Part shown: piece after piece, positions 1 through 64,000 of the stretch
Numbering within the stretch: the stretch's first letter is position 1
Layout of the letters: each line of letters begins with the position of its first letter
NCBI GenBank assembly: GCA_024679065.1
Contig: JAGIQG010000008.1
Location: 96,844,001-96,908,000, forward strand
Direction: 5' to 3'
Origin: Sphyrna mokarran
Lineage: Eukaryota
Length of the DNA stretch: 64,000 nt
The notes under the pieces: model-generated
Database searches by the model: none
Told to the model about the DNA's origin: nothing
Seen by the model: only the letters and a program-made list of their open reading frames with translations
Translations under genes and position numbers: made by a program

Positions 1-617
1 GGGGATAGAATATAAAAGTAGGGACGTCTTGCGGAAACTGTACAGGGTACTGGTGAGGCCACAACTGGAGTAATGTGTGCAGTTTTGGTCGCTGCATTTG
101 CAGAAGGATATATTGGCCTTGGAGGGAGTGCAGACAAGGTTCACTAGGCTGATATCGGAAATGAGGGGGTTAGCCTATGAGGAGAGATTGAACAGACAGG
201 GTCTGTACTTGTTGGATTTTAGAAGGGGGGATCTTATAGAGACAGATAAGATTCTGAAGGGGTTAAACTGTGTAGAGATAGAGAGATTCTTCCTGCTTAG
301 AAAGGATAGCAGAACTAGAGGGCACAGCCTCAAAATAAGGGGGGAGGGGAGCAGTTTAGATCAGAGTTGAGGAGGAATTTCTTCACTCAAAGGGTGTGAG
401 TCTCTGGAATTTTCTGGCCATTGAAGTGGTGGAGGCTACCTCGCTGAATATATTGAAGTCATGGTTAGATAGGTTTCTAATAGACAAGGGAATTAAGGGT
501 TATGGGGAGAAAGCGGGAAAGTGGAACTGATCCACTTCAGATCAGCCATGATCTTGTTGAATGGTGGGGCAGGCTCGAAGGGCTAGATGGCTTACTCCTG
601 CTCCTGTTTCTTATGTT
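1..617 (+). mobile_element. CR1 LINE, 3' end (RT C-terminus and 3' UTR)
   Basis: ORF 77-370 has CR1 RT C-terminal motifs (QFWS..LEGVQxRFTRLI..YEERL..RGDLIE..RTRGHSLK); the tail ends ...cctgctcctgtttcttatgttc. Confidence 0.95.
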
Positions 618-629
618 CACAACAAAGTA

Positions 630-1360
630 TTAGGCCGATCTGTCAACGCTGCAATCCCACAATGCTGGCTATGTGACACCATCCCCTAGCCCCGGCAGCC
701 TCAATCTCCCACCCTCCCCATCCCCCCTCTCCCGTTTTTGTCCTCAGTAGCCCCATAGCCACCCCTACCTCCATCCCCGCAGTACCTAACACTACTGCCT
801 CCCTCAGCACTGCCAACCACTCAGCAGGCTGCTCCCATCCCAATGACTGGCCTTCCTCTCTCCCCCCACCAATCCTGGCTGCAAAATTGCAGCATGATCC
901 CCTGCCTTCAATAGGCCCTACCCGTAGGCACTGCCCTATGTCTGGTGGGCAGTAACAATGTGCCTTCTGGGCATTGGCACTTTCCCCCTTGGGCAGTGTC
1001 ATCGGGTCCGGACTGGGACTGTTAAGGTGCCAATGTCCGGGGGGATCCTCTTGGTTCCCAAACATTCTGAGGCCTTAACGCCTCCCCCCCACTTCACTCC
1101 AGCTGGATCAGGCCACTAGCTCTCCATTGGTGGGGGCTATCATGGTCCCTCTTGGAGTGAAATATTCTGGTCCTGGAGATTTCAGTCCTGGGCCTGCGAA
1201 TTGCATGCAAGTTACATTAAAATTAGAGCTGCATAAATTATTCAGTTCCACGCCTATTTCCAGCACGAAGCTAATGGCATCAGAAATCCAGCACTGGGAG
1301 ACGCTCTCAAGACCAGATGCCATTTGGGGATGGTGTCACATAGCGTGGATTGCACTATTT
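630..1360. mobile_element. Decayed non-autonomous DNA transposon (probably Harbinger-related)
   Basis: GC-rich segment with ggcactgccc/gggcagtg motifs also present at ~34900-34990; no coding signal. Confidence 0.4.
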
Positions 1361-1389
1361 GACTGCCACTTCAATCTCCTGGACCATTG

Positions 1390-1950
1390 CGCTGAGAATC
1401 CGTGTTATCTTTCAATATTGATAAATTGCATTATCATTACTGTTTCTGCACTTTTACACAATGTGCACAATGTCCTTTAGATTGTTTATAGATTTTTGTG
1501 CATTAATGAAGGATCACAGGCTCCCTACACAAAAGACAAAAGCATTACTGAAAAAAGAAAGTCAGGTGCCATTCTGTGTAACTGCATCATCACATGACAT
1601 CACTTATTAACCACACCATCAGCTTCTGGTTGCACAACACACATGTCCATCACTCACCCAACAGCACTTCCGGACACTGAGGACATATATCGTACGTCAA
1701 GATACTTCTCAACTTTCACTCACACACTATCAATGAAGCTACTACCCTGTTACCCATTTTTTTGTGCTCTCCAGAGCTCCAGCTATTCACCTGTGGCAGA
1801 CATGGCACCCAAGCATATTATTACACAATTACTACTGTTCTTCACTCATTATTGCAGGGCAAAAGCATAGAGTTGGGAGACACAAGGATATTTACACCGC
1901 CTGAGCTGTGGAGAGATGACGGTTCTCTGCATCATGCAGTATTGTAGCAA
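1390..1950 (-). pseudogene. TLR7/8-like remnant (TM/TIR region), heavily decayed
   Basis: Minus strand 1591-1569 reads D-A-V-T-(frameshift)-E-W, like TLR7 DPAVTEW; AQKSINNLKDIV resembles TLR8 LMQSINQSKKTV; shares the ctatcaatgaagc block with 43328. Confidence 0.5.
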
Positions 1951-2009
1951 CAGGAGGTCTATCTGCAGACGAACCGTCTTTTGTATTTGGAACAGGTCAA
2001 GAATTGAAT

Positions 2010-2790
2010 GAAATGCTGGAGTTAATGGGAATCAAGGGGAAGTCTCTTAACTGTTTGGAATAATACCTGGGGCAAAGGAAGATGGTTGTGGTGAATGGAG
2101 ATCAATCATCTCAGCTGCAGAACTTTACTGCAGGAGGTAGTGTCCTAGACCCAACTATCTTCAGCTGCTTCATAGATGACCTTCTTCTATCACAAGGTCA
2201 GAAATGAGATGATCACAGATGATTGCACAATGTTCAGCCCCATTCGTAACTTCACAGATTCTGAAGCACTTCATGTCGAAATGCAGCAAGGCGTGGATAA
2301 TATTCAAGCATGGGCTAAGTGGCAAGTAACATTTGTGCCACATAAATGCCAGGCAATGACTATCTCCAATAAGAGATTGGAATCCCCCACTATTGAGAGC
2401 TTGGGGATTACCATTGACCAGAAACTGAACTGGATTAGCCATACTGAAGCCCCCAGACCAAGTCAAAGACTAGAAATCCTGTGATGAGTAACTCACCTCC
2501 TGACTCCCCCACAATCTATCCAGGCAAAAGTTAAGAGTATGCTGGAGTACTGTACACTTTTTGGATAAATGCAGCTCCAACAATACTGAAGAAGCTGAAA
2601 ATCATCCAGGACAAAGCAGCTCATTTGACTGACATCCATTCTACAAACATTCACTTCGTCCAACACTGACTTGCAGTGACAGCCTTTTTTTACCATCTAC
2701 AAGGCTCACTGCAGGAATTCACCAAGGCTCCTGAGACAGCACTTTCCAAACTCTTAGTCAGCACCTTCCAGAATGACAAGGAAAATAGGC
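2010..2790 (+). mobile_element. LINE (CR1/L2 group) RT fragment
   Basis: ORF 2176-2484 (ITDDCTMF..QAWAKWQVTFVPHKCQAMTI..LGITIDQKLNW) is a degenerate non-LTR RT. Confidence 0.8.
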
Positions 2791-2799
2791 ACATTGAAT

Positions 2800-3990
2800 T
2801 CAATGCTGGGGCACCAACTTTTTATAATTGATATAAATGATTTGCATGAAGAGATCAAAAGTATTGTTGCTAAGTTTGCTAATGATGCAGATATAAGTAA
2901 GAAAGTAAGTTGGGAAGAGGATATAAGAAGGCTTCAAAAAGATGTAGATAAGTTAGATGTGTTGGCAACAATCAGATAAATGGAGGGGAACGTGGGAAAA
3001 TGTGCAATTGTCTATTTTTGATGGAAAAGTAACAAGAAAGCACATTATTCAAATGTTAAGAGATTGCAAAGCTGTGGGATGCAGAGGGATCAGGGTGCAT
3101 GAATTAGTGCAAAAGATTAGAAATTAGATACAACAAGTAATCAGGAAAGTGAATAGAACATTATTTCCTACTGCAAGTGGGTAGGTGAGAATTTGGAGTT
3201 GACTTAAAATCAGATCAGTCACGAACTTACTGAATGTTGGAGTAGGCTAGAAGGGCTGAGTGGCCCTCAGTGAAGAGAAAAGTAAAGTGTGCAAAGTTAT
3301 AATTTATTTATTCAATGGCTGTGGCAACATTGACTCATCATACATTTAGTGGTATTAAAAGCTTAATGACATATTTATATGAATTACAAAAAGTTGAGGC
3401 ACCAGTGACAGTGAGGAGTAGAAGAGGAGGGATGTGGGGGCTCTATATTTTCATCCCAGTGAACTCCACATCCCTTGCATGCACTACCCAGTCCCCCGCT
3501 TCCTCTTGTGCTTGAATTAGTGCAAAAAGCTAGAAATTTGGTGCAACAAATAATCAAGAAAGCTAATAGAATGTTATTGCTTATTGTGCATGGGTGGTGG
3601 GAATTTGGAGTTGTGTTTACAGTAAGATCATTCATAAACTTACCGAATGTTGGAGCACGCTTAAGGGGCTCAGTGGTCCTCAATGAAAAAAAGAATCAGT
3701 TGTGTAAACTTATCATTTATTCACTCATGGGCTGAGGCAACCTGTGGCAACATTGACTCATCATACATTGATTGGCATCTTTAATTGCTTTGAGGTGGTG
3801 AGAATGATCCTTCAAAAGCACTGCAGTCTGTGAAATGAAGGTACATTCACATTTTCCTACTTATCTCTGCATCATCAGAAAACTTAATGACAAATTTATA
3901 CGAATTATAAAAAGTTGAGGCAACAGCATTGGGGAGGGTGGGAGGGGTGCGTTCTAGGTCTTCATCACAGTGATGGGAAGTCAATGGCAA
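2800..3990 (+). repeat. Decayed CR1 fragment followed by a local duplication (~3100-3480 vs ~3513-3990)
   Basis: KFANDADI RT remnant; blocks gaattagtgcaaaa and tgtggcaacattgactcatcatacatt each occur twice. Confidence 0.7.
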
Positions 3991-4089
3991 ATATTTCGAA
4001 ATCAGCATTGTGGAAATCTTGGAGCAGCAGTTCCTGTGGTGATGTTCCCATGTACTTGCTGTCCTAATTTTTTTAAATGGTCACTATTG

Positions 4090-4690
4090 CATGTTTAACA
4101 GCAATTGAGAATGAATTAAAAATAATCTGATTGTTCATTATTGTTTCCATCAATTCAGTTTGTAATTCGTATCTAAACAGAAACAGGGTAGAAAGAAAAA
4201 GCAATGAACAGTTCATGCTGTCTGTGAGCAAAAGTGTTGCATAAAAATTAGGATGCTTAATGAAGTACTTATCTGAGAAATAGGGTTACCTATTTATGGA
4301 TCAAAAGCACTGAGCTCAATTTAATTCACGTCTATTATTTATATATTTCTAAACAATTACCACTGTACTTTCTACTCATTTGTGCTAATGGTTTACACTC
4401 TCATATAATCTCAAGTTCAACTAGAATTGACAGATGCCCTGTCAAACACTCCAAACAATACTCCAAGTGAAATGGGAGAACAACAGAATCAAGATGAAGG
4501 AAAAAACAATTCAGATATTGTAGCTGGCTTGATGTTCCAGTCCAGAATATCTGTCCAGCAAATGTCTTGACTGAAACTATGTATTTGATGGAAAATTCAA
4601 CACACAGTCATCATCAGATTTGTAAAGATGAAGCTGCTTTTCTTAAGTATAGAAATTGATTGAATTTTCTGATTTGAATACTACTTTATT
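4090..4690 (-). pseudogene. TLR7/8-like LRR remnant (old, divergent paralog of the array unit)
   Basis: Nucleotide similarity to the array unit (cactgtactttctactc, tcttgactgaaac) and to 43740-43930. Confidence 0.6.
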
Positions 4691-4694
4691 TATT

Positions 4695-4937
4695 GAAGAC
4701 CATGAAACCATTGTCAATTGTCGGAAAAACCCATCTGGTTCGCTAAGTCCTTTAGGCAAGTCTGCCGTCATTATCTAATCTGGCCTACATGTGACTCCAG
4801 AGCCACAGCAATGTGGTTGACTTTCAACTGCCCTCTGAAATGGCTTAGCAAGCCATTCAGTTCAAGAGCAACAAGGAATGGGCAATAAATGCTGGCCTGC
4901 CAATGACACCCATATCCCATGAATGAATAAAAAAAAT
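4695..4937 (+). mobile_element. SacSINE1/DeuSINE-type SINE, 3' part
   Basis: gaccatgaaaccattgtcaattg..cccatctggttc..ggcctacatgtgactccag..gcaatgtggttgact..atcccatgaatgaataaaaaaa; same family as 48415-48730. Confidence 0.75.
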
Positions 4938-4949
4938 TAGTTTGACTCC

Positions 4950-7245
4950 TACCTGAGGTCTGCATTCACAATGACACCTGGGCTCATGTCTGTGTAGTTG
5001 GGGTAAGGGATCAATGAACCCCCATAAAGGACCCTGGGGTGGGGGAGGAAAGGGTGAGGAAACTCATGGGTCCTGAGAACCAGTGGCTTTTCTCAGTGAC
5101 AAAGCATTGAGATACCTTCCCAATTGACATCAACATGAGGGATCCCTCCAGCGACCATCAAGGATACAGGATCCTTGTCTGAGGCAAATCTGAGAAAAAT
5201 TAGTCACAGGTGGGTGGTGAAAAAGCATTTTTATTGATTACAATAAAAATAATAAGTTGTAACATAAAAACGTGTGAACAGAAACATTAAGGTGCTTCAA
5301 AATTTACCTAAAAGTGCAGCCCCTCACCCATGCTATCTTAGTGTAACTACAATTTCTTAACCTTATGTGGTCTACCACTACATCTTGATGTCTGCCCAGA
5401 ATGTACATTGGCGATGGAGGATGTTAACTGCCTACCATGTCTCATGGTTTGTGATGCATGTGGAGGGCGTCTTCTGGAGGGCCTAGATCTTGAGTGACCT
5501 GGCCGGCTTCCAGATGTCATCCCATTGCCTGTGAGATGCCCTGGTGTCAGGTAGGGGGGAATCAGAAGGTATAGCCACATCACAGTCTCCTGGCTGGAAA
5601 GCCTTGGCATGGACTTGAGCTCTTCTTCTGCTTTTGAGGTTCCTGTGGATTCCTGGTCACTCCATGGGACGGCAGTGCTTCTGCAGTGAGCTCCAGAAAC
5701 TTCAACAGCAGCTGGCCCTGCTAGTCCTGAAGTATCAGCTGCATCCTATCCATGTAGTCGAGCCTTCTGCGATCCCCACTTGAGTCAGGGATCACCTCTC
5801 AATAGCAATAGCAAGTGCCCTTGGTGAATGGACCACACTCTGCAGCCCCTCAGCCATGTGATGGGGCCAAGTTTTGTAGGGCTGCTGTGTTAGCCTGCTA
5901 TGTCTCAGGGCTGTTTCTTTGGGCCTCATGCAAGGTCTCGAGCCTCTCAGCCACCGGCACAAAACCTAGAGAAGCCTGTTGAGTCCCTCAAACCGTGGCC
6001 CACTGTGTCTCAACAATATCCTTCTGGGACTCCACTGTGACCTACTGTGACTCTGGCCATCACTCATGGTGAGGATCTCCTATGCCACTCATGGTGAGGA
6101 TCTCCTATTTTCCACTGCAGACACCATCTTGCAGTGTTGACCTGGGAATCACATAAGACAGGCAATATCTGTTCTGTCTGAAAGATTTGGGACTCCCCCC
6201 AACAGTCTCAGTTGGTCCAGTGTGGCCATCAGCCCCATCTGCATTCCTTGGCTCTGTTGCTGTATCTCCAGCAGCTGAGGGAGAAGTGATTTCAAAGGCC
6301 CACAGGATGCATGGGGTAGAGGATCTGGGGGTGATTTGAGAGAAGGTGCTAGATGGGATTCAGCACTCACTCTTGTTATCAGGATGAGATCATTGACGCT
6401 TTTGCAGGACTGCTTCTCTGTTCTGGGGGGCGGGTGCCAGGGCACTAACCAAAGTGGCAGCTACCTCCCACACTGCTGTGGCATCACACTGGAGGGGTGG
6501 TCCAAGCTCGCCTCTGCAGCATCCAGCAACCTGCTGAGGCCATCCTCTGTGAACCTGGGCACTGGCCTCTTGGATATTTTTGTCTGTACTGCCTGCCTGC
6601 CTGTCCATCCCTGGGTTTTTTTTTGGAGCTGCTGCTTGTTAGCTGCAGGTAGTTTGAGAGAGCATTCCAGCAAGTTAAATGCATTTTGCTTGTTAGAATT
6701 GTGGGGAAGGCAAGTGAGCACTTGCAAGTGCGCTGATGGGGTTTGGGGGATCTGTGCCTCTGTCACGATTGGGGGCAGGGGAGGGAGAGGGAAGTGTCAT
6801 ACAGCTATCAAAGTCAGGGAGAGATGAGGACCACGTGCAGGTGAGCCTGGGATGGGGGGTGTAGGGGCACTGCTACCACACTGCCTGTAATCAGTGAAAG
6901 GGATGGGCGCAATTGGTTTGGGTGGCTGGGGGGGTGGGGATAAAAAGATCAGTAGCATGGGGGGGAGGGCAATGTTTGTCAGAGCCAGAGGAGGCATTGT
7001 TTGGTGCGGGAGGAATGCGACAGGGTAACATCATTCTTTTTCGCATGCTTGGTTGGAGGCTCCGATCGGAGTGGCAGGGATTTGGGTGTGTTAAGCCTTG
7101 CCTACAGATTTCTGTAGTGAGAATCAGACTTATGGATAATTTTGCAGGCAGAGGACATATGGGGGAGGCAAAAAATGGCAAATCTTAAACTTCCCTAGTT
7201 TCAAGTCCATCCAGCACTTCGACAAAAAATGGTAAAATAGTGGCC
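4950..7245 (-). mobile_element. PIF/Harbinger transposon remnant carrying the Myb/SANT-like accessory gene
   Basis: ORF 6461-6766 KRPVPRFTEDGLSRLLDAAEA; ORF 6149-6445 (QLLEIQQQSQGM..ATLDQL) is paralogous to 39943-40377; terminus ccagcactt..tggtaaaata like 43241. Confidence 0.75.
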
Positions 7246-7254
7246 GAAGTTCTG

Positions 7255-7430
7255 AGACCAAATGACCCTTTGTCGAAACTGAAGACAATGCAAAGTAGGA
7301 TGCAGCAAAAACACAGCGGCTGCTGAAGATGGGAGAAATCGACAAAAATGTCACAGACACACAAACAAAGAGAATGTAAATGGCGGTGATCATGGCGAAG
7401 AAGGGTACTGATGGCCAAGAAGGAGAGGTT
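7255..7430. mobile_element. Penelope-like element fragment (its end is retained in the array units)
   Basis: gaccctttgtc..ctgaagacaatg..ggagaaatcgacaaa; longer copies at 24160-24480 and 28625-28900 begin with tgctggaaaatctc..gcatctgtggagagag. Confidence 0.55.
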
Positions 7431-8765
7431 GACTATGTTGGTATTTCGGTACATCTGCTGCCATTGTTGTTATGGATCTCAGTATTTGCAAACTTGGAAG
7501 CTACCCTTGAAGAAGTTGCATGTGACCAAATTATCCAATGTATAATTTATTGATGGTGTGAAGTGCAGAAGAGTATCCCAGTTAGTAATACCTAAACTTT
7601 TCATCAGGTCAATAGAATTCCTTCAAAGTTGGGACCCTTAACAAACTAATGGGTGCAACAGATGGTGGACACAATAAATGTGATGAAATGATTTATGTTT
7701 CATTGAAAGACATGGAAAAATTGTTTCTCACTTAGATATTGATCTGAAAATTGTGGCTTCAATATTCTTTGACACGTTAGCTAAGTCATTTAGAAATGTT
7801 GTCTGCCAGCCAGAAGGAAATGGATGCTTACCTCCTCACTAACCCTCACTGATAGTGCGCCCAAATTGAACATATATGGAGCATGTCTGACTCGCATGGA
7901 TTTTGGATGAACCAACATGGTGGTAAAGGGGGAAGTGCCAGTAAAGTTGGATGTGCAGCCCTTTAAATCAATTTAAATGCATGAAAATTTCATGCGCTAT
8001 TCAAAACCTTGATAAAGAGGGAATTGGTGCAGAGGCTGGCACAGATCACGCTACTGTCTCATGCCTAACTTCACCAAGTTTTCTCACCTGAAAACAGGCA
8101 CAATATGATTGTTTTCTGCCAAACAGAAGGAAATGGTATGATGTACTAGTCCAGGATATTGAGTAAATATCTTGACTGAAACCTAGTACATTTTTGTGAT
8201 GGAATGATGCAGTTACAGTCATCCTCATATCTGCATTGGATGAAACTCCTTTTTTCAAAAACAGAGACTGATTTCCATTTACAAGTAGAATGCTCATTGA
8301 TGTGTCCTGACATTGAAGTACCTTTCCTTCACAATGTTTATGCTCCACAAAAATATTTTGCTCATTATTTCCAGGGCAAATTTTATAACAAAATTGTGCA
8401 ATTTTACAGATAATATTTGAAACAAATTGTCTGAGCTATATTGAGGGATAGCAGTTAATACTGACTATGAGATAATAACAGAATGCACAATGATTAGGAT
8501 CCTTCATGTAGCACTCACCTAAGAAACAGGAATACATAACCACTAATAAAGAAGCAAGGATGTCAACTAAATTGATGTGCGAAAATTGCATATTAACCAA
8601 AAGCCTTATCACTGCACTTTCTACTCTTTAACACAGTGAGAGTCTACATTATCATTGAATGTTGTGCTTACGTAGAGCCAAAGAGAAGAACCAAATGAAC
8701 CAAACAATACTGTTGAGAAAGCTACACAGGATCAGAATTAAGTACCAAAGGATCAGGAAAATAAA
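7430..8765 (-). pseudogene. TLR7/8-like ectodomain remnant (C-terminal LRRs), interrupted by a Harbinger end fragment at ~7830-8090
   Basis: Minus-strand KNVLGFSQDIYSIS ~ TLR7 KNLLKLEELDISKNS; LVNGNQ ~ EFRGNH; HTINK ~ TLR8 KTINK; LPSLQILR/IHNN LRR motif. Confidence 0.75.
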
Positions 8766-11700
8766 TATTTGCATTTTAGCCAAAAGCCTTATCACTGTAC
8801 TTTCTACACTCAAACCAATGAGTTTACATTCTCATGTCTTTTGGTGTTCATGTAGACTCACAGGGAAGATCTTCAAATGAACACAACAATACTGTTCACA
8901 AAGGTCAACAGGATCAGAATCAAATACAAAAGTATCAGGAAAATAAAGGTGGGTTCAATGAAGAAATATCAAATATACAAAAATTTTATTCATTCGTTGT
9001 CTGAGGAAGAATGTATAACATTGCGTTCAATTTATATTTGTATTGATGTGATAAGATAGGTTCGAATTACATTTGTAGTTTTTTTCTGAGTATGGTCCTG
9101 CGGAGACTGGAGGCATTATTTGTATTTTGAAGAAGATAGAGGTAGTTTAACTGATCTATATTTGTACCGTTATGTTTTAGAAATGAGGCGTAGTTTTAAG
9201 TAGGTTTAATTAAGCCTTGCTGTACAGGGAAGTAAGGGCACCAGGTGGATTCGTTTAAGGCAAAGTATTTTGCATCTAAGTACAGACAGAAAAAATAGGG
9301 AATGTAATTGATGATGATTTTAGGTATGAAGAGAGCTGATAGCCAAGAAGGGGATGTTGATCATGTTGGGTGTTTTGGTGCACCTGTTTGCTTTGTTGTT
9401 ATGCATATCAGTAGTTGTGAACTTAGAAGCTGCCCTTGAAGAAGTATTCGCCCAAATCATCCAAAGTGATAGTTATCGATGGTGTGGAATAAAGGAGATT
9501 ATTTCAGTTAGCAAGAGTCTAAATTGCCTAATGAGGTCACCGGAATTTCTTCAAAGATGTTGACAAAGAATTGGGAGCAATTGATGGTGGACGAAGTAAA
9601 TGTGACGAAATGCATTCCATACTATTGAAAGAGGGGGAAAGTATTGTTTATGACTGAGGCATTGGTGGAAAAATTGTGTTTTCAAGTATTTGTGCACACA
9701 TGAGCTAAGTCATTTAGAAATGTTGTCAGCCAACCAGAAGCAAATGTGTTGATGTTCTAATCCAGGATATTGAGTAAATATCTTGACTGAAAGCCAGTGC
9801 ATTTCTGTCTTGCAAGGGTACAGTTACAGTCGTCATCATTTTTGCACTGGAGAAAGTGTTTGTTTTCAAAAACAGAGACTGATTTCCATTTGCAATTCGT
9901 ACACCCCGTTGTGTTCCTGACATTGAAGTACCTTTCATTCACAATGTTTATGGTCGAAAAAAACATTGTGCTCATGAATTCCAAGGCAAATTATATAACA
10001 AAGTTGTGTAATTTTGCAAATAATATTCAAAACAAATTGTTTGAAGTATTTTGAGGAATAGCAGTTAAGGTGAGAAAATACCAAAATGCATAATGCTTAG
10101 GATCCGTAATGTAGCACTTACCTAAGAAATTGGAATAGCTAACCATTGATAAAGAAGCAAGGAGGTCAACAAAACTCATGTGCAATGTTTTCATTTTAGC
10201 CAACAGCCTTATCACTGTACTTTCTACTCCCAAGCCAATGAGTTTACATTCTCATGTCTTTTGGTATTCATGTAGATTCAAAGGGAGTATCTTCAAATGA
10301 ACAAAACAATACTGCTGAGAAAACTCAACAGGATCAGAAGGAAATACCAAAAGATCAGGAAAATAAAGGTGGGTTCAATGAAGAAATATCAAAGGTACAA
10401 AAATTCATTCATTCATTGTCTGAGGGAGAATGTATAACCTTGAGTTCAATTTATATTTGTATAGATGTGTTAAGATAGGTTCTAACTACATTTGTAGTTT
10501 TTTTCTGAGCACAGTGCTCAGAGTCTGGAGGCATTATTTGTATTTTGATGAAGATGGAGATAGTTTAATTGATCTATATTTGTACTGTTATGTATTAGAA
10601 ATGAGGCATAGTTTTAAGTAGGTTTAATTAAATCGTGCTGTGCAGGGACGTTAGGGCTGATAAGTGGATTCATAAAAGGCGAGGAATTTTGTATCTAACT
10701 ACATTCAGGAAAATGTAGGGAATGTAATTGATGATGATTATGGGTATGTACAGAGCTGGCAGCTAAGAAGGGGAGGTTTTTCATGTTGGTGTTTTGGTGC
10801 ACCTGCTTGCCTTGTTGTTATGGATATCAGTAGTTCTGAACCTGGAAGATGCACTTGAAGAAGTATTCGCCCAAATCATCGAAAGTGTTAATTATCGATG
10901 GTGTGGAATGTCGGAGAGTATTCCAGTTAGCAAGAGCCTAAATTGCCTAATGATGTCACCAGAATTTCTTCAAAGTTGTTGACAAAGAATTGGGAGCAAT
11001 TGATGGTGGACAAAATAAATGAGACGAAATGCATTACACACTATTAGAAGAGGGGGAAAAAATTGTTTGTCACTGAGGCATTGATTGAAAAATTGGGTCT
11101 TCAACTATTCATCGACACATAAGATAAGTCATTCAGTACTGTTGTCTGCCAACCAGAAGGAAATGCATTGATATACTAATCCAGACTATTGAGTAAATAC
11201 CTTGACTGAAACCTGATACATTTTTGTGCTAGAATGATACAGTTGCAGTCATCCTTATTTTTGCAATGAGGAAAGTGGGATTTTTTGAAGAACAGAAACT
11301 GATTTCCATTTCCAGTTAGAGTGCCCCTTTGCGTATCCTGACATTGAAGTACCTTTCGTTCACAATGTTGATCATTCAGGGAAATATTGTGCTCATGAAT
11401 TCCAGGGCAAATTATATAACAAAGTTGTGTAATTTTGCAAACAATATTCGAAACAAATTATTTGAAGTATTTTCAGAAATAGCAGTTAAGGTGAGAAGAT
11501 ACCAAAATGCGTAATGCTTAGGATCCTTAATGTAGCACTTACCTAAGAAATTGGAATAGCTAACCATTGATAAAGAAACAAGGAGGTGAACTAAACTCAT
11601 GTGCAATGTTTTCATTGTAGTCAACAGCCTTATCACTGTACTTTCTACTCCCAAGCCAATGAGTTTACATTCTCATGTTTTTTGGTGTTCATGTAGACTC

Positions 11701-14700
11701 ACAGGGAGAACCTTCAAATGAACAAAAAAATACTGCTGAGAAAACTCCACCAGATCATTCTGAAACACCAAAAGATCAGGAAAATAAAGGTGGGTTCAAT
11801 GAAGAAATATCAAAGGTACAAAAATTCATTTCACTGTCTGAGGGAGAATGTATAACATTGAATTGAATTTATCTTTGTATAGATGTGTTAAGATAGGTTC
11901 TAATTCCATTTGTAGTTTTTTTCTGATTATGGTGCTCAGAGTCTGGAGGCATTATTTGTATTTTGATCAAGATAGAGGTAGTTTAATTGATCTATATTTG
12001 TACTGTTATGTATTAGAAATGATGCATAGTTTTAAGGAGGGTTATTTAAATCTTGCTGTGCAGGGACGTAATAGCCATGCGGATTCATAAAAGGCTAGGA
12101 ATTTTGCACCTAAGTACAGTCAGGGAAATGGAGGGAATGTAATTCATGATGATTATGGGTATGTAGAGAACTGGCACCGAAGAAGGGGAGGTTTTTCATG
12201 TTGGTGTTTTGGTGCACCTGCTTGCCCTATTGTTATGGATATCAGTAGTTGTGAACCAGGAAGCTGCACTTGAAGAAGTGTTCGCCCAAATCATCCAAAG
12301 TGTTAATTATCGATGGTGTGGAAGAGTAAGAGAGTATTCCAGTTAGCAAGAGCGTAAATTGCCTAATGAGGTCACCAGAATTTCTTCAAAGTTGTTGACA
12401 AAGAATTGGGAGCAATTGATGGTGGATGATATAAATGTGACGAAATGCATTACACACTATTAGAAGAGGGGGAAAGAATTGTTTGTCACTGAGGCATTGA
12501 TTGAAAAATTGGGTCTTCAACTCTTCATCGACACATAAGTCATTCAGAACTGTTGTCTGCCAACCAGAAGGAAATGCATTGATGTACTAATCCAGGTTAT
12601 TGAGTAAATACCTTGACTGAAACCCGTTACTTTTTTGTGATGGAATGATACAGTTCCATTCATCTTCATTTTTGCAATGGGGAAAGTGTGTTTTTCAAGA
12701 ACAGAAACTGATTTGAATTTCCAGTTGGAATGTCCCTTTGTGTGTCCTGACATTGAAGTAGATTTCGTTCACAATGTTCATCATCCAGGGAAATATTGTG
12801 TCATAAATTCCAGTGCAAATTATATAACAAAGTTGTGTAATTTTGCAATCAATATTCGAAACAAATTATTTGAAGTATTTTGAGGAATAGCAGTTAAGGT
12901 GAGAAGATACCAAAATGCGTAATGCTTAGGATCCTTAATGTAGCACTTACCTAAGAAATTGGAATAGCTAACCATTGATAAAGAAACAAGGAGGTGAACT
13001 AAACTCATGTGCAATGTTTTCATTGTAGTCAACAGCCTTATCACTGTACTTTCTACTCCCAAGCCAATGAGTTTACATTCTCATGTTTTTAGGTGTTCAT
13101 GTAGACTCACAGGGAGAACCTTCAAATGAACAAAAAAATACTGCTGAGAAAACTCCACCAGATCATTCTGAAACACCAAAAGATCAGGAAAATAAAGGTG
13201 GGTTCAATGAAGAAATATGAAAGGTACAAAAATTCATTCATTGTCTGAGGGAGAATGTATAAGCTTGAGTTGAATTTATATTTGTATAGATGTGTTAAGA
13301 TAGGTTCTAATTACATTTCTAGTTTTTTTCTGAATATGGTGCTCAGAGTCTGGAGGCATTATTTGTATATTGATGAAGATAGAGGTAGTTTAATTGATCT
13401 ATATTTGTACTGTTATGTATTAGAAATGAGGCGTAGTTTTAAGTAGGTTTAATTAAATTCTGCTGTGCAGCGAAGTAAGGGTTCCCATGTAGATTTATAA
13501 AAGGCGAGGAATTTTGCATCTAAGTACAGTCAGAGAAATGGAGGGAATGTAATTGATGATGATTATAGGTATGTAGAAAGCTGGCAGGTAAGAAGGGGAG
13601 GTTGGTCATGTTGGTGTTTTGGTGCACCTGCTTGCCCTGTTGTTATGGATATCAGTAGTTGTGAACCTGGAAGCTGCACTTGAAGAAGTGTTTGCCCAAA
13701 TCATCCAAAGCGTTAATTATCGATGGTGTGGAATGTCGGAGAGTATTCCAGTTAGCAAGAGCCTAAATTGCCATATGAGGTCACCAGAATTTCTTCAAAG
13801 TTGTTGACAAAGAATTGGGAGCAATTGATGGTGGACAAAATAAATGTCATGAAATGCATTACACACTATTAGAAGAGGGGGAAAGAATTGTTTGTCTCTG
13901 AGGCATTGATTGTAAAATTGGGTCTTCAACTATTCATCGTCACATAAGATAAATCATTCAGAACTGTTGCCTGCCAACCAGAAGGAAATACATTGATGTA
14001 CTAATCCAGGTTATTGAGTACATACCTTGACTGAAACCCGTTACTTTTTTGTGATGGAATGATACAGTTCCATTCATCTTCATTTTTGTAATGGGGAAAG
14101 TGGGTTTTTCAAGAACAGAAACTGATTTCCATTTCCAGTTAGAATGTCCCTTTGTGTGTCCTGACATTGAAGTAGATTTTGTTCACAATGTTCATCATCC
14201 AGGGAAATATTGTGCTCATAAATTCCAACGCAAATTATATAACAAAGTTGTGTAATTTTGCAATCAATATTCGAAACAAATTGTTTGAAGTATTTTAAGG
14301 AATAGCAGTTAAGGTGAGAAGATACCAAAATGCGTAATGCTTAGGATCCTTAATGTAGCACTTACCTAAGAAATTGGAATAGCTAACCATTGATAAAGAA
14401 ACAAGGAGGTGAACTAAACTCATGTGCAATGTTTTCATTGTAGTCAACAGCCTTATCACTGTACTTTCTACTCCCAAGCCAATGAGTTTACATTCTCATG
14501 TTTTTTGGTGTTCATGTAGACTCACAGGGAGAACCTTCAAATGAACAAAAAAATACTGCTGAGAAAACTCCACCAGATCATTCTGAAACACCAAAAGATC
14601 AGGAAAATAAAGGTGGGTTCAATGAAGAAATATGAAAGGTACAAAAATTCATTCATTGTCTGAGGGAGAATGTATAAGCTTGAGTTGAATTTATATTTGT

Positions 14701-17700
14701 ATAGATGTGTTAAGATAGGTTCTAACTACATTTCTAGTTTTTTTCTGAATATGGTGCTCAGAGTCTGGAGGCATTATTTGTATATTGATGAAGATAGAGG
14801 TAGTTTAATTGATCTATATTTGTACTGTTATGTATTAGAAATGAGGCGTAGTTTTAAGTAGGTTTAATTAAATTCTGCTGTGCAGCGAAGTAAGGGTTCC
14901 CATGTAGATTTATAAAAGGCGAGGAATTTTGCATCTAAGTACAGTCAGAGAAATGGAGGGAATGTAATTGATGATGATTATAGGTATGTAGAAAGCTGGC
15001 AGGTAAGAAGGGGAGGTTGGTCATGTTGGTGTTTTGGTGCACCTGCTTGCCCTGTTGTTAAGGATATCAGTAGTTGTGAACCTGGAAGCTGCACTTGAAG
15101 AAGTGTTCGCCCAAATCATCCAAAGCGTTAATTATCGATGGTGTGGAATGTCGGAGAGTATTCCAGTTAGCAAGAGCCTAAATTGCCATATGAGGTCACC
15201 AGAATTTCTTCAAAGTTGTTGACAAAGAATTGGGAGCAATTGATGGTGGACGATATAAATATGACGAAATGCATTACACAGTATGAGAAGAGGGGGAAAG
15301 AATTGTTTGTCACTGAGGCATTGATTGAAAAATTGGGTCTTCAACTCTTCATCGACACATAAGATAAGTCATTCAGAACTGCTGTCTGCCAACCAGAAGG
15401 AAATGCATTGATGTACTAATCCAAGTTATTGAGTAAATACCTTGACTGAAACCCGTTACTTTTTTGTGATGGAATGATACAGTTCCATTAATCCTCATTT
15501 TTGCAATGGGGAAAGTGGGTTTTTCAAGAACAGAAACTGATTTGAATTTCCAGTTAGAATGTCCCTTTGTGTGTCCTGACATTGAAGTAGATTTCGTTCA
15601 CAATGTTCATCATCCAGGGAAATATTGTGTCATAAATTCCAGGGCAAATTATATAACAAAGTTGTGTAATTTTGCAATCAATATTCGAAACAAATTATTA
15701 GAAGTATTTTGAGGAATAGCAGTTAAGGTGAGAAGATACCAAAATGCGTAATGCTTAGGATCCTTAATGTAGCACTTACCTAAGAAATTGGAATAGCTAA
15801 CCATTGATAAAGAAACAAGGAGGTGAACTAAACTCATGTGCAATGTTTTCATTGTAGTCAACAGCCTTATCACTGTACTTTCTACTCCCAAGCCAATGAG
15901 TTTACATTCTCATGTTTTTTGGTGTTCATGTAGACTCACAGGGAGAACCTTCAAATGAACAAAAAAATACTGCTGAGAAAACTCCACCAGATCATTCTGA
16001 AACACCAAAAGATCAGGAAAATAAAGGTGGGTTCAATGAAGAAATATGAAAGGTACAAAAATTCATTTCACTGTCTGAGGGAGAATGTATAAGCTTGAGT
16101 TGAATTTATATTTGTATAGATGTGTTAAGATAGGTTCTAATTACATTTCTAGTTTTTTTCTGAATATGGTGCTCAGAGTCTGGAGGCATTATTTGTATAT
16201 TGATGAAGATAGAGGTAGTTTAATTGATCTATATTTGTACTGTTATGTATTAGAAATGAGGCGTAGTTTTAAGTAGGTTTAATTAAATTCTGCTGTGCAG
16301 CGAAGTAAGGGTTCCCATGTAGATTTATAAAAGGCGAGGAATTTTGCATCTAAGTACAGTCAGAGAAATGGAGGGAATGTAATTGATGATGATTATAGGT
16401 ATGTAGAAAGCTGGCAGGTAAGAAGGGGAGGTTGGTCATGTTGGTGTTTTGGTGCACCTGCTTGCCCTGTTGTTATGGATATCAGTAGTTGTGAACCTGG
16501 AAGCTGCACTTGAAGAAGTGTTCGCCCAAATCATCCAAAGCGTTAATTATCGATGGTGTGGAATGTCGGAGAGTATTCCAGTTAGCAAGAGCCTAAATTG
16601 CCATATGAGGTCACCAGAATTTCTTCAAAGTTGTTGACAAAGAATTGGGAGCAATTGATGGTGGACGAAATAAATGTCATGAAATGCATTACACACTATT
16701 AGAAGAGGGGGAAAGAATTGTTTGTCACTGAGGCATTGATTGTAAAATTGGGTCTTCAACTATTCATCGTCACATAAGTCATTCAGAACTGTTGTCTGCC
16801 AACCAGAAGGAAATACATTGATGTACTAATCCAGGTTATTGAGTACATACCTTGACTGAAACCCGTTACTTTTTTGTGATGGAATGATACAGTTCCATTC
16901 ATCTTCATTTTTGTAATGGGGAAAGTGTGTTTTTCAAGAAATGAAACTGATTTCCATTTCCAGTTCGAATGTCCCTTTGTGTGTCCTGACATTGAAGTAG
17001 ATTTTGTTCACAATGTTCATCATCCAGGGAAATATTGTGCTCATTAATTCCAGCGCAAATTATATAACAAAGTTGTTTAATTTTGCAATCAATGATCGAA
17101 ACAAATTGTTTGAAGTATTTTAAGGAATAGCAGTTAAGGTGAGAAGATACCAAAATGTGTAATGCTTAGGATCCTTAATGTAGCACTTACCTAAGAAATT
17201 GGAATAGCTAACCATTGATAAAGAAACAAGGAGGTGAACTAAACTCATGTGCAATGTTTTCATTGTAGTCAACAGCCTTATCACTGTACTTTCTACTCCC
17301 AAGCCAATGAGTTTACATTCTCATGTTTTTTGGTGTTCATGTAGACTCACAGGGAGAACCTTCAAATGAACAAAAAAATACTGCTGAGAAAACTCCACCA
17401 GATCATTCTGAAACACCAAAAGATCAGGAAAATATAGGTGGGTTCAATGAAGCAATATGAAAGGTACAAAAATTCATTCATTCATTGTCTGAGGGAGAAT
17501 GTATAAGCTTGAGTTGAATTTATATTTGTATAGATGTGTTAAGATAGGTTCTAACTACATTTCTAGTTTTTTTCTGAATATGGTGCTCAGAGTCTGGAGG
17601 CATTATTTGTATTTTGATGAGGATAGAGGTAGTTTAATTGATCTATATTTGTACTGTTATGTATTAGAAATGAGGCGTAGTTTTAAGTAGGTTTAATTAA

Positions 17701-20700
17701 TTCTTGCTGTGCAGCGAAGTAAGGGTTCCCATGTAGATTCATAAAAGGCGAGGTAATGTGCATCTAAGTACAGTCAGAGAAATGGAGGGAATGTAATTGA
17801 TGATGATTATGGGTATGTAGAGAGCTGGCAGCGAAGAAGGGGAGGTTGGTCATGTTGGTGTTTTGGTGCACCTGCTTGCCCTGTTGTTATGGATATTAGT
17901 AGTTGTGAACCTGGAAGCTGCACTTGAAGAAGTGTTTGCCCAAATCATCCAAAGTGTTAATTATCGATGGTGTGCAATGTCGGAGAGTATTCCAGTTAGC
18001 AAGAGCCTAAATTGCCTTATGAGGTCACCAGAATTTCTTCAAAGTTGTTGACAAAGAATTGGGAGCCATTGATTTTGGAGGATATAAATGTGACGAAATG
18101 CATTACACACTATTAGAAGAGGGGGAAAGAATTGTTTGTCACTGAGTGATTGATTCAAAAATTGGGTCTTCAACTATTCATTGACACATAAGTTAAGTCA
18201 TTCAGAACTGTTGTCTGCCAACCAGAAGGAAACGCATTGATGTACTCATCCAGTTTATTGAGTAAATACCTTGACTGAAACCTGTTACATTTTTGTGATG
18301 GAATGATACAGTTACAGCCATCTTCATTTTTGCAATGGGGAATGTGGGTTTTTTGAAGAACAGATACTGATTTCCATTTCCAGTTCGAATGCCCCTTTGC
18401 GTACCTTGACATTGACGTACCTTTCGTTCACAATGTTCATCATCCAGTACATATTTGTACTATTATGTATTAGAAATGAGGCGTAGTCTTAGATAGGTTG
18501 AATTAAATCTTGCTGTGCAGAGACGTAAGGGCCGCCAAGTGGATTTGTAAAAGGCGTATAATTTTGCATCTAAGTACAGACAGAGAAATGTAGGGAACGT
18601 AATCGATGATGATTATGGATGTGTAGAGAGCTGGCAGGTAAGAAGGGGCGGTAGGTCATATTGGTGTTTTGGTTCTCCTGCTTGCCTTTTTGTTATGGAT
18701 ATCAATAGTTGTGAACCTGGAAGCTGCACTTGAAGGAGTATTCGCCCAAATCTTCCGAAGTGTTAATTATCGATGGTGTGCAATGTAGGAGAGTATTCCA
18801 GATAGCAAGAGCCTAAATTGCCTGATCAGGTGACCAGAATTTCTTCAACATTGTTGACAAAGAATTGGAAGTAATTGATGGTGGACGAAGTAAACATGAT
18901 GAAATGCATTCGACACTATTAAAAGAGGGGGAAGGAATTGTTTGTCACTGAGGCATTGATCAAAAAATTGTGTTTTCAAGTATTTATAGACACATTAGAT
19001 GTCATTCAGAAAAGTTGTCTACCAACCAGAAGGAAATGTTTTCATGTTCTAATCCGGGATGTTGAGTAAATATCTTCACTGAAACCTGATACATTTTTAT
19101 CCTGGTATTGTACAGTTACAGTCAACCTCATTTTTGCAATGGAGAAAGTGGCTTTTTTCAAGAACAGAAAGTGATTTCCATTTCCAATTTGAATGCCCCT
19201 TTGTGTGACCTGACATTGAAGTACCTTTCAATCACAACGTTCATGGTCCAGGAAAATATTTTGCTCATGAATTCCTGAGCAAATTGTATCACAAAGTTCA
19301 ATTTTGCAAATAAAATTTGAAACAATTTGTTTGAGGTATATCGATGTATAGCAGTTAAGATGAGAAAATACCAAAATGCGTAATGCTTAGGAACCTTAAT
19401 ATAGCACTTACTCAAGAATTGGTATAGCTAACCATTGACGAAGATGAAAGAAGGTCAGCGAATCTCATTTGCAATATTTGCTTTTTCGCCAAAAGCCTGA
19501 TCACTGTATTTTCTTCTCCCAAGCCAATGAGTTTACATTATCAGGTATTTTGATGTTCATGTAGACTTACAGGAACAATCTTCAAATAAACGAAACAATA
19601 CTGTTGACAGAGATCAACAGAATCAAATACGAAAGGATCAGGAAAATAAAGGTGGGTCCAATGAAGAAATAGCAAAGATACAAAAATTTTATTCGTTCAT
19701 TGTCAGAGGGAGAATGAATAACTTTGAGATCAATTTACATTTGTATTGATGTTTTAATATAGGTTCTAATTACATTTGTAGTTTTTTTCTGATTATGGTC
19801 CTGTGGAGTCTGGAGACATTATTTGTATTTTTATGAAGATAGAGGTAGTTTAATTGATCTATATTTATACTGTTATGTATTAGAAATGAGGCACAGTGTT
19901 AAGTAGGTTGAATTTCGTCTTGCTGTGCAAGGAAATAAGAGGCGCCAAGTGCATTCATATAAGGCAAAGTATTTTGCATCGAAGTACAGACAGAAAAATA
20001 TAGGGAATGTAATTGATGATGGTATGTAGAGAGCTGGCAGCTAAGAAGGGGAGGTTGGTCATGTTGGTGTTTTGGTGCACCTGCTTGCCTTGCTGTTATG
20101 GATATCAGTAGTTGTGAACTTGGAAACTGCGCTTGAAGAAGTATTCGCCCAAATTGTCCGAAGTATCAGTTCTCAATGGTGTGGAATGTAGGAGAATATT
20201 CCAGTTAGCAATAACCTAAATTACCTAATCAGGTCACCGGAATTTCTTCAAAGTTGTTGACAAAGAATTGGGAGCAATTGATGGTGGACGAAATAAATGT
20301 GACGAAATGCATTACACACTATTAGAAGAGGGGGAAAGAATTGTTTCTCACTGAGGTATGGATTGAAGAATTGTGTCTTCAAGTATTCACAGACAGATTA
20401 GCTACGTCATTCAGAACTGTTGTCTGCCAACCAGAAGGAAATGCATCGATGTACTAATTCAGGATATTGAGTAAATAACTTGACTGAAAACTAGTACATT
20501 TTTGTGATGGAACGATACAGTTACAGTCATCCTCATTTTTGCAATGGAGAAAGTGTTTTTTTCAAGAACAGAAACTGATTTCCATTTCCATTTAGAATGT
20601 CCTTCTGTGTGTCCTGACATTGAAGTATCTTTCGTTCACAATGTTCATGATCCAGGAAAATATTTTGCTCATGAATTCCAGGGCAAATTGTATAACAAAG

Positions 20701-21625
20701 TTGGTAATTTTGCAAATAAAATTTGAAACAAATCGTTTGAGGGATATTGAGGAATAGCAGTTAAGACTGACTGTGAGGAAATAAAAAATGCATGCTGCTT
20801 GGGATCCCTAATGTAGCACTTACCTCAGAAGTAGGAATATCTAACCATTGATAAAGAAGCAAGAAGATCAACTATATTCATCTGCCAAATTTGCATTTTA
20901 CCCAAAAGCCTTATCTCTGTACTTTCTTATTCCTAACACAATATGTACGCATTATCATGCATTTTGATGTTCATGTAGACTCATAGGGAGCATCTTCAAA
21001 TGAGCCAAATAGTACTGTGCATAACGCTCCTCAGGATCAGAATCATGGATTAAAGTAACAGGAAAGTAAAGGTGGGTTCAATGAAGGAGTATCAAAGATG
21101 AAACGATTTTATTCATTCATGGTCTGAGGAACAATGTGTAACGTTGAGTTCAATTTATATTTGCACTGATGTGCTAACGCAGGTTTTAATTGTATTTTTT
21201 CTGAGTATAGTCCTTCGGAGTTTGGAGATATTATTTGCATTTTCATAAAGATGGGATAGTTTAAATGATGTACATTTGTACTGTTATGTATTAGAAATGA
21301 TGCATGGTTTTCAGTGGGTTTAACTTAGTCCAGCTGTTCAAGAAAATAAAGACCTCCAGTTAGATTCATGTAAGGCAAAATATTTTGCACCTAAGGTACA
21401 GACAGAAAAATATGGGAATGTATGTGGTGGTTATGGCTAAGAAGAAAGCTGATAGCTCCGAAGAGGAGGTTGTTCATGTTGGTATTTTGATGCACCTGCT
21501 GCCTTTATTGTTATAGATGTCTGTAGTTGTGGCTTTGGAAATTGGTCCAAGATGTATTTGATCAAATTATCCAAAGTATTATTTATCAATGTTGTGGAAT
21601 GTAGCAGAGTTTTCCAGTTAGCAGT
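8765..21625. repeat. Young tandem array, ~1.41-kb unit, ~9.5 copies; unit = TLR7/8 LRR remnant + LTR 5' fragment + Penelope-like fragment
   Basis: Marker tgtagac/tgtagat at 8851, 10271, 11692, 13100, 14515, 15929, 17340, 19560 and 20974 (spacings 1408-1421; one of 2220 from a ~600-bp deletion near 18448); central units are nearly identical. Confidence 0.97.
8856..19651 (+). other. Eight candidate symmetric phase-1 cassette exons: 8856-8948, 10276-10368, 11697-11789, 13105-13197, 14520-14612, 15934-16026, 17345-17437, 19565-19651
   Basis: Each is flanked by ..tgtAG and AG|GTgggt, 93 nt (one 87 nt), stop-free, e.g. DSQGEPSNEQKNTAEKTPPDHSETPKDQENK; no transcript evidence. Confidence 0.4.
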
Positions 21626-21629
21626 TAGC

Positions 21630-21812
21630 AGTTCAAGTCAAGAGTGGATAGAGTGGATATGTTTTTGATTGACAAGGGAATTAAGGGTTACGGGGAGAAA
21701 GCAGAAAAGTGGTACTGAATCACTACAGATCAGCCTTGATCGTATTGAATGGTGGGTAGGCTCGAGAGGCTGGATGGCCTACTTCTGCTCCTATTTCTTA
21801 TGTTCTTATGTT
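21630..21812 (+). mobile_element. CR1 3' end fragment inserted in the TLR remnant
   Basis: gacaagggaattaagggtta..cctacttctgctcctatttcttatgttcttatg, matches 480-617. Confidence 0.85.
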
Positions 21813-21814
21813 AT

Positions 21815-24720
21815 CCTGAACCTGTCATCAGTCACCAGAATTTCTTCAAAGTTGTGACCATTCACTAAGTATGGGTGGAGTAGATGGTGAACACAATAAA
21901 TGTGATGAAATGCATTGTGTGCTATTGAAAGGCAGTGAATGAATTGTTTCTCACTGAGGTATTGATGTGAAAATTGTGGTTTCATATATTCTTAGGTAAA
22001 TTAGCTAAGACATTCAGAAATGTTGTCTGTCAATCAGAAGGAAATGGCTTTATGTACTAGTCCAGGATATAGAATTGTGGTAACATAATCTGGGCCCGGT
22101 CTTAAGGCTGATTAAATTAGATATCCTGAATTAAAGAACTGGGCATATTAAAATCAAACACAGTCAAACCTCGGGCAGACCGATTTTACAAATGCACAAG
22201 CATGTCTGGGCCTGACCCATCAATCATCCATCAAATGTTGTTGCACTCTACTAATACTTAGCAGGTCATTGCATCCCATTGAAATGCAGCGGCCTATTGT
22301 TAGAAGCCCAGATTGGGCCTAACTTTCTGTCACTGCGAGTTCCTGCAGTTACCTCATCTGATAACAGGTTACCTGTGAGCAACAGTATGGAAATGGATAC
22401 CTGGGGGCGGACCCTGGTGTCTTTTCAGTCAGACATTAAGAAACCACTGGATATTGGTAACCCCTCCTGGGACCTCATTGGACCTCATTGGCTGGAACCA
22501 GAGAAAATTCTGGAAAGGCAAGTAGGCAGGGGGATATAAATACACATCTCAGACACATCAGCAGTGAAGACACAAGGGAGGTGACCTTGACCATGTGGAA
22601 GATTGACCAGAGAAGGAAGGAGCTGCCATCGAGATTCATATTCGTGATAACAGACCAGAGAGACTCAGAAAACCGAGCCTGCAGTTTAACCAAACTATCT
22701 TGCGGTATACTTGAATCTGGGGCATCCTCTTGTTTTATGTGGGTAATGTAAGGGTTAATAATGTTATTATTAATAAATTTGTTGAACCTTTACTTGTGTT
22801 TGTCTTTTGTCCATCTTGCAAATAAGGGCACTGGGGTAAAACCTTGCAGTGAGCAAACTGGTCAAAAGTATCTGAGAATTAACAAGTACAACAGAATAAA
22901 TATCTTGATGGCAACTTGGTACATTTTTGTGTTGGAATGATGTGGTTACACAGTCATCCTCATATATGCATTGGATAAAGCTCATTTTTTCAAATACAGA
23001 AACTGATTTCCATTTCCAATTAGAATGCTCCTTGATGTGTCCTGACATTGAAGCACTTTTCTTTCATAAAGTTTATGATCCAGGAAAATATTTTGCTCAT
23101 GAATTCCAGGGTAAATTATATAACAAGGTTGTGCAATTTTGCAAAAAGTATTTGAAACAAATTGTCTGAGCTCTATTGAGGGATTGCAGTTAATACTATG
23201 AGGAAATAAAAAATGCATGATGCCTGGGCTCCTTAATGTAGCACTTACCTAAGAAATAGAAATATTTAACTGTAGGTAAAGAAATAAGGCAGTCAACTAA
23301 ATTCATGTGCAATATTTGCATTTTAGCCTAATCACTGTACTTTCTATTTCCTAACATCATGAGTTTACATTATGGTGGATTTTGGTGTTTATGTAGACCC
23401 AATGGGAACAATTTCAAATGAACCAAACAGTACTGTGTATAAAGCTCAACTAGATCAGAATTAAGGATCAAAGGATCAGGAAAATAAAGGTGAGTTCAAT
23501 GAAGAAATATCAAAGGTGCAAAGATTTTATTTGTTCATGGTCTGAGGAACAATGAATTGAGTTCAGTTTATATTTGTATTGATGTGTTGTAGCAGGTTTA
23601 GTTACTTTAGTTTCTCTAAGTATGGTCCTGCAGAGTCTGGAGACACTATTTGTATTTTCATGAAGTTTGAGATAGTTGACTTGATCTATATTTGTATTGT
23701 TAAGTATTAAAAGTGATGCATAGTTTTCGATGGGTTTAATTTAATCTTGCTGTGTAAGAAAGTAAGGAGCTCCAGTCAGATTCACGTAAGGCAAAGTATT
23801 TTGCATAAGGGGTACATATAATTTAGGAACAAAAATTAAGTGGAAACAAGAATCCCAGTTATCTAACAACACTGTTCCTGGGCACGTAGTCACAGGGAAA
23901 GGCAGAATTGCTGTTCTCTCTGTCTATATGATAGCGAGTGAAGACAGCCGCTCTGTACTCACTGATTGTAAATTGTAACTTTGCTAAGGAGCAGATTATG
24001 GGCAACTCCTGCATTGAAATAATAGTTACGACAGTCAAAATGGTATAGGTGTAGGCCTTTGAGGATGTTGTTAGAGGTTTTCGGCCCTGTGACAATATAG
24101 GAATGGGCACGTCTTTCCAAGACAGAAATTTTTCAGACATAAACGGGAGTTTTAAAGCAAATTACTGGGGATTCCGGAATCAGAACCAGAAACAGAAATG
24201 ACAAGAAATCTTTGCAAGTGTGACAGCATCTGTGGAAAGAAAACAGAGCGAATGTTTTGAGCCTGAATGATCTTTGTCAGAGCTAAGGCAATAGAAAGTA
24301 GCATGAGATTTATACTGTTGTGGGGTCAGCAGTAGGTGGGGGGGTATTGGTTATCCAAGGGAGCTGGATAGAGTGCCAGCGGTTGGTGAAGATAGGAGAA
24401 AATGGCAAAGATGTCATAGACAGAAAAATATAGTGGTTGTAAAGGGTGGAGATCATGGCTAAAAGAAGGGTGCTGATAGTTCAGAAGAGGAGTTTGGTCA
24501 TGTTGGTGTTTCGGTGTACCTTGTGGCCCTTGTTGCTATGAGTACACACTGAGCAGTTGTGAACTTGGAAACTGCCCTTGAAGAAGTTGTATTCAACCAA
24601 ATAAACCAAAATATTATTTATCGATGATGTGGAATGTAGGAGAATATTCCTGTTAGCAATAGCCTAGACTAGTCATCAGGTCACCAGAATTTCTTCAAGC
24701 TTGTAATCCTAATTAATGGT
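21815..24720 (-). pseudogene. TLR7/8-like remnant: older unit that still retains the LRR-CT/TM segment (23825-24160)
   Basis: Homologous to the array unit; ORF 23859-24140 FLSWKDVPIPILS ~ TLR7 FVWWVNHTEVTIPYLAT, followed by hydrophobic YTILTVVTIISM. Confidence 0.7.
22076..22893 (+). mobile_element. Solo LTR (818 bp) with 4-bp TSD GAAT
   Basis: TGTGGTA...TACAACA termini; gaat at 22072-75 and 22894-97; TATA-like gatataaat ~22533; AATAAA ~22772; interrupts the consensus ccaggatattgagtaaatatcttg. Confidence 0.85.
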
Positions 24721-24729
24721 GCAATGGAT

Positions 24730-26240
24730 AAGAACATAAGAAATAGGAGCAGGAATAGGCCATCTAGCCCTTCGAGCCTGCCCCGTCATTCAACAAAATC
24801 AGATCAGTCCCACTTTCCTGTTTTCTTCCCATACCCTTAATTCCCTTGTCTAGAACAAAGAACAAAGAACAAAGAACAAAACAGCCCCACATGTTCCCCT
24901 ACTACAACATCAACCACCTGCCCTGGCTCATTACTCAGAACTAAATCCAATATAGCCCCTTCTCTAGTCGGGCTAGCCACATACTGTTCCAACGATCCTT
25001 CCAGTACACATTTTACAAATTCCTGCCCATCCAAATCCCCAGCTCTAGGTACTTTCCAATCCACCCTAGGGAGATTAAAATCTCCCACTATAACGACTCT
25101 GTTCTTTCTGCACCTATCCAAAATGTCTTTACATATGCCTTCTTCAACTGCCCGTGGGCTGTTGGGTGGCCTATAATACACCCCTAGCATAGTAATTGCC
25201 CCCTTTCTATTCCTCATCTCCACCCACAGCGACTCCACTCCTATCTCCTCTGTATTGTCCTCCCTCTACACTGCCATGATGCTCTCCTTAACTAACAAGG
25301 CCACTCCCCCACGTCTTCTGGACCCTCCTCTGTCACGCCTGAAACACTTATACCCAGGAATGTTCAGTTGCCACTGCTCCCCTTCCTTTAACCATGCCTC
25401 TGTCACTGTAACCACATCCAAGTTCCTCACAAACATTAAGGCCCTAAGTTCATCCGTTTTTCCTGTTACGCTCCTCGCATTGAAACAGACACACTCCAGA
25501 CCTCCAAGACCACTCGGAACCTCCTTCTCCCTGGTGCATCTCTTCTCGTCCAAGCTTAGTCTATATCCCATCTCGCTCTCTACCGAGCTATCGGTCTCAG
25601 CCCCTCCCCCCCTATAAGTCTATGAGAAACCTATCTACTCATGACTTAAATATGTTCAGTGAAGTAGCCTCCTCCACTTCGATGGGCAGAGAATTCCAGA
25701 GACTCACCACCCTTTGAGTGAAGAAGTTTCTCCTTAACTCCGATCTAAACTGCACCCCTTCCCCCCTTATTTTGAGGCTGTACCCTCGAGTTCTGCTATG
25801 CTTTCTAAGCAGGAAGAATCTCCCTATCTCTATCCTATCTATCCCCTTCATTATCTTATATGTCTCTACAAGAACCCCCTCAGTCTTCTAAATTCCAACG
25901 AGTACAGACCCAGTCTATTTAATCTCTCCTCATAGGCTAACCCCCTCATTTCCGATATCAGCCTAGTGAACATTCTCTGCACTCTCTCCAAGGCCAATAT
26001 ATCCTTCTGCAAATGCTGAGACCAAAACTGCACACAGTACTCCAGATGTGGCCTCACCAGTACCCTATACAGTTGCAGCAAGACCTCCTTGCTTTTATAT
26101 TCTATCCCCCTCGCTTTAAAGGCCAACATTCCATTTTCCTTCTTGAGCACCTGCTACACCTGCAGACTGGGTTTTTGCGATTCATGCACAAGGACCCCCA
26201 GATCCCTCTGCATCGTAGCATGCTGCAGCTTTTCGCCTTT
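24730..26240 (-). mobile_element. Nested/composite CR1 fragments (APE endonuclease and RT C-terminus)
   Basis: ORFs with GVYYRPP, IVGDFNLP, PTREGAILDLVL, NARS and LVRPHLEYCVQFWS. Confidence 0.93.
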
Positions 26241-26242
26241 TA

Positions 26243-26900
26243 ATGGATGGTGAACGTAATGTGATGAAATGCTATTGAAAGGCAGGAAAAGAATTGTTTC
26301 TCACTGAGGTATTAGTCTGAAAATTGTGGCTTCGAGTACTCTTAATCAGATTAGTTAAGTCATTCAGAAATGTTGTCTGCCAGGCAGGACTCAATGGGTT
26401 GATGTCCTAGTCTAGGATATTGAGTAAATATCTTGACTAAAACCCGGTACATTTTTGTGATGGAATGATGCAGTTACAGTCATCCTCATATTTGCGGTGG
26501 ATTAAGCTCCTCTTTTTCAAGTACAGAACCTGATTACATTGTCCAATTAAAATGCCCCTGTTGCATCCTGACATTGAAATATCTTTCTGTTATTATGTTT
26601 GTGATCCAGAAAAATACTTTGCTCTTGAATTCCAGGGCAGGTTGGATACAATGTTTCTATTTGAAACGAATTGTCTGAGCTATATCGGTTAATACTAACT
26701 ATGAGAAAAAATGCTTAGGATCCTTAATGCAGCATTTATCTAAGAAATAGGAATCTCTTACCGTAGTTAAAGAAGCAAAGTCAAGTAAATTCATGTGCAA
26801 TATTTGCATTTTAGCCAAAGCCTTATCACTATACTTTATACTCCCTTATACAATGAGTTTACATTATTCAGATTTTATGTATTTGCTTATGTTATGTAGA
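26243..26900 (-). pseudogene. TLR7/8-like LRR remnant (continuation of the unit split by the CR1)
   Basis: Colinear with the array unit (gtcattcagaaatgttgtctgcc, cctgacattgaa, gaattccagggc, ttaggatccttaatg). Confidence 0.7.
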
Positions 26901-26904
26901 ACCA

Positions 26905-28202
26905 TGTATAACATTAAGTTTAATTTATATTTGTATTTATCTGATAGAATAGGTTCTAGTTATATTTAGGTTTTTCTGAGTTATGGTGCTGGGGAGTCTG
27001 GAAGCATTAAGTTTTTTCAGGAAAATGTTTTTCAAAATGTTTTTCAGGAAAATAGAGCTGGCTTAAATGATCTACATTTGTATTATTAAATAGTAGAAAT
27101 GTGACATAGTTTTAAGTGGATTTAATTAAGTCTTGCTGTGTAGGAAAGTACAGAACTAGAATTTTATTCATGTAAGCCTTTTTTTCGCATCTGGGGTTTT
27201 TGGTTGTGCTTCTTTGTGCTTGGAGAGGATGACAATATGAAAAGTAAACATATTGGGGAAAGCATAATATTGATGCTTTGCAATCAGGGGCATGTTAATG
27301 TTAAGAAGGCTTTTTGATTGGTGTTTTAGCTGAATTCATTCGCAGTTGGATTCAGAAAGCTAAACAGAGAACATATTTTAAGGCTTTTTCTCACAGAAAA
27401 ATCATACCATGGAGTAATGTTTAAGAAAACAAGTACAGAAACTTTAGTGAACCCCTAGTTTAAGGAGCATGGAGAAATTAAGAGAAGTTTCTAAGAAGAT
27501 TGGAGCTAAAAGAACATAGATGAACTGCCATTGGGAACAGAGCACTGCTTATGGAAGTAAAACTCAGAGACAAACTGATAAGCTTGGCTACAGACAATCA
27601 AGAGATCTGGAGAAATCATAAGGTTTGATATCTTTATTTCTAGTGTTTGAAGCAACAGTATTGTGTTGGGAACTAACTACCTGAGTTTGTGTAAAAGCAT
27701 GTAAGACAATGGAAATCTGAAAGGAGAGATAGAATCCTTGTACTGGTTTCCTAGTTAAAATGTGGAGTGGAAACTTTGTTTGAAAAGCATTTGAAATACC
27801 TGAAGTGGATTCTTAATGCAAATAGTTGTTTGAAGTTTTAAGAGAAGATTTTAAAGCATGTCTTTTTTGGAATGGAATTTGGAAAAACTCATGTTTCAAT
27901 CATCTGGAGGAAACTTGAGGAAAAAAGCAAAGAAAATTGGTTGAGTGAGACCGACCATTTGATTTCATTTTTGAATATTGTGCACATTTATAAAACTAAT
28001 GGGGGAGTATGGGAGTATTATATTGTAATCAAACTTTTCTTGTTTAATAAATGACATTTCTCTTGCTGTTAAAAACTGATTAGTAGACCTGTGATAATGT
28101 TCCTCCATGTTTTCTAAACAAAATGTAAAAGTTAAAATCTTTTGAGCTAGAGTCTCATTCTGGAATCTTGCCATCAACATAAAATCAACTGAAATTGTAA
28201 CA
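26905..28202 (+). mobile_element. Probable solo LTR (~1.3 kb); its first ~270 bp is copied into the array units
   Basis: TGTATAACA...TGTAACA termini, AATAAA ~28046; no clear TSD (left flank appears deleted). Confidence 0.6.
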
Positions 28203-29320
28203 GTAAACATGCACTTGCGATGAGATTTTGCAACCCATGAAGTGTAGAAAGGAATTTGTGGCTCAGAATATTTGCAGAACAAAAAATAAATGGAAACAAG
28301 AATCACTGTGATTTAGTGACATATAAATCTTTATTACTTGGCACACAAAGACACAGGGAAAGTCAAGATTGCTGTTCTCTCTGCTATATGACAGAGAGTG
28401 AAGACAGAAGCTCTGTACTCTCTGATTGTAAATCCAGCAATTCTGCTGAGGAGCAGATTGTAGGAAACGCCGGTGTTGAAGTAGTAATTGCAAAAGTCCA
28501 TATGGTGTAGGTTTATCTAAAGAGATTTGGGAGATGTTGTTACAGTCTTTTAGCCCTGTTGACAATATAGGAGTGGGCACGTCTTTCCAACTCAGAAATT
28601 TGTCAGATGTAGATGGGAGGTTAAAATTACTGCTGACTCTGGAATCTGAAATAATAACAAAAAATGCTGGAAAATCTCCGCAGGTCTAACAGCATCTGTG
28701 GAGAGAGAACAGAGCTAATGTTGAGTCTAGATGACCCTTTGTCAGAGCTGAAGACAATGGAAAGTAGGATAAGATTTATACCATTGTGATGAGGAGTGGG
28801 GGTGGGAGAGAGGTGTCAAGGCAACTGGAAAGAGAGCCAGCAGTTTGTGGTGACAGGAGAAATTGACAAAGATGTCATAGACACAAAATAATAGCGAATA
28901 TAAATAAATAATCTAAAATTAAATGGTGGTGAACTAAAAGTAAGTAGAAGTAAAATAGAAGGAAAGAATTATTTCTCACTGAGGCATTAATCTGTACATT
29001 GTGGCTTCAAATATTTTTTAGAAATATTAGCAGTTCAATGAACTTAGGAGAAAAATAATACGTAGAAATACACATTTCTGTTGTCTAATGACAAGGTTCC
29101 AGGAATACACAAAAACCCAGGGAAGAGCAGATAGACAGTTTTTCATATCAACAAGCCAGAGAATGAAGACAGAAGTTTAAACCCTCTGATGGTAAATCCT
29201 ATAATGCTGCCATTACAGATTGTGGGGAATGAAATGTGATGAAGTAATTGTGAGGTCAGATTGTGGTTTCTTGATGCAATTTGGAACTGAGCCAATCCAA
29301 ATAAAAAGCCTTGGTGTTGA
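28203..29320 (-). pseudogene. TLR7/8-like LRR-CT/TM/TIR-start remnants with a Penelope-like insert (28625-28900)
   Basis: FLSWKDVPTPILST; NKDLYVTK (28332-28313) ~ TKDPAVTE; a second diverged copy at ~29040-29320. Confidence 0.6.
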
Positions 29321-29321
29321 G

Positions 29322-30592
29322 ATAGAACATAGAACATAGAACATAGAACATTACAGCACAGAACAGGCCCTTCAGCCTTTGATGTTGCGCCGACCAATAT
29401 AAAAAGCAATGCCCCTCCAAACTAAACCATTCCCTTCTCTTCCATATACTTATCAACTAACCTCTTAAACGCCACCAAACTTGGCGCATCTACAACTGCT
29501 GCAGGCAGGGCATTCCACTCCCGAACCACCCTTTGGGTAAAGAACCTACCTCTGATATCCGTCCTATAACTATCACCCCTTAATTTAAAGCTGTGTCCCC
29601 TCGTGCTAGCTTTCTCCATCCTAGGAAAAAGGCTATCACTGTCCACCCTATCTAAACCTCTAATCATCTTATATGTTTCGATCAGGTCCCCTCTTAGCCT
29701 CCTCCTTTCTAACGAAAACAACCTCAAATCCCTCAGCCTCTCCTCATAAGACCTGCCCTCCATACCAGGCAACATCCTGGTAAACCTCCTCTGTACCCTC
29801 TCCAATGCCTCCACATCTTTCTTATAATGTGGGGACCAGAACTGCACACAATACTCCAAGTGCGGCCGCACTAGAGTTTTGTACAGTTGCAACATGACGT
29901 TGCGGCTCCGAAATTCAATCCCTCTACCAATAAAAGCCAAGACTCCATATGCCTTCCTAACAACCTTCTCGACCTGACTGCCTACTTTCAGGGATCTATG
30001 CACATACACACCAAGATCCCTCTGTTCATCTAGACTACTAAGAATCCTACCATTTGCCCTATACTCTACACATTTATTATTTCTGCCATAGTGCATTACC
30101 TCACACTTTTCCACATTAAACTCCATTTGCCACCTCTCGGCCCAGCTCTGCAACTTGTCCAAGTCCCTCTGCAAACTATAACACCCCTCTTCACTATCTA
30201 CCACTCCACCGACTTTAGTGTCATCTGCAAATTTACTAATCCATCCTTCAATACCCTCATCCAGATCATTTATAAAAATTACAAACAGCAGGGGCCCCAA
30301 AACAGACCCCTGAGGTACACCACTTGTCACCGAACTCCAAGATGAATATCTCCCATCAACCACCACCCTCTGTCTTCTATCTGCTAGCCAATTCCTAACC
30401 CAATTAGCTAAATCACCCTCTATCCCATACATCTGCATTTTCTGCAGAAGTCTTCCATGGGCCACCTTATCAAACGCCTTACTAAAGTCCATATATACCA
30501 CATCAACCGCCTTACCCCCATCCACCTCCTTAGTCACTTTTTCAAAAAACTCAATAAGGTTAGTAAGGCACGACCTACCCTTCACAAAACCA
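29322..30592 (-). mobile_element. 5'-truncated CR1 LINE with an uninterrupted RT C-terminal half
   Basis: GFVKGRSCLTNL, YMDFSKAFDKV, GVPQGSVLGP, FADD; (agaacat)n tail at 29322-29352. Confidence 0.97.
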
Positions 30593-30594
30593 AA

Positions 30595-32450
30595 TTTGCC
30601 AGACAGTGGCAAATCTTCACTGGGATTTTCTGTAAGAATATTCTTGGGATAAGGGAAATGGTGTGAATTTGGAGCATGTTCCCATGTTTGTTTTGAAAAC
30701 TTGCCAACCATTTTATATAGTTTAATATTATTCATTGTTCCTTTGTAATGAGCAGTCTATTTCCATAGAATCTCTACAGGGCAGAAGGAGGCATTTGGTT
30801 CATTGAGTCTGCATCGACCAGCATCCCACCCAGGCCTTATCCCTGTGATTCCCATATACTTACCCTGCTAATCCTCCTGACAGTAAAGGATAATTTAGCA
30901 TGGTCAATCAACCTAACCCAGACATCTTTAGAATGTGGGTGGAAACCAGATTATCTGGCGGAAATGCACACTGACATGGGAGAATGTGCAAACTCCGCAG
31001 ATGGTGGCCTGAGGTTGGGATAAAACCTGAGTCCCTGACACTGTGAGGCTGCAGTGCTAACCACTGTGTCACCATGCCACCCATTATAAAATGCACTGGC
31101 ATTGTTATTGTAAGTAAGAAGTCTGACAACACCAGCTTTAAGTACAACCGATTTATTTGAAAGTAAACTCACAAGCTTTCGAAACTCCTCTTCGTCAGGT
31201 GAATGAGGTGTTTTGGTCTCAGATAGCACATATAACAGCACAGACTATTACAGATTACTAATTACTAATTAAACCAAAATATAATTTATTGATGGTGTGA
31301 AATGTAGAAGAATGTCCAAGTTAGCAAAAGCTTCATTTCATCAAAGACCAGCAGATTTATTTCAAGATTGCATCCTTAACAAACCAATTTGTGCAACAGA
31401 TGGTGGTGATAAGAAATATAGTCAGATATATTTTATTGAAATGCAGGAAATAATTTTTACTCAATGAGGCACTGATCTGTACATAATGGCATCAAGTGTT
31501 CTTCGAAATATTAGTTATACTATTTGTAAAGTAACATTGAGTTCACCTAAATTCATGTCCAAAAGAAATATCATTGTACTTTCTGCTCCTTCATGCTCTG
31601 AATTTACTTTATTGTATATATTTGTGTTCTTCTAGAATTAACAGAAGTGTCTCCAGAACATTGAAGCAACAGTCCAAAAGAAATGGAAGCTCCACTAAAT
31701 CAGAATGAAGATCTCAAGAGTTCAGAAAATTGGAATCAAAGTTGATGCAGACTCAACAGTCCAAATCACCTTTCTCTGTACTGTCAGGATTCTATGATTC
31801 TGTGTTGTTATTCCAATGTACCTTGTTCTTCAAGATATCGGTGATTGTGAGTTTGGAAGCAGCTTTAGAAGAAGAAGTAGTTAATCAAATTAAACAAGGT
31901 TTAATGTGTTCCTGTAATATGTAGGAATATGGTGTAGGGCCTGGGTGGGATTTTGTTTGGTGCAGACTCGATGGGCCGAAGGGTCTCTTTCTGCACTGTA
32001 GGATTCTATGATAGTGATTAATGGTGTAGAATGTAGGAGAATATTCCACTTAGCAAAATACTCATTTTGCCATTGTTCAACAATCTTGATTGTCACCTTC
32101 AAAAACGAACATGTGCAATAGAAGTCAAGTTAATAAATGTATAGAAATGCCCAATGTTCTATTGAAATAGAGGGATGTATTCTGACTGAAGCATTTATCT
32201 GCGCATAGTGATTTCAGATATTCTTAAAATATTAGCTGTAGCATTCAGAAACGACAGATGGAAATGTATTGATATTCTAGTTCAGAACCTTGAGCAAATA
32301 TTTTCGCTGACTGCTTGTCCATATTGTGTTGGAATGATGCATTTGCTCAGCCATCCTCATTTTGGATGGAACTTTTTTTTTCAAATTCAGAAATTGATTA
32401 AATTTTTTACTTTAAACACCGCTGTTGTGTCCTTATCTTGAATTATGTTA
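30595..32450 (-). pseudogene. Fragmented TLR7/8-like remnants interspersed with SINE pieces
   Basis: 31270-31520, 31540-31730, 31810-31930 and 32010-32450 are homologous to unit blocks; HTINK at ~31295; YIKWL at ~30715 resembles LRR-CT. Confidence 0.6.
30765..31083 (-). mobile_element. HE1-type tRNA-derived SINE
   Basis: Minus strand gggtggcatggtgacacagtggttagcactgcagcctcacagtgtcagggac.. with a tagagattctatg tail. Confidence 0.85.
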
Positions 32451-32549
32451 CTTGTGATATTTTTTCCTGTTGCAACCCATGGTATTCACTGCTTGTGAAA
32501 GATATACAATTACCAAGAAGTCTTTATGAACATTATTCAATTACGAACA

Positions 32550-32905
32550 GAAGTTCTAACAGAGTTTGACAGGGTAGATTCAGAAAGAATGTTCCCATTG
32601 GTGGGAGAGTCCAGAACTGGAGGTCATAGTTTGAAGATAAGGGATAAACCATTTAGAACTAAGCTCAGGAGAAATTTCTTCATCAAGAAGGTGGTAAATG
32701 TGTGGAATTTACTACTACAGAAAGTAGTTGAGGCCAAAACTTTGCTCTGATTTCAGGAAGAAATTAGATATAATACTAGAGGCTGAAGGGATCAAGGGGA
32801 ATTGGGAAAAGAGAGAATCAGGATATGATCATCAGCATTATCAAAATGAATGGTGGAGCAGACTCAAAAGGCTAAATGGCCTACTCCTGCTTCTAGTTTC
32901 TATTA
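32550..32905 (+). mobile_element. CR1 3' fragment
   Basis: RVDSERMFPLVGESRTGGHSLKIR..RRNFF. Confidence 0.9.
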
Positions 32906-33899
32906 CTGATATATGTACGTATTTATAGTGAAGGATATAGGTATGGAGAGTATTCCTTGTCATATACTTAAATGTTGCTGCCTGTCCCAAGATGAAGCTG
33001 TAGTTCATGTATTAACTTTATCACAAATTACTGATGGATGGTACTGTACTCAGTGCCTTATAAATACTTGCAAGTTTTCCTTGCAAGTATTTATTCCTTG
33101 GGTATAGACTAACAATAATTTATTTATAGTTTGATTCAATCCTGTGATGTTTTAGTCTTGTATCCTTAACTTCATTGTGGCAACTGTAATTTCTTAACCT
33201 CTAACCTCTTTGTGATTAAAATTTCCATTTAACAGTACTCATTAAGAGCACAGCCTCAAAAGCTTGTGAATTTACTATCAAATAAATTGGTTGGACTTAA
33301 ACCTGGTGTTGTCAGACTTCTTACTGTGTTTACCCTAGTCCAACGCCAGCATCTCTACATCAACAGTACTCATTAACAGAATTTGCATGAGCCCATCTCT
33401 CTACCCCTCTCTCCTACCCCCATTCAAGTCTTTGAAATCAGAGTTTGAGGCATTGCAGAGATCTTGTATCCTAGCCATGTCTCATCTGCCATTTGATCGA
33501 GAAACAGGGACTGACACTTGAGATGTTTGAACCACATGATTCCACACGATGACCTCTTCATTAATAGGGTGGATGCCGACTGATTTTTTTTCATTCTTTT
33601 ATGTGATGTATACATTGCTGGTTCCAGCATATTTATCCATTCTTCATAGCTCTTGAGAAGGTGAAGATTAGCCACCTTCTTGAATCTTTGCAGCCCATGA
33701 GGTGCAGATATACACCTGCAGTGCTTTTAAGGGGCAAATTCCAGGATTTTAATCCAATGACAGTGAAGGAACCACAATAACATTCCAAATCAGGATGATG
33801 TGTGGCTTGGTATGGAATTTGCAGTGATGGTGTTCCCATCCATCTACTGCCCTTGTCCTTCAAAATGGTTGAGATTGCAGATACTGAATCTAAAAACTT

Positions 33900-34660
33900 C
33901 CTCAAATTGAAGCTTGAGGCCTTATTATCATATTAAAATTATGGACCATCCTCTGGTGAGCAGCTTAGTTGACTGTTCTCTAACCTGCCACCTTTGCACC
34001 TTTGTCTCATTTTTTAATTTTCTGCCGCTGGTAATTGTTTCAGAGAAAGCTTTGAGCAATCATTAGGTGTGGCCTTTTCTAAAACTTTAATCTACTCCAA
34101 TAAGAAAAAGTAATGAAGAATCCATAGTTTTTTGCAATGGGACCATTTTACATTAATTTTAGGGACCACTGTTCAGCTTGGAAATGACTCCAGCTGTTTG
34201 GAGGCCATGTGCTAAAGTGCCAGTTTTGAAAACCTTCATATTGTATATCGCCAGCATAATCTTTAATCATGAGAAACTACACTCGGATGGCAATCGTAAT
34301 TCAGAGGCTGATATCTGGGCCATTATATTAAAAATAGAATTTTAAACACTAATTAAGAAATGAATTAAAAGAGTATATTCAATTAAACATTTTAATATCA
34401 CACATTCCCAACTTCTATCTTGAACTATCAGTGAAGCAGAATGTTAATGGATTGATTAGGAGTCACAGCTGAATTCTTACATTTCAAACCTGCTGTTGAG
34501 ATGCCAAATTGTTGTAACCTTCCAGTTGCTTCTGAAATATTGAACCTCTTGTGACATCACTACTCTGAAATTAAACATTTTTATTCATGTAATATTCATA
34601 TCACTCTGTGATTATAATGTGCAATGTGTTCACCCTTTTATAGTTTTTGACAGATGAGAG
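33900..34660 (-). pseudogene. TLR7/8-like TM-TIR remnant
   Basis: W-N-V-*-Y (~34405) ~ WDVWY; FLMIKDYA (34278-34250) ~ FVMTDKYA; FKTGTLAHGLQ ~ FKTAFYLALQ; KMRQRCKGGRLE (34015-33977) ~ TLR8 LRLRQRICKSSILQ. Confidence 0.7.
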
Positions 34661-35059
34661 GAGTGCTTTCTGTGGGCATAATTTTACCAGCTCGTCCTGC
34701 CCATCGATGGAAGGAGCGTGCCAGAAATCGGCAAGAGGCTGAATAAATTATTCAAATTTATTTAAATTTGAATTTTCATGTGTTCAGCTCACATGCCTTG
34801 TGAGTCCTGTTGCAAAAGGTTTTCTCCGGTAAGGAAAATACCTGCTTCCCATGAATGGGGAGCAGTTTTGTTGGCCTTGCTCATGGAACCAGAGGCCATT
34901 AAGGCCCCCAGGGAGGCCGAGGACAAGGGGGGGTGCCCAGTCTGACACCTTGGCAGTGCCACCCTGGCACTGGGGAATGCCCAGTGGACTAGGGCCTATG
35001 ACGAGTGGAGCCAATAGGGATGGGGCCCATGAGGGCTAGATCTATGGGATCAGGCTTCT

Positions 35060-35307
35060 ACAGTTAGAAGTCTCACAGGACTAGATTAAATCCAACAGGT
35101 TTATTTGGTAGCAAAAGCCACTAGCTTTTGGAGTGCTGCTCCTTCATCAGATAAGTGGCAGTGGATACACTTAACTGTTAAGTGGATGAAGGAGCAGTGC
35201 TCCAAAAGCTAGTGGCTTTTGCTGCCAAATAAACCTGTTGGACTTTAACCTGGTTGTGAGACTTCTCACTGTGTTTACTCAGTCCAACACTGGCATCTCC
35301 ACATCAT
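35060..35307. mobile_element. Penelope-like inverted-repeat (hairpin) element
   Basis: ~85-bp arms: tccaacaggtttatttggtagcaaaagccactagcttttggag / ctccaaaagctagtggcttttgctgccaaataaacctgttgga. Confidence 0.75.
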
Positions 35308-35645
35308 GAGGCTTATAAGGGCAGGGCTTAAAGGGTGACCTACTGAGGGTTGGGTGGGGGGGAGGGGGGGAGGTGAGAGGGCCTGCTGCCTTTCTGCAGT
35401 GTGTTCAGATTGGGGGAGGCTTTTGCACACTCTGCAATGGGATCAGATCAGTGAGGGGGTTCCTAACAGTCTGGGCAATGGGGAAGCGGGGTGGGCGGTA
35501 AGGAATAGATGCCCAAGCATTGTGGGGCTTGTGATCAGCCATGAGCCCTTGCGGGTGGAGGAAGGGAAGCTGGTTGTAGGTCCTTCCACAGCAGGTATCT
35601 GACAGGTCTCTGTCTGTCAACCCCTGGAGTAGCTATTGAGCTATT

Positions 35646-36661
35646 GGGCCTAATTTTACCAGCAAATTGTACCTGTTTTTGGACGCAAAAACTTGGTAGT
35701 GTGAAGCGAGTAGCTCAGTATGCATCTGTTTCCATGCCAATTCCCCCTCTACCAAGGCCCAAAAATGGCCACAATTAGGTCTGCACTCGAAATTGGCATG
35801 ATGGCCATTTAAATGATTTTTATATGCATTTAGATTCACTTAATGGGCTGCACATCAAACCTTACTGGCATTTCACCCTTTACCACCACATTCACCCATT
35901 CAAATTGGCACGAAACAGATATGCTCCACAAATGTTCGATTTGGGCGCTCCCATAGGAGGTATGTGCCAAAGATTTGATGGCTTTCTGCTTGAGATCGGT
36001 GGTGAGGTTGGTGGGGGAAGGTTGGGGGGGATGGAAGGTTGGTGGGGAGATGGTGTGGGGAGGAAGGTATTGGGAGGAAGGTGTAGGGGGGGCGGCGAAG
36101 GTTGGTGGGGGGCGCAGAAGGTGAGTCTGAATGCTCTGTTTGAGATCGATGAGGGATAGGAGGCTCATCTGCCACTCTGCCTGAGATTAATGAGAGGGAG
36201 GAGGGTCTGCTGCCATTCTGCATGAGGTCAATGAGGGAGATGGGGGTCTGCTAGCACTCTGCCTGTGATCAGTAAGAGAGAAAGGGGGGGGTGCCATGAT
36301 CAATCTGGATCTTTGGAGGGGGTGGAGGGATGAAGGGGTCTGTAAAGTTGTGAGGGTAAGGCAATGTCGGTGGGAGCCAATGGGGAGGTATTATCTGGCC
36401 CAGGAGTGATGTGTCAGGAGAGCTGTATTTTATCTTTGTTTCACTGTGAATGTGCGGTTGGAGGTGCCAAGTGGAGCTGCAGGATATTGGATGCATTAAG
36501 TCCCATCCATGGGCTTGTGCAGTACAATTCAGACTCATTGGTATTTTTGCAGGCAGAGCATGTATGGGGATGCCTGAGAACAGGACTAAAAAATCGGATC
36601 TGAAACACTCCCTGTTTCTAGTCTGCCCAGCACTTAACATCAAAGTGGTAAAATAGGGCCC
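35646..36661. mobile_element. Non-autonomous PIF/Harbinger element (MITE-like)
   Basis: TIRs gggcctaattttacc / ggtaaaatagggccc, 3-bp TSD ATT; right end matches 43010-43241. Confidence 0.85.
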
Positions 36662-36974
36662 ATTTAGTCTGCATATGCACAGTAGCTCCCTCTACAGGCT
36701 GGCTAGTGAATTAAACCCAGCCCACTGCCTGCAGCAGCTAGGAACGGTCCAGACCATTTATTCAGTGACTAAGTACATAGATTGGGCATGAAAACTCACC
36801 CAAACAATGGATCAGGAACTCTCCCATTTTCATGCTAGCTGGGCACATAGGACATGATTTTACTATCAAGTTGCAAAAATTTGGTAAAGTCGGGTGGGAG
36901 GTGAGTAACATGATCCACTACTGCCTCCGTGCCCATTCTCCATTTAGCAAGTGCCTAAAACCCAGTTTTGCAGG

Positions 36975-37500
36975 CATGATTTTTTTCAAAGCCAAAAACA
37001 ACAAAGTGATTCCTTTTGTACACAATCTACAAGGGTCAAGAGGTATTCAGCTCCTTTCAAACAGATTACTCACCTTTTTTTATAAAATAATATATTTTCC
37101 AGGATTAGCAATCAGGTTAATGTTAGCAGTCATCACAACTTCCAATTTAACAGGAAGAATCATCCCTTCGATTTGCGATGTGAATATATCAGCTTTTTAA
37201 TATATCAGTGAGCTCTGTATTTGTTCAAGTTGTATATCATTACTTTAGGTGGTGAACTAATTGTATCATATCAAACAACTGATGATTTAAAAGAAGTAAA
37301 TGTACAGAAGTTGCATATTTGAATTGTTTATTGTATTTATAGTCCCTGTAATAACTAATATTCATGGAGTTTTGACATTTACCTTCCTGAGGTTTACTGA
37401 TGTTCAGCATTGGAGACAGTGCTCCCATTGCTTCGCGCCATGAATTCCATTAAAATTCCAAAGTATATTTAAAATCAGGCTTCAACTTGCAGTGATAGTG
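36975..37500 (-). pseudogene. TLR7/8-like mid-LRR remnant
   Basis: Paralogous to 44175-44400 (ttcaaagccaaaa, tcaagaggt, ttccagga.tagcaatcag). Confidence 0.55.
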
Positions 37501-38324
37501 TGTGGTCATCTTAGTATGTATGAAAAAACAGGCATTTAGTATTTCTCAGCAAGCTACATCACTGCTCCTCTTAAATCTGTCCTTTTCCCCTTAAAATTAT
37601 CAATAACTAGTGGGCGTAGATTTAAGATAAAGGGCTAGAGATTTAAAAGAGATTTGAGGAAAAACCTTTTCACCCAGAGAATGATGGAAATTTGAAACTC
37701 ACTATCTGAAAATATAGAAAAGGAGGGAGTTTTCACAATAAGAAACATTTCGATAAGCATGGGAAACACCACAACATACAAGGCTCTGAACCAAGTGTTG
37801 GAATTGGGATTAGAATAGATAGGTACTTGATGGAAAGTGCAGTCATATTCAGCTCAAGGGTCTTTTTTTGTGCAGTAAAAATCTATGGGCAGGATTCTCC
37901 ACTCTTGTGAGACAGCCAATGGGAATCCCAGTGTCCTGCAGATTGGGGCATCAGCCAATAATCGGGATTCTTGATAGGTATCAAGGGGATCTGAGGGGGT
38001 GTGGGGGCCAAGGGGGAAGAGGGCCTGAGGCAGGGGCTGGGATCTGCAAGGGGGGTTTGGGTTAGGCCATCCTCGTGCCTGCACGGTGTCGGGTGGGATG
38101 GATTTACCCATTATTTGTGGGTGGAGGGAGATGCCTCTCTTCAATCGATGGTCCTCCCTTGGCCTGTGGTAAGAGTGGAGGGGGGGGGGGCTCACAATTT
38201 CATTATTTTTCTGGGTGGTGCAGTCTTCAATTCCCTGATCTCTGAACAGGGGCTGGCTGGTGGTTTTCATTTTGTCATAGGCCAGAAGATTTATTTCAAG
38301 GTGACGCCCTTAACAAAGCAATTG

Positions 38325-39130
38325 TTGCTATAGATGGTGGAGGCAATAAATGTAATGAAATAGCTTATGTTCTATTGGAATGCAGAATTTTGACCAAAAG
38401 ATTTGACTGAAACTTAGTATACATTTGATGGAATGATGCAGTTGCACAATCATCCTCATATTTGTATCTGATAAAGCTGCTTCTTGAAATACAGATGTTG
38501 ATTGCATTTTCTGATGATAATGGCATTGATGTGTCTCTAACATTGAAATACCTTATTTTTACAATAAGATCCCAGAAACAAAATGTTTGTAAACTCCTGG
38601 GCAAATTGTATAATAAAACTGAGTAATGTTGCCAGTAATAATTGAAACTATTTGTTTGAGGTATATTCAGGGCAGTAAGGGAAACTGACTATCACTTAAT
38701 ATTCATTGGGGGAAGAAAGTATTGCATAATACTTAGGATTCTTAACGTAACACTTTTCTGAGAAATAAGGAAATCTGTCCACGGATAAAGAACCATTGAG
38801 CGAATCTAAGTTCATGTCTATCATTTGATTTTTAGCCAAAAGAAATATCACTGTATTTTCTGTTCTTTTATATGCTGATTTTGCATTATCATGCATTTTT
38901 ACATTCATCTAGGACCAACAGAAACCTTTTTAAACAGTTCAAACAGTGCACTGAATGAAATGGGAGATCCATTGAATCAGAATGAAGAACCAAAGAGTCA
39001 AGAAATTTAGGAGTCATAGTCATTGCAGACTCAATAGGCCAAATTGCCTCTTTCTATACAGTAGGGATTCTATTTGTTGATACTTTGATGCCCTTTCTCT
39101 TCAAAATATCAGTGGTTGTGAGTTTGGAGG
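38325..39130 (-). pseudogene. TLR7/8-like LRR remnant (divergent unit)
   Basis: Colinear with the array unit; ORF 38696-38908 is homologous to the unit's MGVESTVIRLL..KCYIKDPK frame. Confidence 0.65.
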
Positions 39131-42100
39131 TCACCCCGAGATCCTCCCACGTGCAGCACCCTGCATGCTTCCAGTCCCTGACCTCCAAGCACCTTCTTCC
39201 TAACCTCCCTTCCTCAGGAGTACACTGCGCTTGCCCTCTGAGGACCACCCCCTGATACTGTCCCCACAGAAGATGGACCATAACATCCAAGAGAAGGTGA
39301 AGACAGAGGGTGGTGAGTCAAACCTTCGGGTCCTCACCCCTTTTGAAGAGCAGGCGCTGGAGCTGCCCAGGGAAGGGGAGGTACGGGCTGTCAGCAACAG
39401 CATGGTCAGGCTGGAGTCAAGAAGTGAACAACCCTGTCAATCTTCCACCCAATTTGAGGCAACTTCTAGAATGCACGGGTGTTTGGGGGCAAGGGGCAAA
39501 GTTGAAAGGAGATTTGCAAGGCATGTTTATTTGAACAGAGAGGGTGGTGGATACCTGGAACTTGATGCCAGGGGAGTTTGTGGAGGCAGATACTAGAGTG
39601 ACCTTTATCTTTACAGATATGTGAATGGGATGGGAATACAGGCATATGGTCCCTGGAAGGGTAGGGGTTACAATTCAAATGGGCAGCTTGCTTCAGGCTT
39701 GGGAGAGCCAAAGGGCCAGTTCCTGTAATGTAATCTTCTTTATGTTTTATTCCATGTTCAATGAAAAAATGTGAATCAAGATTTTTGCATCCCGAATTCT
39801 TCTCCCTCCCTCGCACTTAATCTTGAATCCTACGTTGCAGAAACAGATACGAACGCCCTAGGGCCTTCTGGCATCATGGACCCCTCTGCAGCTCCTGCAT
39901 ATCCTGCGCCAGACAGTTTGAACAAGTCCCCGGAGGATATGGGTGAAGGGACCTCCAAGGGTGGCATTGTTTTGGCATCAGCTTCCATCTTGCAGTTCAC
40001 CATCCCAAACACCGGATCCAGTTAGTGGTGAGGTTCCTAGGTCACTCTCTAGTGAGTACGACACGCCTCATAATATACATCGTGTGAATGGGAGAATGTC
40101 CGAGACCTCTGGCATGCAGGGGTCTGCTGGAGACAAGGACACAGCTGGCCCCAGACTACATGCTGGGCCTCTGAGATCACCTCTCTGTCAGCTGCTGGAG
40201 ATGCAGCAACAGAACCAAGGAATGCAGGAGAGGCTGACAGCCACAGTAGACCAACTGCGAGACTGTTGGGAGGAGTCCCACAACTTTCAAATGGTCGAGC
40301 GATTGTCTTCTTATGTGGCTCCCAGGTCAACACTACAAGGGTGGTGTCCGCGGTGGAAAGCTCCAAGCAATGACTGAGTCCCAGAGAGCCGTGGCTGAGG
40401 GATTCAACAGGACTCACAAGGTTCTGCGGCCCATGGCTCGAGTCTCTCGAGAGCTTGCACAAGGCCCAACGGGACAGCGCTGAGACACAGCGGGTTACGG
40501 CAATAACCTTTGAGAACTATGCCATGGCTGAGGGGCTGAAGAGTGTGACCCAGTCTCAGAGAGCACTTGCTGTGGCCATTGACATATGACTCCCAACTCA
40601 GGTGGCCATCACAGAGTTTGACCACTATGGGTAGGGCTCGCTGCAGAAGCACTGCCATCCCATGGAGTGACCCTGAGACCCACAGGAACTCCAGGCAAGG
40701 AGGAATTGTTCGAATCCATGCCGGGGCTTCCAGCCAGGCAATTGTGGCTATGGCTACACCTTCTGACTCCCCTTTCCAGAAGCTGGGGCATCTCAGGGCA
40801 GCGGGATGAAGAGGGTATTATTAAAACATCCCAGACATCAGGGCCATAAGACCGTAACATAAGGCTATCAAGGTCTGTGGCCTCCAGAGGACACCACCAA
40901 ACATATCACAGGCAATGGGTGAGGTAGGCAGCTGGCTACCTCTATCTGCGGTGTACATTCTGTGGAGAGATGTAGAAATAGTGGTAGGCTGCATAAAGTT
41001 AGGAAGTTATAATTGCACTGAGACGAGTGAAAGTCTGCACTAATTCGATAACTCTTTAACCATCTTAACATTTGTTAGAACTTATTATTTAAACACATTT
41101 ATTGTCGTCATTAAATGTTTTTTCATCACTAATTTGTCTCAAACAGCAATCCTCTTCCATTGATGATCGCCGGAGGGATCCTTCATATTGATGTCAGTTG
41201 GGGAGGCCCCTAAATGCTCAGTTTCTGAAGAAATAAAGCAACTGATTTTCCAGAACCCACAAGTGATTTTCTCCCCTCCCGTACCCCACCCACCTTGAGA
41301 CCGGTATTCAGATCCCTTACCCACTACACAGACATGGGCCTAGGTGCCAGTTTTCATGTGGAGCTCAGGAAGGAGCCAGGCTAGTTTGCACCACGGTATC
41401 ATCGTATTGTTGCTTAGTGAGTTGTCATCACCCTTCTGCCTGCCAGGGAAGTTTGCTAACACAGCATACCCAGGCCCACGACTCCAGTGTGATAATGTTT
41501 CAGGATATAGAAGGACTTAGGGTGAGGGGGATGGGTGGAAAAGAACCTATGTGCACAGACACAGCCCCTACTTTAGTGAAGTATCAAGTGATCAGAGCCT
41601 CTCTAGCCACCCCCACGTGCCTCATCCTAGACACCAGCCTTCCAGCAGCTGGATGGTGTTTCTCAGCGTGGTCCTCCTCTTCCTCCTCCTCCTGCTGGGC
41701 AGCATCCTCCCCAGTGACACGCGGCTGGTCAGTTTCCACGTCTTCCTCCTCCTTCAAAAAAGATCACTTCTCTGCTGTGCCAGTTTGTGCAGGGCATAGC
41801 ACACCACCACAGTGTGGAAAGAAATCAGCGTGTTGTATTGTAGGGCCCCAGCAGAGCAGTCCAAGCAGTGGAACTGCATTTTGAGGAGCCCAGTGCAGTC
41901 TCCACTATCACGCAGGTAGCTACATGGCCTCATTCTAGCGGGTCTCCGTCTCAGCCACAAGCCTCCACACAGACATCATCAGCCATGTCCAAAATGGATA
42001 ACCCATATCACCCACGAGCCACCCCACAGCCTGGACTCATCCTCAAAAGTCTCCACTATGTCAAAGCCCTTGAAGTGAAGTTGCCATGCACGCTCCGGGG

Positions 42101-43241
42101 TATGTCGTGCAGACGTGCATGATTTCATCTTGTGGTCACATGCCAGTTGGATATTCAGAGAGTGGAATCCCTTTCTGTTGACAAATCTTTGTGGATTCTG
42201 CAGCAGGGCTTTGAGGGTGACCTACAGTCAATGACCCCCTGTACATTAGGCATCCCTGCAGTGGCCACGAACCCTGCAGCCTGGCTTCTTATTGGGCCTT
42301 GTCTAGGTTAAATTTGATGTACTGCTCAGCCTGGGCTTCTGCAACCTGTTTGACGCAGGTATGCACAGTTGACTGGGAAATGCCACGCTCAGGGTCTGGA
42401 AGGAAACAGCTGCATAAAAGTTCAGCGTGGCTGTAACAATTTGATAGCTGAGAATGGGTGCTGACCCTGCCCCCCCCCCCCCCCCCCCACCCCTCAGCCA
42501 GGTCCTGCAACATGTTGCACAGGTGTTGCACGCAAAACACTGCAGTTCCTTTCGGAAGCAGAGACGCCGACACCACACAGTGTCCAATATCTGTTCAAAT
42601 GACATCTGTGCATGGAACTGCCAAGGTCACCGCTCCCTCCTTCTCCTGCCTCTGGGTGAATGGTGGTCCTGGTGGCCACCTCCTGCCTCTGGTGGCCGTC
42701 TCCCTCCACTCCTGCAAGTGGTAAGACCCGGGCCTCCTGTGCCCGCAATTCTTCCTCTAGCTCCGCCTCCTCCTCCAGCTCCTCCTCCTCAGCTCCAGTC
42801 GGGTGGGGGGGATAGGGGAGGCAAAGCGATAGGCAGGGTGCTCAGTTCCCACTCTGCGTGTGATTGATGAAGTGGAAGGGTGTCGGGTGCTATGATTGGT
42901 CTGAGTAGCAGGGGGGTTGAGGAATAAGGTGGTCAGTAATGTTGTGGGGGTGCGGCAATGTCTCTGGGGACCAGCGGGAGACATTATCCAGCCTGGGAGT
43001 GATGTGACAGGGGCGTGTTTTTCTTTTTTTTTGCACATGCACGGAGGCGCCAATCGGAGCTGCAGTGTTTTGCGTGCATTAGGACCCACCCACTGGCTTT
43101 TGCAGCGTGATTCAGAATCGCTGTTATTTTTTTCTGGCAGAGTGTGTATGGGGGCACCTGAGAACGGGTCTAAAAGTCGGATCTGAAACACTCCTAGATT
43201 CAAGTCCGCCCAGCACTTAGAAAAATGGTAAAATAAGGCCC
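39130..43241. mobile_element. Decayed autonomous-type PIF/Harbinger: HARBI1-like DDE nuclease (-, ~41700-42750) and Myb/SANT-like gene (+, ~39130-41000)
   Basis: GISQSTVHTCVKQV, YPG, GWLVGDMGYP, VVCYALHKLAQQR; KTEGGESNLRVLTPFEEQALEL; TIR ggtaaaataaggccc followed by att. Confidence 0.88.
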
Positions 43242-43244
43242 ATT

Positions 43245-44800
43245 ATGTTGATAAATGAATTTAAAACATTATATTAAAATAGTTTAAACATGTTTTAACA
43301 TCACACATTCCTAACTTTATCTTCCACTATCAATGAAGCAGAATGTTTAAGAGTCACAGCCAAAATACTTATTTCCAACTGCTCTTGAACCTTAAAGGAG
43401 GCCGAACTGTTGTTGTGATGCCAAGTTTTTGTAACCTTCCAGTTCCTTCTGAAAATATTGAACATTCTTCTATAGCATTACTCTGAAATTAAATATTTGT
43501 ATTTGCATTCAATTCGTATCAGTCTGTGACTGTCTTGAGCGGTTACCTCTGTTCATCTACTTATAATTTTTGTGGAACACTATTATGACAGAGATGGGAC
43601 ATTCTCAGTCCCTAACCCACTATTCCACAGATTAAAACATATATCAAAATGATATTTCCAAGTCGACATACAGCCAAATACGAGCTTCACCTTCTAATCT
43701 CAGAATGGCCTCTCAATTACTAAGCTTCTTCAATAAATAACAAAATTATTAGTTTCTTGTCAAATAGAAAAGCAAAGTGCATTAACATTCAGTAAGAAAT
43801 GTTAAAGCATTTTAATTGTTATTTCTAAACAACCTCACATGCAAAGAAATAAATAAAAATAGACGAATTCTGCCAAAGGTTAAAAGTTAATGATTCAAAG
43901 GAAATGGGTAGACAGCAGAATCCTCGAAATGGTATCCAGTTGATCTCTCAGCATTCAAATCTGTGAAACAATTGATAATTCTTGCATTGCTTTTCAGGTG
44001 GGCTTTTGAAGACTTCCAGACACTTAATTTCAGTATCTCGACTACTTAGAGCAGTCTATATTCACTTCCAGCTGTGCACTGATTCTGGACAGTAGAGAGC
44101 TGTGCTCTTCATTATACAAGCAGTTAACCCTTCTTTTTCACCAAACAAAAGCCAATCTTTAAATATAGTTTTTCGGACATGGCTTTTCAAAGCCAAAACC
44201 ACCAGTTTTTTGCACAATCCACCAGCATCAAGAGGTTTCCAGCTTTGTTAGAACTGCTTCATTATTTTTTTGTAAAAGAATGTTCTTTCCAGGAATAGCA
44301 ATCAGCGCGTTTGTATTAACTATTGCAATGACAGGCTGATTTAAAACACAATTCCTTTCAGAATATTCTTAGTCCTTGTAGTTGTTCTGTGATTGAAATA
44401 TCCATGACAGTACTCATTTCCGTCTCATTGGCAAATATCTCAAAGGTGGCTCGTTCCCAATGCAAGTTAATGTTCAGTGAAATCATTGGAAAGTGTTGTC
44501 ACTTGAAATTGGATGTGGCCGAAAAGAGGGACGTACTTTTGAAGATTTTCATCTTGCACTTTTTGGACAAGCCCAAGAATGCCAAATTGCAAACAATCAC
44601 AACTACTTATACTGCAAGAGAAAAGGGCGCTGATTGATGGCAAGTAAACAATGACTGGCAGAGGTGTTGGGGTAGAGACACAGTTCAGTGAATTTATCTG
44701 ATGGTCTCCCCATGTAGCATTGGGTACTTCAGAAATCAGCAAAGTGCTCATAATTGGACATTTAAATAGCCACTTCACTGACAGCACATCACCGTGATGC
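43245..44800 (-). pseudogene. Longest TLR7/8-like remnant (mid LRRs to juxtamembrane region, with internal deletions)
   Basis: Colinear motifs: ISEVP..PS.KFTELCLYPN ~ VTAVPTVLPSTLTELYLYNN; LQGLRI ~ LKILRI; MKQF..KPLD ~ MFKQFKRLKVID; TFNLWQNSSIFI ~ TLDLSKNSIFFV; LKCFNIS ~ LKCLNLS; ggaatgtgtgat ~ WDVWY. Confidence 0.8.
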
Positions 44801-45099
44801 CAACAAGTGACTTCTCAATGCAGGAGAATGATGGTGACTTACTGTGAAGCACACTATGATGCAGACCTGGAAGTCTGACTCCTGCCTATCCTTTGACTGC
44901 ACACAGACACTTAGACATATCCAAGCGAGGGATAGTGGCCTTGGAAGGCAGCAGCGTAGAGTTAATGCAATATACAGAACTGTGTTAACACCTGCTGAGC
45001 TCTCTTGATCGGGGCAACAGCTGCCAGGTGCTTGTAACTATTGGTGGGGGCTGGGATGTAAATCATTGAGCCTTCCCAGCTGAAAGGTGGCAGGGCGGA

Positions 45100-45620
45100 G
45101 GGTGCAATGTTCGTAGTATTAGTAGGATTTAACCCTAAATTCTAGAATCCCCCGAGGTCTTTCAGCAGGCAGAAATCTGCTTCACTGATACTGAAAGATA
45201 AAGTTAGGAATGTGTGATCATAGAATTACAGAAACCCTACAGTGCAAAAAGAGGCCATTTGGCGTATCAAGTCTGTACTGACCACAATCCCATTCAGGCT
45301 CTATCCCCATATCCATAGATATTTTACCCCCTAATCCCTCTAACCTGTACATCTCAGGCCACTAAGATGAATTTTAGCATGGCAAATCAACCAACCCTCA
45401 TATCCTTGGACTGTGGGAGGAAACCGGAGTACCCAGAGGAAGCCCATGCAGACATGAGGAGAATGTGCAAACTTCACACAGACAGTGACCCGAACCACAA
45501 ATCGAACCCAGGTCCCTGGAGCTGTGAAGCAGCATTTCTAATCACTGTGCTACTGTGCTGCCCGTGATGTTAAAACATGTTTAACTCATTTTTAATTTTT
45601 AAATTTTTTTATCAACACAA
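45100..45620 (+). pseudogene. Inverted TLR juxtamembrane fragment split by an HE1-type SINE (45220-45563, -)
   Basis: ctgcttcactgata..aagttaggaatgtgtgat..gtgatgttaaaacatgttt is the reverse complement of 43285-43345. Confidence 0.6.
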
Positions 45621-46064
45621 TGGACTGTATTTTACCAGGTTGTAAGTGCTGGTTGGACTTGAATCTAAGAGTGTTTCAGATCCGACTTTTAGACCCGATC
45701 TCAGGTGCTCCCATATGCACTCTGTCTGAAAAAAATAGCATGATGTTGAGATGCCGGCGTTCGACTGGGGTAAACTCAGTAAAGTTTTACAACACCAATT
45801 TTAAATCCAACCAATTTATTTGATAGTAAATCCACGAGCTTTCGCCACTATGTTGTGCCTTCGTCAGGCAAATGCAGTGTTCTGATCTGCAGAGGCACTC
45901 ATATCCACACAGACAGTTACAGATTGCTGATTAGAATGCGAATCCTTACATCTAACCTGCCATTCAAGTGTTAAAGTGGCTAACAATGTGTGTGAAGGGA
46001 ATCCTGAGCATTGGTTAGAGAATTGTGTATTTTCTCCAGACAGCACAGTAAGTGTGGTTTTTTG

Positions 46065-47262
46065 CTTAACCCTGTTTACTCTATCTATACCCCTATTAGA
46101 TCACCTCTATTAGATCTCCTCTAAGTCTACATCTTTCTAAGGAAAACAGTCCCAATTTTCCTAATCTCTCCTCGTAACTCAGACCTTCCACACCAGGCAG
46201 CATCCTGGTAAACCTCCTCTGCACTCTCTCCAGACTCTCCACGTCCTTCCAGTAGTAGGGCGACCAGAACTGGACGCAGTATTCCAAATGAAGTCTAACC
46301 AATGTATTATACAACTGCAACATTAAAGGCCAGCTCTTGTACTCTATACCCGTTCCTATAAAGGCTAGCATACTATATGCTTTCTTCACAACTTTCTCCA
46401 CTTGCTCTGTCACCTTCAGAGACTTGTTCACCTGCACCCCCAGGTCCCTCTGCATTTCTATACTCTTAATAGGTCTACCCTTTATCATATACCTCCCCCC
46501 TACATTCTTTCTCCTGAAATGCATCATCTCACATTTATCAGGATTGAATTCCATCTACCATCTATCTGCCCAAGCTACCAGCCTATCTATGTCCTGCTGC
46601 ATCGCCTGACAATGCTCCTCACTATCCGCAAGTCCAGCCATCTTTGTATCATCTGCAAACTTGCTGATCACTCCACTTACTCCCTCTTCCAAGTCATTTA
46701 TATATATTACAAATAGAAGAGGTCCCTGTACTGAGCCCTGCGGCACACCACTAGTGACTGAAGTCCAGCTAGAAAAACACTCTTCCACTATTACTCTCTG
46801 TCTCCTATTATTAAGCCAGTTACTTATCCATCTAGCTACTTGTCCTTGTATCCCATGAGCCTTGACCTTCTCAACTAACCTCCCATGAGAGACTTTGTCA
46901 AACACCTTACTAAAATCCATATAGATGACATCAACTGCTTGCCCTTCATCCACCGTTTCTGTCACCTCAAAAAATTTTACCAGATTTGTAAGGCACGACC
47001 TCCCCTTAACAAAGCCATGCTGCATATCCCTAATCAGATCACAACACTCTAAGTGCCTATACATTCTATCTCTAAGAACCCCCTCCAACAGCTTCCCTAC
47101 CACTGATGTCAAACTCACCGCCCTATAATTTCCAGGGTTATCCCTACTACCCTTTTTAAACAACAGTACAACATTAGCTATTCTCTAGTCCTCTGGGACC
47201 TCACCTGTGTCCAAAGAAGAGACAAAGATTTGCGTCAGAGGCCCAGCAAATTCACCTCGCAC
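46065..47262 (-). mobile_element. CR1 RT fragment, same young subfamily as 59910-62205
   Basis: ORFs 46555-47163 and 46096-46554; near-identical to 60665-61870. Confidence 0.96.
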
Positions 47263-47754
47263 CTGGACGCAAACTGGTTAAGGAACTAGGAGAATTGCAA
47301 ACTGTTTGGCGCAGGGTGTGAAACAGATTTTCCAGGATTGGTGAGATTTACTAACGGTGCAGTGAGGGCGGGGAATCACCCCACCCTCCGAGATTGTGTA
47401 ACTTGTGTTAAACTTTGATCGAGCACTTATGTAGAGTGTTGCTGGCATCCACTGAGGTTGATTTTAAATCCCATCCACTTAACGAATCCTGGTTTTCCTT
47501 TTCACCTTTCCCTTCCAGATGTTTAATATGGAACAATGTGGTCTAAACATCAGTGAAAGTGGGCGATGCGAGAAATCTCTGCAGTGGGTCTGCTGTGAGA
47601 GCCGATTTAAAAATAGGATGTTGTATAGAAATGTAATGAGCAAGAATACTCCCTGATATTTAACGTCAAGGCGAAAACCAAAATCCGTCAGTGAGCAGAG
47701 ATTCCTCCGGGTCCCTTTGAAATCAATCCAGGATCACAACTGGGCGTGAACAAT

Positions 47755-47774
47755 GAAACGAAAGTGAAATGAAG
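47755..47774 (+). promoter_or_regulatory. ISRE/IRF-element-like GAAA repeat
   Basis: GAAACGAAAGTGAAATGAAG 70-90 bp upstream of the leader ATG, in a CpG-retaining region. Confidence 0.65.
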
Positions 47775-47844
47775 AAATAGTTTTGGAAATGAGCTTCAAG
47801 AGTCTATTCCCGGGATAAAATGTTTATCTTTTTCCAAATGAAGG

Positions 47845-47896
47845 ATGGGGATTTTATTTTTAAGTGTTGTCGCCATGGCTTTCATTTCACCAGCAG
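47845..47896 (+). CDS. NCR3LG1: B7-H6 (NCR3LG1)-like, exon 1 (signal peptide MGILFLSVVAMAFISPA/G)
   Basis: Hydrophobic leader, phase-1 donor AG|gtaaga, in phase with the V exon. Confidence 0.75.
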
Positions 47897-48414
47897 GTAA
47901 GATATCAGAGTCCTGCTTTGCGGTCACCAGAAACTTTGGAATACCAGCTTGCGGATCACCAATTCTTCCTTTATCTTCCCTGACAGGAAACTTTTCTCCT
48001 CCCTGGCGTTTTGCACGCATTTAGCTTTCAATGATGAATTGTCCAAACGTTTTCAGTTAACTGTACTTGTGACCCCTAATTTTTATTTGATTTCTCCCCA
48101 TAGCACAGGGCTATGTAGTGTTAAGATTCTCAAGTGATTTGTTTTCTCCTTAACTCTATTAATATGTGCTTAAGTTTAAAAGAATACATAGCATTGACAT
48201 GTCAGTGTTTACAGCTCCACAGAGGATTTTTTTTTTGCTTTTATTTTCTTTGTCCAGTGAATATTTATGTAACCTGCTATTTTACAAACTAAAGGCACAT
48301 TTGTAAAAGTTTGAATACCCAGGTCTCATTGCACATTTCCCCCTCTCAATCTATTCAGATAATAATCTGCCTTCCTATTATTGCTACCAATGTGGATGGC
48401 CTCATGTTTTTGCG

Positions 48415-48730
48415 GAGGCAGTGGTGCAGTGGTATTGTTGCTGGACTGGTAATCCAGAGACCCAAGATAATGCTCTGGGAACCCAGGTTTGAATCCCACC
48501 ATGGCAGATGGAGAAACTTGAACTCAATAAAAATCTGGAATTAAAAGTTTAATGATGACCATGAAACCATTGTCAATTGTCTTAAAAATCCATCTGATTC
48601 ACAAATATCCTTTAGGGAAGGAAATCTGTCATCCTTATCTCATCTGGCTTACATGTGACTCCAGATCCACAGGAAGGGCAATAAATCCTGTCCCAGCTAG
48701 CAATGCCTATATCTCATAAATGAATTTCAA
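48415..48730 (+). mobile_element. SacSINE1/DeuSINE-type SINE
   Basis: gaggcagtggtgcagtggtattg..ggtttgaatcccaccatggcag..tcctttagggaaggaaatctg. Confidence 0.8.
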
Positions 48731-49788
48731 AAATCTACATTATATTACATCTGCCGTAAGTACATAAGAGCATAAGGAATAGGAGCAGGAGTAAGCCATC
48801 CAGCCCCTCGAGCCTGCCCCACCATTCAATAAGATCATGGCTGATCTGAAGTGGATCAGTTCCACTTCCCTGTTTTATCCCCATAACCCTTAATTCCCTT
48901 GCTTATTAGAAACCTATCTATCCATGACTTAAGTATATTCAGCGAGTTAGCCTTCACCACTTCAACTGGCAGAGAATTCCAAAGATTCAGCATCCTTTGA
49001 ATGAAGAAGTTCCTCTTCAACTCCCCTTATTTTGAGGCTGTGCCCTCTAGTACTGCTATCCTTTGTAAGTGGAAAGAATCTCTCTACCTCTATCCTATCC
49101 ATCCCCTTCATTATCTTATATGTGTCTATGAGATTCCACCTCAACCTTCTAAACTCCAATGAATACCTAGTCTACTCAATCTCTCTTCATAGGCTAACCC
49201 CCTCATCTCCAGGGGTCTAGCGAACCTTCTCTACACTTCCTCCAAGGCCAATATATCCTTCCACAAATGTGGCGACTAAAACTGCACACAGTACTGCAGC
49301 TGCAGCTGCAGCCTCACCAGTACTCTGTACAGTTGCAACAAGACCTCCTTGTTTTTATATTTTATCTCCCTCACTATAAAGGCCAACATCCCATTCATCT
49401 TCTTGATCACCTGCTGCACCTGCAGACTCGGTTTTTGCGATTAGAGTGCAAGGACCCCCAGGTCCCTCTGCACCGTAGCATGGTGTGGCTTTTTGCCTTT
49501 TAAATAATAATCCCTCCTACTATTATTTCTACAAAGTGGATAACCTCACACTTGCTAACATTATACTCCATCTGCCAGGTCCTCGCCCACTCACTCAACC
49601 TATCCAGATATCTCTGCAGACTTTCCACACCCTCCACGCAATTTGCTTTTCTACTCATCTTTGTGTCATCAGCAAAATTCATTACTCTACACTCAGCTCC
49701 TTCCTACAGATCATCTATGTATATGATAAACAGTTGAGGCCCCAGGACCTCCACTAGTCACCAGCTGCCAACCAGAATAACACTCTTT

Positions 49789-49971
49789 TGGATGAGCTTT
49801 TGGATCAGAGACAAACCAGAAAGATATGTATATATTTGATGGAGGAGATTACCCAAAGAGAAATGGAGCAAAGGTGTTCGATGACGCTTTATGGAAAGGA
49901 AATGCTTCACTTTACCTTCCAAATGTACAACTTGATGAAGTAGGAGAATATACCTGCATAGTCATTGCTAC
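49789..49971 (+). pseudogene. Partial copy of the B7-H6-like IgV exon embedded in the CR1
   Basis: ~90% identical by eye to 56450-56635 (MYIFDGGD-YPKRNGAK..GNASLYLPNVQLDE.GEYTC); no splice sites. Confidence 0.95.
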
Positions 49972-52654
49972 CAGAATAGAGAGAATTCCTACTCTCTGCT
50001 TCCTATTAGACAACCGATTCTCTATCCAGTCTAAACCCTACCCCCAACTCCTTGCACCTTAACCTCTTGCAGCAACCTTTTGTGAGGCACCTTATTAAAC
50101 GCCTTCTGCAAATCTGAAAACACCACATCCACAGGTTCCCCTCTATCTACCGCACTAGTCACGTCCTCATAGAAGTCCAATAAATTCATCAAACACGATT
50201 TCCTCTCAACGAATCCGTGCTGTGTCTGCTTGATCAAACCATTCTTTTCTAAGTGCCTCGCTATTTCTTCTTTAATGATGGATTCAAGCGTTTTTCTGAC
50301 TACAAACGTTAAACTAACTGGCCTTTAATTCCCTGCCTTTTGCCTGCTACCTTTTTTAAACAGCGGCATAACATTAGCCACTTTCCAATCTTGAGACACT
50401 TCCGCAGAGTCCGGCAAATTTTGATAAATAATTGCTAAGGCATCCGCTATCACCTCTGCCATTTCTTTCAGAACCCTGGGATGCATTCCATTCAGTCCTG
50501 GGGACTTATCTACCTTCAGCCCCATCAATCTATCAAGCACTACCTCTTTAGTGACTAATCGCATCAAGGATCTCATCTCCTACCATCCTTCTATCTTTAA
50601 TATCCGGCAAACTATTAGTGTCCTCTTCCATGAAGACCGACACAAAAAACTTGTTTAAAGCCTCAGCCATTTCCTCATCGCCCACTGCTAAATCCCCCCT
50701 CTCGTCCTCCAAGGGGCCAACATTCACTCTAGCCAGTCTCCTCTTCTTTATATATTTGTAAAAACTTTTACTGTTGTTTTTTATGTTTAGAGCTAGTTTA
50801 GCCTCATACTCTATCTTTTCTTTCTTTATCACCTTCTTAGTCATCCTTTGTTGTTGCTTAAAACTTCCAATCTTCTAATCGCCCACTACTTTTAACCGCT
50901 CTGAACGCATCAGCTTTTAATTTAATATTTTATTCCCTTCGACAACCACGGCTGATTTTCCCTTCTCTTACAGTCCTTCTTTACCAACGGAATATATTTC
51001 TGCTGAGTACCGAAAAAGGTCTCTTTAAAAATCCTTCACTGTTCCTCAGCCATCCTACCAACCAATTTGCGCCCCCAATCTACATTCGCCAATTCCGCTC
51101 TCATCCTATCATATTCAAACAGAGTACACAGTTTCAAACAGAGTACACAGGTTCAAACAGAGTACACAGGTTCAGGACGCTACTTTCTTATCCTCCATCT
51201 GCACCAGAAATTCAACCATAAATATCATCACTGATCCCAAGAGGATCCCTCACAAGATGATCCCTAATTCTACCTGCCTTGTTACACAATACCAGATCCA
51301 AGATAGCTCGTTCTCTTGTAGGTCCTGTTACATACTGTTCAAGGAAACCATCCCAGGATTCCATTCTAGGAACTCTTCCTCAAGCCCACTGTGTTCAACT
51401 TGGGTCATCCAATCAATATGTAGATTGAAATCTCCCATAATTAACGCCGTTCTGTTCCTGCACACCTCAATTATTTATTTGTTTATAGCCTGCCCCACCT
51501 CAAAGTTATTACTGGGGGCCAATAGACCACGTCTTCCTCCCCTTACTATTCCTTACCTGTACCCACAACAATTCTATGTTTTGCTCTTTGGGGCCTATAT
51601 CTTCTCTTACTACCTCCCTGATACTATCCTTAATCAACTGAGCTACTCCACTCCCTTTTTCCTCCCGTCTATCCTTACTAAACACCTGATACCCTTGGAC
51701 ATTCAGTTTCCAGTCCCTGTCACCCTGCAGCCAAGTTTCCATAATGGTCACGAGATCATATCCACTTGCGCTGATTTGAGCCATCAGCTCATTCACTTTG
51801 TTCCAAATGCATCATGCATTCAGGTAAAGTGTCCTTACACCAGTCTTTGTCTGGACCTTATCTGCAGAAATGCTTCTAACCTCTCTCATGCCCCTACTCC
51901 TCTAATTGGCGGAATATCCTCAACATTTACCCCTCTCCTTTCCTTTAGATTTTGTAATTTCCGCCACCTCTGCACCCTCCCTCTGCCCCCTGATCAGTTT
52001 AAAGCCCTATCTACAGTCCCAGTTACATGATTCGCCAGGACTCTGGTCCCGGCACAATTCAGGTGAAGACCATCCCATCTGTACAGGTCCCATCTGCTCC
52101 AATACTGGTGCCAATGCCCCATAAATTCAAACCCATTCCTCCCACACCAATCCTTGAGCCACACATTCATTCTTTAATCCTATTTACCCTGCGCCAATTT
52201 GCGCAGGTTCAGGTAGTAATCCAAAGATAACCACTTTGTTGGTTCTCCTCTTTAATTTGGTTCCCAGATTATCGTACTCCCTCTGCAGATCCTTAGTTCC
52301 TATTTTGCCTATGTTGTTGACACCCACATGAACCACAACAACCAGATTCCTACCGTCCCACTCCAGGTTCCTCTGCAGCCCAGATGAGACATCCTGGACC
52401 CGAGCACCAGGCAGACAACGCACCCTTTAGTATTCTTTATCTTGTTGCAAAGGACAGTGTCTACGCCCCTAAATGTACTATCCCCAATTACCACTACTTT
52501 TCTCTTTAATTCTTCTGCATTGGCCTCTGTCTGCACCACTGTACTGTGGGCAGTTTGCTTGCCCACCTTGCAGCCCTCGTTCTTGTCCACACTGGAAGCA
52601 AGAATCTGAAGCCTGTTGTGCAGGCACAGGGGCTGAGGCTTTTGGGTCCCCCCT

Positions 52655-53200
52655 TCTATCCTCCCCCCTCCCCTCCTTACTCCCTCCTTCCTCCCCACAC
52701 CCCCTTCCTTCCTCCCCTCCTTCCTCCCCACACCCCCTTCTTCCTCCCTCCTTCCTCCCTACACCCTCCTCCTTCCTCCCTTCCTTCCTTCCCACACCCC
52801 TCCTTCCTCCCTTCCTTCCTCCCCACACCCCTCTCCTTCCTCCCTTCCTTCCTCCCCACACCCCTTCCTTCCTCCCCTCCTTCCTCCCTACACTCCCCTC
52901 CTTCCTCCTTCCTTCTTCCCTATACCCTCCTCCTTCCTCCCATCCTCTACCCACACCCTCCTTCTTCTCCCTTCCTCCCCACACCCCCTTCCTTCCTCCC
53001 CTCCTTCCTCCCTACACCACCCCTCCTTCCTCCCTTCCTTGCTCCCTACACCCCCTTCCTTCCTCCCTTCCTTCCTCCCCACACCCTCCTCCTTCCTCCC
53101 ATCCTTTCTACCCACACCCTCCTCCTTCCTCCCATCCTTCCTCTTCACAACCCCCTCCTTCCTCTCATCCTTCCTCCCCTCAGCAACCCCCTCTTGCCCC
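52655..53200. repeat. Polypyrimidine/polypurine low-complexity minisatellite (cttcctcccc/acaccc) inside CR1 ORF1
   Basis: ~550 bp almost devoid of G on the + strand. Confidence 0.95.
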
Positions 53201-53449
53201 CGATTTTCAGCGGAAGTCAGGTTAGGGGATTTGACTTTCTCCAGGTTATGCTCCCCCTCCCTGATGAGTCTCAGTGTCTGAAGCTCAGAGCTCAGCTCAT
53301 CTACTTTGAGCTGTAGCTCTTCAAGCAATCAGCACTTACTGCAGAAATGCTCATATGCTCATTCACTCAACTTGTCTAAATCACAATGAAGTATTTCTGC
53401 AACCTCCTCACAGCTCACCCTCCCACCCGATTTTGTGTCTGCTGCAACT

Positions 53450-55060
53450 TTGGAGATATTACATTTAGTTATAAATAGCTGGGGTCCTAGCACTGATCTC
53501 TGTGGTACACCAATAGTCACTATCTGCCGCATGGAAAAAAATTTGTTTATTCCTACACTTTGTTTCCTATTTGCCCACCAGTTTTCTTTCCAGTAAATAC
53601 ACTACCCTCAATCCCACATTCTTTAACTTACAAGTTGATCTCTTATGTGGGACTTGTTGAAAGCTTTCTAAAGTCCAAATAAATCACACATACCGCTTCC
53701 CCTCATCAATTCTACTAGTTACTTTCTCAAAGAGTTCCAGTAGATTTGTCAAGCATGGTTTTCCTTAAATAAATCCATCCTGACTCTATCTGATCCTACC
53801 ACTGTTTGTCAAGTGCTCTGCTATTAAATCTTTTATAATGGACTCTAGCATTTTCCTCACCTCCAATGTTAGGCTGACTGGTTTATAATTCCCTGTTTTC
53901 TCTCTATCCCCCTGTTTAAATAGTTGAGCTACATTAGAAATCTTCCAATACACAGGAACTGATCGATAGTCTATCGAACCTTGACAATGGCCTCCATCAT
54001 CCATTATTTCCAGGGCCACTTCCTTCAATACTCTGGGATGCAGATTATCAGACCCTGGGGGTCTATTGATCTTCAATCTGATCAATTTCCCCAAAAGCAT
54101 TTCCCTACTAATACTTAATTCCTTCAGTTCCTCCTTCTCAATAAACCCTGTGTTCCCCAATATTTCTGGTATATTATTTGACCCCCTTTGTGAAGACAGA
54201 ACCAAAAATTGTCTTTAGTTGTCATTTGGCCATTTCTTTGTTCTCTATTATAAATTGCCCTGTTTTTCACATATCTGTGCAGGTTTTTACAGTCAGTTTT
54301 TATTTACACTATAAGTTTGCTTTTGTACTCTATTTTCCCCTTCTTATTCAATCCCTTTGTCCTCCTTTGCTGACTTCTAAACTGCTCCAAATCCTCAGGT
54401 CTGCAATTTTTTTGTTTCTGGCCAATTTGTATGCCTCTTACTTGGATATTGTAATATCTCTAATTTCTTTTGTAATCCATGGTTTGGCCACCTTTCCCAT
54501 TTCATTTTTGCCCCAGACAGGAATGAACGATTGTTGCAGTTTCCCCATGCGCTCTTTGAATGTTTGCCATTGTCTATCCACCATCATCCCTTCAAGCAAC
54601 ATACGCCCCCAATCCATGTTAGCCAACTCATGCCTCATGCCATTATAGCTTGCTTTACTTATATTTAGGACTCTAAACTCAGAATCAACTTCTTCACTCT
54701 CCATTTTGATGAAGAATTCAATCATGTTTTGAGCACTCATGCTCATGAACCCTGACACAACTAGATTGTCAATTATTTATTTCTTTTTACACAATTCCCA
54801 ATCTAGAATGGCCTGGCCTGTTTTCTAGTTAGTTCTTCAACATACTGGTCCAGCAACCCATCCTGTATACACTCTAGGAATTCCTCCTCTATTGTATTGT
54901 TACTCATTTGATTTTCCATAATCTATATGCAGATTAAAGTCACCCATATTATTAGATGTATCTTTATTGCATGCACTTCTAATTATTTAATTCTATCTCC
55001 AACATCACCACGATAGTTGGGGGCGGGAGAACTGCATACAACCTCCAATAACTTTTTTGT
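53450..55060 (-). mobile_element. Older CR1 fragment (APE to RT)
   Basis: LHPRVLKEVA, GNYKPVSLT, KPWIT. Confidence 0.88.
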
Positions 55061-56338
55061 CCCTTGGGCAAGTTGACACACGAAATGTTAATAAACAAGA
55101 CAAGAATTTAGAATAATATGTTAGCATGGATATAGAATTAGGTAACAGCCTGGAAGCAATGAGTAAGGCTGCAAAGGATATTTTCAAGTTGGCAGGCAGT
55201 GGCAAGGATCAGTGCTGGAGCCTTAGATATCAATGATAATCACTCTGTCAGAAAGTAATATATTGAATTTTTCTGATGATACAAATATATATGAGAATAC
55301 AACTGTAGAAGGACACAAAGAGACTGCAAAGAGATGTAGAAATGATAAATGAGTGGACAATAAGAGGCCAGATAGAGTATTATATGGGAAATTGTGAGGT
55401 TATTCATTTGGTTGTAAAAATAGAAAAGCAGACTATTATTAAAAGGAGTGAAACCTGTGAATTTCAATGTTCAGAAGAACTTGTTTATCTCTTAAATGGA
55501 ATACTGGATGGTAGCATGCAGGTACATAAGGCAATTAGGAACGCAAATGGCATGTTAAACTTTATTGAGACGGGATGTGACAGATCACCTCTCATTCTTC
55601 TAAACTCCCAATTACATAAACACAATTTACCAAGCCTCATCTCACAGGAAAACCCTCTTATCCCAGGGAAAGATCCAATGACCCTTCGCTCTCTACCTCC
55701 AATGCACTTCCTTATTACTTTGTGACAGAGATTGATGACTTATATGGTGAGTGGGTTGCCTAGCCAATTCATAATTAGGTTTACTTGCAAATTAATGTAA
55801 TTTATAATTCATAATTGGCCACAATTGTCCTGTTAGAAACATAGAAAATGGAGTAGAATTAGTCGATTCGGCCCATCAAACCTGATGTGATATTCAATAT
55901 GATCATGGTTGATCCTCTAGCTCAACACCATATACACATTTTTTCCCTATGCCCCTTGAGGTCTTCAGTGTCTAGAAATCTATATGTTTCTTAAATAGAA
56001 TCAGTGAGTGACTTGGCCTCCACAGACTTTTGTGATAGAAAATTCCACCACCCTCAGAATGAAGACGTTTCTCCTGACGTCATTCCTGCGTTAATTCATA
56101 ATTAACTGATTTTGAGTGTATTGAAAGTCATCTAAGTTAGTATTTAGTGTTTGTTTTGCTTGACTCTTGTATAGTAATTTTTGTCAGTTACACACTGTGG
56201 AACCCTATGGAAAATACCAGAGATTTTGGATTTTTTTTGAAAACAAGTTCCTGGCAGCCCGGCCAAATCCTAACAATAACTTAATAAGAAGGTATTTTTA
56301 TATCAGTTACTGTTTTAAAATATTAAATTATTTTAAAG

Positions 56339-56677
56339 GATCTTTAAAATTGGAGATATTTCCCTCACCACTGGAAGTTTCAGCAAATGAAGATGCTCTT
56401 CTAATGTGCAAATTTGATAAACCAGAATACGACCTCACACATGTAGCAGTTCGATGGGCTTTTGCATCATATACAAACCAGAAAGATATGTATATATTTG
56501 ACGGAGGAGATCATTACCCAAAGAGAAATGGAGCAAAGATGTTCAACGACGCTTTACGGAAAGGAAATGCTTCACTTTACCTTCCAAATGTACAACTTGA
56601 TGAAGCAGGAGAATATACCTGCACGGTCATTGTTACTCCACAAAAAGAACAAAAGAGTTCAGTGATGCAAGTATCTG
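56339..56677 (+). CDS. NCR3LG1: B7-H6 (NCR3LG1)-like, exon 2, IgV domain
   Basis: aag|GA..TCTG|gtaaga, 339 nt; LMCKF..VRW..GNASLYLPNVQLDEAGEYTCTVIVTPQKEQ ~ human B7-H6 [30 protein letters not shown]. Confidence 0.92.
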
Positions 56678-56814
56678 GTAAGAGAGACTAAATCATTTTC
56701 TAATATGATAAATAGCTGATACACACATAGTATTGGCAGGTACTGCTCTAAGTAATAATATTTGTTTGCAATCTACAAAAGGTAATAATGCATTTCAAAC
56801 ATTAAACTTTTAGT

Positions 56815-57190
56815 GGGTGAATGGCATGGTGGCAGAGTGGTTAGCACTGCTGCCTGACAGTGCCAGGGGACTTGGGTTCAATTCGGGTCTTGAGTGATTG
56901 TGCTGTGTTAGCACATTCTTCCCATGTCTGCATGGGTTTCCTTTGGGTGCCCCAGTTTCCTCCTAACTCCAAAGATGTGTGGATTGGTCATGGTAAATTG
57001 CCCCTTAGTGTCCAAAGATGTGCAGATTGGGTGGGTTAGGCGTGGTAGATGTGTGGGGTGTTGGGGATGGGACTGCAGGGACAAGGGGGCTGTTCTTGGT
57101 AAAATGCTGTTGCAGAGAGTTGCTGCAGACTTGATGGGCTGAATGGCCTCCTTCTGCTCTGTAGGGATTCTATGGTTTTATGGTTCTAGT
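56815..57190 (+). mobile_element. HE1-type SINE
   Basis: ggcatggtggcagagtggttagcactgctgcc..gggttcaattc..gtagggattctatg. Confidence 0.85.
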
Positions 57191-57687
57191 TCGCTTGGTG
57201 AATCTGAATTCGCCAGATAGTAATACAATCACAAAGACTGCAGTTTTTACCTTGTTGCATTGGCTGAGGCAGCTATACTAAGATTACAAAGGACAATGTG
57301 AATCTTGAATGGGGCATCGAACAGAACTTCTTTGATTAAATAAATGCTTGACTCTGAAAACCTATAGTGACGATATTGGGGGCGATCTTACCAGAATTTG
57401 GCACATTCACAATTCTGATGGGAACACTTGTGGCAAACCTTCCAGCTTCACTGGTCTGTTTTATTTTCAGGGCTTGTCACTTTAACACTTAAAAAAGCAG
57501 AGTGGGCAGGGTTTGTGCCATTGCTGTAGTGGGCAGGGATTCGTAGAGTTGGGAACTATCTCCACAGTGACTAGGTGCCCTGATCCTAAATAAGATCCCA
57601 TCCTCACCACAGAGGTATCTGGGGTCTCCTCCTCCCCCCACCACCAGAGGTATGTGGGGCCTTTGTGGGTATAGTCTTTTGCTCTGT

Positions 57688-57985
57688 TCCCTCACAGTGC
57701 CGTGGATCTGGGTTCGATTCCCAACTTAAGTGGCCGTCTGTGTGGAGCTTGCACAATCTCCCCGTGTCTGAGTGGCTTTCCTCTGGGTCCTCCGGTTTCC
57801 TCCCACAGTCGAAAGAAGTGCGGGTTAGGTGGATTGGCATGCTAAATTGCTTCTCAGTATTAGGGGTACTAACTTTGGTAAATGCATGGGGTTGTGGGGA
57901 TAGAGCCTAGGTGGGATTCTGGTCAGTGCAGATTCGTTGGGCTGAATGGCCTCTTTCTGCAGTTTAGTGATTCTATGATTCTGTG
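57688..57985 (+). mobile_element. HE1-type SINE (5'-truncated)
   Basis: cctcacagtgcc..gggttcgattccc..ggtttcctcccacagtc..gattctatgattct. Confidence 0.8.
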
Positions 57986-58386
57986 AACCTGATTATTCAC
58001 CAGTGAGGGGCGAGGAAAATCAGAAATTTCCATCTTGCCAATCGAATTAGCGATTTCCAGTTTACTCTGGATTTTGAAATCCCTTTGATGATCTTGTGCA
58101 CAGAGAAGGTGGGCTCATGATCCCGCCCAGAGTAAATAAAAATAAGGAAATGGGGAAATGTTGAATAATGACTTTGCAACAATCTTTGTAGGAGAAAAAT
58201 ACAAGAATAGCTTGTCAGACGTCCCAAAGGAACACTAGGAAGTAAAGAATTAAATCAATGTGGTAGCTTTTCAGGTACAGCAGCTGGAATGCAGAATTCA
58301 GATCTCTCAAAATAAGAAACTGCAACATCCAGTTTGATCTGTAATGTTGTATTAACAGCTTACATATCCTGTTCTCTTTCACACAG

Positions 58387-58701
58387 TCCAGCCAAAAGTC
58401 AATATGTACCAACAAGAAATCACCATTGCAGATGGTACAGGGCACTTCTTGGTATGTGATGTGAAGGAATTTTATCCTAAACAAGTCAATATTAATTGGT
58501 TAATGCTATCAGAAGGAAAAAAGGAATATATTTCAAAAAATCAGTCCATTGAAGATTTAGTTACGAACAGTGATGGAACATTTAGTGTTTCCAGTAAAAT
58601 AAGAATTGAACCAACGTTGGATGATCGCATTAAGTATACATGTGTGGTGAAGCATAAAACCTTTCTTGGCAATTTTACACTGGATTCCGACCAAGATGAA
58701 G
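58387..58701 (+). CDS. NCR3LG1: B7-H6 (NCR3LG1)-like, exon 3, IgC1 domain
   Basis: cag|TC..GAAG|gtaagg, 315 nt; LVCDVKEFYPKQVNINW..NSDGTFSVSS..YTCVVKH (C1-set). Confidence 0.92.
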
Positions 58702-58844
58702 GTAAGGTTTGTTTAGAGAAGATTGCAAGTTTTTCTCAATTTTTTTTTAACAATAATGAAGCTCCCAATTAGATTTCTCTTACATAACATCCATTGTTAC
58801 AAATTATCTGCTTTTGGTACAAGCATTTTTTTTAAAAAAAGGAC

Positions 58845-59182
58845 TCATTGAATCCCTACAGTGAAGGAAAAGGCCTTTCAGCCCTTCAAGTCTACACCAA
58901 CTCTCCAACACAGCATCATACCCAGGTCCTATCTCTGTAACCCTACATACTTACCCAACTAATACCCCTAACTGCACATCTAAGGACACTAAGGAGCAAT
59001 TTAGCAAGGCCAATTCACCTATCCTGTACGTCTCTGGACTTTGGGAGGAAACTGGAGCATCCAGAGGAAACCCATGGAGACAGGGGCAAATGTACAAACT
59101 CAATACAGACAGTTACCCAAGACTGGAATTGAACCTTGATCCCTGGCACTGTGAAGCAGCAGTGCTCACCATTGTGCCGCCC
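58845..59182 (-). mobile_element. HE1-type SINE
   Basis: Minus strand gggcggcacaatggtgagcactgctgcttcacagtgccaggga. Confidence 0.8.
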
Positions 59183-59909
59183 TGGTGAGAATCACACAGC
59201 CAGTTGGAAGTGCAGGGCCCAAACATGTAAGTAATGCTGAGATTCTAAGATCAAGAGTACCCTGATCCCAAAGTTAAAATTAAGCAGCCCCACAAAAGGA
59301 TATTGACTCCCCCACCCCCACATAGAAATCGGGAGCTCCCACAGACAGAGGGATTTTGCCCCATGAATAGAGGGACTCCCCTGCATGTACATTGGGACAT
59401 CTCCCACAGAAATTGGGACATCCCAGCAGACAAGGGAAACACCACCAAGCCCCACATGCACAACAGCCTGTCCCCAACACCCCCCTTCTCCATGAAAAAG
59501 GGAAAACCCTCCCCAAACACAGACGGGGAACCTCTCTCCCATATGGAAATGGGTAATTCCTCCTGCGTGTACTCCTTGTCAGTGCCTGCTGGATGTGACC
59601 CTTTTGGATGTGCCAGGGTGTCAGGTGCAGTGCCTAGGCAAGCCCCTCAACCCATAGAACCCACAGGCATCTCTGCGTCCCCAGCAATAGTGATTTGTGC
59701 TGACGTAACATCACGCCGCGGGTGGAGGGAGTGGATGCTGTTACAGTATCAGGCCCATTACTTAGAATAAAATGTATTTAAATTTATGCAAATTCTCACT
59801 GGGCATGAATCTGATTACAGTCGGCAATGGGAGTTGGGTGGGCATTGGGAACATCTTAAACTGAGATCTCTTGGTACAAATCCCATTTGTGACCACTTTA
59901 GCCACCATT

Positions 59910-62205
59910 ACAAAGAACAAAGAACAAAACAGTACGGGAAACAGGCTCTTCGGCCCAACGAGCCCGTGCCGCCACCCCGATGTTCCCACCTCTACCTGTG
60001 ATCCCTGTCTATGTTTATAGATCTATGGATTAAAAACCAAATTTGAGACAATTTAGGGAAAATTCGTTTTGCCAATTAGCCTAAGAGCAAATCTTTGGGA
60101 TGTGGGAGGAAACCAGAGCACCCGGAGAAAACCCATGCAAGCATGGGGAGAATGCGCAAACTCCCACAGATACAGGCTCAAATCCATGTATCTGCACAGC
60201 ACAGCGATAGTCACTGAGCTGTCGTGTTGCCCATCAAATGGTCCAGGTCAAGCGTACACTAACAACGTGAAGCACTAGGATACTCCCGAAAAAAAATCCA
60301 AGAGTAGTCCTCTCACGACCCATTGCGTGTATACCCCTTGTTAGATAACAAGGTGGACCAAAGCACCTGTAGGATAAAAACAAGTACATCAATATCATCA
60401 TCTATTTACACACTTCCCAAGGCTCATGATCCCTATTTTAAATCAGTTTTCTATACCCCTCCATTCCCATTCTGTTCATGTGCCCATCTAAGTATTTCTT
60501 AAATAACTCCAGAGTACCTGCCTCCACCACTTTACTTGGCAGCGCATTCCATACCCCCACCACCTTCTGTGTGAAAAAACTCCCTCTAGCATCCAAATTA
60601 TACCTTACCCCCCTCACCCTAAGCCCGTGACCCTTCGTGCTATTTGAGTCCATCCTAGGAAAAAGCTTAACCCTGTTTACTCTATCTATACCCCTCATAG
60701 TCTTGTACACCTCTATTAGATCTCCTCTAAGTCTACGTCTTTCTAAGGAAAACAGTCCCAATTTGCCTAATCTCTCCTCGTAACTCAGACCTTCCATACC
60801 AGGCAGCATCCTGGTAAACCTCCTCTGCACTCTCTCCAGAGTCTCCACGTCCTTCCGGTAGTAAGGCGACCAGAACTGGACGCAGTATTCCAAATGAGGT
60901 CTAACCAACGTTTTATACAACTGCAACATTAAAGGCCAGCTCTTGTACTCTATACCCCTTCCTATAAAGGCTAGCATACTATATGCTTTTTTCACAACCT
61001 TCTCCACCTGCTCTGCCACCTTCAGAGACTTGTTCACCTGCACCCCCAGGTCCCTCTGCATTTCTATACTCTTAATAGGTCTACCCTTTATCACATAACT
61101 CCCCCTTACATTTTTTCTCCCGAAATGCATCACCTCACATTTATCAAGATTGAACTCCATCTGCCATCTATCTGCCCAAGCGACCAGCCTATTTATGTCC
61201 TGCTGCATCGCCTGACAATGCTCCTCACTATCCGCAAATCCAGCCATCTTTGTATCATCTGCAAACTTGCTGATCACTCCACTTACTCCCTCTTCCAAGT
61301 CATTTACATATATTACAAATAGAAGAGGTCCCAGTACCGAGCCCTGTGGCACACCACTAGTGACAACCTCCAGCTAGAAAAACACCCTTCCACTATTACT
61401 CTTTGTCTCCTATTATCAAGCCAGTTACTTATCCATCTAGCTACTTGTCCTTGTATCCCATGAGCCTTGACCTTCTCAACTAACCTCCCATGAGGGACTT
61501 TGTCAAACACCTTACTAAAATCCATATAGACGACATCAACGGCTCGCCCTTCGTCCACCGTTTTCGTCACCTCCTCAAAAAACTCTACCAGATTTATAAG
61601 GCACGACCTCCCCTTAACAAATCCATGCTGTGTATCCCTAATCAGATCGCAACGGTCTAAGTGCCTATACATCCTATCTCTAAGAATCCCCTCCAACAGC
61701 TTCCCTACCACTGACGTCAAACTCACTGCCCTATAATTTCCAGGGTTATCCCTACTACTCTTTTTAAACAACGGTACAACATTAGCTATTCTCCAGTCCT
61801 CTGGGACCTCACCTGTGTCCAAGGAAGAGACAAAGATTTGCGTCAGAGGCCCAGCAATTTCACCTCGCACCTCCCTATGCAGCCTGGGATAAATGCCATC
61901 AGGTCCCGGAGATTTATCAGTTTTAATGCTACCTAGAAGCTCTAACACTTCCTCCCTCGGTATGGATATTTCCCTCAACTGGTCCACAGCTCCCTCAGAG
62001 ACAGGAGCTGTCAACAAGCCCCTCTCCTTCGTGAATACCGACGCAAAGTATTCATTCAGGATCTCCGCCATTCCCTCGGGCTCTAAGCACAGTTCCCCTC
62101 CTCTGTCCCTAAGAGGTCCGATTTTTCCTCTAACCACCCTTTTATTCCTAACATAGTAGTAAAAAGCCTTTGGATTTTCCTTAATCCTATCCGCCAAAAT
62201 TATTT
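59910..62205 (-). mobile_element. Young 5'-truncated CR1; RT split by one frameshift (~61345); 3' UTR interrupted at ~60000-60430
   Basis: 302-aa and 304-aa overlapping RT ORFs; (agaacaa)n tail at ~59911. Confidence 0.96.
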
Positions 62206-63404
62206 CAGGATTTGTGATCATGGCTAATGTGGTTGTTAACTTGCAACCTTTGTTTTGGAATTTATTATTTGTGTGGACATGTCAGTAATTGAAGTTTGAA
62301 ATGATCACCTTATTCCTTGCTCTACTATTCCATGTGTTTCTCCCTTTATTTCGATCTCAATCTTTTGGTTTTCCTCATCCAGCTCTTTAAAGGATTTGTA
62401 TCACCCTGACACAGATCCCTAGTTCATACACAACAAGTTTACATATCACTGTTTGATGAAAAGGGAATGTCAAAGGCAGGTATGCAATTACACTGCATAG
62501 ACTCTGAACTTCGTACTGGAGTTGATCACTAAACACTGATTATGGTTAGAGTTCGACCAGCGTCCTTGCTCCTCCTTATCTGATAAAAGATAGAAATTTT
62601 AAAATTTTGTTGGAAGGGGGAGGGGCTGCTGAAGAATTCTTAAATAGGCAGAGCAAACAGCTGCTCTACACATTGTAAGGACATTTTTCATAGTGGGTCC
62701 TTCAACAAGCATTAGACTCCTAAGCAACAAATCCAAAGGACCTGGTGCCTGTTATAGCAATCTCGACTAAAAAGTTTGTTTCAGACTAAATGTGCCAGAG
62801 CAGTGTGCATTTCACATGGATATGTGGGTTGGAATTTTACTGTCCTGCCCACCACGGAAATCAGTGCAGGCAAGAGGCATTCCATGGAAAGATGCATTGA
62901 CTTCAGGCAGGATTTTACGGCTTCAGGATGAGCAAGGCTGTAAAATCCTGCACATAATGTATACCAATTTCCTGACCTCTTTTTCAAGTAAATAATCAGA
63001 TCTGATTGATAGAATGGGGCATATACGTCTTCTAATGATTATATACAAATTGTGCAATTATTTATTGTCAAGTTTTCTGAGATTGATTTATAATTTATAC
63101 TTTAACAGAACATATACCGAAAGGAGCAATCATCGGAGGGATCTGTGGCTTTGCTGTATTATGTGTAGTGTGTTTAGGAGTTTATTGCTGGATCAAAAAA
63201 TGTAAAGGTACAGTCCTTTTCATTTCCAAAAAGAAGAACTATAAATGCTAAAATAAGAATTACCTGGATTTTGGATTTTTAAAGTCACTTTGCTTAAAGA
63301 AGTTGACTATCTGTTGTTAATGTACTCAGCTACAGAAAGGTAATGATTTCTTGGCAAGTAATCGCAATTATTGAATTGCTTTGTTTCTCTAACATTGGTT
63401 TCAG

Positions 63405-63745
63405 TTAACATTGGCCGGTCTCAGTATGATAATTCCTGGTTTCCTGTTACTCTTTTCATCACAAATGACAGAGTCATTATGGCACAGAAGGCGGTCATTC
63501 CCCTATCAAATCCTGGCTGGCTGTCTGTAGAGCAACCCAATCAGTCTCCTTTGCCTGCTCTATGTCTGTGGCTCTGCATGTTTATTCCCATTTGCCCATT
63601 CAATTCCCTTTTCAAATCATTTATTACCCTCATTGCGGGTTATTATGACCCGCTGTGTCAAATAACTGTCCTTCACTTTCCCTCTTCGATTCTTGGCTCA
63701 ATCTTAAATGTGTCAGCCAGCTCTTGTAGCATCAGCCTTTATTAA
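63405..63745 (+). CDS. Candidate exon 4 of the B7-H6-like gene, reading into an antisense LINE tail
   Basis: Acceptor ttgctttgtttctCTAACattggtttcAG; the phase-1 join gives VNIGRSQYDNSWFPVTLFIT.., open to a stop at 63745. Confidence 0.35.
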
Positions 63746-64000
63746 ATCTATGTGGAGTGGGTGGGTGTCATTTTCAGCTCACATCCATCATCAGACATAA
63801 TGGTGACAAGGATGGAAAACTTTGAGAATTGGGAAACATGATTCACTCCAAAGAGATCACATTTCCCAATTTTCTACATCCCTCGCCAGTGACGTCACGA
63901 GGTTAACTCCACGATAGGATGAGAACCTCATTTTAATGGCTTTAAATAAATTTTATTACAATTACCCAGCCCCCAACATGATTCTATCCTCACAATATTC

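Follow-up and report, generated by a model that had tools for sequence, protein, structure and literature searches.

Tandem copies of a symmetric exon-like unit, likely tail exons of an upstream B7-H6-like gene, in Sphyrna mokarran

Introduction

Tandem duplication of symmetric exons with concerted evolution is a general mechanism. Human B7-H6 (NCR3LG1) is described as a type I membrane protein in which phase-1 introns bound the IgV and IgC domains, and its tail as Gag-homologous with ITIM, SH2 and SH3 motifs (Brandt et al. 2009, PMC2715080). The window analyzed here is a stretch of 64,000 nucleotides from Sphyrna mokarran (contig JAGIQG010000008.1, positions 96,844,001 to 96,908,000), and all positions below are relative to its start. 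It contains a tandem array on the plus strand. A sequence-only reading had suggested that this array may supply eight cassette exons, born from the antisense of a dead Toll-like receptor (TLR) gene and possibly spliced into a plus-strand gene. Its observation of the array was partly confirmed and its interpretation is partly supported.

Host Gene

The plus-strand gene that had been proposed was found 2-22 kb upstream of the window. It is B7-H6-like and includes a leader, IgV, IgC1, transmembrane (TM) and first tail exon (Table 1). All exons have AG/GT boundaries and are in phase 1. The Ig domains were classed by Pfam as V-set and C1-set. There is a single TM segment, encoded after IgC by a hydrophobic exon of 102 nt and followed by basic residues. 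The best matches of the IgV domain in the PDB were B7-H6 (E 3e-13) and then CD276 (3e-10). NCR3LG1-like is the name of two of the five closest homologs of the host, an assignment made by similarity ranking. The Ig-domain composition and phase-1 boundaries agree with those of B7-H6/NCR3LG1. The human NCR3LG1 neighborhood includes KCNJ11; on this contig the closest gene of the Kir family is 10 Mb from the host. The array had been suggested to be a stalk or tail module. As the TM exon is located 5' of the array, the array would form part of the cytoplasmic tail and not a stalk.

Cassette Array

The array is built of intron-plus-exon units of approximately 1.41 kb. All eight segments are bounded by AG and GT, phase 1-1 and stop-free, with the donor GTGGGT; seven are 93 nt in length and the copy at 19565 is, as claimed, the sole length variant of the eight open exons. 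Seven cassettes have the triplet AAG before the donor, and the one at 17345 has TAG. The units had been called consecutive. The eight segments are present, but one partial unit between the seventh and eighth has lost the exon. Five of the eight cassettes are of one young lineage (four identical, one with a single change), so there are only four independent open lineages. Between the copy at 10276 and the young copies, 13 of the 93 nt differ, in agreement with the approximately 13 changes reported. Changes were also reported to be mostly replacements. This holds as a count (23 replacement to 2 silent), but the departure from chance was not significant (p = 0.21).

Each of the eight cassettes has the properties of a symmetric exon, namely a length divisible by three, equal phases, AG/GT boundaries and an open frame compatible with the host. 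As a control on the bare pattern, in-frame AG..GT pairs spanning 60-147 nt were counted in one unit; of 190, 57 were also stop-free in phase 1. Taken alone, the stop-free AG..GT pattern is weak evidence.

Table 1. Positions of the host exons, the candidate tail exons and related copies, relative to the start of the window.
Feature	Position	Strand	Remarks
Host leader exon	-21902	+	
Host IgV exon	-12648..-12310	+	
Host IgC1 exon	-9692..-9372	+	
Host TM exon	-5042..-4941	+	
Host tail exon 1	-2358..-2278	+	
Old family member	4425..4570	+	AG acceptor, open frame; donor position CT
Dead copy	8676..8765	+	In 182-bp tandem duplicate; frameshift, stop, donor absent
Tandem array	8764..21623 (end approximate)	+	Intron-plus-exon units
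Candidate tail exon 1	8856..8948	+	93 nt, phase 1-1, open
Candidate tail exon 2	10276..10368	+	93 nt, open
Candidate tail exon 3	11697..11789	+	93 nt, young type
Candidate tail exon 4	13105..13197	+	Identical to exon 3
Candidate tail exon 5	14520..14612	+	Identical to exon 3
Candidate tail exon 6	15934..16026	+	Identical to exon 3
Candidate tail exon 7	17345..17437	+	One change compared to exon 3
Partial unit without the exon	18451..19468	+	Exon lost
Candidate tail exon 8	19565..19651	+	87 nt, 6-nt deletion, open
Stop-bearing copy	20979..21071	+	Stop at second full codon
Internal-stop copy	23397..23489	+	Splice sites intact, AAG/GTGAGT
Old family member	31636..31731	+	Stop; no donor
Old family member	38913..39011	+	Open to stop at its end; homologous donor absent
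Neighboring B7-H6-like paralog	56341..63207	+	Context, not host; IgV 56341-56676, IgC1 58386-58700, TM 63109-63207

Related Copies

The copies at 8676, 20979 and 23397 carry stops as reported, and 8676 is also frameshifted and donorless. If spliced in, the 20979 copy would terminate a long isoform; a polyA-like hexamer is located past it at 21345. The older copies at 4425, 31636 and 38913 had been said to lack the donor, and this is correct. A further old copy at +75003, beyond the window, has AAG/GTGAGT at the homologous donor position. At 4425 the donor position reads CT, so the frame continues to a stop, and the copy could serve as the last exon of a short isoform. AATAAA is found downstream of it at 4884 and 4926.

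In all 12 pairs compared, the acceptor regions of the array aligned with those of old copies (p = 0.002), and the exons aligned in 11 of 12 pairs at p < 0.05. By these alignments the cassettes are DNA homologs of the older local copies. The exon family, with its acceptor and donor, is on the same comparisons older than the array, and the cassette donor appears as an ancestral feature and not a new one.

Shark Homologs

Mustelus asterias XP_078077512 (LOC144499271), an uncharacterized RefSeq model, is the ortholog of the host and is 83-88% identical to it in the Ig exons. Its tail has three internal segments and one terminal segment of approximately 30 aa which belong to the same family as the old copies, with exon boundaries inferred from the protein model. 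The copy at 4425 was identical to these segments at 14 of 30 (terminal segment) and 16 of 30 positions, and the +75003 copy at 23 of 32 positions (p = 0.001 against shuffles in both cases). The array had been put forward as possible new protein sequence. This is not supported, as the family predates the array and matches these tail segments. The Mustelus ortholog differs in having two cytoplasmic Ig-fold repeats, none of which is found in the tail region of the host gene, and in lacking copies of the 31-codon array type.

None of 24 comparisons of array cassettes with homolog tails reached p < 0.01 after shuffling, and a cassette profile searched against 5.8 billion proteins matched none of 200 candidates. 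A search of a phage collection gave no match. As the array peptides match no protein, the tie to an annotated protein is transitive, via DNA. Direct similarity to the tails of Heptranchias, Scyliorhinus, Stegostoma and Carcharodon was plausible by eye and not significant, so the exon family is not dated beyond the Mustelus split.

The models of Carcharodon (LOC121283378), Heterodontus, Cetorhinus, Stegostoma, Scyliorhinus and Heptranchias consist of IgV, IgC and TM and, after these, short hydrophilic segments and repeats in tandem. The number of tail repeats varies among RefSeq isoforms of shark B7-H6-like genes (Stegostoma X1/X2, Scyliorhinus X1/X2, Carcharodon up to X11). The linkers of these models were not significantly similar to the cassette family after composition control, so these linkers may represent exon families of their own. 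Local paralogs and shark homologs likewise show amplification of other short tail exons of phase 1-1.

Cytoplasmic Ig-fold repeats of approximately 141 aa were observed in shark B7-H6-like tails. A single-sequence fold of this tail domain had a pLDDT of 40, too low to be of use. A profile of the tail domain matched the IgC of the same gene with a probability of only 1.8%.

Constraint and Homogenization

The flanks of the four open lineages are 11-16% apart. In a neutral simulation the probability that four lineages retain both frame and splice sites was 0.024-0.037; the test was devised post hoc, and its branch lengths were set manually. Gaps of 1 nt make up 13 of 22 flank gaps, and the only length change in the open exons is 6 nt. 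In a tree the sampled open copies formed a group separate from the copies with stops (93/90 support, which falls short of the star bar of the tool).

Among the five young copies the region from -219 to +107 around the exon contains 3 of 123 segregating sites compared to 28 expected (scan p = 0.0002). With 11697 removed the tract contains 3 of 62 segregating sites (p = 0.004). The homogenization spans approximately 330 bp and is centered on the acceptor and exon. The open frames and this exon-centered tract suggest that the cassettes are used. The tract could also reflect one neutral conversion event. Purifying selection on amino acids was not detected among the open copies (pN at least equal to pS), and positive selection among cassettes was not significant. 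In the comparison of rates in cassette and flank, the exon diverged faster than the near flank in two of six pairs (p < 0.05, uncorrected).

Alternative Explanations

The strand opposite the cassettes had been read as a TLR leucine-rich repeat (LRR). None of the window's six reading frames contains the motif L.LS.N.[ILF], and the antisense of the cassette, read in register, contains one to three stops in each of 11 copies examined. The array frames of approximately 4,280 aa contain one to seven loose LRR-pattern matches each on both strands, so consecutive LRRs were not found; intact TLRs of 670-1,050 aa contain 8-22 each. No significant match was obtained between the unit and 12 intact TLRs of this genome, and 14 ORFs of TIR loci over 464 kb gave nothing at E < 0.01. 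Neither LRR nor TIR was found by Pfam in 12 frames of two units or in the PDB with three minus frames. A strict first search of the genome with the unit gave self matches only, and none of 22 genome TIR matches is on this contig. The minus strand (approximately 82% of unit-position and frame combinations) had no significant match among 1.84 billion proteins. A single match in that search, a metagenomic fn3-repeat protein at 6-8 bits per repeat, was rejected as spurious. Codon periodicity, as a sign that the intron was once coding, was uninformative, since the positive control of this test failed as well.

It is thus highly improbable that the unit is a dead TLR on the opposite strand with the cassette exonized from its LRR antisense; no test detected TLR homology. 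The points in its favor are a TLR9-like ORF that aligned weakly across the cassette antisense (22% identity, E 0.07), the first rank of the same stretch in a TLR7/8/9 profile search, where it scored negatively (iE 0.42), and minus-strand DNA alignments with z up to 4.2. Unrelated controls reproduced both the leucine-richness and the z-scores. When 10 unrelated tail exons were read in antisense, they were likewise rich in L, I, F and V and twice outscored the cassette against TLRs; any hydrophilic exon yields such a leucine-rich antisense. For DNA, z was at least 3 in 9 of 28 unrelated local DNAs, and also in the plus strand of the unit, against four TLRs that were chosen as highest-scoring, a choice which favors the unit. 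Most of the intron sequence has no explained origin and its source may be decayed past recognition, but an ancestral cassette donor argues against the exonization. Two other alternatives concern the use of the array. In one, the gene ends at 4425 and the array is unexpressed duplicated DNA past its 3' end, with frames open because the copies are young. Transcripts could end at 4425, as it precedes the array, has lost the donor and has AATAAA downstream, and it is the open copy with the best match to the Mustelus tail, including the terminal segment. The near-identity of five cassettes, the three dead close relatives and the absence of amino-acid constraint also fit. No Ig-fold exon of the Mustelus type was found in the host tail region, so the host tail may be decaying. 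Against this stand the four diverged lineages that all retain frame and splice sites (P ~ 0.03), a sole length change of 6 nt where flank gaps are mostly of 1 nt, and a homogenization center at the acceptor and exon; this alternative is considered rather unlikely. The other alternative, in which a transcript includes one cassette or a few, either as alternative cassettes or as alternative last exons, so that several tail isoforms take the place of one long tail, is less likely again. Skipping is permitted by the symmetric phase, read-through of the donor soon reaches a stop in four young copies, and homologs are annotated with tail-repeat isoforms. The eight cassettes have equivalent splice sites with no mark of mutual exclusivity, however, and three related segments are strung serially in the Mustelus model.

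Discussion

From the sequence comparisons, the array is best read as the tandem amplification of a pre-existing symmetric tail exon. On balance, the eight segments, all copies of one phase 1-1 exon-like unit arranged in tandem, are probably spliced in series into a long cytoplasmic tail. Unequal crossing-over would have amplified one intron-plus-exon unit that had lost 6 nt. With a length divisible by three and equal phases, the exon can be added or skipped in any number of copies without frameshift. Gene conversion, selection or both may then have carried one exon variant across five units. The predicted long isoform of approximately 545 aa would comprise host tail exon 1, the eight cassettes and the stop in the 20979 copy, and the short isoform would finish at 4425. 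The cassette-built tail would be polar and probably disordered. Its peptides contain 10 S/T-P sites in 238 residues, and it may serve as a spacer of variable length or an array of phosphorylation sites, rather than as a tyrosine-motif signaling tail. If the array is expressed, this NK-ligand-like protein would have a tail whose length is a quantitative trait, and probably a polymorphic one.

In shark B7-H6-like genes the cytoplasmic tail appears to be assembled from modules of phase 1-1, which include short polar exons as well as the Ig-fold repeat. These modules appear to be amplified independently in each paralog and lineage. This modular architecture is apparently undescribed; a search of the literature on B7-H6 in sharks, its tail and its evolution found no paper on these tails, which does not establish absence from print. 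It is doubtful, though conceivable, that the family was born in a ground-shark ancestor from non-coding or decayed antisense DNA and is now a copy-number-variable, fast-diversifying and conversion-swept tail module of an NK-ligand-like protein. If this were true, the B7-H6 tail would be a recurrent landing site for recruited sequence, given that the human tail derives from Gag and that other sharks have cytoplasmic Ig-fold repeats.

Human B7-H6 is the best structural relative of the host IgV domain, and the two genes share the type I membrane topology, IgV and IgC domains and phase-1 introns. The tails differ. In the human protein the tail has Gag homology and tyrosine motifs, which are not known to define the B7-H6 family, whereas the shark tail is predicted from short phase 1-1 exons and is almost free of tyrosine (one in 238 aa of cassette peptides, with no Pfam match in the one copy scanned). 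The array resembles other cases of symmetric-exon duplication with concerted evolution in its exon length, equal phases, unequal-crossover array and homogenized tracts. It differs from the general case in that it is cytoplasmic and fast-diverging, with homogenization limited to the short tract at the acceptor and exon.

Host Gene and Array Structure

The window was placed at G000:C1437:96,844,001-96,908,000. A plus-strand Ig-domain gene was found upstream, as the sequence-only reading had supposed, with leader, IgV, IgC1, TM and 81-nt exons. Its internal exons have AG/GT borders and phase 1. Human B7-H6 chains are the best solved relatives of its IgV domain, and the closest database protein is a RefSeq model of Mustelus asterias (XP_078077512, 84%). 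The 81-nt exon, the last one upstream, ends in phase 1 and is compatible with the cassettes, the eight candidate tail exons of the window. The array would be cytoplasmic because the TM exon precedes it; of the suggested "stalk or tail" module, the tail was retained and the stalk was not.

At least three more paralogs lie downstream on the same strand. Broken IgV fragments were seen beside intact paralog IgV exons. An 81-84% identical duplicate (window 31264-32442 and L022:5900-7150) lies on both sides of the second paralog, and this sequence suggests that the paralog was copied into, or together with, an old tail region. The locus is interrupted by reverse-transcriptase and endonuclease ORF fragments, which we take to resemble CR1-type LINEs.

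Self-comparison of the window showed ~1.41-kb units arranged head to tail between 8764 and about 21620, flanked by decayed pieces at 7.3-8.7 kb and 21.8-27.2 kb. A segment between AG and GTGGGT is present in eight units, is open in phase 1-1 in all eight and measures 93 nt in seven and 87 nt in one (19565). The eight open cassettes were as described earlier, but the run of units is interrupted (18451-19468 has no cassette). Flanking copies 8676, 20979 and 23397 do carry stops, as claimed. Four of the cassettes have the same sequence and one more has a single base change, which leaves four lineages among the eight; these differ by 11-16% over the unit. A genome search with the cassette as query found none outside the present locus. 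Within one unit, stop-free reading was also seen for 57 of 190 in-frame AG..GT pairs. The bare open-segment pattern is weak evidence, and the argument stands on context and homology.

Features of the locus (window positions; negative, upstream; + or above 64,000, downstream)
Feature	Position	Strand
Host leader exon	-21902	+
Host IgV exon	-12648..-12310	+
Host IgC1 exon	-9692..-9372	+
Host TM exon, 102 nt	-5042..-4941	+
Host tail exon 1, 81 nt, hydrophilic	-2358..-2278	+
Cassettes	8856, 10276, 11697, 13105, 14520, 15934, 17345, 19565	+
Homogenised ~330-bp tract (acceptor and exon)	11478-11804 and equivalents in four more units	
Reverse-transcriptase/endonuclease fragments	24837-26243, 29422-30756, 46064-47264, 60438-62281	
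Broken IgV fragments	49796-49972, 102856-103107	
Paralog IgV exons	56341, 101808, 262789	+
~141-aa repeat behind TM exon	68142-68566 (L021:4142-4566); also +140606, +149239	
Third-paralog arrays (54-57-nt segments; ~6-kb unit)	109743-138306, 160175-203400 (L025-L034)	

Origin of the Cassettes

The unit had been read as a dead TLR on the opposite strand, with the cassettes exonised from its LRR antisense. For comparison 14 of the genome's 22 TIR-bearing loci were fetched, and 12 of these yielded long ORFs (666-1,052 aa) that combine LRR, TM and TIR features (TLR names were assigned by reading the sequences). These ORFs lie on G000 contigs C335, C882, C1, C446, C927, C993, C1104, C1548 and C1215 (L041-L052), two being a near-identical pair on C1. 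The TIR-locus ORFs gave no match to the 464-kb region at E<0.01, and TLR profiles gave negative scores only. No LRR or TIR protein was found for the array unit in Pfam, in PDB, in a strict first look at its own genome, or among 1.84 billion proteins (~82% of the unit's minus-strand frames covered). The minus-strand DNA signal to TLRs was weak (z up to 4.2); the plus strand of the unit equalled it, as did 9 of 28 unrelated controls from the neighbourhood. A weak hint of a TLR source is the best match under relaxed settings (22% identity, E 0.07), which spans the cassette antisense. The supposed LRR frame is the in-register antisense of a polar sense frame. Hydropathy is reversed between complementary codons (PMC2206014), and the LRR-like look arises because the antisense of a polar frame has opposite hydropathy. 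Antisense L/I/F/V content was 34-70% in 11 family copies and 33-60% in ten unrelated tail exons, which also gave the only two TLR scores at p<0.05. Antisense stops were present in every family copy. A TLR source is very improbable.

A DNA profile built from four array units alone found older copies of acceptor and exon at 4425, 31636, 38913, +75003 and +80441 (E 4e-6 to 6e-16). Pairwise tests of the array against copies 4425, 38913 and +75003 agreed with this: the 90 nt before the acceptor aligned at p=0.002 for all 12 pairs, and the exons at p<0.05 for 11 of them. The old exon type has 33 codons, and the array type is 6 nt shorter by loss. Copies 4425, 31636 and 38913 indeed lack the donor, but it is not an array novelty, since +75003 carries AAG|GTGAGT at the array's donor position (its acceptor is now TG). 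Most simply, the donor would be ancestral and lost from those three copies rather than gained in the array. About 150 bp of the array intron derive from a dispersed repeat that has another copy at 27040-28204; the source of the rest may have decayed past detection. The 27040-28204 element is an old ~1.2-kb repeat of unassigned type with no Pfam match.

Tail Segments in Paralogs and Other Sharks

Behind the TM, the tail of the Mustelus ortholog opens with a short segment and a ~140-aa repeat, continues with three ~30-aa polar segments, and closes with a second repeat followed by a terminal polar segment. The polar segments are matched by old copies 4425 and +75003 (16/30 and 23/32 identities; p=0.001, 1000 shuffles). 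The array peptides gave no match in the database search, and 0 of 24 comparisons with homolog tail segments reached p<0.01. The array peptides themselves have diverged too far for a direct protein match, and their link to an annotated protein is transitive, through the old copies, with Mustelus boundaries inferred from the protein.

The third paralog has eight 54-57-nt segments that match a single type of Mustelus linker; seven lie at 109.7-130.0 kb, and the eighth, which is related to them, at 138.2 kb. Its ~6-kb repeated unit has 78-nt, 81-nt and short ENPS-type exons. Those short exons with inspected borders are AG/GT and phase 1-1. Repeated polar tail segments were also present in RefSeq models of Carcharodon, Cetorhinus, Heterodontus, Stegostoma, Scyliorhinus and Heptranchias, with 1-8 copies of the ~140-aa repeat (a motif count that may undercount). 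This repeat, found in B7-H6-like tails of several shark orders, was predicted to form an Ig beta-sandwich (pLDDT 82, 11-row alignment; best structural match Z 10.8, rmsd 2.9, 112 aligned). It had no significant PDB sequence match, the homologs' tails had no Ig-family Pfam match, and no copy was found between the host TM and the next paralog. The predicted fold is possibly that of an undescribed cytoplasmic Ig module, arguably of greater interest than the cassette array.

Use of the Array

Use of the cassettes in series is moderately probable. An unexpressed array is unlikely, although copy 4425 lies upstream of it, runs into a stop and is followed by AATAAA at positions 4884 and 4926, so that it can end the gene before the array. 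Cassette amino-acid change is also unconstrained. Changes were mostly replacements, as reported earlier, but the count obtained here (replacement to silent, 23:2) is not significantly beyond chance (p=0.21), and the P/S/T shift is one lineage event. Against an unexpressed array, four lineages kept frame and splice sites, for which neutral simulation at the flank rate gave P 0.024-0.037 (post hoc, branches set by hand). The five young units also share a homogenised tract about the exon, -219 to +107, which holds 3 of 123 segregating sites vs 28 expected (scan p=0.0002); outside this tract the units differ by 1-7%. Five sampled open copies clustered apart from the stop-bearing ones (support 93/90). 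One length change, of 6 nt, occurred among the eight open exons; 1-nt gaps were 13 of 22 in the flanks. Use of a subset of cassettes is a still less probable alternative.

The anatomy, the phases and the homology were observed. As the proposed mechanism, one intron and exon unit was amplified through unequal crossing-over. Symmetric phase would leave copy number free to change, and we infer that conversion spread a young cassette variant. The predicted long isoform of ~545 aa would end in copy 20979, alongside a short isoform ending at 4425. Its extra tail would have 238 polar residues, with 49 D/E, 34 K/R, 63 S/T/P and 1 Y.

The accessible portions of PMC6514059 and PMC13262535 contain nothing on shark B7-H6-like tails. 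The host shares the structural features of human B7-H6 described in PMC2715080 and differs in having no Gag-like tail. It is B7-H6-like by structure, and a ligand role is putative. The array resembles tandem symmetric-exon amplification, here in the tail of an immune receptor.
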